Shown here piece after piece: positions 1 to 64,000 of a stretch of DNA of 64,000 bases. Numbering within the stretch: position 1 is the first letter of the stretch; each line of letters begins with the position of its first letter. The position numbers and the translations under genes were made by a program. The DNA is taken from assembly GCA_050084985.1 (NCBI GenBank), contig JBITNC010000001.1, positions 70,866,001-70,930,000 on the forward strand. The letters are read 5' to 3'. Source of the DNA: Nageia nagi (Eukaryota; Plantae; Pinophyta). The notes below the pieces were generated by a model. That model was not told the DNA's origin. It ran no database searches and saw nothing but the letters and a program-made list of their open reading frames with translations.

Positions 1-169
1 ATAGAACCCTATTTTTGTTATTGCATTGTTGCTATATTTGATTATGTTATTTCCTATTATTATGTATGTTTATTTAAGTTAAAAGGATTGGTTATTAAAT
101 AATTAAATGTTTATTTGTATTTAGTTCATTTAGACCAAAATCCTAGTTATACTAAAACACATATTGACA
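1..169 (+). repeat. 3' end of 5' LTR of element A
   Basis: Aligns with 8280-8447 and ~14420-14566; followed by the same leader (tttctttctcttaattaggg.tagaat) as 14592-14618. Confidence 0.8.
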
Positions 170-1899
170 CCCACCCATTTATAGCATTTCTTTCTCTTAA
201 TTAGGGTTAGAATAAAATTTCTTTCAAACCTACATTAAAATTCTATCATAATGTCAAACCTATTAAAGGTTTTATTCATACATTATATTCCGAAGGTATT
301 TTATGTTACTAGTAATGAAAATGCAAATATTTCTTATGCACCTACTAATCCTTTAGCTAAAAAAGCCTCTACACAAAGTAATATTGATAAACAAAAGTTT
401 CTCAAAGACACAATGAAATAATCCATAAAAGCAAATAATTTATAAATTTATAGGGTCAGATAACCAAAAATGGTAGTGAAATTCCTTCATATAAAAAGAG
501 TTTTGTAGAAAGATCTAATACTTCAACAAACATTGTAAATCAAATGGTTCATTCTAATAATGATGGATTTCAAACCCCACCAAATTAGTACATTCCTCTT
601 ATCACAACCAAAGAGGAGAAATGATGATGAGATTTTAAAAAAAGTCATGATGTATAACAAAAATAAATACAAATTCATCAAACTTCTTAGTGAACTACTA
701 GTTGAAGAGAAATCTTATGTAGTCAATGTAATTAAAGATGAACAAGTAATGAAATAACAAAGATTATGGCATTCTAATAGACATAAGGAATGTATATCTC
801 CTGATGATATGAATCCTACACCAAGCAATGTAAATATGGTATTCCTCACAAATAGGTCAACAATTATAAAAAATTTCCATCTATTTTTTCTTCCTAATCC
901 CAACATGAATGCTCACATCTATGGTAACGCTAATCCTAGCATAGATGCTGAGCCTCAGATAGAAGTAGTGGTATAAATTCCTCTAATAATCCTTGAGATA
1001 GATAAAGAAATAAGTATTCAATAAGGGAATATCAATATGATTCACAATACTAGCTAGAACATCATCCAACCTACCATACTACATGAGTTGCTTCACAAGG
1101 AAGCTCAGATTAACAATATAATTATAGTCAACAACACTAAAGATGCATTTATATAGGTTTAATAGGTTGAAGAATTCAAAAAACATATAGATAGATTAGT
1201 TGAATATGAGTGTGATCTATAGGACCCTACAAAATATAAAGAGATTAACAAAATCCTTGAATAAGTTGATATGCCATACTTAGATTGGTTAGAGGAAGAT
1301 AACATAATAAAGTATAGATTTTTCCATTTAGTAGATGAATGTGAAATAGAAAACATGAGTATACCATAAAAAGTATCATATTATAAAGTATTGATTCAAA
1401 AAGTTCAAGATGATTACAAAAATAAAACAAGATTTTTTCAACCTAAGAATAGGCAACCAACTCGATGTCCTATCATAGTATAAGAAGAATTATGGTATCA
1501 AGAGGAAGATATTGATAGATTGCTTGATCAAGCTATGCAAACCATTCTTGGATGGAATTAAGAAGAAACTGATATTAAATATATGAAATTACTAAAATGT
1601 AATAGAGAATACATGTTATTATTTCCTCACACCAACAAATAATGGTTAGTTCTAACAACTTTGCATAATATCATATGTGATAGAAATGATAAAAGTGGAG
1701 CTTTCAAATTTCTCAAGTATAGATAGAAATCACTAACATTTGAATAAGGGTAAAATTCAAAACAACAACTAGAGATTGTTTGAGAGAATATTTAGGCAAT
1801 TGTACCAAACTTAGAAACAACATTGCATGTGGTAAATATTGGAGACATACAAAATGTTAACACTTTGCATAAAATAATCTTAAAAATAGAAAAACAACA

Positions 1900-3000
1900 A
1901 GATTTGAAATCTTTGAGAAATGAAGACAACAATCCCTTATGCATGAGAATCAGATCAACTATGTTATATACTAGCAAAGATTTGAGATCTATAAAGTTCT
2001 ATGGTACTACTGATTCATGCTTTCATTTATATATCTTTTCTAATGAAGTATCACTAATCACAATGGATGATGACTTGCATGCAAAATTATTTCCCATGTA
2101 TTTACTAAGAAATGCTAAGGAATGATTTAGCAAGTTAACACATGTTAGTATTGAAAACTTTGAATAACTAAAGATTGTATTTTGTGGTCACTATCAGATT
2201 CAAATTACAAAAAAGATAACATTCAATTATTTAATGAAGATAAGGTACAGAGAAGGAAAGTCCATAGAATTATTCATTAGATATTAGACTAAAATGGAAA
2301 ATCAGGTAATGAGGATGATAACATGAAAATCATAGCATTCATTGAAGTTCTTCAATAAAAGTACAAGGTAGAATATTTTAATTACTGCAAGTTACATTTA
2401 CCTACATTTCTTCAAGCTCTAGTATAAAAATAAATGTTTCACATTAGATATGGACATTCAACTCCATAATAAAAATAGAAAAGAGATAAGTCACCATCAA
2501 AACCTCAACATCAGTATAAAAAGGAACAACCAAAAAATGTACTAATAGTTGCAAAAGTGGAAATAATACCATAACAAACAATAGCAAGGAATGAAATTAA
2601 GAAAGTTGATAAATATGAGAAATCAATTTATACTAAATATCAAAAAATTTCTAGGTTGAAATTCACACCTATATATGAAGATATTGATGAAGCTACAAAA
2701 GCATTAGTCAAGCTAAAATTTCTAATCTCATAACTTAAATCTCATGATCAACCATAATTTACAATTGGTGTTTCAAGTGAGTGTAAGTTAGATTAGTTTT
2801 GTGAATATCATCAATATTGAGATCATGAGACAAAATATTATATACCATTACTGAATAAGATCCAGGATTTGATTAATCAAATAAAGGTATCTTTTCCATA
2901 ACCATAAGATAAAAAATTAGATGATAAGCCAAAATAATTATGAGGAACTCAACATGAGCAAAATAGGAATATTGGAATCTTTAATAATCCATTCCTTAAC
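1900..3000 (+). pseudogene. Ogre/Tat gag remnant
   Basis: KFYGTTD...DDLHAKLFPMYL...AKE*FSKL (Retrotrans_gag-like) and FCEYHQY*DHET...KIQDLI (C-x2-H-x4-H Ogre/Tat knuckle) near 2800-2880. Confidence 0.75.
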
Positions 3001-3295
3001 TTTATCAAAGCCAAATCATAGAATATAAGAATCAAATTTGGTGGTAATGTTACCCTGACATGATAAAAAGGTACAAAGTTTCACTCTTATTCATGTTCAT
3101 GTTCATGTCATTTATATGTTTTCTTACATATAGAGTAGTATAAGAGTTTTTATTTTATTTTTTTGGTAAAAACTCCTTTAGAACCTAACAAAATAATTCA
3201 TATGGTGGATTATTTTTTTGATAAATATATGTGAGATATATTTATCAAAAAATGATGAGATATTATCTTTTTCAATAATCCACCAACCTAACAAA

Positions 3296-5880
3296 CTAGT
3301 TCCATATACTCACACCACTTGTAGTACCATGGTGACTTCTAATGCTCTTAGTGATCTTGGATCTAGATGTCATCCTACTCAAACTAGGCCTCTTTATCCT
3401 AGTTTTCTCCTCCAATTCCATAAGTTGATTTTGTAAATAAGCCTTTTTAGTTGTGAGGTCTTCTATTTTATTATTGTGCTCTAATACATGCTTCATCATA
3501 CCTAGAAAATTTTGATCATTTTAAGCCTCATTTATCTTTCATAGTATCTCTACAACTTATTCCAATGCTCCCAATCTCACCTTCATTATGTATAGCTCAT
3601 TGTTCTTTCTTGTCATATCATCTTTTAAGTTTGCCAATTCATCCTTTATGGCCATTCTTGCAGCCTTATTGGAGTCCAACTCTAGTTTTATTTGATATAT
3701 AAAAATAAAATAATAAATGCATGTTAGTTATTTGTTATGTATTGTAAGGACTAACTTGCAAGTACAAGATTAAAATACTTACTAAATTCATACTCAAGTT
3801 ATTTTTGAGTCTCATAATGGTAATACCATTAGGAACTTCACCCATCCACCTTGCTCCTCATGTTGAGGCATATCCTTTTCCATGTGCACATACCACTCCA
3901 ACTCTCCTTCTTCCTCCTCTTCCTCATCCTCTTCTACTTTAGTTTCTCATTCTATAGCCTCTACTAGCACCTCCAACCTATATATCCTCAAGTGGTCAGG
4001 TCTTACTCGAACCCACCATAATAGATACTCCTAATTAAATTGAGGCCCATCAAGTGCCTCAACTCCCTCATCATTTGTCATCATTTGTATCACTTCTTGA
4101 ATCATGGGACTGAGGAGGCTCCCAATTTTGTTTCCACTTGGGAGGGATCTCATACAAGTTAGGGTCATGTGTCTTATACCTGCCCATCCTCACCATAAAT
4201 TTTCATTCAAGATGAATGACTTGGCTCTTTCCAAATTACCTTCAAATCCTTTTTGGATTGTAGGGTTTCATGAATTACTTTCTTATTTGTAAATAATAAA
4301 GTCCTCTTCTAACCCAATTCACCTCTTAGCTCATTTGGCTAGTGCAACAAAGTGGCATAGGGTCTATAAATAACATCTCCTACAAACCAAAATTTTGCAT
4401 TAGATTCTAGTTTAACCAAGTAACTAAAAATTAACTAAACTTTTTGAAAAACCACTCACCATCCCCAAGCCTATCTATCACCTTTCAATAGACTTCCACA
4501 CTCTTATGGATCCATATCATCATGATCATTCTAGCCCATGAGTACCATGTGGGATTCTCAATCGATGTACTAGTAACTAGAAGTTCCCTTGATAGAAATA
4601 TATGCTCGTATTTCCAACATTGCAATACAAATGAATATGCAATCCTCTTACTATTATTTTGTACCATGATAAAATTGTGTAAGTCATGATACATTTGAGA
4701 AATGATGTAGGAAGCCCACACATACCTCACACCCTATGTCATATGGTAGACTATGTACACCAATCAAAGAGGGAATCCCTGATGATTTTTATCAGGATAT
4801 ATAATACTGTCAATACATATGACCATGATTAACTACACTTTCTTGAACCTAATCACTTTACCTTTGAAAAAATAATGAAGGTATGCACCCTTCTTGCTTT
4901 CATGATACTCCTCTAATCCTACCAACCACTTAGTTGAACCCTTGCATTGTGCATTAGTAATCTCTCCTCTAAGAATATGGGACATCTATTTATAGGCACC
5001 CATAAGATCCTATGAATGTCCTCAAGGATAATAGCAACCTCTTTGTTAGGAAAATGAAAGGTATTGGTCTTTCTAGATCACCTATCCATAAGAGATATGA
5101 GTAATTACTTATCCACATGCACATAGGGGCCAAGAAACAAGTAACCCATGCCAACATATTTAAGCATACATAGCTCCTCATCTATTAGTTTCTCATGCCA
5201 AATCATACACCATTTCCAACTCTTAGACATTGACTTTGGATCCATGAGAAAATGACAATACTACCACAAAAATGAAAAATTATGTGTTGGTATATTTTAA
5301 CATTCATATAAATTATGTAAGAAAATTTCAATTTTTCTAAACATACATATAACATCATAACAACATGGAAAATCCTTCCTACACCTAGTAATCTATTTGT
5401 TAAGCTAGCACCAATGCTCACATCAACATCTACACTAGGCTTCCCTTGGATAATATTTTTTGAAATTTGGGGGAAAATTACATTTACCTCCACCATGACC
5501 TATAAACATAACCTAACACATAAATTTCACCCCTAAAATTAAAATTATGGAAGCTTTATCTCATTAATCCTCACCCTTGGATATCCTACTTTGCAAAAAT
5601 TCAATCATAAATTCAAAATAAAGGTTTTAAGCACTTACCACATATGTGGAAACATGGTTTTGGTGGAGTAAATAGGCTTGGTGGTTCTCTTGATCCATAA
5701 TCCACATCCTACACAAGCAATTATGTTAGCATTTTGCAAACCTAGTTTACAATTAAATCAAAACATTGATAAATGCATTGAAACACTTGCTTGGTCATAC
5801 AAATCCTATTGAAACATGCCAATCCACCCACTATGAACACAATAGCTTCCCTAGACCAAAGGTAAAGCCTTGAGTAGTGC
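3296..5880 (-). pseudogene. Spliced Plant Mobile Domain (PMD, aminotransferase-like) gene with acidic and coiled-coil C-terminus
   Basis: Minus translation VDK*LLISLMDR*SRKTNTFHFPNKEVAIILEDIHRILWVPI (~5115-4990) and YVWASYIISQMYHDL...VLQCWKYEHI (ORF 4485-4730) match PMD motifs; introns at 5709-5790, 5500-5638, 5261-5346, 4380-4459, ~3695-3782; 5' end approximate. Confidence 0.8.
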
Positions 5881-6498
5881 AAATGAATATAAAATTATAA
5901 TTGGGCCTATTTAAATCAAAAGTTAAGATACATTTTATGATATAGCCAATAAATTCCATCACCTTTTGCTATCGTAACTCTTAAATCATAATCCTTATCA
6001 ATATTTTGGAAACCTAAGTATGTAAAAACAAATTGGACATCCTTTCTCCTTGGAACACCAATGTTTTGTACTCATGTTGAACATTTGTGCCCACACTCCC
6101 TTCCTTCATATTTATCACCTCACCTTGGAAACCATGACACCTTTAGCTAGATGTGACCTAAAAACTAATATAGTACTAACAAATATTTGAGAATGAGGTT
6201 CTTTGCATGAACCAATGAACATTCAATTCATAAAATAAAACATTCCTTACATTTTCATGATAGGGTCAAACCCATTTGTAAAATAGATTAAGAAGACTAC
6301 ACATTATAAGTTCAAAATCATCATCATGAAGTATTGAAATGCTAATGTTAGCATTGATGTTGGCACAAATGCTAGGATCCAAAGGTATAAATTAGGCAAA
6401 TCCAACAAACATTAGGAAAAAGGGTAAGATACAAGAATTATTTCTATATTTATCTATAATTTACATTATGAAAACCTATGAGTATTATTAAATATCTC

Positions 6499-7150
6499 AT
6501 GTCCTTATTGGGTGGATGTTAAATAATTATCACTATTTTATGATCACTTGGTTGGGACTAAAACTACCATTTTCTTAGGTTATTTTTCTCATTGGGACTA
6601 AATCAATCATCAATATAATGGCCACATTATCACTATTACTATAATCACATACATGGTTTGGACTAAACCAACCATATCTTTGAGTCACCTTTGTTGGTTG
6701 GGTCTTAAATAATCTCCATTATTGCTTTGATTCACCTTTGTTGGTCAGGTCTTAAATAACCTCCATTATTGCTTTGAGTCGCCTTTGTTGGTTAGGTCTT
6801 AAATAACCTCCATTATTGCTTTGATTCAACTTCATTGGTTAGGCCTAAACTAACCATTACCTTTACATCTCTTTATGATATCATGTCACATCTAATAATG
6901 AGGCTTATACCTCATGATAATGGTGGCACATCTTGTATAAATATAAAAATGGGACATGTATCTCATGATGATGTATGGCATCTCTCTTTAAGTCACCTTT
7001 ATTAGTTGGGACTAAACTAACCATGATCATGCCATTTCTTTCTAATTCATATGTTTCATCTAGGAATGGGGCATGTACCTCATGAAGATATTGACATATA
7101 TGATTTTGATTTCATATGTTTCATCCAAGAATGGGCATGTACCACATGAT
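6499..7150 (+). repeat. 3'-region stem-loop repeat array of element A, including a 47-bp tandem repeat (6678-6856, ~3.7 copies)
   Basis: Recurrent TGGTTGG-loop-YYAACCA units; 47-mers start at 6678, 6725, 6772, 6819; second unit CATC..GAATGGGGCATGTACCTCATGA.GAT. Confidence 0.85.
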
Positions 7151-7643
7151 GATGTTTACATACCTTTATTATGCTCGTGTATGTATGCATCTAATAATGA
7201 AATGTTGAGTATTTATGTGATGATATATATCTATGAATAGGATATTTGGTGTTATCAAGATAATGTATGCATATCATATTTATTTCATCCTTTATCTTAC
7301 ATTTTATATCATTTCTAATGAAATGTTATGATGATTTGATCTTACTATCACTGTTGTATCTTTTATAAGATAACCATCACATATATTCTTGGATTTTGAT
7401 GTTGTTGTATCTCATTTTTAGGATATTCTTTACTCTTGGTTGATTCTACTGCATGCAATTCATTCTATCTTACAACCAATGTAAAGAGGGGGCAATATAC
7501 ATCATCATTCCTTGATGATTTGGAAAGTCCTCTAGCAAAACCAAGGAAGTATCAATTTTTTGTTCTCTTTACCTTTTACTTCATTTGCAATCATAATTTC
7601 ATTTGAAAGTTCTTATTTCATTACACTTGAAAAGGGGGGCATC

Positions 7644-8447
7644 TATTGACACCTAATTTTTCTCCCCTTAAGATGGCCCCACTTAGGTGTAACATTACAT
7701 GCATCTTTAATAACACTTTATCACATTTTATCATATTTTACCTTATTATCACATATTTCTCAGGTTGTATTCTTACTTTTATGTTAGATACACCAAGATG
7801 AATTAAAACTTATTACAAAAGATCAATTGGTGGATATCATGCCTAGATATATAATATAAGTATCTCTAACCTAGGGAAATCATGTCAAGATTACATCTTA
7901 ATTGTCAGCATCCTACTCTTGGGTATTTATAAATGTTTCTTATTGATATTGGAATCTAGTTACCACTCAAGAAAATACTATCATCTATTTTCATGATCAT
8001 ATGCTTGAATTGACTTATGAAATCTATGTTGTTATTGATCCTTAAGGTATATCTTATTCTACTCAAATGCTAGCACCCATGTTGGAGAGTACACCCTTTT
8101 TGAGCTCTTGATACCTAGTGCCCACATTAAGCTTCTTATTGTTGTTGGTTATGGGGTTTGCACATCAAATTCACTTCTCTTAGACAAGCTCATTCTATAT
8201 ATAGTCCTCTTTGTCATAGATAAGGATACATTTATATTACACTTGATTTCAACTGTGTGCTTTCATTTTGCTATCTTAATAGAACCCTAGTTATGTTATT
8301 GCACCATTGATATACTTGGTTTTGTTATTTTCAATTATCATTTATGCTTATTTAAGTTAAAAGGCTTGGATATTACATACTTAAATATTTATTTGTAGTT
8401 AGTTTATTTAGGCCAAAACCCTGGGTGTACCAAAATACATATCCATA
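7644..8447 (+). repeat. 3' LTR of element A
   Basis: Follows PPT; starts tattgacacctaa (decayed TGTTGACAC); colinear with LTR 13762-14566. Confidence 0.85.
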
Positions 8448-9399
8448 TCTTATTTCAAAATATTTCTCAAGACATTGAAAATTAATTTATTGAGAATCCT
8501 AGTTTTCAAGAACTTTGGCTAATCTTTTTGAACAATTCACCCTTAAAAATTATCATAATCAAAGCATTCCCCAACCTTCACATCTCCAAAAATATGATTC
8601 ATCATTATGTTCCTTTGTATTTTGATCCCCAGCCTTCTTTTTTCAACACCTTACCAATTGTTGTAACAACTCAAATCACATATCAACCTTTCCAACAAAT
8701 GGTCTCATAAGGGTTCCTAACCATATCCTTGCTATTAAGTATTCCCCCCTTATATTAAGTGTACAAAATATTAACCTTAACCATGGATCAACATTTCATC
8801 ATAATAATCAACAAGATAGGTTTCCTAGTTGACCAAAACCTCATGTTGTGTAATCAAGTTCTTTGATCATGCCAAATCAACTTGCATCTCATTGTTTTGA
8901 GCCACATCATAATCTCCCTCCATTGAGAGTCCCACATGAAAATCAAAATCAATCAACTCAAGTTGCCAATATTGGTAAAATCAATACTTCCTATCAAGCA
9001 AACCAACATGATACCAATCTAAACCAAATCCAAGATAACTTACAACAAATGGGTTCTTAAGGTATCATGAATCAAGCCTATCAAAATATGAGTCAACCTT
9101 CCCCTTTCATCTTATGAATAAACCATCATATCAAATTCAAGGATATACCAATCAAGTGGCTCATCCTCAAAATCAATAATATATGCCTTAAAGTTAATTT
9201 TTTCCTAATCCAATATTTAACCAAACATTGGGATAAAGCATACAACAAGGCTATAAACCAACCTATCAAGTGCAAAGCATGGTAATTCAACACCCCCAAC
9301 AATGCATGATGATATCTTAATGGAATCAAGTATCAAAAATGAAGGAAAAAATAACTTTTCTTATCAATCAATTGTCAATGAACCTATCCACATATGGTT

Positions 9400-10230
9400 T
9401 CAATCAAATAATTTCCCTACAAGTTTGAGGTTACTCAAATAGCAAATGTTCAAGGGAAAGAAGATCCAAGAGTGCAATTGAGTCAATTCAAGTATTCTTG
9501 CTACCTTATAAGCAATTATGATGTCATCATACTTAGGACATTTCTAATAACATTATCAGGTCAAGATTTGGATTGATATAACAACTTACCCTAACATAAC
9601 ATATTTTCTTTTGAGCAAGAGTTGTAACAAGAAGAGCTTATCAAGATCTTTAGCAAGAGTTGTAACAAGAAAATATCTTCTATCTTGAAAATCCAACAAT
9701 ACAAATATTTTAAGGATGCCTTAGCCCAAATAAAGCTAATTGAGGAACTCAAGATATAATTAGGTGATATCAAATTATGAAAGAAGAATCAAAATCAAAA
9801 TTAAAAGCATAATTATAAATATCAAGCATATCAAAAGAAATCAACAAGTCAATCCTTGTACTATGTAAATCAAGCAACTTTGGATCTCCAACCAATCATG
9901 CATGAGAAAGAACAAGCCAACAATCCAAGGAAAAGAAGAAACTTCATCCCTTTTGGGGATGCATTATAAAATATCCTACCAAAGTTATTACAATCAAACC
10001 TTTTGACATTTCCCCTAATCAAGGAAAATTTAGGAGCATCAACAATACCTTGGTAAAAATAAAGTGAGTTTTGTGAGTTTCATAAGCAAAGTGGATATAC
10101 CACCCATGGGTGCATGTGATTGAAGCATGAAATCCAAGATCTTATTAATAATGGTAAAGTATCAATAGGAGTACCAATTGCATCACCTAATAACTATTTA
10201 GGGATTTTAAACAATCCTTTTCATATTAAC
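9400..10230 (+). pseudogene. Ogre/Tat gag remnant
   Basis: KFEVTQIANVQGKEDPRVQLSQF...LRTFLITLSGQDLD*YNNLP; FCEFHKQSGYTTHGCM*LKHEIQDLINNGKV. Confidence 0.8.
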
Positions 10231-11349
10231 AATCAAGGAGAATCATCAACATCATGTGAGTAGGATTACCATGAGGTTGGTACTCCATCCTTTTATAGTA
10301 CCTTTTTTGGTTGATCCATTGAGCATTAATGCTATCCTTGAATACTCATCATCATTTGTATTTAATTATATCATATATTATCTAAATACCATCCCTTGTG
10401 CATTTTAAATCAAGAATATCTCATAATCTTGACATCTTGGAAATTGATACTAGAGCCTACTCCTCATTTATGGTCATCCAATAGTGGAGAATTAGGGGTA
10501 GGAAAATAATCACTCATCTCCCACCACCATCATGTCTTATCTTTTTTATCACTTATTAATACCATTAGCATTATCTCCCTCTCTTGGCATGCATCTTTGT
10601 CACACTATCCTTATTCTCATCTATCATGTCATCATCATCATATCATCATTTTATTATCCCTTATCATATTATCATTTCCATCATGATCATCATTTTCCCC
10701 TCATAATTAACTTTGTATACTTTTCATCAAGTGTGCATTTCATATTATCACCTCAATTATGTCATCATAAGCACATATAATTGAGGTTCATTTGACTCAA
10801 CATCATTATCACTACCCATGAGCCTCATCTCTTGATGAGGATATAACCACTTGGGTCACAATCACATATCAGGTTACCTTAAATCACTCCTTTGGGAGTG
10901 ATCATAGATTGTTAATTATTATGGTTTCTAAGAGAAACATACTCTTATGGAGCAAGTGATAATCACTTTTATATGGATGAATCTCTTTGCTAACTCTATC
11001 ATCATTAGTAATAATTGAGCAAATATCTTTTCATCATGATAATATCTTTAAGTCAATTCATTTATCATTTTTTATATTCTTTTATCATATCCTTAATCAA
11101 GCCAATCATTTATCATACATCAATATTGTATCATATCATGGGTATTTGATCATATCATATCTATATCAATGATAAATGAGCACTCATAAATGAATTGATA
11201 ATGTTTAGTTGATGTCACCTTATTTTCCTTGCATAAGGATTGAGATATTAACTATCTTAATTCATAGCCAATATTGCATTGATGCTTTAGAATATCAAAA
11301 ACATATCATACATCATAATCTTAGCATTATAATTTGATTATTTCTATAT

Positions 11350-12425
11350 TTACTTTCCATTTAATTTAGGTCAAGGATATATTTTTTAGGATATATTATT
11401 TCCTTTCCATTCAACATGGGCCAAAGTTATCCTGCAACATTTGTTTTCCTTGCTTTCCATTGAGCATAGGGCAAGGTTATCATTTTGAGAATTTATCTTA
11501 TATTTTAGGTGTGTAGACTAGTTATGATATGATAATGTTATCACTATAGCTATATGCACCATTTACATGACTATTTTGCCATGATCATGTCCTTTATGTG
11601 GTACCAACTAGTTATGACATAACATTATTGGCACTTCAAGGTGTTATAGCCATAAGTACCCTCAATACAATTATGTCATTTGTATCATATTATCCTTTTG
11701 TAGTACTAATTGGTTATGACATGAAAGTGCTGGAACCATGAAATGTTATAACCATAGGCATACTCAATAGGATTATGTTAACTTGTTCATTCTATCTCCT
11801 TTTGTTATGGTACTAACTGGTTATGGTACAATAATGTTAGCACTGTGAGGTGTTATAGCCATAGGTATCCTCGACAAAACTATGTCAATTTTTTATTTTT
11901 AACTTTGATTTGTGGTATGGATTGGTTACAATATGATAATGTTGGCACCATAAGGTATTATAGTCATACATATCCTTGCTTTTTATCTTTCATATCCTTT
12001 TGCATGGTACAAACTAGTTACAATATGACAATGTCAACATCACGAGGTGTTATAGCCATATGTACCCTTAACATGATTATGTTAGATTTTGTATCATATA
12101 TTGCACACACCATCACTTTGATCACTTATTAGCATTTTTGCTTTCCATTTATCATGGTTCAAGAATATTATTTTGGGAAGATCTCATTTACTTTCCATTC
12201 TGCATGGGGAAAGGTTATCCTTGAGCCTAGTTTATCTTCTTTTCCATTCAACATGGGAAAGATTTATCATTGTTTACCTTTATTTCCATTTAGTATAGGG
12301 AAATAATTATCATTTATTTACCTTTATTTCCATTAAGCATGGGTAAGGCTTATCATTTATTGAGCATGGAGCAAGAATAGATATCTATTTTTTCTTTTAT
12401 TTCCATTTAGTATGGGGTAAAGTTT
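11350..12425 (+). repeat. Two interleaved stem-loop repeat arrays in the 3' region of element B
   Basis: About 10 copies of TTGCTTTCCAT-N5-ATGGGGCAA (11350-11480, 12138-12425) flank 6 copies of a ~90-110 bp unit (starts ~11510, 11598, 11699, 11807, 11911, 12003). Confidence 0.85.
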
Positions 12426-12728
12426 TCTTTGATCCTAACTCATATCAAGTCTCAATCACTTAGCATAGCAATTTGGTTAGTCACCTTTACATTAACCATA
12501 TCATTTGAGATCATCTAGCATTTCTCCTTTAGCATGTGGTAGGTTTGCATACCTCCACATCCCCTTGAGTATCAATACAATATCATTAATCATTGATAAT
12601 TAATAATAATTATAAATATCTTATTAATTGTTATCATTTCATCATTTATCATTTTCTCATCATCATTTTCCCTTCAACTTTTGAGTTAAGTTTTGCATCT
12701 CATGAAGCTCACCTCAAAAGGGGGCATT

Positions 12729-13546
12729 TGTAAGCACCTAAAAATAACCTTTTCATCCAATTATCTTACCTATCGATGCTTTCACCCAATCACTCCATCA
12801 TAGCCATTTTTGACTTTATATGTTGGGAACCTAACTAGTATATTAGTTTCCCTAACTGGTTGGCTAGTTAGTTTGCTAAATGATCAATCAACTAGGTTAA
12901 TTGGTCTAATGATCCAATTTTAAATCTATAATTCAAATTTGAATTTTTGTTTTTCCTCTCTTTTTCATTCATGTCATTTTAGCTCTTGACCATTACCAAC
13001 CTTCCTCCCTCACCCAATTGAATACTTAAACACTATCCTAAGCCCTAATAACCTTTAGCACATCTCATAATATATTTTGAGCTTTCTTATAAGTGTTGGA
13101 AAATATTAGGAGCTTTCTTGGAGCATTTGATCACTTGTATCCTTGTGTGTAATACTTCTATGCATTTATGTTAGTGTGTAGCATGTTTATAGGCTATATT
13201 CATAATAATTTAGCTTATTTTTATCATTTTATCATTATCTTAGCATAGCATGAGCATATCACATTGTATTGTAGGTATTTTCTTTATTTTCTAATCCCTA
13301 TTTGATTATGGGTTAGGGGGTCTACATTCCATCAAACCTCTCTTTGAGCACACTCTAAGGTCTTAAAGGCCTATAGTGCTGAGGTTCCCCTTAAAATTTG
13401 TTTGCTTGTAGGTATAGACATGAGGAGAATCCTTGCATCATTTATCATAAGATAAACTCTAATACAAGCATTAATGGTGCAACCTTGATCCCTCCTCGAT
13501 GGAGAGGAGTCATCATATTTGGGCTATCCACACTTATTTTCATACC
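12729..13546 (+). repeat. 3' LTR of element B
   Basis: TG start directly after PPT; 3' boundary inferred near ttttcatac. Confidence 0.6.
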
Positions 13547-13761
13547 CCAATTTTAGCAAGCACTCCTCCTAAAATATTACAAGATGTAATTTGAGATCTT
13601 GATCCATTGAACATCTCAAGCTTGGGTGGTAGGGAAAAGTTGTAGATATATTTTTATAATGGTAAAGTGAATACACCATCATAATATTCCTAATTCTATT
13701 AGGGTATATGATCATTCTCAATCATTAATATTCTTATAGCTAGGTCACCACTAGAGGAATT

Positions 13762-14566
13762 TGTTAACACCTAAAAATGGTCCCTTAACATGGTCCCACT
13801 TAGGTATAATTTTACATTTAATCATATTTCATTCATATTTTATCCTTATTATCACATATTTCTCAAGTTTTATTCTTATTTTTATGTTAGGTACACTAAG
13901 ATGAATTCAAACAACATATAACAGATCAAATGATGATATCTTGTTTGATATAAATGCAAGTATCTCTAACATAGGGAAAACATATCAAGATTACATATCA
14001 AAATTTGGTACCCTACTCTTGGGTGTTTATAAATACCACCTATTGATACTAGAATTTTATTATCACTCAAGCAAATATCTATTATATATCTTCATGATTG
14101 TATGCTCAATTTGACTTATCATCATATATGTTATCGTCAATCCTTGTTGGTGAGCCTCATTCTTTCAGAATGCTAGTGCCCATGCTTACATTTGTGCTTA
14201 TACTAAGCTCTTGAAGATTAATGTCTACATTGGTATTTCTTTTGTAGTTGGTATTAGGGTTCACACAGAAAGGTTGCTACTCTTCGATAAGTTCATTTAT
14301 CATATCCTCAACTATGACATAGGTAAGGACACATGTATTTATATTTCATTTGATTCCTTTCTCTTTAGTGCATGTAGATTATTTATGTAGATTATTTTAC
14401 ATCTTGACATAAATGTAATTTATTATTCTATTACTGCACTATTATATTCTCTTATTCATGTATATTTATTTAAGTTAATTAGCTTAGATAAATCATACTT
14501 AAATGTTTATATGCATTTTGTTGATTTAGGATAAAAACCCTAGGTGTGCCAAAATGCATATCAACA
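13762..14566 (+). repeat. 5' LTR of element C (805 bp)
   Basis: TGTTAACA...TCAACA termini; homologous to 7644-8447. Confidence 0.9.
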
Positions 14567-14580
14567 TATTGGAGCCCATA
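14567..14580 (+). promoter_or_regulatory. Primer-binding site (decayed TGGCGCCCA type)
   Basis: tattggagcccat immediately after the LTR CA end. Confidence 0.65.
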
Positions 14581-15039
14581 TTTTATAACATTTTCTTTCT
14601 CTTAATTAGGGCTAGAATATAAGTTCTTTTGAACCTACCTATCTTGTTACATCAAGAACAATAGGTTCCTTGGTTGCATTTGATCAACAATTTTTTAAGT
14701 GTGATAAAAATGGTGAACATAACTCCTAAAATCTTGACCAAATTGATGGTAATTCTTGAATTTAAATTTCTTATGGTAAAGGCATATGAACTATGGTCTA
14801 GGTTATCAATCACCCTAGAATGGATGCATACATTATCATAGATTCTACCATTAGTGCCAATGCTAATAGTAGCATGATTGCTAGAAACCATGCATCTAAT
14901 TTAGGTACCTTCATAAATGAATAATATAGACAACTTGAGTCTTAAGTTGCACATCTTAGGAAAAAATTCAAAGTTCATGCAGATTAAACAAAGAACAAGG
15001 GTAACCTATTAAGCATGGAGATTCATAATACACTCCTTG

Positions 15040-16619
15040 TTGGTATAGATAAGGATCTTAAATTTGAAAAGTTAAATGATAAAATCCATCCTATCATACA
15101 TATTTAGGGTTTTGAATACATTATGCATATTAAATGTGGGGTTAATGATCATTTGAAAGCAACATATTTCCCTATGAGTTTAATTGGTGAAGATTGGAAG
15201 TGGTTTCATAGATTGGAACTAGGTTCTATATCATCATATCAACAATTTAAGGATTAGTTCAAAGCTCACTTTAGGTAAAATATAAAGAAACTAGTTGATT
15301 TAATAGATTTGATCCATTGCAAGAAATAAAAAACAAATAGGTTAGACAAGTTTTCTCCTAGATTCGTAAATCTTTGGAGGTCCATTGAACAAATGGTGAA
15401 AGAGAGCTTCATTGCAAATGTATTTCTTGACAATATTAGTCCTATTCTTGGTGAAAAATGGCTTGAGCATGTTAATGGTTAATTTATGCATATGATTCAT
15501 TTGCTTATTGATAAAGAGGAATTCTTAGAAAGGTATAATTTTGTTATGTACACATCCTCCTCCTCCAATAAAGATAATGATAGGAAACCCTATAGAAAAA
15601 ATGATGATACTTCAGTTAATGCAAGTGAACCATCTAACCAAGAAAAATAGATTCAAGGAAAGAATATGGACATAATGACAAAAATTTTAGTTTGTATAGG
15701 GATAAACAATTATACAAATATCATCAAATTAAAGGGAATAATACAACAAGTTGTTATGTTTTGAGAAAGAAATTAAAAACACTTGTTGGATAGTGGTATA
15801 GTTTCATACAACAAATGATGTGCTCAAAGTAAAATCTCAAGACCTACCTTTTGTTAATATGGTGAATATGACTGTATATGATGATAATGATGAACTTATT
15901 GGATTTTATGATAAATTCAATGCAAAAGCATATTCAAATGTAGGTTCATATTTGGAACAAACATGCAATGCAACCACAAGATTAAAGAAAGTATTCTTAA
16001 CATAGTTTTTGGTATAAAAGAGGTACTTTCTAAATATTCTCTTAAGTAAAAGAAGAAAGATAAATTAAAAAAGAGTATTCTACAAAATACCAAAAATAAA
16101 AATGCAAATATCAGTTTGCTTGAGTTGTTTGAACTCCTTAGTGGTGTTGATGTTGATAGTAATATTTCTACTAGTTCATTGGTAGGAATGATTGGTTGTT
16201 TCAATAATGCTATAACATTTACTAAGTATGTGATTCCTAATGATGATATTAATGATAAATTATTGCAAATCCACATATGTGTAAAGATATTAGGAAAAAT
16301 AGTCAAGCATGTATTTGTAGATGATCATGTAGGTTTGACTATTTTCTCTATTGACTTCTTCAAGAAGTTTGGTGAAAACTTGATGTTGAAATGTGTGAGA
16401 AAGAAGTACAATATCACAAGTTATGATGGTTATACCAAAGCTTGTATTGGAAACATCATGTTACCTATTCAATTGGTACCAAAGATAATGGAAGTTATGA
16501 CATATGTCCTAGACAAGAATCTCCCTTATGACATTCTCCTTGGGAGATCATGGATACATCAAATGATGTGTATACCATATACATTACATAGATTTATAAA
16601 ATTTAACTATAATGAATAG
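15040..16619 (+). pseudogene. gag and aspartic protease of element C
   Basis: DHLKATYFPMSLIGEDWKWFHRL (gag); ORF 16116-16619 VFVDDHVGLTI...YDILLGRSWIHQMMCIPYTLHRFIKF (Ogre/Tat protease). Confidence 0.85.
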
Positions 16620-17849
16620 GAATATGTAGTTGAAGCAATGGAATAAAATCAAAACATTATTGCACAAGTTGGGAACACCATAGTTCCATACAAAAAATAT
16701 TGAAATCCATGAGGACAATGATGAAGATAGTGAGGAAGATGAAGAAGATAGGGATACCATGTAATTGTATAAAGAAAAAAGTGTTAGCACATATACCATT
16801 ATCTATAAGATAGTTAAAAAGGATACAAGATATCTCAATAGACATAAAAAATCATAGGATGACCAGTGTCTATACTAGAATTATTAGTTGCATTGTCCTC
16901 ACTACTGCAAATGTAATCTAAATCAATATGAGTTAGAAGAGGATGATGTCAAGATAATATTATGCAACATTGATACTTAAGAGTTATAATTTGAATCAAA
17001 CATGAATCAAAATGCTAACAAGGTGGAAGCCCATGTTAAGGTCAATAAGAAGATAAGGAAAAATGAGATATCATGTACCCTTGATACTTTAATACATGGA
17101 ATCTAGAAGGTACAAAGGTAAAGGACTTGGTAGGAATGAATAGGAAATGAAAAGTTACATACAAAAATATTTGAATAAAATGAAGGAAAGAGTGGCTTAT
17201 GAATAAAGAATGCAATTCAAAGAAATTTGGTCTCATACAATAGTGATGAAGAATTAGAAGTAGAATCAAATCTACAATCACTCAATATGATTGAGTTATC
17301 ATCAAAAATCAAAGAAAATATTCAAAGAAGGCCAATGCCCATGCTAGATCTAATGTCCATGCTCACATTAGCACTTACACTAACCTTAGCATCCAGGTTG
17401 TGGAAATAGATAATGATTCTTCTTACCCCATACTTGAAATGATAGTTTCTAGGTCTATTGATGTGTTCAAAATGGATGATGACTTTTTCATATGAAGGGG
17501 ACAATATCAAAGTTCAAATCATTCCATACCAAGAGGTAATTCAAATTTGCTTATCATATTGATGCTTACTTTGGAGAGGATATGGAGGACATAATAAGTT
17601 CTTCCATACTACACTAGCCTACCTTCTTCTTTCTTTACATAGGATTAGGCTAAGTAGTTAGGTGTGTGTGTGTAATATTCTTTCTCTTATGACATAGTAG
17701 TATTGGTGGCATTTCATAACCTTTATTAACCTAGTGATAATATACCATGGTTAAATGAGCCTCCTATTGAGATAAATATTAATACAAAAGAGGTACCATA
17801 GATTTTTCATATTGGAACAAAAATCATTGGGTAAGACAAGCAAACATAT

Positions 17850-18656
17850 TAATAGTTATTTATAGGATTCAAGGATGTATTTTCTTAGGAATACAATGAT
17901 ATGATATGCTTAGATTCAACTTTTATGACTCATAATTTGGTGGTACAAGAAGATGCCAAACCTATACAATAGAAAAGAAGACCAATACACCCAAAGCATT
18001 CTTTTCTAGTCAAGAATGAAATTGATAAGTATCTTAAGGAAGGATTCATTGAGCCCATTGATTATTCATCTTGTTTAGCCAACTTGTTCCAAATTTGAAA
18101 CCACATGGATAAATTAGATGTTGCACAAATTTTAAAAATTTAAATAAGGTTTTTCTAAAGGATCATTTTCCTTTGGCACACATTGACATAATTATGGATT
18201 CTACAATAGGACATGAGTTGTTATCTTTCATGTATGATTGCTCAAGATACAAAAAAAAAAATCAATAAAGAGGATTAGTATAAGATAACATTCACTACAC
18301 CTTGGCAAACATTTTGTTAGGTAGTTATGCCCTTTAGCCTCAAAAATGTATGGGAAACATACCAAAGTGTAATGGTAACTATGTTTCATGATCACATTCA
18401 TAAATTAGTTGAAGTTTATGTTGATGATATTCTTGCTAAATCAACTAAAAAGGAAAATCATTTGGAGGATCTAAGAGTCATTTTTGAAAGAATAAGATAA
18501 TTTAACTTGAAGCTAAATTCTAAGAAGTGTGTTTTTGGGGTATCTAATTGCAGGTTGCTTAGTTCCATTGTATCTAGAAGAGGCATAGAGATAGAACCTA
18601 AAAAAGTTAAAGCTATAATGGATATGCCTCCAAAAAGGAATATTAGACATCTTAGA
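17850..18656 (+). pseudogene. Reverse transcriptase of element C
   Basis: KDHFPLAHIDIIMD, VMPFSLKN, EVYVDDIL, LNSKKCVFG motifs. Confidence 0.9.
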
Positions 18657-20113
18657 GCAATCAAAGAATAGTTTCCATGTCTTATCCTCACACTACTCAA
18701 CTAGTGCCACAAGCTCATTCTTGTTACTATTTTCACCACATGGTGTTTCTACAAATATATCAACTATAACCAATCCCTTGAAAACTTTTTGGTATGTGTA
18801 TAGATGGTCAAACTCCTATAGTTCTATTATCCATTTGGTTAGCCTTCCTTCCAACTATGGTTTTGATAACAAGTACCTTAGTGGATCAGCTTGAGCCACA
18901 ATGAAGGTAGTGTTGGTGATCATGTAGTGCCTCAATTTTTATATTGTGTATACTATGGAAAAACATAACTTCTTAATTGGTGTGTAATTGATTTATGCAT
19001 TTTGTAGTGTCTTGGATAAATAGTACATAGCCCTCTCCCCATTTTCATTGTCAAGTTGCACAAGGACTTTCCCAATAGCATTGGTTGTAGTTGAGATATA
19101 CAAGTATAGAGGCTTTATATGATCAATTGAATGTAAAAAAAAATAAATAAATAACCAAGTAACTCTTAATGTCTTCAAATGCCTTTTGACACTCCTTGGT
19201 CCATATTAACTAATTTTCCTTCTTGAGAAAGTAAGAGAATGGATTTGTTCTATCTACTAACTAAGCCATGAACCTTTTGACTATTTTTAACTTTCCTTGT
19301 AGACTTCTAAGCTATCAATATTCCTTGTTGGAGTCATATACATTATAAATTTAACCTTTTTAGGGTCTATTTCTATGCCTCTTCTACATACAATGTAACA
19401 AAGCAACTTGCCACTAGATACCGCAAAAACATACTTCTTAGCAATTAACTTCAAGTTAAATTATCTCATTCTTTCAAAAATGAATCTTAGATATTGTAAA
19501 TTATTTTGCTTTTTAGTTGATTTAGCAAGAATATTATCAACATAAACTCCAAATAATTTATGAATGTGATAATGAAACATAGTTTCCATTGCACTTTGGT
19601 ATGTTACCCCTACATTTTTGAGTCCAAAGGGCATAACTACCTAACAAAATATTCCCCAAGGTGTAGTGAATGTTATCTTATAATGATCCTCTTTATTGAT
19701 TCTAATTTGTTGTATTTGGAGAAATCATCCATCAAAGATAATAACTCATTTCCTTTTTTAGAATCCATAATTATATTAATGTGTGGTAAAGAAAAATTAT
19801 CCTTTAGGCAAACCTTGTTTAAATCTTTGAAATCTATGCAACATCTGATTTATCCATATGGTTTCAAAGTTGGAACAATGTTGGCTAAATAAGGTGATTA
19901 ATCAATGGGCTTAATGAATCCTAGCTCAAGATACTTATCAATTTCCTTCTTTACTAGAAAATAATCCTTTGGGTGCATTGGTCTTATTTGTTGTTGTACA
20001 ATTTTGGCATCTTTCTATACCACTAAATTATAAGTCACAAAAGTTGAATCTAACCCTATCATATCACTATATTCCTAAGAAAAGATATCTTGAATCCTAT
20101 CAAGAACTATTGA
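18651..20113 (-). pseudogene. Inverted segment: second RT copy + RNase H + start of aRH
   Basis: Reverse complement aligns to 17850-18656, then LYLYISTTTNAIGKVLVQ...YYLSKTL (RH) and EDKTWKLFFDCSK (aRH start). Confidence 0.9.
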
Positions 20114-21831
20114 GTAGTGTGAGGAATTATGTTAGTATCTCTTGAAGGTGGTATGATTCCTATGGTTTATAAGTTAAATTTTGAATGCAAAAACATCATG
20201 GCTAAGTATGAGTCTTTAGTCTTGGTATTAAAGGTAGAAATCAACCTTGGAATCAATTAATTGGAATTTTATTGTGACTCATAGCTTTTCATAAACCAAA
20301 TTAAATATGTTTACAATACAAAGGACTTAGTAGCTATGATGCTTCAAATATGTTGTACATAGATTCAAATTGAGCTCATTTTAAGGAATAATAATAGATT
20401 TTTTGGATGCTATGGCTAATGCTACTTCATTAATACCTATCTCAGTTGAAGATGGGGAAACCATTATGTAAATCAATAGCCTTAAATATTGTTATTTTTT
20501 GAATGATGATGAATTTCAAGGGTTTTTCAAGAAAAATCCACTCATATGTGCTATCCTCCCATTACATGAATGGTATGTTGATATCTATAAGTACCTCAAG
20601 CAAGGAAATACTCTAGATTCATGTTATGCCAAGTTCCTCAAAAGAAGGCTAAAATAAATGGCTACAAGGTATGTAATTACTGGTAATATTATTTATAAAT
20701 GATAATTTGATGGTACTTTGATTAGATGTCTAAATGAACTTGAAGCAAATAGGTCTATGGAACAAGTACATGATAGCATAAATGGAGGTCATTTCAATGG
20801 TAAAGCCATCTATCATAAGCTCTTAAGATTATGATATTATTAGCTATCTATGGAAAAGGATTGCATTTTACATGTTCACAAATGTAAAAAGTTCCAAAAG
20901 CATGCTAACTTGAAATAAGCTCCTTCAAGTGAATTATTCATAATGATATCTCCTTGGCCTTTTGATATTTGGGATTTAGATTTAATTGGAATTATCAATC
21001 CTAAATCTAGTGAGGGATACAAATTCATCCTAGTTGCTATATAATACTTCATTAAATGGGTAGAAGATGTACCTTTGAGATCCTCCAAAGGGTCTTAAAT
21101 TGTGTAATTCATGACTAAAACCATTATATCAAGATTTGATGTTCCATATCATGTCAACATGAAAAATGGAAAGAATTTCAAAAGTAAGTAAGTTAGGGAA
21201 TTTTGCAAGAATTTCAAAATCAGGAAAAGGTTCTTATCAACATATTATCCATAAGTAAATGGAAAATTAAAATAAAATAACAAGATAATTATCAATATTT
21301 TATGCAAGACAATTAAGAAAATTCATAAACATTGGCATTCATAGCTTATATACATATTATGGGTATATGGAACAAGCATCAAATTAACTACAATTGCACT
21401 CCATTTCATTAGTCTATGGAGATGAGGTAGTATTACCATTGGAGGTAGAAATACTATCATTGAGGGTGTCTCTAGAAGGAATTATTGATTGGGAAGAGAA
21501 ACAAAAAGCAAGATTGAGGAAGCTAGAAGGATTATATGAAAATATAATCCATATATTAGAACATCTCAAAGCTTATTAATGAAGAGCTAAGAAAGTATAT
21601 GCCAATAATATTATACCATGAGAGTTCCAAGTAGGTGATCTAGTACTCAAGGAGAATCATCATAAATCAGAGGATGAAAATCAAGACAAAGGAAAGTTTG
21701 AGACTAATTGGATAGGTCCTTACATCATCAAGTTGAAATATCCAAACAATGCATACAAATTAACTATAGTTGATGGAAAAGTTGATAAATTATTAACCAA
21801 TGCAAAGCACCTCAATCCCTTTTATGCATAA
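20110..21831 (+). pseudogene. aRH remainder and integrase of element C
   Basis: GIMLVSLEG...KLNFECKNIMAKYESL; GGHFNG zinc-finger region; PWPFDIWDLDLIG...YFIKWVE; NWIGPY; ends NAKHLNPFYA*. Confidence 0.9.
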
Positions 21832-22369
21832 GGGAAGCTTGTCACATAAGTTCTAGATGTTGTACTTTAGTCAGTCATCAGTGTAGAGGTCATGAATTAG
21901 GATCCTATATCTATTTCTATTTTGTTAAGCTAGCACTCATGCTAGCCTTCTATATAAATTTCATCATTCAACTCAATGCCCATGTTGGTATTCTTAGCAT
22001 ATTTTAGATAAAAATAAAAATCACAAGGATTAGAGGTTACATTTAGGTTGGATAAGACATGTGATAACTTCATATCATAATCATTCAATTATCATCCATA
22101 GAAGATAATTAGATAATTTAATTTTATTATCATATAGCACACATAGATTAAACATCTTAGAATAGTCACACCTTAATCATAGAAAAATTGCAAGCTCAAA
22201 ATCAAATCAAGGCTCATTGCCTACACTACCTTTAGTACCTGCACTAACATTTTTGCATCAAATTAGATTATTCATCAAAGGAAAAAGTAGGTATCATTTT
22301 TTAATCTCTTACCTCTACATTCATGTTCATAATTCAATGGTATCACGCTTCATGATTTACATGATACAT

Positions 22370-22735
22370 CATGTCCTTGTTGGGTGGATGTTAAATAACC
22401 ATCAATGTTTATGATCATTTGGTTGGGCCTAAACTAACTACTTTTCTTATTTTGGCCTAGTGATTGGGACTAAACTAATCATTAGTCTAATGGCCATATT
22501 GTCACTGGTACTATAATCATGCATGATTGGGAAATATACAAACTAATTTTATCTTAATCACATCTAAGAATGGGGCATGTGCCTCATGACGATGAACAAC
22601 ACATCACATACATGGTTGGAAAATATTCAAACCAACCATGTCTTTGAGTCACCTTTGCTATTTAGATAACAACTAACCTCCATATTTGAGTCATCTTTGC
22701 TAGTTTTATCTCAAATAACCTCCATATTTAAGTCA
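22370..22735 (+). repeat. 3' stem-loop array of element C
   Basis: Near-colinear with 6499-6720 (catgtcctt.ttgggtggatgttaaataa...ttggttggg.ctaaa). Confidence 0.85.
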
Positions 22736-22799
22736 TGTTTGTTCCCTTGTTACATATGCCCTTGATGTTGTAGGTACACTTGGTGAGTCTAGCTTGTCT

Positions 22800-23052
22800 T
22801 TAATTTTAGTTTCAAATACACTATCTTTTTTCACCTCCCTCTCTAGTTGTTCTAGACCATCCACTTCAAGGATATCATTTTGTTAATCACCCATAGCATT
22901 GATACATTCATTTATTTGATCAATGTTATCCAAATCTATAAGATCTCCATCACTCCCCTCAATCCTTCTATTATGCAACCTTAAGTTGTAGTTCACAAAA
23001 ACCAATTTTTCCAACCTTTCTTTCATGAATCTATTATGCTTTCTTATATGAG
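22800..23052 (-). pseudogene. hAT transposase C-terminal (dimerisation domain) fragment
   Basis: Minus translation HIRKHNRFMKERLEKLVFVNYNLRL...DLIDLDNID resembles the hAT IHTKKRNRL...LVFVHYNLRL motif. Confidence 0.75.
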
Positions 23053-23059
23053 ATAGATC

Positions 23060-26000
23060 AAGTTATGATAAGACTTAAAAATTTAAGAATGTATGGTGAT
23101 GATGATTATGGTGTACCTAGAGGTGATATTGTTAATTATTCTTTGATGAATAGTGTTGAGTTAGAACCATCTAGTTATGAACAAGCATTTAATAATGATT
23201 TATGTATAAAAAAGTGGAAGAGGAAATCAATTCCATCATGAAGAATGATACATATGAGCTTGAGTATCTTACAATAAGAAAAATGTGTGTGGGTTTTGAA
23301 TGCAGGTATAATAGTGATGGGATCATTAAGGCATAAGCTTGCAAAAGGATTCACACAAAGGTATGGAATAGATTATGAGGAAACCTTTACACTAGTTGCA
23401 AGATAAGAAATAATAAGGTTGGTACTTTCTTTAGTTGCCTATAAATATTGGTAGGTACATCATATGGATTTTTAAAGTGCATTATTGAATTATTTTTTTA
23501 ATGAAGAGGTCTATGTACAACAAATTCAAGTTTTATAATAAAAGGAAAAGAGAATCTAGTATATAGATTAAAGAAGGCATTGTGTGGCATCAAATAAGCT
23601 CCTAGAGCTTGTTATTCAAGGATTTATGGATACTTCCATCAATATTGCTTCATAAGAAGCAAGAGTGAACCTACCCTATATATTATGAAATAAGGTGACA
23701 TAATTATTCTTATTTATATATATGCTAATGATCTTATTTACATGGGTATTTATTCAAATATGAATGATGATTTCAATAATTCTATGATGCAAGAGTTTGA
23801 AATAAAAGATCTAAGTTTGATGCATTATTTCCTTGGTATGGAGGTGTATGAAAGAGAAGATGAGATATTTATTTTTCAAACTAAATATGCTAATGATATG
23901 TTGAAGAAATTTGACATTGAAAATATAAAACTAGTTCCAATACCAATAGCTCATTGTGATTTATTATACAAAGATGATGGGTCTGAAAATGTTAATCTAA
24001 CCATTTATAGAAGCATTATTGGAAGCTTGATATTTCTCACAAACTCTAGATTGTATATTGAACATGTTGTTTCACTTGTATGAAGGCATATGACTAATCC
24101 TTTTAAAATTCACTTAAAAGAAACTAAAAGAATCCTAAGTTATATGAAAGATGCAACTAATTTTGGTATTTATAATTTCAAAAATGATGATGTGAAACTA
24201 GTTGGCTTTAGTAATTTGGATTGGGGAAGTAATCTAGATGATAGAAAGTCTACATTAGGTAATTTCTTCAGTATAGGGTATGGAATGATCATGTGGAGTT
24301 CAAAAAAATAAAGTATAGTTACTCTATTATGATGAGCCCCAACTATTGGCTAAGGCTCAAACATGCCCTAGGAAAGGGACATTTACCTTCAACCTTTAAA
24401 TCACACCAATAAAGTGTAAAATAATATAATACATATATTTTTAGCTATTTATGGTAGAAATGAAGTAAATGATCCACAATTATGCTTAGTTACCCAATAT
24501 AGATGATTAGGAAGCCAAACACAAATAAACATGTAAAGAGATACCTCTAGATCCAACATCTCACTTCCAAGTGCAAATACTCCACAAACAATGTAATTAA
24601 CCAAGATCTTATACCAACATCTAGGTATATAGAGCAAAGACACTTGAATTGATGAAAGTAATGGAATTGCATTGATATAGCAATAAAGAGCTCAATTACA
24701 TATGTTTTTTACCTAAGGAGCTTACACCAATATTACCTCTAATAGGGTTATTATGGATGGCTCTAGGGCCTCATCAATTGTAACAGTAGCAAGGCCAAGC
24801 CTAGGAATTCCTTACCATTATTCAATGGAACAACTAGTACTACTCTCTCAAATAGCTAGAGTAAGCAAGAGGTTAGCCTTATATCACATCAAGACCTCAA
24901 ATGCAGATTGGAACCTATAAGTAGAAAAGATAGATTTCTCACATTCAATCCAAAAAGGAGGGTTTAATCATATATTCAATATGTCTAATATGTTCTAAGC
25001 ATCCTCCTTTTATAGATGAAGTGGTTTATCTTCTAATCTCAAGTTGAGTTGATCTATCAAATTACAAGAGTGATTTGTATTATCTCAATGCTAATGTCTA
25101 AGATAAAATGCCTTGGGATGGGAGTAATTACATTCAAGGACCAAGAATGATAATGTTGAAAAAGGGTAGACTTCAAGGTACCTTAGTATCAATGCCATGA
25201 GCTAGATAGCCTCCAAGAGTATGACATAGGGTCATAGGGATTCCAAATGCTTAATGTAGGGGTTTATATGTCCTACTTAACCTAACTTCCAAGTGTGGGG
25301 AGCCTTTGGATTCCTTGGGATACTAAATATCTCTCTAAGTGTATCACATCCAAGAATAGGATTCTTCATAGTGCCTCGAAGTTTGCATAATCACCTAGAT
25401 AGATGCTCTACCTTGAATAGGGGAGTATTAATAACAAGAGGACCATCTAATTCTAATATTACAACCATCAAGGCTAGGAATATGTAACACCTCATTATTA
25501 ATGATTAATATTGGATTTATAAATATAATGGCCTTGGTATAATAAATACATCATTATTGGTATATTTGGATACTCAACTATACATAATATGCTAACTAAG
25601 GGTCCAAAGTTCCATAATTAGAGCAATAAACTATTCTTAAAGTGGAATTTATAATTAATTAGCCAAATAATACCTAAAATAAGAAAAAGTAATCCTACTA
25701 TAATGTTCCCATTTATCAATGGTGAAATGGGGAAAACACCATAAAAATGGGGATATTACAATTTTGCACCTCTTGAATTGCTTGTCCCTAAGCAATTTAG
25801 AACATCCATGTCTATAATAGAGTATTCTTAAGCCTCTCTATCTTCATTATGGTTGATCCAAGAATAAACAAACTTTAGCTTAGTTTGCTTAATAGTCTTC
25901 ATATCAGTTGCAACTTTTGAATCTATAAACTCTAGTTCTTTAGAATAATTTATCTTCATTGTCAAATTATGATCTTGAGTTGAAAAATGCAAGTTCAAGT

Positions 26001-29000
26001 TCATTAGAATGGTTAAGGTATGCTTTTTTATAGAAAAAGTTTGAGGTTTTTCAATATAATTTCTTCCTCTTGTAGTTCTTCTATTAGAGTATATGAAAGT
26101 ATAGCTTGCTTCTCTAGGTTATTTATGATAGAGCCTACGTGTTCATGGAACCTCATGCTAATATCCTTAGTCTTATTTGTTGATGCATGTATTATGGACC
26201 CTTTCTTCAATTGATTTGTAGTCCCAAAATTCCAACATGTTGCTTCATGTTTCCTTGATTATTTTCCCAATGTTGTGAAGGTTTGTTATCTTAAAATCAT
26301 GGAATATTTATGCAACTTGGCATTTATTTTTGAATTAGAACTCTACTCCTTGTATTTTCTTGAATGTTTCAAAATCAATTTCTTCTTTTGTAGTGGATTC
26401 CTCCTTTGATGTCTCATTATGGTTTTGGCAATTATTGATCCATTTATTGACTTGGTCTATTAGGAAAAATATTAGAGCTACCCATGCTCTTTGATTCCTG
26501 ATTTCTAGCTTTCATGCATCCTAATAGATGTAAAAGGTACAATTTATTTGAATGCAATGGGCTTGATGTGATATTCTTGTAGATCTTCCTCAAGCATATC
26601 CATTTGTATTAGTAGTGGTCCCTACCCTTGCTTTTACATAACTTAGGTGTGTTTCTTCAACTTTAGTCAACATTTTCCTTAGAAATTCAATTATGACATC
26701 CAATTTTTGGTTGGTTATACTTTGATATTATTGTTGAGGAATGGATTAGTTTCTTTCCTCCCTTTTATTTTTCTATGGTCAGCATATGTGATCTATCTTC
26801 TATGAGACCTTGTAACTAAAATAAATCTTGAATTTTTCATTCTCCTGAGTCTTGTTAGGAGCTTAGGAAGATGTCACAAAAATAGTCTTTCCCATGGTAG
26901 GTGAGCTCTTTTTTAGAAATGAATCTCTCTAGGCTTGGAGTTTATCTTTAGGGATGGATGAATTATATTTTATGCTCAATTGTTATCCTTAAAAAGTAAG
27001 CAAATATTTCTTAAACTTTATAGATGTCTATCAAATGCATTAAATATGCTATGAAGGTCCTTGAAACACTTTTATGCTCAACATTTGCTCCTCAAAATCT
27101 TAATTTCCAAATGAATTATCTTTAGACTTCAATTTTGAAATCAACTATACAAAATTGGTGTGATCTCCTCTAAGCTTAATGTTCATACACTAAAAGTTTG
27201 GATCTGATATAAAATACCTTTACATTTTTAGCAATCCATACCAATACCTCTAATGTTCAAGCCTTCTTAGGGCTCAATGTCTCCTCTCAAGCCTCCATTT
27301 TACCATCAACAAGGTAAAAGTATATCAAATTTAAGATTTTACCCTCTAGAAATTGTACAAACTCTTTAAAAGGTAGAATGATCTTAAAAAATGATAAATA
27401 ATCCTATCAAAAAGAAAATGAACCTCCAATTAGCCTTTGAAATGTTCTCAAAATCTAGATGAACTATTTATGAGTCCAAAAATGAACACATCTTCATAGC
27501 TTGGACTTCCTAGAATCTAAATAATCCTCCTTAAGTCCTTCAATTCTGAAATAGCCCTTAAAAATAATTGGATGAAGTGGATATAGAGCCTCCTCAATAT
27601 GCATGACTTGCCATCTTAATGATTAATGACCAAAATACTTAATTAAACTCTTCCAAATACTAAATAGAATATAAAATGACCTTTCAAATCTATATGCAAG
27701 TTTTAGAATAGTAGGATAAACCTATTTAAGCCATATCTAGGGCTTCCTCGACCCAAATGAACCCTTATCACTTAGTTAAACTTAAATATAAGGCTAATAA
27801 ATTTTAAACTTGATCAAAAAAATGCAAAAACATTGAAAATATACCTTTATCAAGTTGAATTATTCACTTAAGAGCCTCATAATTCTAAAAATATGCTTAG
27901 GATAGTGCAATGAATTGCTCTAAGATGAGATCTATGGTCTAGATCTCGAACATATTCTTCTCAGGTCCTCCAATTTATAAATTTGATTTCCTAATCTCTA
28001 GTGTTGCTTTCTAGGTAAACCACATTTGAAATTTGGTGCTCAGAATTACAACCATCAATCCTCTAAATGAGATACAATACCTTGAACCTCAACATCAATT
28101 GCCTAGTATCTAGATAAGCTAGATCTAAATTCTAGAATGCCTCTGATCTCCTCAAATCTCACTTGTCTTGGTACCACTATGATTATAAAAAAAAACCATT
28201 ATGATGTCTCAATTCTCCTTAGAACTTCCAATAGGATAACAAGATCTACTTTAGCAATAACTTTGCAATAGGATAGAGAGATCTTCTACAAACTCCTCAA
28301 TAATTCTTACTTGACAACATGGCAAGATCTTAACTCAAAAATATTCTATGTGAAACCCTTGATTCCAATAGGATGGCAGAATCAAAACTCTAATACCACT
28401 TTGATGAGCCCCAAATTGTTGACTCATTCTCAAACATGCCCTAGGAGAGCAATGTTTTTCTTCAACCTTAAAATCATACCAATCAAGCATAAACTAATGC
28501 AATGCATCTAACATCTAGATATTGATGGTATAAATGAAGTAAACAATCCACAATTATGCTTAGTTACCCAACGTATAATATTTATAAAGCCAAACACAAA
28601 TAAATAATGCAAAGAGACACTTCCACATCCAACATATCACTTCCAAACATAAATACTCCACAAATAATGTAATTAACTAAGATCTTATGCTAACATCTAG
28701 GTACATAGAGAAAAAATACTAGAATTGATAACAATAATGGAATTGTATTGATATAGCAATGAAGATCTCAATTACATATATTTTGGAACTAAGGATTACT
28801 TCTAATAGGGTTATTGTGTATGGCTTCAGGGCCTCACTAATCATAACAATAACAAAGCCAAGCCTAGGGCTTCCCTACCTCTCTCTGATGGAACAAACAG
28901 AGTCCCTCTTCCAAATAGTTGGAGTAAGCAAGAGGTTAGCCTTCTATCACCTTAATACCTCAAATGTAGACTGACGCTTGCAAGTGGAAAAGATAGATTT

Positions 29001-30408
29001 ATCACACTCAATCCAAAATTGGGTATTTAATCATATATTCAATATATTTCATGTGTCCTAATAATTCTCCTTTTATAGATGAAGTGGTTGATCTTCTAAT
29101 TGCAAGTTGAGTTGATCCAACAACCCACAAGAGTGATCCTTGTACTCTCATTGCCAACATCCAAGGTAAGATGCATTGGGATGGGAGTAATTGTATCCAA
29201 ATTCCAAGAATGCTAACTTGGACAAGGGAAGATTTTGACATACCTTGATATCAATGCCATGAGCTAGCAAGCCTCCAAGAGTATGATGTAGGATCCTAAG
29301 GATGCCAAATAATTAACATAGGGATTTATATGCCCTCCTTAACCCAACTTCCAAGTTTGAGGAGCTTTTTAATTCCTTGGGATACCAAATATCTCTCTAA
29401 GTGTATCACATCTAGGAATAGGAGTTTTTATAATACCTTGAAGTCAATGTAATCACCTAGATAGATACTCTACCTTGAATATGGGAGCATTAATAATAAG
29501 AGGACCATCTAATGCAAATATTATAATCATTAAGGCTAGGAATATGCAACACCTCATTATTGGAGACTAATACTACATTTACAAATATAATGGCCTTGCT
29601 ATCATAAATACATCCTTATTGGCATATTTGGACACTCAACTATACATAATATGCTAATTAAGTTCCAATGTTCGATAATTGGAGTAGTGAACTACTCTCC
29701 AAGTGGAACTTATAATTAATTTACCAAATAACACCTAAAATAAAAAAAAGTACACCTAGTCTAATGTTCCCATTTATCAGTGGTGAAATGGAGAAAACAC
29801 CATAAAAATGAGGATATTACATCTATCTTCTACAAAAGTTGAGTATATTGCAATCACAAGTGCTAGTTCTTAAGTATTATGGTTAAGAAAAGTACTTAAA
29901 TAACTTGGTGAGAAACAAAATGGTCCAACTATCTTGTTTTTTTATAATATAAGTGTCATTTAATTAGAAAAGAACTCGTTCCAACATTATATGCCCAAAC
30001 ATTTTGATATGATGTACCAGTTCATCCATGACATGTGGAGAAAAAGATTATTGAGTTAGGAAATTGTAATACCTAAGATAATATTGTTAATATATTCATA
30101 AAAGGGGTTATAAAAGCATAATTTTTGAATTTGGGGAACTCATTGGTGAGCTCACTCAGCATCAACAGGGATAATATTGGAAATTAAGTTGATTTGATCA
30201 AAATATTTCATTTAATTATCATATTATATCCAAGTTACTAATAAAATGCAACAAATTAGCATATTTCATTAGGAACACTATGGTGTTTTATCTCGAGAAT
30301 GTGGATGTATTTTTGAAACATGAGTGTGTTTCATTAGGTAGAGTGTGTTACATGAATATTTTTGGTAGTTTCTTAGTTTTGGCTTATTTTGGCATTTTTT
30401 TATCAACA
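23060..30408 (+). mobile_element. Ty1/copia 3' half (RT, RNase H, possible 3' LTR), split by insertion 24330-29821
   Basis: GIDYEETF, EFEIKDLSLMHYFLGMEV, DDRKSTLG...WSSKK*SIVTL | SSTKVEYIA resumes at 29822; LTR boundary uncertain. Confidence 0.85.
24330..29821 (-). mobile_element. Non-autonomous LTR retrotransposon with ~1.43-kb LTRs (24330-25760, 28402-29821) and 2.6-kb internal region without RT/IN
   Basis: Both LTRs read tgatgagcccc...gatattaca; tRNA-iMet PBS (ctctaatacca, ~28388-28398) on minus; TSD tctat at 24323-24327 and 29822-29826 (2 extra nt on left). Confidence 0.9.
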
Positions 30409-30469
30409 TTTTTCATGTGAATTGCAATTGTAATAGTTGGTTGTACATAGATTGGATTGAAATAGGTTT

Positions 30470-30690
30470 TATGTGTCTTCTACAAGGATTTCATATTGCA
30501 TGGCTACATGGAAGTAGAACGTGCAAAAAATGGTTATGATGTCAAGGTTGGTTCCCAAGTGCTTCATCAAAATGAATACTTGAAGGGAATACTTACTGTA
30601 GTCATGAGTTCCATATCCTTTAATCATTTTAATCCATGAAATTGTGTGTGCATCATGCATCTTATCAAATCAATGTATATAAGTTGATCA
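30470..30690 (-). pseudogene. PLS-class PPR gene fragment
   Basis: FDKMHDAHTISWIKMIKGYGTHDYSKYSLQVFILMKHLGTNLDIIT matches PPR consensus FD.M....VSW..MI.GY..HG....AL.LF..M...G..PD..T. Confidence 0.8.
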
Positions 30691-33600
30691 TTTAATTGAT
30701 TGTCTTGTACATGAGAATATCATTCTCATAACAATATTTTTGTAATCTAGTTATGTCTAGGAATTATATATATATATATATATATACTTATTCATTTGAT
30801 GTAATATAACATTCATATTGAAATTCTTAAAAATTTGGTTAAACGGTTAGGATTCCATGAATGTAGCATGATATCCATGCTTTGAATCTATAAATATGTT
30901 TGAAATATTCCCCTCTAGATTCATCATGTAGGAGCCATCTTAGTGTCTGCGATTGAAATTATCTTTCCCTTTTTTTCTTTTATTCCATTAAAGATACTTC
31001 CATTCATGCCCTTCCTTAATAATGTGCATATGATCAATCCTACCTCAACTTCTCCCTTTTCCCTTCTTTTGGGTTCTCTCTATTCAATATATGCATAAAT
31101 ATTGTATTTCCTATACATGCAACTATGAACCATTTGTTTGCTCCTTCATGTTATGGATGATTTTGTAATATCCCAAACTTAAGTTACTTAAATAAAAATC
31201 TATCTTTTTCTTTTCCCTAATTTCAAACCAACAAAATCATATCCATCCTATTCCTTGTGAGAATGAATTATTCTATCTCTTCATCATCCCCTCCTTTAAT
31301 CAAGCAAAAATGGTTTGGTTGCCTCCTCTTCTCTTTTTTTCTCTCATTTTAATAGTAAATATACCCATAAAAATATTTGTATCCATAATCTTTTGTATAT
31401 GAACTACTATAGTTTTGCTTAATGAGAAGGTGCAAGCACTAGTTAGATAAAAAAATTGCACCTTCCTCCAAAATTCTTTTGGCATCCTTAAATGCCCTTA
31501 CATCATTATGCAATTTTATATATTACTTCAATCCCTTTTGAAATTGATATATTATACTTGATGATTCAATAATTAACACACTCAAATTCTATAATTTAAT
31601 CATTTTTTTTATATCATGTACTACAAGATTGCATATTTCAAAGGATGGCTCACCTAAAATATAACTGTAGATAACCTTGTTATATTGTGGTTGTATTCAA
31701 ATCTAATGCATCTATAAAATGTGGATGGGATGACCTCAATCACACAAAATTAAGGTCTCTGTAGCAAAAAATATGATAAAGGTTTACCAAAAATATAGAA
31801 AGTAATGTTGACTATTATAGAGTCCAATTAAATTGATAAATTAATTATACTTTAGAACCTTGTTTCTAGTAGTCAAATCTTGTATTTAACAAAAAGAACT
31901 CTTCTTGATTTATTGACTCTTGTATAAACTAATTATCTTAAGAAAAAAAATAGGATAAATACTTAAATTTCTTAATCTTATATCTTGATCCTCTTATGAA
32001 ATAAATCATATACAATGGTAAAATCTCAAAAATAATATTACTTAAAGGAATCTTTGGGTGCTCAAATGTAAGTCATGTATACTGTCTTATATAATATTAG
32101 AAAAGATAATAGAATTTAAATTTAAAATAAGAAATTGTTGGAGGAATTCTATAAGGACCAAAAATATGGATTTAATTTTTTTACTAAATCCATTAATGAT
32201 ATCTTAGATTGTATATAATTCTATAAGGTCAAAATATTTGGTGTAACAAGTTCTTTGAAAATACTTTCTTGATTACTTAACCTCATGAGTATGATAAAAA
32301 ATGATTAACCTTTGTTCTTTCCATTGGTTAGGGTAGATATGTAATTACTTATTATAATCATCCCATAAAACCATTAAATAAAAATAACCCTTCAATATGA
32401 TTAAGTTGAATATCATCAAAACTATACAATTTATCATCAATCTTTTTTTGTATTAACTTATTATATCCATTTGTAGAAGTTCACTATAAAATAGGCTTAG
32501 ACTAATCCTTATGTTCATTATTATTATCTTGAGTCTTTTATGGAGGAAAATGAACCAAATTCTATTGAAGATCTTATAGAATACCCTTGGTAGATGAGGA
32601 AACTTTATATCTTATTGCTTGTTATTGCTAGTGACTCGCTAGAAATCTTATGGATAATAATTAGTAATATATCAACAAAAGTAATATTGATACTCTTTTC
32701 ATGATCATTCTTATTATTAAATGATTTAGCATTATCAATCTTGGATGAAGAACAATAATCTATTTAACCTATGTTGGAACCACTAATTTAATAAAAATAA
32801 AATAATATTATTTAATATTTTTCAAATGAGTACAATAAAAGGTAAAGGTAAATTATATTAACATCCACTGGAGACCAATTAATCTATGGGACGAACAATA
32901 GTAGTAGGCCATTACAATAGAACAATCCACATAAGAAAATCACACATCAATTACAAATCCTCAAGGTAGAGAAATAATATAAGATTTTTTTTTTTCAACT
33001 AGAAGAATAAGTAACATTGACATTAACAATCGCTTGATTACAAGATTGAATCTCACCTCCAATATGATTATTTTTGCCACATACTACCGTAATAACCTCT
33101 AGCTACATTGTGTTAATTTTTTAACATAATTAGTGACACCAACATAACATGTCCTTCACAGCTTTTGTATTCCAAAATACTATAACATATTCCTTAGCCA
33201 AGAGAGCACTCGAACAACCACTTCAAGAAAGGAAGAAATTTTATTAACATCTGTAAAAGACCAAGAGCGATCTATGGGACGACTATAGGGACTACATTGT
33301 ATCACTTTTGGTGGCATTTGAACATGGGACACTATGTGAAACAGGGTCACAAAATGACCAATTCAACCAACAAACTGATGAGGAAAACATCCCAAGTATA
33401 AAACTATAAATTTCAATATACTTTCTATGATGATATTACAATCATAAATTCTAAAGATATTCATAATTCATTATTTCTTTTCATCTCATCTCCATATATA
33501 ATATAACATGAAATAATTTTATTTAATAAATTAGGTTATTAAACTCCTAATAGTTTTCTTGTATACAGTGGATATACTCTCTTATAAATCTTAATAATAT

Positions 33601-33954
33601 AGTACCTCTAATAAAATATTCTCATACATATTTATTTCATTATATATTTAAAACAAAAATAACTAAAATTTAAAAAACATATATATTAAATAAAAATAAA
33701 AACTCATATTTTGATTTTAAAAAATTCTTGAATTTCCAAATCACATCAACAAAATTTCTCTAAATCTAACAACATGAACTTTATTATGTTCATCATGTGG
33801 ATTGAGCACATGTAAAAAATTAATTCTAAATTAATAGTCCTCACATATAATCATTAAATATTTACTACATACTTGCTATGATTTATAATATGATCATTAA
33901 ACATTTTTTTTAATGATGCCAGTGAATAATATTGTTGTTGACTTATCCTATTAG

Positions 33955-34084
33955 GTATGGCCTGTCAAGTGCTGGGGTTAATGATATTATTTGCATCCTT
34001 ACTGGAGTACTCGCTGACTACAGTTTTTTTGATGAGCAGCAGCCAGCCAAGCATGGGCGTATAGAAGGCAGTGCCAGCAAGGGG
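33955..34084 (+). CDS. Candidate internal exon of an unidentified host gene
   Basis: ttgac...cctattag acceptor, GGG|gtgagc donor, 130 nt with an open frame YGLSSAGVNDIICILTGVLADYSFFDEQQPAKHGRIEGSASKG; locally GC-rich and retains CpG/CHG. Confidence 0.35.
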
Positions 34085-34733
34085 GTGAGCTTCTAGGTCA
34101 ATTGCGTACTCAAGTTGGAATGTGAAGCTTCGTATTAGACATTACTTTTCTTTGATGTAGCAGATGTCTGAAAGAATTTTTTACTGGCTTTAAAGTCAAT
34201 TCTATTGAAGATGTCAATAGCAGTTGCAGTTGACATTTTTGGGTCATCAAGTAAAGAATAATTTTGCAAGATATCTTGGATGGATGGAAAATACTATCGT
34301 TTTTGTATGAAAATGATGTGTTAAAAGAAAATAAATTTGAGCGAATGTCACATGCAGAGTTGAAAAATAATTGTGAAGTGGAAAATGTCAAATGGACAGT
34401 TGGAAAATAAATATGAAGTTGAAAGTGTTAAATGATCGATAATAAAATGTTAGTTTTTGAATACATTTAAAATCAGGTTTCGCTATTGGTATACACATCA
34501 AACTAGTTGTGGTTAATGTGTCTGAATGGAAAACCTTGAACTTGCTTACATTTATAATTCAATAATTTGATGAATATAATGATGGTTTTAGAATTAGTAT
34601 TGAAATTTATGTGTCTCAAAGTAATGGAGATAAATTGAAAATCATATGATGGTTAAATAAGTATGTATGTACAAAACCATTATATATATTATTGCAATTT
34701 AGTTGAAGTAATAAATATAATAATGTTATTGTA

Positions 34734-36521
34734 TTTTTTTAATGAAAGAACTTTTTTTTATTAAAAATAAAAAAACTTCTTACAGTAAAAAGCGGGTGGA
34801 GTTAGCAAATTTCATATGGAATCAAACTAACTATAGTTAGGAAATTCAAAAAGAAACATTACACCTCTGGAGACAAACAATAGGAATAAAAAAATAGAAT
34901 CGCCAAGAGCCACCAAAAGTCAAAGTGATCAAACTAAGGTCACCATAATAACAAAAGGACCCATGGCTAACTAACAACTAGATTACATTTCATTAAATGA
35001 TTTGTGCGGAGCATTATACCTAACCATCGAATTAGAATCGACTCTAGGCTACTTGAATTGCTAATTATCCCTGTCTCGGAAAGGGTTCCAATCATCTTGA
35101 GGCATATTAACCTCGGTAGATGTCCCTTTGACATCGATGTTACCTCCTATATCTCTCCAACCATTCATGGTTAGAGAAGATTCCCACTGATCGTCACCCC
35201 ATCCACAATGAGGGTGAGAGGAAAAAGTTCTATCATATTTGGCTCTCTTTTTGGGAGGAGAAGGTTGAGACCAATGGCGGCCAGGAGAGCTAGCAGATGC
35301 TCATCAGGCATGAGATGGATGGTGATGCTAAGAGCAAGAGCAAGAATGTTCATCATAGCTACTATCCAAAGGAATCCTGCTCATAGTGCATGGAGCCTCT
35401 ACCCAATGAGCCAACAGATCTTGTAGGTGATCAACCTCCATTGCCACCTTATCTGCTTGGGAAATTATCTTATTGGCTCCCATCTCAAGCTTGCTATAAC
35501 AAACTGAAAAAATTTTAAGGGGTTCCTTATGGTGCAATTCTTCTAATAAGAAGGGGTTTCACAAAGTGGCATGGAGTTTTGTTGTCTCCCTAGAGAGGTA
35601 GAGGGAATGGGATACTTAACTGCAAATGTCAAGGTATCTCTCTCTATGCCAAAGGATAATTTGAGCAATGCATGGTAATGAATCCTAGAATATCTTAATA
35701 CAACACTTCATTTCAACATGTCTTCTCCTCAACCATCAAGCTTGGTGAGGAATTGATCTTCCCTTGCTTGTCACAGCTATGGTAGCCATTAAGATCTAAG
35801 GATCTTTTGTTATTAGAAGCATTTGGAAGGCTTGGTAGCAGCTTACCCCTTGGCTCCACTAGAAGGAGAGGGTTTTCGAAAAGGGTTGTCTTTCAATATG
35901 AACATTTGGTGGTCCTCTTTTTTGGCTATTAAGGTTTACCCCTAGCTCAAGTTCAATGGGCTCATGCCTTGAGATTTTTCAAGAAAGGCATCCATTCCAT
36001 CATAGATTTTTTCAGTTGGAAAACCAGATATTGGATTCCCTAGGACTCCTTCAAGTGCAATTTATGTCTCACCAATGATGATAAGGATACATTTGATGTG
36101 GTCATCAATGCTACCCCCAATGATATGCTTCATAGAATTAGGGTTTTGTCTCATAGACTATGGTGGATGGATTGACACTAGCATGTTGAGACTCCATTTC
36201 TCAGCTAAAAAGCTCAAATAGCTACAAGTGGTTATTTCCTTTCTTGCATATGGTTCCTAAGTTGAATGAAAGGTGGGACTTGATTTCCATGAATTCTCGT
36301 TGGAGAGTTTGGTTCTGTAATACCTAGGCTTCCTACATTGAACCCATACATGCTATTTTTGCATGGAGTCTTATGCATCAAGGGCTTCCTATCAAATTCA
36401 GCTCCTATATATGGGTGTCCTTGACCCTAGATGTGCTTTTTGTAATGCTCTTGGGTCATGTTTTCACTTGTTTTGGTAGTGCCCTAGGTCTAGACAAGCT
36501 TTTCTTTGTCTCTAGAGTTTC
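34734..36521 (-). mobile_element. 5'-truncated L1 LINE with 5' inversion
   Basis: TSD atgttattgta at 34723-34733 and 36522-36532; A-tail at left end on minus; plus segment ~35700-36521 encodes GSFVIRSIWKAW and zf-RVT (IEPIHAIFAWSLMHQGLP...CAFCNALGSCFHLFW*CPRSRQA). Confidence 0.8.
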
Positions 36522-36812
36522 ATGTTATTGTATTTATATGATAATGTAACAAATAAAATAATGATGTTATTATTTTAGGTTATAATATTTTTAGAATTAT
36601 TATTGTAATTTTTAAGATACATGTTCTAAAGTTATAGAGATCAATTGAGATCCATATGATGGTTAAATAAGTATGCATGTACAAATAGATTTAGTTGTGT
36701 AAATAGAATATGATATATATAAATATTGGGACTTGAGAAGTTATTATTTATAAATATACACAATCAAGTGAATGCTATTGTATTTATATGATAATGCAAT
36801 AAATAAAATAGT

Positions 36813-37030
36813 TCCCAAGGGTACAACACAATGATTTAAGATTTTGCTCCTCTTTGGTAGATCTATGGTTTGAATCATAATAGTTATTCCAACTTTTCAT
36901 AGTTTGGCCATAGTCAAGCTAATTGTCTATAGCTTCCAAGTGGATAGGAGAAACTTTAAAAGTTTACCCTATTTATGGTCATGACATAGTTCCTAGAATA
37001 ATTTGCCTCACAACTCAAATAAATAAATAA
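36813..37030 (+). mobile_element. tRNA-derived SINE, decayed
   Basis: A-box-like ~36823-36834, B-box ggtttgaatc 36867-36876, (AAAT)n tail, degenerate ~20-bp TSD 36793-36812 / 37031-37050; interrupts a satellite unit. Confidence 0.65.
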
Positions 37031-39549
37031 AATGTAGCAAATAAAAAAGTAATGCTATTTTAGGTATTTATATTTTATGATGTGTTTAGAATTATTATTG
37101 TAATTTATAAGGTACAAGTTTGAAAGCCATGGAGATCAATTAAGATCCATGTGATGGTTAAATAAGCATACATTTATAATAGATCTAGGTGTGTATATAC
37201 AATATGATAATTATCAATCTTGGGATTTGAGTAGTTATCATCCATAAATATACACAATCAAGTAAATGTTGATGTATTTATATGATAATGCAATAAATAA
37301 AATATTAATGTTGTTATTTTAGTTATATTTCATGGTATTTTTAGAATTATTATTGTAATTTATAAGGTACAAGTTCCAAAGCCATGGAAATCAATTAAGA
37401 TCCATATGATGGTTAAGTAAGCATACATTCACGAATAGATCTAGTTGTATATGTAGAATATGATAGTTATCAATCTTGATATTTAAGTAGTTATTGTCCA
37501 TAAATATTCACATCCAAGTAAATGTTATTGTATTTATATGATAATGTAACAAATAAAATAGTAATGTTTTTAGTTTAGGTACTTACATTTTATGATGTTT
37601 TTAGAATTATTACAATTTATTATTGCAATTTATCAATCTTGAGATTTAAGTAGTTATTTTCCATAAATATGCATGTCCAGGTAGATGTTATTGTATTTAT
37701 TTGATAATGTAACAAATAAAATAGTAATGTTGTTATTTTAGGTACTTATATTTTATGATGTCTTTAGAATTACTATTTCAATTTATAATGTACAAGTTCC
37801 AAAGCCATGGAGATCAACTAAGATCTATGTGATGGTAAAGAAAGCATAAATGTATAAATCTATCTAGTTGTGTATATACAATATGATAATTATCAATCTT
37901 AAAATTTGAGTAGTTATCATCAATAAATATGGACAATCAAAGTAATTATGTCAAATAATGTTATTGTATTTATATGATAATTTAACAAATAAAATAGTAA
38001 TATTTGTTTTTAGATGTATCAATTTTAAGAAGAAAATTTTAAGGTATGAAAAGGTGTTTACGATAATTGGAATGAGGGGCATTCAATGTCCTCTAAAGGT
38101 GAGGTGAAGAATAAGAACTATTTAATGCTTAAAAGAAATTTATTTAATAAAATTTTGATTGTTAGAAAAAATATTATTTATATATATATTTTAAATCTAT
38201 AAATAGTTTGGTAATTTTTATTTTATAAATTCACTTTATTATTGGCTTTATTAAGTTTTTTTTTCATTTTCTAGTAGTGTAAAGTTATTATCCACAACAT
38301 CAATGGGATATGTTATGATAAGCACATATGATATATTTTATGTTCCTATTGATTATATATTTGATTATAAACATTGAATTTGAATCCATTTAATATTATT
38401 TTTTAGAAATTGCATGAAGTAAATACAATTTTATCTAGAACAAAAAATGAACTAAAATTAGAAATCATAATACCTTTGATGGAAAATGTAGTTGGTCACT
38501 ACATTTTGCATCTAGGTATTATGTTTCATAAAGATACAGTTATACTTTTTGTTTGATGAAATATTTTCTCTTTCTTAAAACCTATAATAACCCAAGATGA
38601 AATAATAATAACAATGTTTGTATTACATTGTGCTTTTTTGTGCTTGACTAATTTGCAATGTTTACCTAAAATTTATTATTTTGCATATAACTATCTTTGT
38701 GAATGTATTATTTTGTTGTATATAATAATTATAAATGATTTTGGTTTATGTTGAAGGGGAATATGTTGCATTCTATCAAGAGTTCAGATTTAGATTATAA
38801 ATATTGTGTTTTGCTAGAGGCTACTAATTTTGACTATTGATTTGATTTTATATACAACAAATGCTTCATTTTAAATTGTCCTAATGGAGAGCTGGTCTCC
38901 AAGCACCAACAACTTTCACTTGTTTATAAGTGAGATAATATTTTTTCTTAACAGTATATATAGGATTACTTGCTTTCTTTATAAGGAAAATATATCATTT
39001 TACATATCTACACATACAAATAGATAGATAGATAAGTCTTTTAATTTCCTTCTAAATCCCTTGATTTGTAAGATCTATAAAAGATTATTTAAAATTAAAT
39101 ATATACCAGTTAAGTACTTGAAAAATATCCAAATCATATGGGGGGATTCAGAAAGGCAAGTTGAAAAATGGAAGTCCCAGGTTCAAATCTCTCTCCATTC
39201 ACATGTTGTGGATATGTTAATTCTAGTCAATTATTTCCATGATTTTCAACTAGTGTGGATGTGATCGGGTATGACTCTCAAATGAATTTGATAGAAGAAT
39301 ATCCTAGAGACACGAAATCTAATTCCAAGGTTTCACTCTCTATAAAGGGTGAAAATAATATGAGAATTCATTATTGAGAGAAATTCATCATCTGAAAAAT
39401 ACAAGAAATAGAAGTGAAGTATCCCTCATGCAAATTATTCTTTGGCAATTAGAAATAGCCAAAGAATAGAACCTAATTCCCTCATTCATACATGTAGGGG
39501 TGTGTTACTCCATGACTATATCTACACACACACACATAGATATGTATGT

Positions 39550-40750
39550 ATATATAAACCTTACATATGGTTTCTTGGTAGATCGAGGTTTATTTAATCA
39601 AAAATTTAGTTAGGAGTTACATATAACCTTTTTTGTACCCTAGATTAGTTTGATTTTAAAAGTTTTAATTCATGATTATCTCCTCTCTAGCAAGGGAGGG
39701 AAAACAATCTAGGTTGGTCTTAAAAATATGGTTCAAGATATGATTTAGCATAATAATTTTTAGGCAAAATATCCAAAATACTCCTATAATTTTGCATAAT
39801 ATAAAAAATACCCCTACTTTTTTAAAAAATATTAAAAATACCCATGAATATTGGGATATGTATGGAGATACATATTGAACATATCGTGCAATAATATCTC
39901 AAGTGATTGGAACAAAGATCTAAGACTTAAAGCCTAGATTCTATGCAGTTACCTATTTTCAAGGTTTATGATTTGGGAATTTCACTTCCAACATTTATTA
40001 GTCATTAAACTCATGGATCCTTGAAGCTCATTAGAATCCTATCATTTTGATGATGCATATATTCATCATCAACTTATGATATGATATGATGAATGATTGC
40101 TCTTTGATTTCTTAGGCCTATCTTTGTTGCTAACAATGAAAAAATGTAAACATCATAGGAATTTGCATATTAATATCAAATTATCCCAATAACTTGTCTT
40201 GGTTGAATGCCTTTTTAAGTCTGTATCTTAGATTATTGATCTTTACCAAGGTCAATACTCATGCCAATGTTGGTAGGTCTTTGGAATCCCCTATGTACAT
40301 ACCATCAACATTTTTCTTTTTCCTTTTTTCTTTTATATATTTCTAAAAAAGTAGGGTTATTTTTTATATTTTAAAAAAATTAGGGGTATTTTTTATAATA
40401 TACAAAGTTATAGGGATATTTTGGATATTTTCCCTATTTTTTATGTATGGGATATTTTGATGCTCACCTACATGTATCATAATATTTATATCGGCCCTAG
40501 ACATGGTTTGTTGATAGAGAAAGATTTATTTAATCAAAAGGTTAGTTAGGGGTGTGCATAACCTCTTTTTTAACCTAAATTAAATTGATTTTAAAAGTTT
40601 TAATTCATGCTTTTCTCCTCCTTAGTTAAGAAGGGTATATAGTCTAGGTTAGTTTTGGTAACATGGTCCAAGATATGATTGAGCATAGTATTTGTTATAC
40701 ATGGGGCATCTCAATACTCACCTATATGTACCAAAATATGTATATATTCT
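39550..40750 (+). repeat. Two-copy ~260-bp tandem repeat; first copy split by a MITE
   Basis: tttatttaatcaaaa..ttagttagg...tgattttaaaagttttaattcatg at ~39590 and ~40525. Confidence 0.85.
39763..40434. mobile_element. Mutator-type MITE (672 bp)
   Basis: ~80-bp TIRs GG(C/G)AAAATATCCAAAATA..CCTATAA; 9-bp TSD taattttta / tatttttta (1 mismatch). Confidence 0.85.
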
Positions 40751-41429
40751 AGTTTTGATTAGGGATGAGAATTATTACAATAGAGGTACTCAAATTCTTA
40801 GTCCATAAGCATATTACTTTAAGTAGCTCCATTTATTATCAATGGACTTAGTTTCAATAAAATCACTAAACATATTATGATACTATAACATGGAGGATGG
40901 ATGAATTCATGTATGTTTATATATATTTATATTAATAGTTATTGGATTATTTAAAACCAAATATATTCATTTAGTATTTATGAAGGGGTGTTATATATAT
41001 AGTACAAGGAAGTTGAAAAGATATATGGATGTGAAGGTCTAGGTGGATCTACAATATCTAAAGGATCTTAAGGAATTATCAAGATAAAAAATATCATTTG
41101 ATTTTTAGCATGGTTCAAGGTATCTTAGGGGATCTTGTGGTTATCTATTAATCCATCATAAAGATGATATTAACACCAAAAGCATATTTGTGATGATTTT
41201 ATATGAGTATTTATCATCTAATGCAATAAGAACTCACCACCACTTAACAAAGATAATTCAAGGTGGATAAGAATGGGAGATTCATGATGGTAGGTCATGT
41301 GACCCACACTTATTACGACCCATGCCTAGGGAATATGATTGGTACAAGAGTTAATCCTATTAAGAGTGAAGGGGGGGTGATTTGGTGATACTTGATTTAA
41401 TTAGATAGTAGTCAGAGAGTAATAACATA

Positions 41430-42460
41430 AGATTGAAATTCATTTATTATTAAAAACTAGCAACCCTTGAAAATAGAGGTAATCATAAAAATGGTATTGA
41501 ATATCTCACCAATAAATGTAATCATTTTGCAAAAAAAATCTAGGAAAGTATATATTTATTTACACTTGATTTTGATTATATAGTTGGCTATCTTATATCA
41601 CATAAGGAAAGATTGAGTGAAACTAGAAAATAAAATAAGGAGAATACTTTTAAATGTAAATTACAAAATTCTAAGAATGATGAATCTATTTTAAGAAAAA
41701 TTAAAAAATAAAGCATAATGAAGAGGAATAAATCAAAATTACTCAATAGGTATATAAGGAAGAGGAGCTACTATTGCAAGAAGAGGACATAGAAGGAATA
41801 ATCAAAGAAAAGTTGAATGTTATAATTATCATAAAATGGATGACATCATATAAGACTATAAATTGAAGACCACAAATGGAGATATAAGAGTTCATTATGT
41901 ATGTGAAGATGAAGTTGTACAAGGTAATTTTTTTATAACTAGGGACATGGCTGAAAAAAATATTAAACAAGTTTGGTATTCAAATTCGACCTATTTTACC
42001 ATATGATTGGAAAGAAAGAGTTATTTAATAATGTGAATGATAATTTCAAGACCAATATCATCCTTGGATAAAGTAATGCTCTGGATGTGGTTGGAAAGGG
42101 TACCATATAGGTTGGAAATAAATAAGGTACAAAGAAAATCTATGATATCTACTATGCTCCAAATTTAAAAAATAATTTGTTGAGTTTGGACATTTTATAT
42201 AAAATGACTATAAGGTTGTATTTGAAAATAATGAATGCATCATTTATGATAATAATAATAAGAACCTTGTGGTCACCATTTTCCTTATGTAAAAGAAAAA
42301 ATATCTCCCTTGAAGTTTTGAGATAATGGGGGTGTGAACATGGAACATATATCACATGAAGATAATAATTAGCTTTGGCATCTTTAATTTGGTCACCTGA
42401 ATTTCAAAAGTTTGAAATTTATATCTTCACAAGATATGATAAATGGACTATCTAATGGAT
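41430..42460 (+). pseudogene. Ty1/copia gag-protease-preintegrase fragment
   Basis: VWYSNS..HMIGKKELF, LDVVGKG, IYYAPNLKNNLLS, LWHL*FGHLNFKSL. Confidence 0.75.
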
Positions 42461-42489
42461 GTATACATTGAGAAATTTTAATATATTAT

Positions 42490-44990
42490 AGTATCAATCC
42501 CTAATATAGAATATGGAAGGCTATCATATCTCTTCATAGATGGGTTACAAAAACTAATTAGATCATTAGTAAAAGCTATGGAACCATCCACTTTATCCAT
42601 GACCATCTGCAAGGTGAAGTTATTGGAAGGATTTAGTTATCTAAAGGGAGTTATTATGAAGATTCATATGATAAGAATATAGGTAACTAGCACCAACAAG
42701 GAATCAATAAGAAGCAAACCTCCACCACCTATTCAAAGACCAAAAAATGGATTGGACTATGCTACCTATGAGGCATTAAGGAAGCAAAAGTTTTGATTTT
42801 CTTATTAGAATCACTTGAAGAGAGGACATAGGTATAATGGAAAGGCACAACATATGTACTTGGAGGTATGTGAAGTAGAGGAAGACTCATACAGAGAAAT
42901 GAATACCTACCAACATTTTTTGGGAGTTTGAGATATTGGAGGGGCATTATCCACACTAAAGGGACCTTCACAATTTGTAACCATCAAGGTGGAAGGACTT
43001 GTGGATAATAGCAAAGTTATTATACTTATTTATGAAGGAAATACTAATAATTTCATAGATGAAGAATTCATAAAAAAGGATTCAAAATAAAAGAATTCTC
43101 TAGATTTTATTTAGCAATTGGAAATGGTAGCATAACTACTAGTCATAAGCTAGTGGAAAATGTTAGAGTTAAATCAAAAGATTATGTAGTCACTAGTAAT
43201 TTCTATATTCCTCCCCTTAGAGGATTACCACACATAGTGCTTGGAGTACAATGGTTTTATATGCTAGGAGAAGTATGTTCCAAATATAAAACATTGGAGA
43301 TGAAGTAAGAGGTAGTACTTCATGGCATGAAGGAACTAAGAGAAACAAGTATCAAGTTCAATAGGATGGAAGCTACTAAAAAGAAGGCATTGCTTGAAGA
43401 TTCTTAGACTAGCCAAGAAGATGTTGTTGTAATAGTGGAATTTCTAAATTACTTAAGGGCAAGCAATTTGGGGAGGGTGGACTTGTAATGTCCCCATTTT
43501 TTTAGGTTTTTTTTTCCATTTCACCTTTGATACATGGGAACATTAATTTATGAGTATTTTTTTCAATATTTGTATAATTTGATCAAAATGATATAAATTC
43601 CACTTAGAGACTTAATAAAGATCTAATTATGGAATAAATGGCCCTTTTATTTATTTATTTTTATTTATTTACCAAAATATCAATTAATGATGTATTTGTG
43701 ATACCAAGGAAATTATAATTGTAAATGCAATATTAGTCTCATTAAATGAGGCATTGCATATTTTAACCTTAATGATTGTAATATTGGCATTTAATGTATC
43801 TCTAATCATTAGTGCTTCTCTCTTCAAGGTAGAGCATCCCTATAGGTATTTGCACCAACTATGAGGATATTTGTAGCTCTGAGAATGAACTTGGCACTTT
43901 GAACTAGGTGTTGGAAATCTTGATGCAAGTAAATGGCTCAAGAACATGGACGTTGGGTATGGGAGCATCCCAAGACCCCATGTTGTCTATCTAGACATAT
44001 GGAATGATGGAGTTGATTATAATGGACTTTGAAATAACCCCTTCTTGGATGTTAGCTTTTTAGGGCTCTTGAATGTGATTACACTTATCCCAAGCCTTTC
44101 CATCTTAGTCATTGTATACATGAGCATAGGAATCACATATCTCCACTGTTGGATCATCCCATTGAAAGATTAGAAGATGATCATCCTCACCTATAAAAGG
44201 AGAACTCATATTCATTATAACATATGCTAAATTTGATCATAAATCCTTTTATTCTAGATTTAATGAAGGCTCTATATTTGTAACTTGTGGGGCAACTTAC
44301 ATTTGAGGTATCAAAGTGAGAAGAGGTTACCTTTGAACTTAATCTAACCATTTTGAGAGGAACGATGCTAGTTCCTATCATAATTGCTGCAGAGGAGACT
44401 TGGTCTTGCCTTGCTACTTCTAAGATTGGTGAGGCCCTAGCACCATTCAAAATAACCCTATAAGAGATAGTATTGGTAAAACCTCCATAGGTTGGAAAAA
44501 ATATTATAATTATGATTTATTCTTTTGTATCAATACAATTAATTTTTATCATCAAAATCTTGCTATCGATCTCTTTATGCTTGGATGTTGGATTGGAAAT
44601 GTATTTTGCATTATTAAATTCTTGTTATTATTTTCCATTTGCAACATTGGATTATTGGATATATTTTACATGTTTGAGCTCATCTTTTGCATTCCAATAT
44701 GGAAATTAGATTTATGGAGTAATTTTGCATTCTCAAGTTATTATTTTGCTCCTTGGTTGAGGTGTTGAAAGACTAGAGGAATTACATACTTGAATATTGA
44801 AATTTGGTCTCAATAGTTGGACATTAGATCATAAGGTATTTTTATGTGTTCTAAATCATCTTTGGCCTTTCTATCAAGTCATTAGAGTCTTGGTACAATT
44901 TTTAGCTTTCTTTGGCTATTTTGAAGACCAAAATCTAAACATCCCTATACTAGGTCATATTTGAGGAGTGAGCCCAAAAAACACTCATCA
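42490..44990 (+). mobile_element. gag-protease-only gypsy element (TR-GAG-like), 5'-truncated, with 3' LTR 43484-44990
   Basis: LFIDGLQKLIRSLVKAMEPSTL (gag); ILIYEGNTNNFID and VLGVQWFYMLG (protease); PPT ggggagggtgg; LTR TGTAATGTCCCC...CTCATCA homologous to LTRs of 24330-29821. Confidence 0.8.
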
Positions 44991-45439
44991 CAATATTTGA
45001 GTGTTAGTATTGGTGTTAGTGTTGGTGTTAACATTCTCCATATGATTAACTGAATATGATTAGTACATGATTTATTACAATCTTAGATGGATTGGATATT
45101 AGTTAGGGTTATGTTAGAATCATATTATCAAATGATGGTAATGAAATCTCAATTTAGTTTGGTTTATGATGATTAGTGTTGGTGCTATCGATAACATTAG
45201 CATTAAGGAATTTAGATATTTATTTCAAAATGAAAGACCTGGGAGCATGATCTTTATTAGTAAAATCTCTTACTTTTGATCTTTTATGGCTTTGATATTC
45301 AATTTGTTTACATTTCTATGATCATGTTATGTTTACATACATACTTATTTGGTTGGAAAATGGAATGAATATCTTATTTGAAAAAGCATATATCTTCGTG
45401 AATGTTTAGAAAAATGAAGTCATTTATTTTTTGGAAAAA

Positions 45440-46050
45440 ATGCATGTCCTTGTTGGGTGGAAAATAAATAACCATCATTGTATTGGCTTTATGATTACTA
45501 TCTTTGGTTTGGTAATGATAACCCTTTAGGTTGATCACTATATGTCCTTACTATGAAGATAATAAAAAATAGCATAATATAATATATGTCCTTGTTGGAT
45601 GGAAAATAAATAATCATCATTATTTTAAATTTATGTTCATCATATTCATATATGTTATCCTATGTTAGTTGGGGAATAACTAACCATCATCATTATATTC
45701 AAATATATTACCCTTTATTGGTTGGGGAAGAATTAACCATCACCATTATGTTTAGATATATTACCCTTTGTTGGTTGGGGAAGAATTAACCATCACCATT
45801 ATGTTCAAGTATATTACCCTTTGTTGGTTGGAGAAGAACTAAACATCACTATGATAGACTTTGGGTTGATTTCCATTATTGGTTGAGGTAAAACTAACCA
45901 TCACCTTCATGATACATCCATGAATGGGGCATCTTTTTTCTTCCATGAAGATGTACACTCATGAATATGGAATCTTGTTGCTTCCATGATGATGTGACCT
46001 TCATGGTTTTATGATCACCATTTTTGGTTAGGTTTCAACTAACCATCACT
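45440..46050 (+). repeat. 3' stem-loop array of another Ogre/Tat-type element (52-bp tandem units)
   Basis: ttggttggggaagaattaaccatcaccattatgtt repeats; begins with the same catgtccttgttgggtgg motif as 6499 and 22370. Confidence 0.8.
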
Positions 46051-46105
46051 ATGATTATTTTTTGAATGTTTTAAGTGACTCCTAGTGTGAACTAAGTATC
46101 AACTA

Positions 46106-47760
46106 TGTTAACATTGATATGTAAATGATATGCAATGATATCAAGTAAATTAATAGAAATAACAATAGCAATTGTCTAAGATATAATAGATATAATAATA
46201 CATAAAGTATCTATGATTATTAGATCAAGATAACATCAAATTCATTATTGAAATAGGGATTAAGTGAGATGAATACTTATTATTCTTACTTAAATGATTA
46301 AAAATATATGTAAACAAGATATTGTTGAAGCTAATGATCTTAATATGCAAATATTGACACCAAAATAAATACTATAACCCTAGCATGGATGCATATGGGG
46401 GAAAAACATCGAGCTTTGAATAGTAGTGCTAACATGCATAGTAGCCCATATGTTGATCATCCAAGAAGTAGAATTCATAACAAAGATCCAAAACATAATA
46501 GTATATCAATAAGTAGATCCAAGCATATAATAATGATAGATGGAATAATATATAGATCATATGGTAACAAGATCCTAATCTTAATAGGAGGTGTTGATGA
46601 ACACCTAAAATAGGTACTAACTATTAAGATGAAATATTTATGATTTCCCTTGTAATATTACTTACCTTTATATATGTAAGAGAAGCTCCAAATTCCACTT
46701 AGAAAGGCAAGCACCAAAGCTTGGATACCTTGCACAATAAATGATAATATTACATGAGAAGAGACCAATATAACACACATGATATAAAATAATATTATCA
46801 TAATAAAACACTTAGTTTCAACAAATTCCTCTCTTTGCAAGTATAATTAAATGAAATGTAATTGTATTTATATCAAAAAAGGAAAATATAGAGAAAGAAA
46901 AATTTGATACTTCTTTTTTCCTATGAAATCATTTGATCATCAAAGGTTGATGATATTTATTTCCCCTTCTTTTCATTTATCATGACATGAAACGGTTCTC
47001 ATTGAGTGAAAATAATCAAGTGCAAAGAATGATCTATAAAAGAGAGATAGAAAATAACATATTACAAAAACATATATATGATTAAACACTTAAATATATA
47101 GCAGTGATAATGAGAGAAACAATCATCATAGGTGCACAATATCATCATGGTTACACTTGATTCCCTATTCATGGATATACATTGTCACATAAGAACCAAG
47201 CATCCCATTCATGGACTAATAAAAAAACATTCCATATCAAAATACATAGCAAGAAAGAGAAAGGATGAAATTAATATAATACGCATACATCACCATGATA
47301 GCACCAAATATCCTATTCATAGATAAAAATTATCATAATAATATCTAATTCCTCATTCATGGATGCACACATAAGATCATAAATAATAAGTATGGTGATG
47401 GTTAGTTTAAACCCAACCAACAAAGTTGATCATAAACACGTAAGGGCCACATTGTCATGGAATAAAGAAGTTACCCCATTCATGGGTGCACATCATCATG
47501 AAAGAAAATATATACCTTATTCATGGATGTATCATGAAGTTGATGGTTAGTTCTTACCCAACCAACAAATGATAACAATATCCAAATAGGGTGATGGTTA
47601 GTTCTTCCCTAACCAACAATGGGTAACAATATCCAAAAAAGGTGATGGTTAGTTCTTCCCCAACCAACAAATGGTAACATATCTAAACATAATGATTATT
47701 ACATAAAGATATTGATGGTTATTTATTTTTTTCCAAACAAGGATATACATTTTTCACAAA
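46106..47760 (-). mobile_element. 3' end of an Ogre/Tat-type element on minus strand (array, PPT, 3' LTR starting at 46823)
   Basis: 47390-47750 is reverse-complement-similar to 45440-46050; minus PPT aaagagaggaatt then TGTTGAAAC; 46900-46975 homologous to 7480-7560; left LTR boundary uncertain. Confidence 0.65.
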
Positions 47761-47799
47761 GTTATATACTTTTTTGGTCTAAACAAAAAAAAGGCCATT

Positions 47800-48769
47800 T
47801 GGTAAATTGAAGGATTTTTTATATAGGTACCCAAAACCTATAAAAACATATTTGTAATAGTATTAACAACATATTGCCACTATTTATTTTGTACAGAATA
47901 GGATGTACATTTAATAACCTACATGGAATCCACAACTTGAACCCATTTCTATACATAAGCTATTCCAAAATAATTCTACCACCATAGCTGTAGTGTTGCA
48001 ATCTAAGGTATTTTGCAGGAACCTCATTTATTTTCTTTGATTCAAAAGAAAACCTCTCCTGAATCCATCTATTATTTGTTGTTTACCATCAACAACTTCT
48101 TTGGAAGTTTCTTTTTATTTGATCTCTCCCTTACTCAGTCTTCTAACATTAGGCTTTTTTGAAAAACTCCTTATGATTCTATGATTACCCCTAAGGATTT
48201 AAATTTCATTAGTCAAACATGTTTTTTAGAGGAGTATTCTATCATCTCTTTATAGGAGATACCTATTTCCATTCATCATTCAGTGGTTTCTTTTCCATGA
48301 AGTCTTTCCTATGAATTTTATTTCCTACATTTTCTTCAATGGTGATCAAATATGGGGTAGAATCATTATTATTGTAGTTATCTATTATCAATAGAACTAC
48401 ATAAAATGCACGAACTTCATCAGCTATGATGACCAAAACTAGGGATCCAAAACTCCAATCTGATGCAAGTTCCTTTTCAATGTTGGTCACATCTTTTCTT
48501 GATTTATCATCTTGATTCAAAGCATTCTGATTATCAATACTACTTCAATTATGTGTAGCCTAACTATTATTTGCATCCTCCATCATTGGTTTCCCATGTA
48601 CCTTGTTTTGATTATGCCCATCTTGAAGAAATTTTGGTCTCCATACCTATTGAGTAAGACATGAGTTACTGTTATGCCCAAACTGATTGTATACTAAGCA
48701 TAAGTAGTTATTTCTTTCAAAATGTAGTTCATGAATACACTCACCTAAGTCCAATTTGAGCATGATAGT
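47800..48769 (-). pseudogene. L1 LINE ORF1 remnant (zinc knuckle), interrupted by CACTA
   Basis: ELHFERNNYLCLVYNQFGHNSNSC resembles the decayed YE...CxxCxxxGHxxxxC knuckle of plant L1 ORF1. Confidence 0.5.
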
Positions 48770-49596
48770 CACTACTACTAAAAAGGGCATTTTCATCCTT
48801 TTTTGCATCCAAAACCAATGTTTTTTGTTTTTGCATTTTCCCATTTTTTCCAACACAAAAAATGATGCAAATAACAAGTCAAAAATTACATCCTTTTTTT
48901 TAACACTTTTTACGTTATTTTTTTTGCATCCATAGAGCCAGTTTCTATGTTTTTTTTTACACCTAAAATGTGTCTAATTTTGCATATTTAAGGGTCAATT
49001 TTTACATCCCAAGGTGTCAAAAATTATGTCATTTTTTGCATCTTATAGGGTCTAAAACTGTGTCAATTTGTGAGTCTAAAAGGGTCATTTTTTACATCAT
49101 TTTTCTCTATTTATGTTCCCTTTTGTATTGAAAATCACATTGGTTTTGTTTGAAAATTATAAAAAAAATCAATTCATAATATTTATTAATACTTTTTCCA
49201 TTTCCATTAAAATGTTAATCGTATGTAAAAATAATATGCTTGTTTCAACAATCATATGGAAAAATAATACGTAAATTGTATGTTGCAACTATTTCAATGA
49301 GTGATCATATGTTAAAATAATATGCCAATAACATTTTGTAAAACTATGATAAATTATGCTAAAATCTATACACCAAAATATACATTGACAAAACCATGAT
49401 AACATCCACATCAAAATATATCAAAATAACATACATATAGACATTTGAATATGCTAAAATGATATACATCTATACATAAAAATATGTCAAAATGATATAT
49501 AGGTCAGTGTGAATACATCCATGTGATTTCTCAAAAATGATACAATGTTAATACTATCCATATCATGAGTACAAAATGGTAGTACAACTACTAATA

Positions 49597-52560
49597 CTAA
49601 ATATTAACATCATCATTAGATCTAGACTCAGTACCTTCTGACTCACTACCATGAACACCTGATTGATCACCACCTAACTCACTACTTGAGCCACTACTTG
49701 ACCCACTATAATGTCTACACCCTAGTTGTTGTATTGGCTCACTATATGCCCTACTAGGACATGTTGGCTCATCCTCAAATAAATTATCACATCTCACATC
49801 CTAGGTAGATGGTGAATCACCCTCATTTGATGCACTCACATGCGATGCACCCCCTACCCTCTGCAATGTAATACCCATGTGCAAATAATAAGAAAATAAA
49901 TATTAGTGTGCATACAATCATACTTATAGAATATATGCATCACCTATAAGAAATTCATGATATGTTTTTATTAATTAAAATAATTGAAACTACTTATACT
50001 AGCATTCACAATGTCCCTCAAGGCTTGGTAACCATATGTGATACCATATTGGTGTTCATTCTCATTAGGAAATTGATTGAAATCTCTCAACTACAAAAAA
50101 AGTTAATGAGTACTATATTAAAATCCATTTACCTAGCTATATCATTGAAAATCACTGCATGTAGAAAATATACTTACAAATCAAGCTTCCATAATCTTCA
50201 CCGCTCCACTTCTAGCTCGATGCATAATACTGCATCCCAATTTGGCAAGTCTAGACTTTGATGCTTTTTCTTGTGATGTCTCCAAGCCTTATGTTTTCCA
50301 TTTTTCTACCTTGTCTACTTTTTTAAGTAGCATCTTCCAAACCTTATTATGAAATAATTAATTAGTATTATGTCAAAATAATCAATTAATTAGGTTCAAA
50401 TAATAAATGGATATGATAATATTGATCCATACCTTCTTATGGACATCAATTGGTTTTTGTGCTAGATTTCTTTGGTCAGGGGGAAGTTTCATCACTTTTT
50501 ATCTAATATGATATCTAACCCTTTTCAGATTCAAGCCTACCTATTGGATCGCTTTCATCACCCTTCACCAAATTCATGTTTCAAGTTTGTTATTATTCTC
50601 TTTTTTGCTATAAAAATACAAATAATAACAAATTAGTTTTAGTCTCTCGAAATATTAAATTAACAAAAGCAAAACATATATACCAAAAAATGATGCAAAA
50701 AATGAAAACAAAAACATACCAAAATCATCTTGTTTCTTCCATGGTCGATCAAGGGTTTTTGCAAATTCTTCTATTGCAGCATTTTAGAGAGATTTGTAAA
50801 ATAGTTTACTTGAAAAATAGTCAAAATCATATTAGTAAATGATCAATATACTTCTAATAAATATGTAAATTTATTTTTTTCAAATTGAAACTATTACCAT
50901 TTTCATCTTTTAGGACCTCTCCATTCTTCCTCACAAAAATTTGAAGATTTCTAGAGCCTTGAGTCGTCAATAAGGATTATTGATTGACCAACTCTACTAA
51001 AATCATATATTGCATGTAAATTGATTGAAAATATGCTTCAAAATATAAATTAGAATAATTTTATATTACTTCTTAATAAATTAAGTAATTAATTATAAAT
51101 ATTCACTTGAACAAGTGATGTCAGGTCTCTACGATGCTTCTCTAGAATTGTCACCCCTAATACTTGACATCAACTCAGCTTGGCTAAACATTAATTTAGC
51201 ATATGTAACAACCCCTTTTAACTTCTTTGTATGTTCAATAAATTAAAAAAATAAAGTGATTACATTTCCTACTTAATGAAATATATATAGTATAATTTAA
51301 AATTGCATATATGTTACATAATACATATTGATACTTACAAGTATTTTTTTTAATTTTTGCAATGTCATCTTTCTCTTTTTTTGTATCCTTTTCATTTGAT
51401 TTTCTTTTTCCCTTATCTTTATCTTTATCACCCTTCTTTCTATGCCCCATATATGGTAAATGGTGATCACTAGAAGAAAGTAAACAAAATTAGAGATATA
51501 ACATCAATATTTACTAAATAACATCAAAATACATTACTAATTAATATATAACATCATTTAATTAGTAAATAACATCATAGGCACAAAAATGTGTAGGATG
51601 ATCTAGATAGAAGGCATTTGCAAACAACTACTAGATAATGGGGCAAGGGCCCTAATATATTGACTTTCTTAACTTGGAAATTATGAGGAGCATAATGGTT
51701 CCTTTCGTATATTACATAATTATACAATGGTTATCCTTATCTTTGATAATTTATGTTTTTATTACAAATATAAGGCATTTGCAAACACCTACTATAGAAT
51801 GGTGCAAGGGCCCTAGCTAATAGATATGTTGCTAGAACACAAATTGTATGATGATATTTCTTCAACAAGATAGAGGAATAAAAGCTAAAACTTCATGATA
51901 AAGCCAATGGAAGGGTTGTTGATAATTTTTGGTAATTTTTTAGTTGTTTTTTAGGCTAGAGATTATTAGAGAGCTTATAGGAGTTGATTAGAAAGAGTTT
52001 TAGAGATTATAGAGGTTATATTTTAAATTGAATATCCATTAGAGATAGTAACACTCTAACATATTATGATTGCATATCATTTTGTTAGTAAATATATATT
52101 AATTAAAACTTAAGTTTGAAGTGGATGTTTACCTACATTGTGGTTTTAGTGCTATAAATACTTGTGTCATATTATGTGTGGACATTTTTACTATTGGTTA
52201 TTTATTATTTTATGTCACAAATATCCATCCTCCATGATCATATGACTTACATGGTAGCTTTTTATCTTGAGCATGAGAGGAATTAGTAGTATTAATGGTT
52301 GTGAAAGATGCAATCCATAATAAGTTAGAATCAATTCTTTAAAATCTCTTCGCAATATTTAACCCAATTTAATTTGAATGCTTCATTAAAAATTTAACTA
52401 AACTATTGCAAGTAAGTTCAATCGAATTCTAAATACAAAACCCTATGAGAAAACATGCCAAAAAATAAAAAAAAATAAGTTAGAATTGAGTGAAATCAAG
52501 AATAAATCAAGTTAGAATTGAATGGAATTAGTTAGAAGGGAACTTACTTGGTGCTCTCTC
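49597..52560 (-). pseudogene. Multi-exon TnpA-like (Ptta/En/Spm, Transposase_24-like) gene
   Basis: About 8 GT-AG-bounded exons; first coding exon MGHRKKGDKDKDKGKRK (NLS-like); QEKASKSRLAKLGCSIMHRARSGAVKIMEA motif at ~50270-50180; last exon ends with ORF 49597-49797. Confidence 0.6.
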
Positions 52561-52755
52561 ACTAGAAATCAAATTTTGTATCTTTTATCACCAAATAGGT
52601 CAGGGGGAAGTGACTGGGGAAGTGATAGGTAGCCCTACTTTTATTTTTTTATGATTTTTGATGTAATTTAATACAAAAGAGGATGCAAATTTGTGTCCTT
52701 TTTTGCATCTAAATAGAAATAAATAAATAAAATTTTAAGTTAAAATCATTATTCT

Positions 52756-54028
52756 TTAGGTTATTGGTTAAGGTTAGAGTTAGGGTTAGGGTTAAGGTTA
52801 GTGTTAAGGTTAGCATTAGCATTAAGTTACTTAGCTATCAAGGTTATGGTTAGTGGGTAGGGTTAGGGTTAAGGTTAATGGTTAGGGTTAGGGTTAGAGT
52901 TAAAGTTAGGGTATGTCATTAGTGGTTAGGGTTAGCATTAGGGTTAGTGGTTAGGTTAGGGTTATCATTAGTGTTAGTGTTAATGGCTTGGCTTATTAGT
53001 GGTTATGGTTACTATTAGGGTTAGCATTAAGGTTAGGTTAGGGTTAGTGTTAAGGTTAGTATTAAGGTTAGCATTAGGATTAATGTTTAGGGTTAGCATT
53101 AATGGTTAGGAGTTAGGGTTAGGGTTAGGGTTAAAGTTAGTATTAAGGTTAGTGATAGCATTAAGGTACTTAATTATGGTTATGGTTAGTGGGTAGGGTT
53201 AGGGTTAAGGTTAGAGTTAAGGTACTTAATTAGTGGTTAGGGTTAGAATTATGGTTAGTGTTTAGGTTAGGGTTAGGGTTAAGTTTAGTGTTAAGGTTAG
53301 CATTAGCATTAGGGTACTTAATACTCAAGGTTAGGGTTAATGGTTAGGGTTAGGCTTAGTGTTTAGGGTTAGCATTAATGGTTAGGGTTAGAGTTAGAGT
53401 TAGGGTACTTAATTAGTGGTTAGGTTTATAATTAGGTTGGTTAGTGTTAGTGTTAATAGTTTTGATTATTAGTGGTTAGGGTTACTATTAGGGTTAGCGT
53501 TAAGGTTAGGTTAGGGTTAGCATTAAGGTTAAAGCTAGTCAGGGTTAATCATTAGGGTTAGCATTAGGATTAGGGTTAAGGTTAGGGTTTGGATTAATGT
53601 TTAGGGTTAAGATTAATGGTTAGGAGTTAGGGTTAAGGTTACTGTTAAGGTTAACATTAGCATTAGGATACTTAATTATGGTTATGGTTTGTGGGTAAGG
53701 TTAGGGTTAGGGTTAATGGTTAGGGTTAAGGTTATAGTTAGGGTATGTAATTAGTGATTAGGGTTAGGGTTATGATTAGTGGTTAGGTTAGGGTTAGCAT
53801 TAAGTTTAGAGTTAGGGTTATTAGTTAGGGTCACTAAGAGTTAGGGTTTGGGTTAGCATTAGCATTAGGGTACTTAGTGCTCAAGGTTAGGGTTAATTAG
53901 CTTAGTGTTTGGGTCAGTTAGAATTAATGGTTAGGAGTTAGGGTTAAGGTTAAGGTTAGTTTCAAGTTTAGCATTAGCATTAAGGTACTTAGTAGTTAGG
54001 GTTATGGTTAATGGGTAGGATTAGGGTT
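52756..54028 (+). repeat. Degenerate TTAGGG-type telomere-like array (~1.3 kb) inside the CACTA
   Basis: Many TTAGGG hexamers with TTAAGG, TTAGCA, TTAGTG variants; higher-order blocks repeated (e.g. ~52997/53469, ~53077/53591). Confidence 0.95.
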
Positions 54029-54094
54029 TTGTTGATTAATTATAACTCCTAAAAGAACTTTGATTGATGATGTCTCTTCTATTGCATAGAATGT

Positions 54095-54290
54095 ATATGA
54101 TCATTTTATATTTATAGTTGAAAAAAATTATAGATTATTATTATTCTTATATATGATCATTTTATATTTGTAGTTGAAAAAAATTATAAATTATTATTAT
54201 TCTTGTATATTATCATTTTATATTTTACTTAATCTTTAATAATTCTAATTCTAAGATTAAAATATTTATAGATTATTATTATTCATGTAC
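54095..54290 (+). repeat. 56-bp tandem repeat (~3 copies)
   Basis: atatgatcattttatattt.tagttgaaaaaaattata.attattattattctt at ~54095, 54151, 54207. Confidence 0.8.
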
Positions 54291-54345
54291 TAATCTCTTT
54301 TTTATTTAAATTGTAAAATAGGTTAATGACTAATTAGCTTATATA

Positions 54346-55720
54346 ATGTCACTAAGGTAGAGGAGGAGTTATGTATCATTAGATTTAGATATTCAAATGC
54401 TACTACCTCAGCATGAGAGAGTTGTTAGGAGGTCAAGGAGTGATGTGTCATATGATTTAGAGGAGTTACTTACACCAATTACTAGGAGGTTCAAGGAGTG
54501 ATGTGTTATCTAATTCAAAGGATTTGTCTGCACCAATTATTATGAGGCTAAGGAGTGATGTATCATTTGATTCAAAGCCTAAGATATTTCCTAAACATCC
54601 CATGAGGTGGAGTGATGTTTCATCAAATGATGACAAGGTAAGATAAATGTTATATTATTAGTAAGATGTAGTTAAAAAGGAAAGATCATCTAAATTATCA
54701 CTTTCATGCATGATATTATTTGAAATATTTAACTTTAGTTTATTGATAATATTATAGGAAAAAAATGTGTAAATGATCAATAATTCATCATCATCATCAG
54801 AAGATGATGATGCCCATGAGGTAATCAATTGATCAATATTTGATTTTATTTTTGTATTTTTATATATTGAATGATATCAAATAAAACTAAATAAAATCAA
54901 TATGTAGATCCAAAAGATGAAGCCAAAATAATGTGTAGGTCCATTCATAGATGAAGTTAGAGAGATACCTAGAAGAATAAGATTTCAAAATTAGCTTCAT
55001 GATCAATTAGTAGAGGATACACATGAGTAGCCATTTGATCTACCAGAGGAGGATATTCATGATTTGGGTTTGATGTGCATGACACCAAAGCTACAACTTA
55101 AATATCAATATACATATGATCATGGGGCATATGATGTATGACCAACTGAATTACCTTTTACAAAGGCTAATGAGATATTTCCTTATAGTGGTCATCGATA
55201 CATGATCAAACCATCTAAAATGCACTCTAGATATGGTTTGTTTATACATAGTATTGTGGTTGTTACTCTAGGTTCTAAGATAGAGCCATTGATTCCATTT
55301 TGTGGGCTAATTTACATAGCAATGGTTTGGAGACTATAAGTGAGATATATGTATAGTATGTCTACATATGGATTATGTGCAAATGCTTCCAATATTACAC
55401 CTCCATAGTAGTTATAATGTTTATACATTGATGGTCAATAAAAAATACAAGGAAACATATCTAGATACATAAATAGTTATTTAGGTGAAGAATGGGCACC
55501 AAATTACAAAATTCACCAATGTACTAATGATAAATAAGACTTCATGGGTAGACAAATGAATAAGTATATAGTTTTTATTCTCATTAAAACTCTTAATGTA
55601 GGTGATGAGCTACTAGCTCACTACAGTTATAAGAGACCTAATCTAGCACATAAGGCATGAACTTTGGAGTTAGGAGATGATAAAAATGTAATAATTTGTC
55701 CAAGGCCAAAGTATGAATGG
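54346..55720 (+). pseudogene. Three-exon SET-domain protein gene carried by the CACTA
   Basis: Exons 54346-54637, 54758-54820, 54908-~55720 with GT-AG junctions; exon 3 in one frame: IKPSKMHSRYGLF...PFCGLI...LYIDGQ*KIQGNISRYINS...APN...IKTLNVGDELLAHYSY. Confidence 0.8.
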
Positions 55721-57783
55721 ATATTTCAATTTGTATTTATGGATAATGCATTGTATGTTTGGATGTATCAATTTTTTATATGTAGTATGAATGTATCAAT
55801 TTGTATGGATGTATATTCAAATTGTATGTTTGTAACTAATTGTTTTTATTCTAAATTAATGGTTTGTAAAGACTTATTTTATAAGCAACAAATAATCATC
55901 ATGATCAGTCAATAATGATAATTTTTACATCAACATTACTTCAAATAATGTAAGTAGGAGTGATAAAAAGATACTATGAAAAGCATGGATTTTTAATCAA
56001 TAAGCAAAGTTTATATCTAAGCCAAATCTAACAGCTCCTATTCAAATACATTTGTGGGATTCAAGCATTGATGATGATGAATTAAGAGAGGATAATATTA
56101 TTCATGATGATGATGCTAACAATAATGTTGATGAAGAAAATGGAATTGATGGTTTACTTAAGTCCCTTTATATTCATGTTGATGATGAAGAAAGAGATGG
56201 TGATGAAAGAGATGATGATTTAGAAAGGGATAGCATGTATAGTGCTTCCAAAACTAAATTATATGAAGGAACAAATGCAACTATTTTATCAACTATCCTA
56301 CTTTGAATGAACATAAAGGCCAAATATGGATGGTTAGATACAAGTTTCACTTCTCTGCTAAGGTTTGAATTTTATTTTATTATATGATTTTTCAATTTCT
56401 CGTATTTTAATTTATTTTAATGAAAGTAACTACATAAATTATTTTTAATTTGTATTATACGTTACTAAAAGAAAAGTTAATTCCAAGTGATAATGTCATC
56501 CCAGATTCATGCAAAAAAACACATGGCATTATGAAAGATGTAGGGGTCAAGTATAATTCATACCATGCATGTATTAATGATTGCATATTGTATAGAGGAG
56601 AAGAATATGATACAAATACTAAATGTCCAAAGTGTGAAGAATTAAGATACAGTGAAATAGGGAAAAAAAAACTCCAACTAAGGTTATTCATGTAATGTCA
56701 ATCCTTCCCAGGTTGATACAAATATTCTATTGTAAGTCACTTATAGAGTTAATGGATTGACATGTAAGAAATAGAAGTGAAGAATGTGTGTTGTGTATAA
56801 CTATAGATAGTAAAGCAATGATACATATAGAGGAGAAGTGGTTTGAGAAATTTAAGGATGAACCTAGGAGTGTTATATTGGGTTTAGCAATGGATGGTGT
56901 CAATCCATTTTCAAACTAAACATCCACTCATTCATGTGGGCATATTTTTATAATCAATTATAACATACCTCCATGGTTGTCTATAAGAAAAGAGCATTTG
57001 ATGTTGGTTGTTATAGTTCCTAAATTGAAATAGGTTAAACATATGGATGTATACATTAAACCAATAATTAATGAGTTACATCTCTTATGGAAAGGAAATC
57101 AAATGTATGACATAATTAGACCTATCAATCAGAGGTCATTTAAATGTTATGGCATACTATGTTAGACTATACATGATTATCTAAGGCTTTCTATTTATAT
57201 AGGTATATGTATATATATACATGTCTATATTTGATTTTTTATAATCATATGAATTATATGCATTCTCTAAATAAACTTATTAGAGGTATTCATACTGTTA
57301 GAATATTAAGTTCACTAGGGTTAATTAATTTTTCCTTAGTTTTTACTATTCTAGCTGGGCTATTACGAATAACCACATATTTGTCTACTTGTGCATTTTG
57401 CTCCCGCATGGTTGACATGTATTGTAAATTAGTTTGTGATTTGCCCTATTTATTCTAGGATTAATTCTCATTTTTGTATGAATCAATCTGAGGATTTTAG
57501 CTTCTCTTTCTATTTGTGGTGTCTTGCATCTCCTTATTTTCTAGGTTGAATTGATCTCCCTACAATTCTTCACATGGTACCAAAGCTGGTTGGATTTTTG
57601 CAAGCATTTAGACTCTTTGTGAGGCTTTCTTAGATTGATTCTCTTGAGGGATCTAGGTGCATCATTTTGTATTTTATGGGTGGCTTGTCCTAGCCTCCCT
57701 CCTGCTCATGGCATGCCCAGTGTAGCCTCCCAGGTGCTTCCCAACCATTAGAAAATGCTCTCATGTAGCTCCTCTACACAAGT

Positions 57784-58062
57784 GATCTCTACCTTGATTG
57801 CATCAGGAAGCTTGCAGATAATTGTACAGGTCTCCAAGGATTCCTTGTATTCAATGTAGTCGATGGAGGTACTGGATCTAGCCTGGGCTTTCTCCTCCTC
57901 GAGCATCTCTCCATGGACTATGGTAAGAAGTTCAAGCTCAATTTTATAGTATACCCATCACCATAGGTCTCAACATCTATATTTGAGCCCTATAATAGTG
58001 TTCTCTCCATGCACTCACTCCTAGAGCACATAAATGTGGTTATTTTGCTTAACAATAAAGCC
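57784..58062 (+). pseudogene. TUA: Captured alpha-tubulin fragment (~aa 116-208) in the Copia leader
   Basis: [92 protein letters not shown]. Confidence 0.95.
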
Positions 58063-58649
58063 CCCAACTTGTGCCATGCCTGGCCTCTGACCTACATGGT
58101 TTTGGCTACTCCTCACGATTCTCTTGGTCTCTACACTCCCATGGCTTGCTCACTGTAGATCTAGTTGGACTCTGCATGTTTGTAGCCCCTTGGAAACCCA
58201 CTCTCTTCTCCTCAGCTCGCATGGTCCTCCTCCTTGTGCTTGGCTCCTCACCTTCCATTCTCGTTGGGCTCTGCAGGTTGATTTATTTTTCTGGTCACTT
58301 CCCTATAGTTTTAAAAAAATTAAAAAAATAGTTTATTTTCTATTTTTTTTTAAATTAGAAAAATAAATTTTAATTTTTCTATAGTTTTAAAGGGCCATTT
58401 AACTGATTTGGAAGGCAAACACATTTAATTCCATAACTTGAGCAAACGGAACCTGATTGAGGTGCCATTTTTTACATTGTAAAGCTGGAGATAAGATCTT
58501 CCAAACTAGTAACATTGTAAGCCTTGATGGCAAGTTTCTTGGGGGGGTCATTTGAAAGTGAATAAAATTTGGATGGGGTCTTCTTATGTTGGGTGCTGAT
58601 TTTTGCACCTCTTATCGCTTGGTTTCTTGGTTCCTTGTTGGTTTTTGAG

Positions 58650-61600
58650 ATGGAGCATTCTTCATTTAAAATTGAACCTCTTACACCTCATAACTATCAC
58701 ATTTGGAAGCCATGGATGTTGACAATATTGGCACAAAGAGGATTAAACACACTCATTAAGGAACAAAAGTTCACATTCAAATCTGATTATGAAACTTGGT
58801 CATTTACAAAGGAAACTGGTGAAGCATTTGGGTTGATTAAAGCAAATGTTAGCAAGAGTTTGTGGTTTCATATTGATAATATTACCACACCACATGATGC
58901 ATGGGATAAATTGGAATCCTTTTTTGGTAAAGTTGACACTATGAGGGCTATGCAAATTCATGCTCAACTTACTGCATTGTCTCCTGATGATTTTCCCACC
59001 ATGGTCGATTATCACACTAAATTCAAAGAATTGTACATACAATTGATGGGTGCTGGTAAAAAGAAGAAAGAGGATGAATGCATCTATTTGATTTTATCAA
59101 ATTTGAAGGGTCCATTTCATGTATTTGCTTCTACATTCCTCTCTAAAAAGATGCTATGGGTGATAAATTCACAATGCCTAAGTTGGAAGAGTTTTGTGAG
59201 CATATTACAAGGGAAGAGTCTAAACTTTCAACTCTTGAGACATCTTCATCTTCATCTAAAGCATTGACTGCATCTAAAGGTAAGGGTAAGCCCAAGCCTA
59301 AGCCTAAAACTTCTACTTCTCAGCCAACTCCTAAAGCTCCTAATTCTAAATCCACTCCAGACAAAGAGAAGCCTAATTGTTCCTATTGTGGGAAGCTTGG
59401 TCATGTAATTGAAAAGTGTTATAAAAGGATGAAAGATGATAAAAGGAAGCAAAAATCTGAATCTTCTCATGTATCAGGCAAGGCTTTGAATGTTCATAGG
59501 AAAGGACATTCAATTTTAGATAGATGGGTTATGGATTCAGGTGCCTCTCATCACATAACTCCATGCTGGAGTCTTTTCCATCTCTTTGTTCTACTTCTAC
59601 TTCTAGCATTGAGGTTGGTGATTCCTCTCACATCTTTGTGAAGGGAAAAGGGTACGTTCTAGTTGATGGTGGTCACATCCTTGATGTGCTTTTGGTTCCT
59701 GAGCTCTCTTCCAACCTTCTTTCAATATATCAGATTTGTAATACTAGGGGGGGAGGACTGTGTTGTTCACTCCTGATGATTTTGAGATATGAAGTTTGAA
59801 TGAACCCCAATCCCTTATTGCTTATGGTGATGTTGATCATTCCTTATAGTTGTATCATTTTAAGGGATTTGATGATGATTCAGGTACTGGGTTGGTTTCC
59901 CATGCAGATTCTATGAGTAGACTTTGGCATGAGAGGTTTGGTCATCTCAACTATGGATATTTGTAGGAGTTGCATGCTCATAATATGGTCATTGGCTTAC
60001 CTAAGGTGTCTTGTTCTGATGGTGTTTGTCCTGGTTGTGCTCTTGGGAAACAACACCAAGACCCTTTTCCTAAAGGTAATGCCAATTGCGCATCTTCTCT
60101 TTTAGAGTTGGTGCATAGTGACTTGATGGTTTTTTCACACCCTTCTTTCACTGGAGCTTGATATGCACTTACATTCATTGATGATTTCTTGAGACATACT
60201 TGGGTGCATTTTCTCAAGTACAAGAGTGATGTCTTTGCTCATTTTAAAGTTTTCAAGGCTTTGGTCAAGAATCAATCTTCTAGTTGCATTAAGAAGTTTT
60301 GCATAGATAATGGGGGGGAGTATTTTAGTATTAAGTTTTTAGAGTTCCTTCAAAAACATGGTATAATTCATTAGCATTCAATTCCCCACACCCCAAAGTA
60401 GAATGGAGTTGTAGAAAGGAAGAACAGAACATTGAAGATGGCTAGTTGTATGATGCATTCTCGAGACTTTCCTCCTATTTTTTGGGTTGAGGTAGTCAAT
60501 TATGCAAACTACATTCAGAATCATACTCCTCATTGAGCTCTTGATCATATGACTCCTGAAGAGGCTTGGAGTGGAACCAAGCCTAATGTGTCATGCTTTA
60601 GAGTATTTAGTAGTCATGATTGGGCCTTCATTCTAAAGTGCAAGCATAAGGCCTTGGAAAAGAAGAGTAAGCCTCTCATTTTTGTTGGTTATAGTGAGGA
60701 TATGAAGGTGTATAGATTGATTGATCCTGACACCATGATCTTTTCTTCCACACTCATGTTCAGTTTGATGAGCACCTTCTTACTTCTCCCTCTTTTTCTC
60801 ATTCCTTGGTCTTACCTGACTCCCATGACACATCTTCTAAGATCCTTCATGGAGAGGATATTCCTGAGGTTGTTGCTCCTACATCATCTATTGATCCTCC
60901 TCCATCTCCACCACCTGTTGTAGCCCCTTCTTCTCCTCCTCCTGATGTTGCATCTTCTTCCACTGATGGTAGGTGCATGCCCAAATGGGCTCACTCTACA
61001 CTTGAGGATGCAGCACCTTTCATTAAGGATCTTCCTCCTTCTCATTGCCATTCCACTGGTTCTAGTCTTGTTGGTCAGGCACATTCAGGTGATCCAGAGA
61101 ATTTTTCAGAGGCCCATGGTTTGCCAGAGTGGGATGATGCTATGGCAGTTGAGTATTCTTCTTTGATGAAGAATGATACTTGGGTGCTTATTCCTTTACC
61201 TCGTGGGAGGAAGTTGGTTTGATGTAAATGGGTGTACCGAACCAAGTATGTAGCTGATGGTTCCATTGACAAGTATAAGGCTCATCTTGTTGCTAAGGGG
61301 TTCTCACATGTTGAAGGGATTGATTATTCTGAGACCTTTGCTCCTATAACCAAGATGGATTTTGTTCACCTTGTGCTTGCTCTTGCTACTACTCAAGGAT
61401 GGTCAATGTTTTAGATGGATGTGAAGAGTACTTTTTTGCATGGTGATTTTCATGAGGAGATCTATATGGAGTAGCCTGTCGATTTTGTCTAGGATTCTGC
61501 ACTTGTTTATAGGCTTAAGAAATCACTCTATGGCCTCAAACAAGCTCCTAGGGCATGGTATGAGAAGATGGACACTTTTCTTCTCTCCATTGATTTTGTT

Positions 61601-62623
61601 TGATGTTCCTCTAAACCTACAGTCTATATTTGGTGACATGGAGTAGATATCACTATTTTGGTGTTGTATGTAGATGACCTTCTTCTCACTGACACTTCAT
61701 GTTCTTGCATTTAGGTAGTTCAGCAAGCTCTTTCTAAGTGCTTTGAGATGGCAGATCTTGGCTTGGCCCACTACTTTCTTGGTTTTTAGGTGACACAGAT
61801 TGATATAGGGATTTCTATTTCTTAGTAGAAATATGCCTTGGATCTTCTTCATCAGTTTAGTATGGCTGATTGTAATCCTTCTCCAACACCTTTTCAAAGT
61901 GGAGTAACTTTGACTTCCTCTTGCACTTCACCATTATGTGATGCTACTTTGTATTGCCAGTTGGTTGGGAGTCTTCTCTATCTCACTCATACTTGACCAG
62001 GCATTTCATATGTTGTTGGGCTTATTTCACATTTTGCACAGACCCCTCATGAGTCTCATTGGTAGGTAGCCCAAAGGATTCTTCGATATGTGAGGAGCAC
62101 TACTCACTATGGTTTGCATTACATGAGAGGTGATCCAGTGTTGAGTGGATATATCGATTCTGATTGGGTTGGCTCTTTTGATGATCATCATTTTACTTTT
62201 GGCTATGTTTTTTGTCTTGTTTCTTCCCCTATTACTTGGTCATGCAAGAAGCAACAAGCTATTGCACTTTCATCGACTAAGGTAGAATACTGAGTAGCTA
62301 TTTATGTGAGTCAGGAGGCACTTTGGCTTCGACAATTATTGGAGGAGTTTGGATTTTCTTAGTCTAGGACCATAGTTCTTTGGTGTGATAATTAGAGCAT
62401 AATTCATATTTCACATAATTCTATTGAGCATTAGTGCACCAAACATATTGAGGTTCACATGCACTTCATCCGTCAGCATATTTAGGATTGCATCCTTAGC
62501 TTAGAGTACATTCCTACAGTGGAACAAGTTGCGGATATATTCACTAAATCCTTTGCAGCGCCTCATTTTCTTCAATTGCATGGCTTGCTTGGGGTGAAGG
62601 AAGTTGTCCTTGGGGGGTGTTGA
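58650..62623 (+). pseudogene. Copia gag-pol (gag, CCHC knuckle, PR, IN, RT, RH) with stops and frameshifts
   Basis: CSYCGKLGHVIEKC, WVMDSGASHH, LWHERFGHLN, DNGGEY, GIDYSETFAP, LYVDDL, ADIFTK. Confidence 0.95.
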
Positions 62624-64000
62624 TGAGGACATCTTCCTCTCCATCCTCCCTCATCTATTGTGAGATGTTTTTTTCCCCATGTGGTTTTTTCATCATCTTG
62701 TAGTAGAAATTTTTGCACATATTGTACATGAGTACCTGATCAAGCCTTGTTACCGGGACTCATTTTTTGTGGGTATGCCACTTTCTTTCCTTGTTCACTT
62801 AAGGGGGGGTGTTAGAATATTAAGTTCACTAGGGTTAATTAATTTTTCCTTAGTTTTTACTATTCTAGCTGGGTTGTTATGAATAACCACATATTTGTCT
62901 ACTTGTGCATTTTGCTCCTGCATGGTTAACATGCTGTTGTAAATTAGTTTATGATTTGCCCTATTTATTCTGGGCTTAATTCTCATTTCTGTATGAATCA
63001 ATCTGAGGATTTTAGCTTCTCTTCCTATTTGTGGTGTCTTGCATCTCCTTATTTTCTGGGTTAAATTGATCTCCCTACAATTCTTCACACATACAAAAGG
63101 TTATCATGCTTGTCCATGATGTGCAAAAAATATTTCATCAATATATTCAAGTAAGATGAATAAGATGGAATATATTGGCCACAGGAAATATTTGCCAATG
63201 GATCATACTTTTCAAAAAAAGGAGGCCTATGGTCCAATAGATAAAATCCCTATTCCTATTTATGAAACTTCTATGAGTTGGTTGATAAAGTACCATGAAT
63301 GTGAAGAACCCAAGATGAAGGTATTGCTTTAGGGTTAGATGATGAGATTATTCTTGGAAAAAATGATTTACTAGCAAGTTAAATATTATACATTACAATA
63401 TATTTGTAATATATTTTTTATTTTGAAAATATACAATGTTTATTATGAATTGGTTACATGTTTTCAAGAATGAACAAATTTTCAATATTTTATAAACTAG
63501 AATATTGGAAGGAGTTGTTAGTGACACATTTAATGGATCCTATGCACATTGTAAAGAATGTTGCAACTTGTTTATATTAGCATACAATAAGCAAAGAAGA
63601 AAATTCTGATATCATGAGAAAATAATTAAAATATATTAAGAAAATGAGATCTTTATGGATAACTAACTATCAATATGGAAGAAAAGAAGTACCTACACCA
63701 ACATGGCTTATGAAAAAAGATGAATTGGAAAAGTTACATAAATTTATTCAAAACATCAGAAAACCAATAGATTATGGATCATCTCTAAGAAGTGCATTTA
63801 GTGATGATGGTAAAATCACATGGTTCAAGACTCATGATTACCACAACTTCATGAAGGTATTGATCTCATATTATGTTTTTCAAATTTTTCATTGAAACAA
63901 AAATACTTGTTATATTTATGCTCATACTTTTTGTAGCATATTTTTCCAATTGCAATTCATGGATGTGGGGGTCTACCTGTTGATCTTAGACATGCAATCA

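Follow-up and report, generated by a model that had tools for sequence, protein, structure and literature searches.

A dead CACTA/EnSpm transposon copy from Nageia nagi with a putative SET-like gene upstream of TnpD

The window, meaning here the whole stretch of 64,000 nt that was analysed, holds what is probably a dead copy of a high-copy CACTA/EnSpm transposon whose master element had a SET-like gene of its own, located 5' of TnpD on the same strand and with a role in expression or integration. Of its three exons, the first would encode a basic N-terminus rich in repeats and the short second one an acidic stretch, and the large third one would end in a minimal, divergent SET domain. The product might be made either as a stand-alone SET protein or as a SET-TnpD fusion, and would act on or bind histone tails at or near the element. 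Expression or integration would be aided via anti-silencing or tethering, which is a different proposition from a passively captured host fragment. Transposons with their own chromatin enzymes are rare, and they show how mobile DNA handles host silencing. What is added here is a corrected gene model and boundary, a statistical test of the SET assignment and a conserved link to a TTAGGG-like array.

Comparisons were made with nine related loci in JGI metagenomes (L001-L009), which represent five independent copies; L002 equals L001 in the SET region and L008 equals L007. All copies examined are dead and none is intact. Features of the window are given below, a slash marking a splice or segment boundary here and in the text.

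52706-54040, no strand assigned: degenerate TTAGGG-like array, at the same position in the window, L001, L003 and L004
54346-54637, plus strand: exon 1, from the six-copy alignment, with an ATG at 54346 (family ATGCCACCAAGG) and a second in-frame ATG at 54397
54638-54757, plus strand: intron 1, 120 nt, GTAAGA...TATAG, AT-rich
54758-54820, plus strand: exon 2, 21 codons, starting and ending in phase 0
54821-54907, plus strand: intron 2, 87 nt, GTAAT...TGTAG
54908-55687, plus strand: exon 3, pre-SET region and SET-like domain, ending at the conserved AAT/GTAATA
55199-55624, plus strand: SET-like domain, from YMIKPS..(S)GYGLF through YIDG..GN..RYINS....PN to GDELLAHY
55688-55884, plus strand: spacer, non-coding, with 22-bp tandem repeats
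55885-57295, plus strand: 5' part of TnpD, an acidic region followed by LYEGTN..., Transposase_21 profile positions 7-114
57296-63089, plus strand: Ty1/copia-type LTR retrotransposon within TnpD, LTRs at 57296-57574 and 62810-63089
63090-64000, plus strand: continuation of TnpD, Transposase_21 profile positions 151-190 at 63120-63329, running off the window

What type of element is this? Pfam finds three collinear pieces of Transposase_21 (PF02992), at 56761-56916, 57043-57165 and 63120-63329, that correspond to profile positions 7-44, 88-114 and 151-190 (E = 5.6e-6, 2.1e-3 and 1.6e-5, respectively). Each of them is under the whole-protein cut-off because the gene is broken into pieces. These matches bear out the TnpD that a preliminary description, made from the sequence of the window alone, had placed downstream, and a Tnp2-type transposase points to CACTA/EnSpm as the element type. 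The window TnpD is without one base near 55942 and is interrupted by the retrotransposon, whose LTRs are 95% alike and which has a 5-bp target duplication, CATAC; the insertion is missing from L007. This nested retrotransposon sets a lower limit on how long ago the CACTA copy died. With regard to TnpA (Transposase_24), ten pieces of the homologue of the upstream region in L009 gave no match to it and no other convincing Pfam match; whatever follows TnpD on its 3' side falls beyond the window.

The preliminary description saw the terminus of the element in the CACTA at 54350, and this part must be given up. In copy alignments the window's CACTA is matched by CACCA, TTCCA or TGCCA in other copies; the family start region is ATGCCACCAAGG, and CACTA represents a private change of CACCA within conserved sequence. 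In addition, homology continues 5' of 54350 in all copies, the first ~300 bp being AT-rich sequence. The private mutation and the upstream homology together rule out 54350 as the element's end. The gene does lie upstream of TnpD, as had been described, but the supposed terminus on its other side is a chance CACTA in the start-codon region.

How far does the repeated unit extend? It reaches at least 1.6 kb upstream of 54350 and across the 1.3-kb array at 52706-54040, which the homology crosses in L001, L003 and L004. In L001, homology with the window goes upstream as far as 49925, and these upstream segments are also found in L007 and L005, where small insertions interrupt them. The alignments thus place the SET-like gene within a larger repeated unit, the 5' end of which lies upstream of 52706. 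CACTA terminal inverted repeats and a 3-bp target duplication were not found, the 3' end being outside the window, and there is no clean inverted terminal repeat at the fuzzy, motif-rich boundaries near 48978 and 52690. Since the termini were not located, it is shared homology, not a pair of inverted terminal repeats, that places the gene inside the element.

Four independent copies have the array at one fixed position 5' of the SET gene, which makes it a constituent of the repeated unit instead of flanking DNA. It therefore belongs to the transposon family and is not what is left of a chromosomal telomere. The repeat is TTAGGG, the six-base type and not the usual plant seven-base type, and is degenerate over its 1.3 kb. 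Further upstream, a 3.7-kb segment (48978-52690) is common to the window and L001 in the same order, and a TTTTTGCATC-type motif abounds at both of its edges. L009 has a homologue of this segment in the opposite orientation, fused to a truncated piece of SET. At the junction of the upstream segment with the array there is a near-perfect palindrome (window 52670-52705; L001 ~7860-7900, where it reads AAAAAAGGATGCAAA/TTTGCATCCTTTTTT), which may represent abutting subterminal motifs of two units.

The gene model was drawn from an alignment of six copies over 54330-54960, and the comparison supports the three exons of the preliminary description, the four splice sites being conserved in most copies. 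The intron 1 donor GAG/GTAAG (54637/54638) and acceptor AG (54757/54758) are each found in six of six copies, as is the intron 2 donor GAG/GTAAT (54820/54821); the intron 2 acceptor TGTAG (54907/54908) retains its AG in four of the six. Both introns are AT-rich and differ among copies by indels of lengths not divisible by three; every exon boundary in the alignment is in phase 0. Exon 1 encodes tandem 19-residue (57-nt) repeats that are basic and Ser-rich, RR.RSDVSS.S.EFPTPIT (TRF array 54426-54577), and the number of units varies among copies. The window's exon 1 is broken by a stop at 54358 and by a frameshifting extra base near 54490; this base is missing from family contigs and accounts for the apparent 58-nt period of the window's repeat. 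A conserved TATATAAT at 54338-54345 directly adjoins the first ATG. If this is a TATA box, the in-frame ATG at 54397 becomes the likelier start codon. An SRSDKKI motif similar to the exon 1 repeat recurs where the TnpD frame begins.

Exon 2 encodes an acidic, Ser-rich stretch (...SSSSSEDDDA.E in the family), interrupted in the window by a stop at 54770. Exon 3 of the window is a single frame from 54908 to 55687 (codon starts = 2 mod 3) that has point stops but no frameshift. The motifs that had been read in it, in order, are exact at YGLF (55232), YIDG (55424), GNISRYINS (55451-55477) and GDELLAHY (55601-55624).

Do these motifs constitute a SET domain? The evidence comes mainly from profile comparison of a family alignment of five independent copies (the window and four JGI metagenome loci, with X at stops) and a SET panel of nine genes from viral contigs that show a degenerate RF/YINHSCxPN pattern and are Pfam-verified at E = 2e-20 to 5e-11. 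With hhalign the two give P = 9.5e-6, a probability of 83% and a score of 38.7, over 55 columns that span LYIDG..GN..RYINS....PN to YIVF..IK.LNVGDELLAHY. None of 300 column shuffles scored above 22.4 (mean 12.4, sd 2.5) vs the real 38.7, and the reversed alignment gives P = 0.46. The outcome is similar with the window row alone (P = 8.9e-6) and with an enlarged panel of 72 SET sequences (P = 1.1e-5; probability 82-83% over the two panels); a family alignment of tiled pieces gives P = 5.9e-4. The significant columns are those of the C-terminal half only, from LYIDG (55421) to ~55639. In the N-terminal half, YMIKPS..SGYGLF..IEPLMPFCGPIY is collinear with the GxG and YxG strands at a relaxed threshold (mact 0.05; SGYGLF, PFCGPIY), but hhalign of this half alone is not significant (E = 0.22 and 0.08).

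Searches with single pieces are less telling. The best, L001:10313-10573 against Pfam SET (PF00856), reaches 14.3 bits (E = 0.055, profile positions 61-104 of 105); the gathering score of 22.4 bits is reached by no piece, the pieces being kept short by stops, and Pfam has no match for seven window pieces or for sequences P0001-P0005. In the PDB, phmmer with three window pieces finds no SET, and hmmsearch with the C-terminal and the tiled family profiles finds no SET chain. AlphaFold2 gave an unusable model of the 87-residue C-terminal piece (pLDDT 49.5, pTM 0.22), and the ESM Atlas had no usable match for the N-terminal piece. Blank searches of this kind, the non-significant N-terminal half and the lack of a usable predicted fold would suit a family-specific transposon protein whose C-terminus is SET-like by chance. 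Such a protein is nevertheless very unlikely in view of the profile-profile P of ~1e-5 with its clean shuffle control and the collinearity of motifs in both order and spacing, which at relaxed alignment includes the GxG-like GYGLF. An independent language-model search also points to SET: with the L001:10313-10573 piece, 22 of 30 named matches in the ESM Atlas are SET (score 0.92, 171 shared features). The SET profile comparison called for by the preliminary description thus has a divided outcome, positive by hhalign for the C-terminal half and below threshold in Pfam. A divergent, minimal SET-like domain is well supported in its C-terminal half by these sequence comparisons; its fold and N-terminal half are putative.

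The domain is atypical, as had been described from the window. Pre-SET and post-SET Cys clusters are absent, and no copy has the His of NHS (the reading is INSY, INSS or INSC, and INNY in L007). The Tyr of ELxxxY is kept (GDELLAHY). Because the His is missing, a binding or pseudo-enzyme role would be about as likely as catalysis. Close parallels in form are the chlorovirus vSET and the minimal SETs of bacteria and phages (panel L010-L025, P0008-P0072), which are likewise small and without flanking Cys clusters. They share the order N.S..PN, ELxxxY, and tentatively GxG and YxG before it, and the best hhalign alignment is to such a panel; the identity over aligned columns is 25%. The family differs from them in the replaced His, in a 4-residue GEEW insertion before PN and in a 12-residue insertion before the last strand.

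How did the gene come to be in the element? CACTA elements capture host fragments. One copy could have caught a piece of a host SET gene in the Pack-CACTA style and been amplified, the piece having no role in the element. This is consistent with the missing catalytic-site His and with dN/dS near 1, but what is present is an entire gene: a start codon, three exons and conserved splice sites are there, its ancestral frame was open, and it is found in all copies in one fixed place. SET and TnpD are at a constant distance in the window, L003, L004 and L007, and the order array, then SET is found in the window, L001, L003 and L004. The proposal that a CACTA (Transposase_21) family has its own multi-exon SET-like gene is supported; the gene occupies the same place in every copy examined.

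A host source is also hard to find. A HMMER search with a 65-residue N-terminal piece against 1.84 billion representatives gave five short fragments of the same family, all singletons from Logan, ENA or JGI, and one repeat artefact; with this piece, no intact homologue or host-like SET gene was seen among these representatives, which counts against a recent passive capture. Searches with P0003 and the L001 C-terminal piece found family fragments only. A recent capture is excluded by the very low similarity to any SET, and passive capture in general seems rather unlikely. The gene as a component of the master element is the preferred reading.

The state of the reading frame is relevant here. 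In a 216-column SET alignment of five copies no stop is common to all five, and three stops are common to three copies. Every stop position is a sense codon in some other copy, usually one change away, and indels amount to one codon only in ~210 codons. The absence of a stop common to all copies and the near absence of indels show that the ancestral frame was open. Did the stops arise by decay of methylated cytosines, as had been suggested? Relative to the family, the window copy has GC>AT at 146 places and the reverse at 99, and some stops are C>T or G>A changes (CAA>TAA at 54770, TGG>TGA at 55139), which agrees with the suggestion; several other stops came by transversion (TTA>TAA at 55337, GAA>TAA at 55535), which does not.

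Pairwise dN/dS, which had been put forward as a check, gives no sign of selection: SET has values of 0.86-2.0, and pieces of TnpD have 0.64-1.18. The SET values are near 1, as in passive capture, but those of TnpD are equally near-neutral, and the test does not separate the two readings. Near-neutral values fit the expectation for copies that diverged after insertion, and dN/dS is therefore uninformative on the master copy.

The family is large. In four runs, Logan contigs with at least 80% likeness to the 3 kb of 54250-57290 number 11,700-23,400 per run, which indicates that it is very abundant in several organisms. Parts of it are also present in air metagenomes.

What is the relation between the SET-like gene and TnpD? 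By analogy with En/Spm, where a single 5' promoter gives rise to alternatively spliced TnpA and TnpD, the two may form one transcription unit. The spacer between them, which measures 197, 251, 254 and 308 nt among copies, would be either an intron that joins SET to TnpD in frame or a gap between two genes. Exon 3 ends with ...LELGDDKN followed by the conserved AAT/GTAATA (55687/55688), a possible phase-0 donor, and a conserved ATAG/G is found at 55884/55885. If exon 3 is spliced at 55687/55688 to an exon that starts at 55885, the product would be a SET-transposase fusion, with SET at the N-terminal end and Tnp2 at the C-terminal end. Donor-like and acceptor sequences are conserved in four copies and both are in phase 0, so that an in-frame fusion is possible; the differences in spacer length were taken not to be multiples of three; and in L003, L004 and L007 the frame from ATAG/G is open through the acidic region to LYEGTN, with one private stop in each. 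Yet phase compatibility has a chance of 1 in 3, and an in-frame ATG (SRMIIITP) 10 codons past the acceptor is a possible separate start of TnpD. Read without splicing, exon 3 of family copies reaches a stop 16-20 codons later after a plausible basic PKPKNKNK tail (L004, L007). A search for an RNA run holding the stretch, and for reads across it, found none. The fusion is thus a tentative alternative, clearly less probable than the broader reading of a SET-like gene 5' of TnpD, which does not depend on it.

SETMAR is a single-copy host gene in which SET is fused to a domesticated mariner transposase via exonisation of a dead transposon. The resemblance, SET being N-terminal to the transposase, exists only if the 55687-55885 splice is real; the difference is that here the arrangement, with its putative fusion, is on a mobile element with thousands of copies. 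An autonomous land-plant CACTA whose transposase is fused to a minimal SET, or is its obligatory co-transcript, is possible but doubtful. If there is such an element, it would bring its own writer or reader of histone tails to the site of excision or integration, and would be the equivalent of SETMAR on a mobile element. Among plants it would parallel the retrotransposons that are guided by chromodomains.

Are there precedents for SET genes on transposons? As far as they are described in a paper that cites them, HarbingerS and oomycete MuDR families encode a SET histone methyltransferase (Kojima and Jurka 2014, Repbase Reports, cited in PMC12730594). By that description they too are cut-and-paste transposons with their own SET gene beside the transposase, but they are PIF/Harbinger and MuDR elements of oomycete and other hosts, vs a land-plant CACTA here, and the comparison is one of descriptions only. 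A closer case is Plavaka of the CACTA/EnSpm superfamily, which in the red alga Bostrychia moritziana has an accessory gene, PAG2, with SET (PF00856) (bioRxiv 10.1101/2025.02.11.637652). Superfamily and an accessory gene with SET are thus shared. The differences are that the DNA methylase (PF01555) and SET of PAG2 pass InterPro, whereas here there is no methylase and SET is far below the Pfam threshold, and that the Plavaka host is a red alga, whereas here it is a plant and TnpD is of the Transposase_21 type. Captured SET genes are also in the literature for Helitrons. The preliminary description knew of no plant CACTA-SET family; no land-plant CACTA carrying SET was found in the searchable literature, in agreement with it, but SET itself is on HarbingerS, oomycete MuDR, Helitrons and the red-algal Plavaka. 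A SET-carrying CACTA is therefore uncommon but has precedents, and a SET gene fixed in a very abundant land-plant CACTA family, perhaps spliced to the transposase, would extend the oomycete, algal and Helitron cases.

VANC of VANDAL (MuDR) offers a parallel in function, as an accessory protein of a plant DNA transposon that is believed to work on the chromatin of its own element. Its sequence is unrelated, and its function is experimental, whereas that of the SET-like protein is inferred. The SET-like protein may be a candidate chromatin writer or decoy. A young or intact copy, once found, would make it a testable candidate.

Other copies are damaged as well, in ways typical of dead elements. 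L005 has an inverted duplication, L009 is joined to the reversed upstream segment, and a 5.3-kb insertion splits the SET of L007. The inverted duplication is at L005:5113 (window 55276/55283), with a hairpin-like junction in the SET exon that may reflect either rearrangement or chimeric assembly. The insertion, L007:3211-8542, interrupts the SET exon at the point that corresponds to 55613 of the window. It is in part common to L005:1285-3207 in reverse orientation, and thus it is probably another repeat family.
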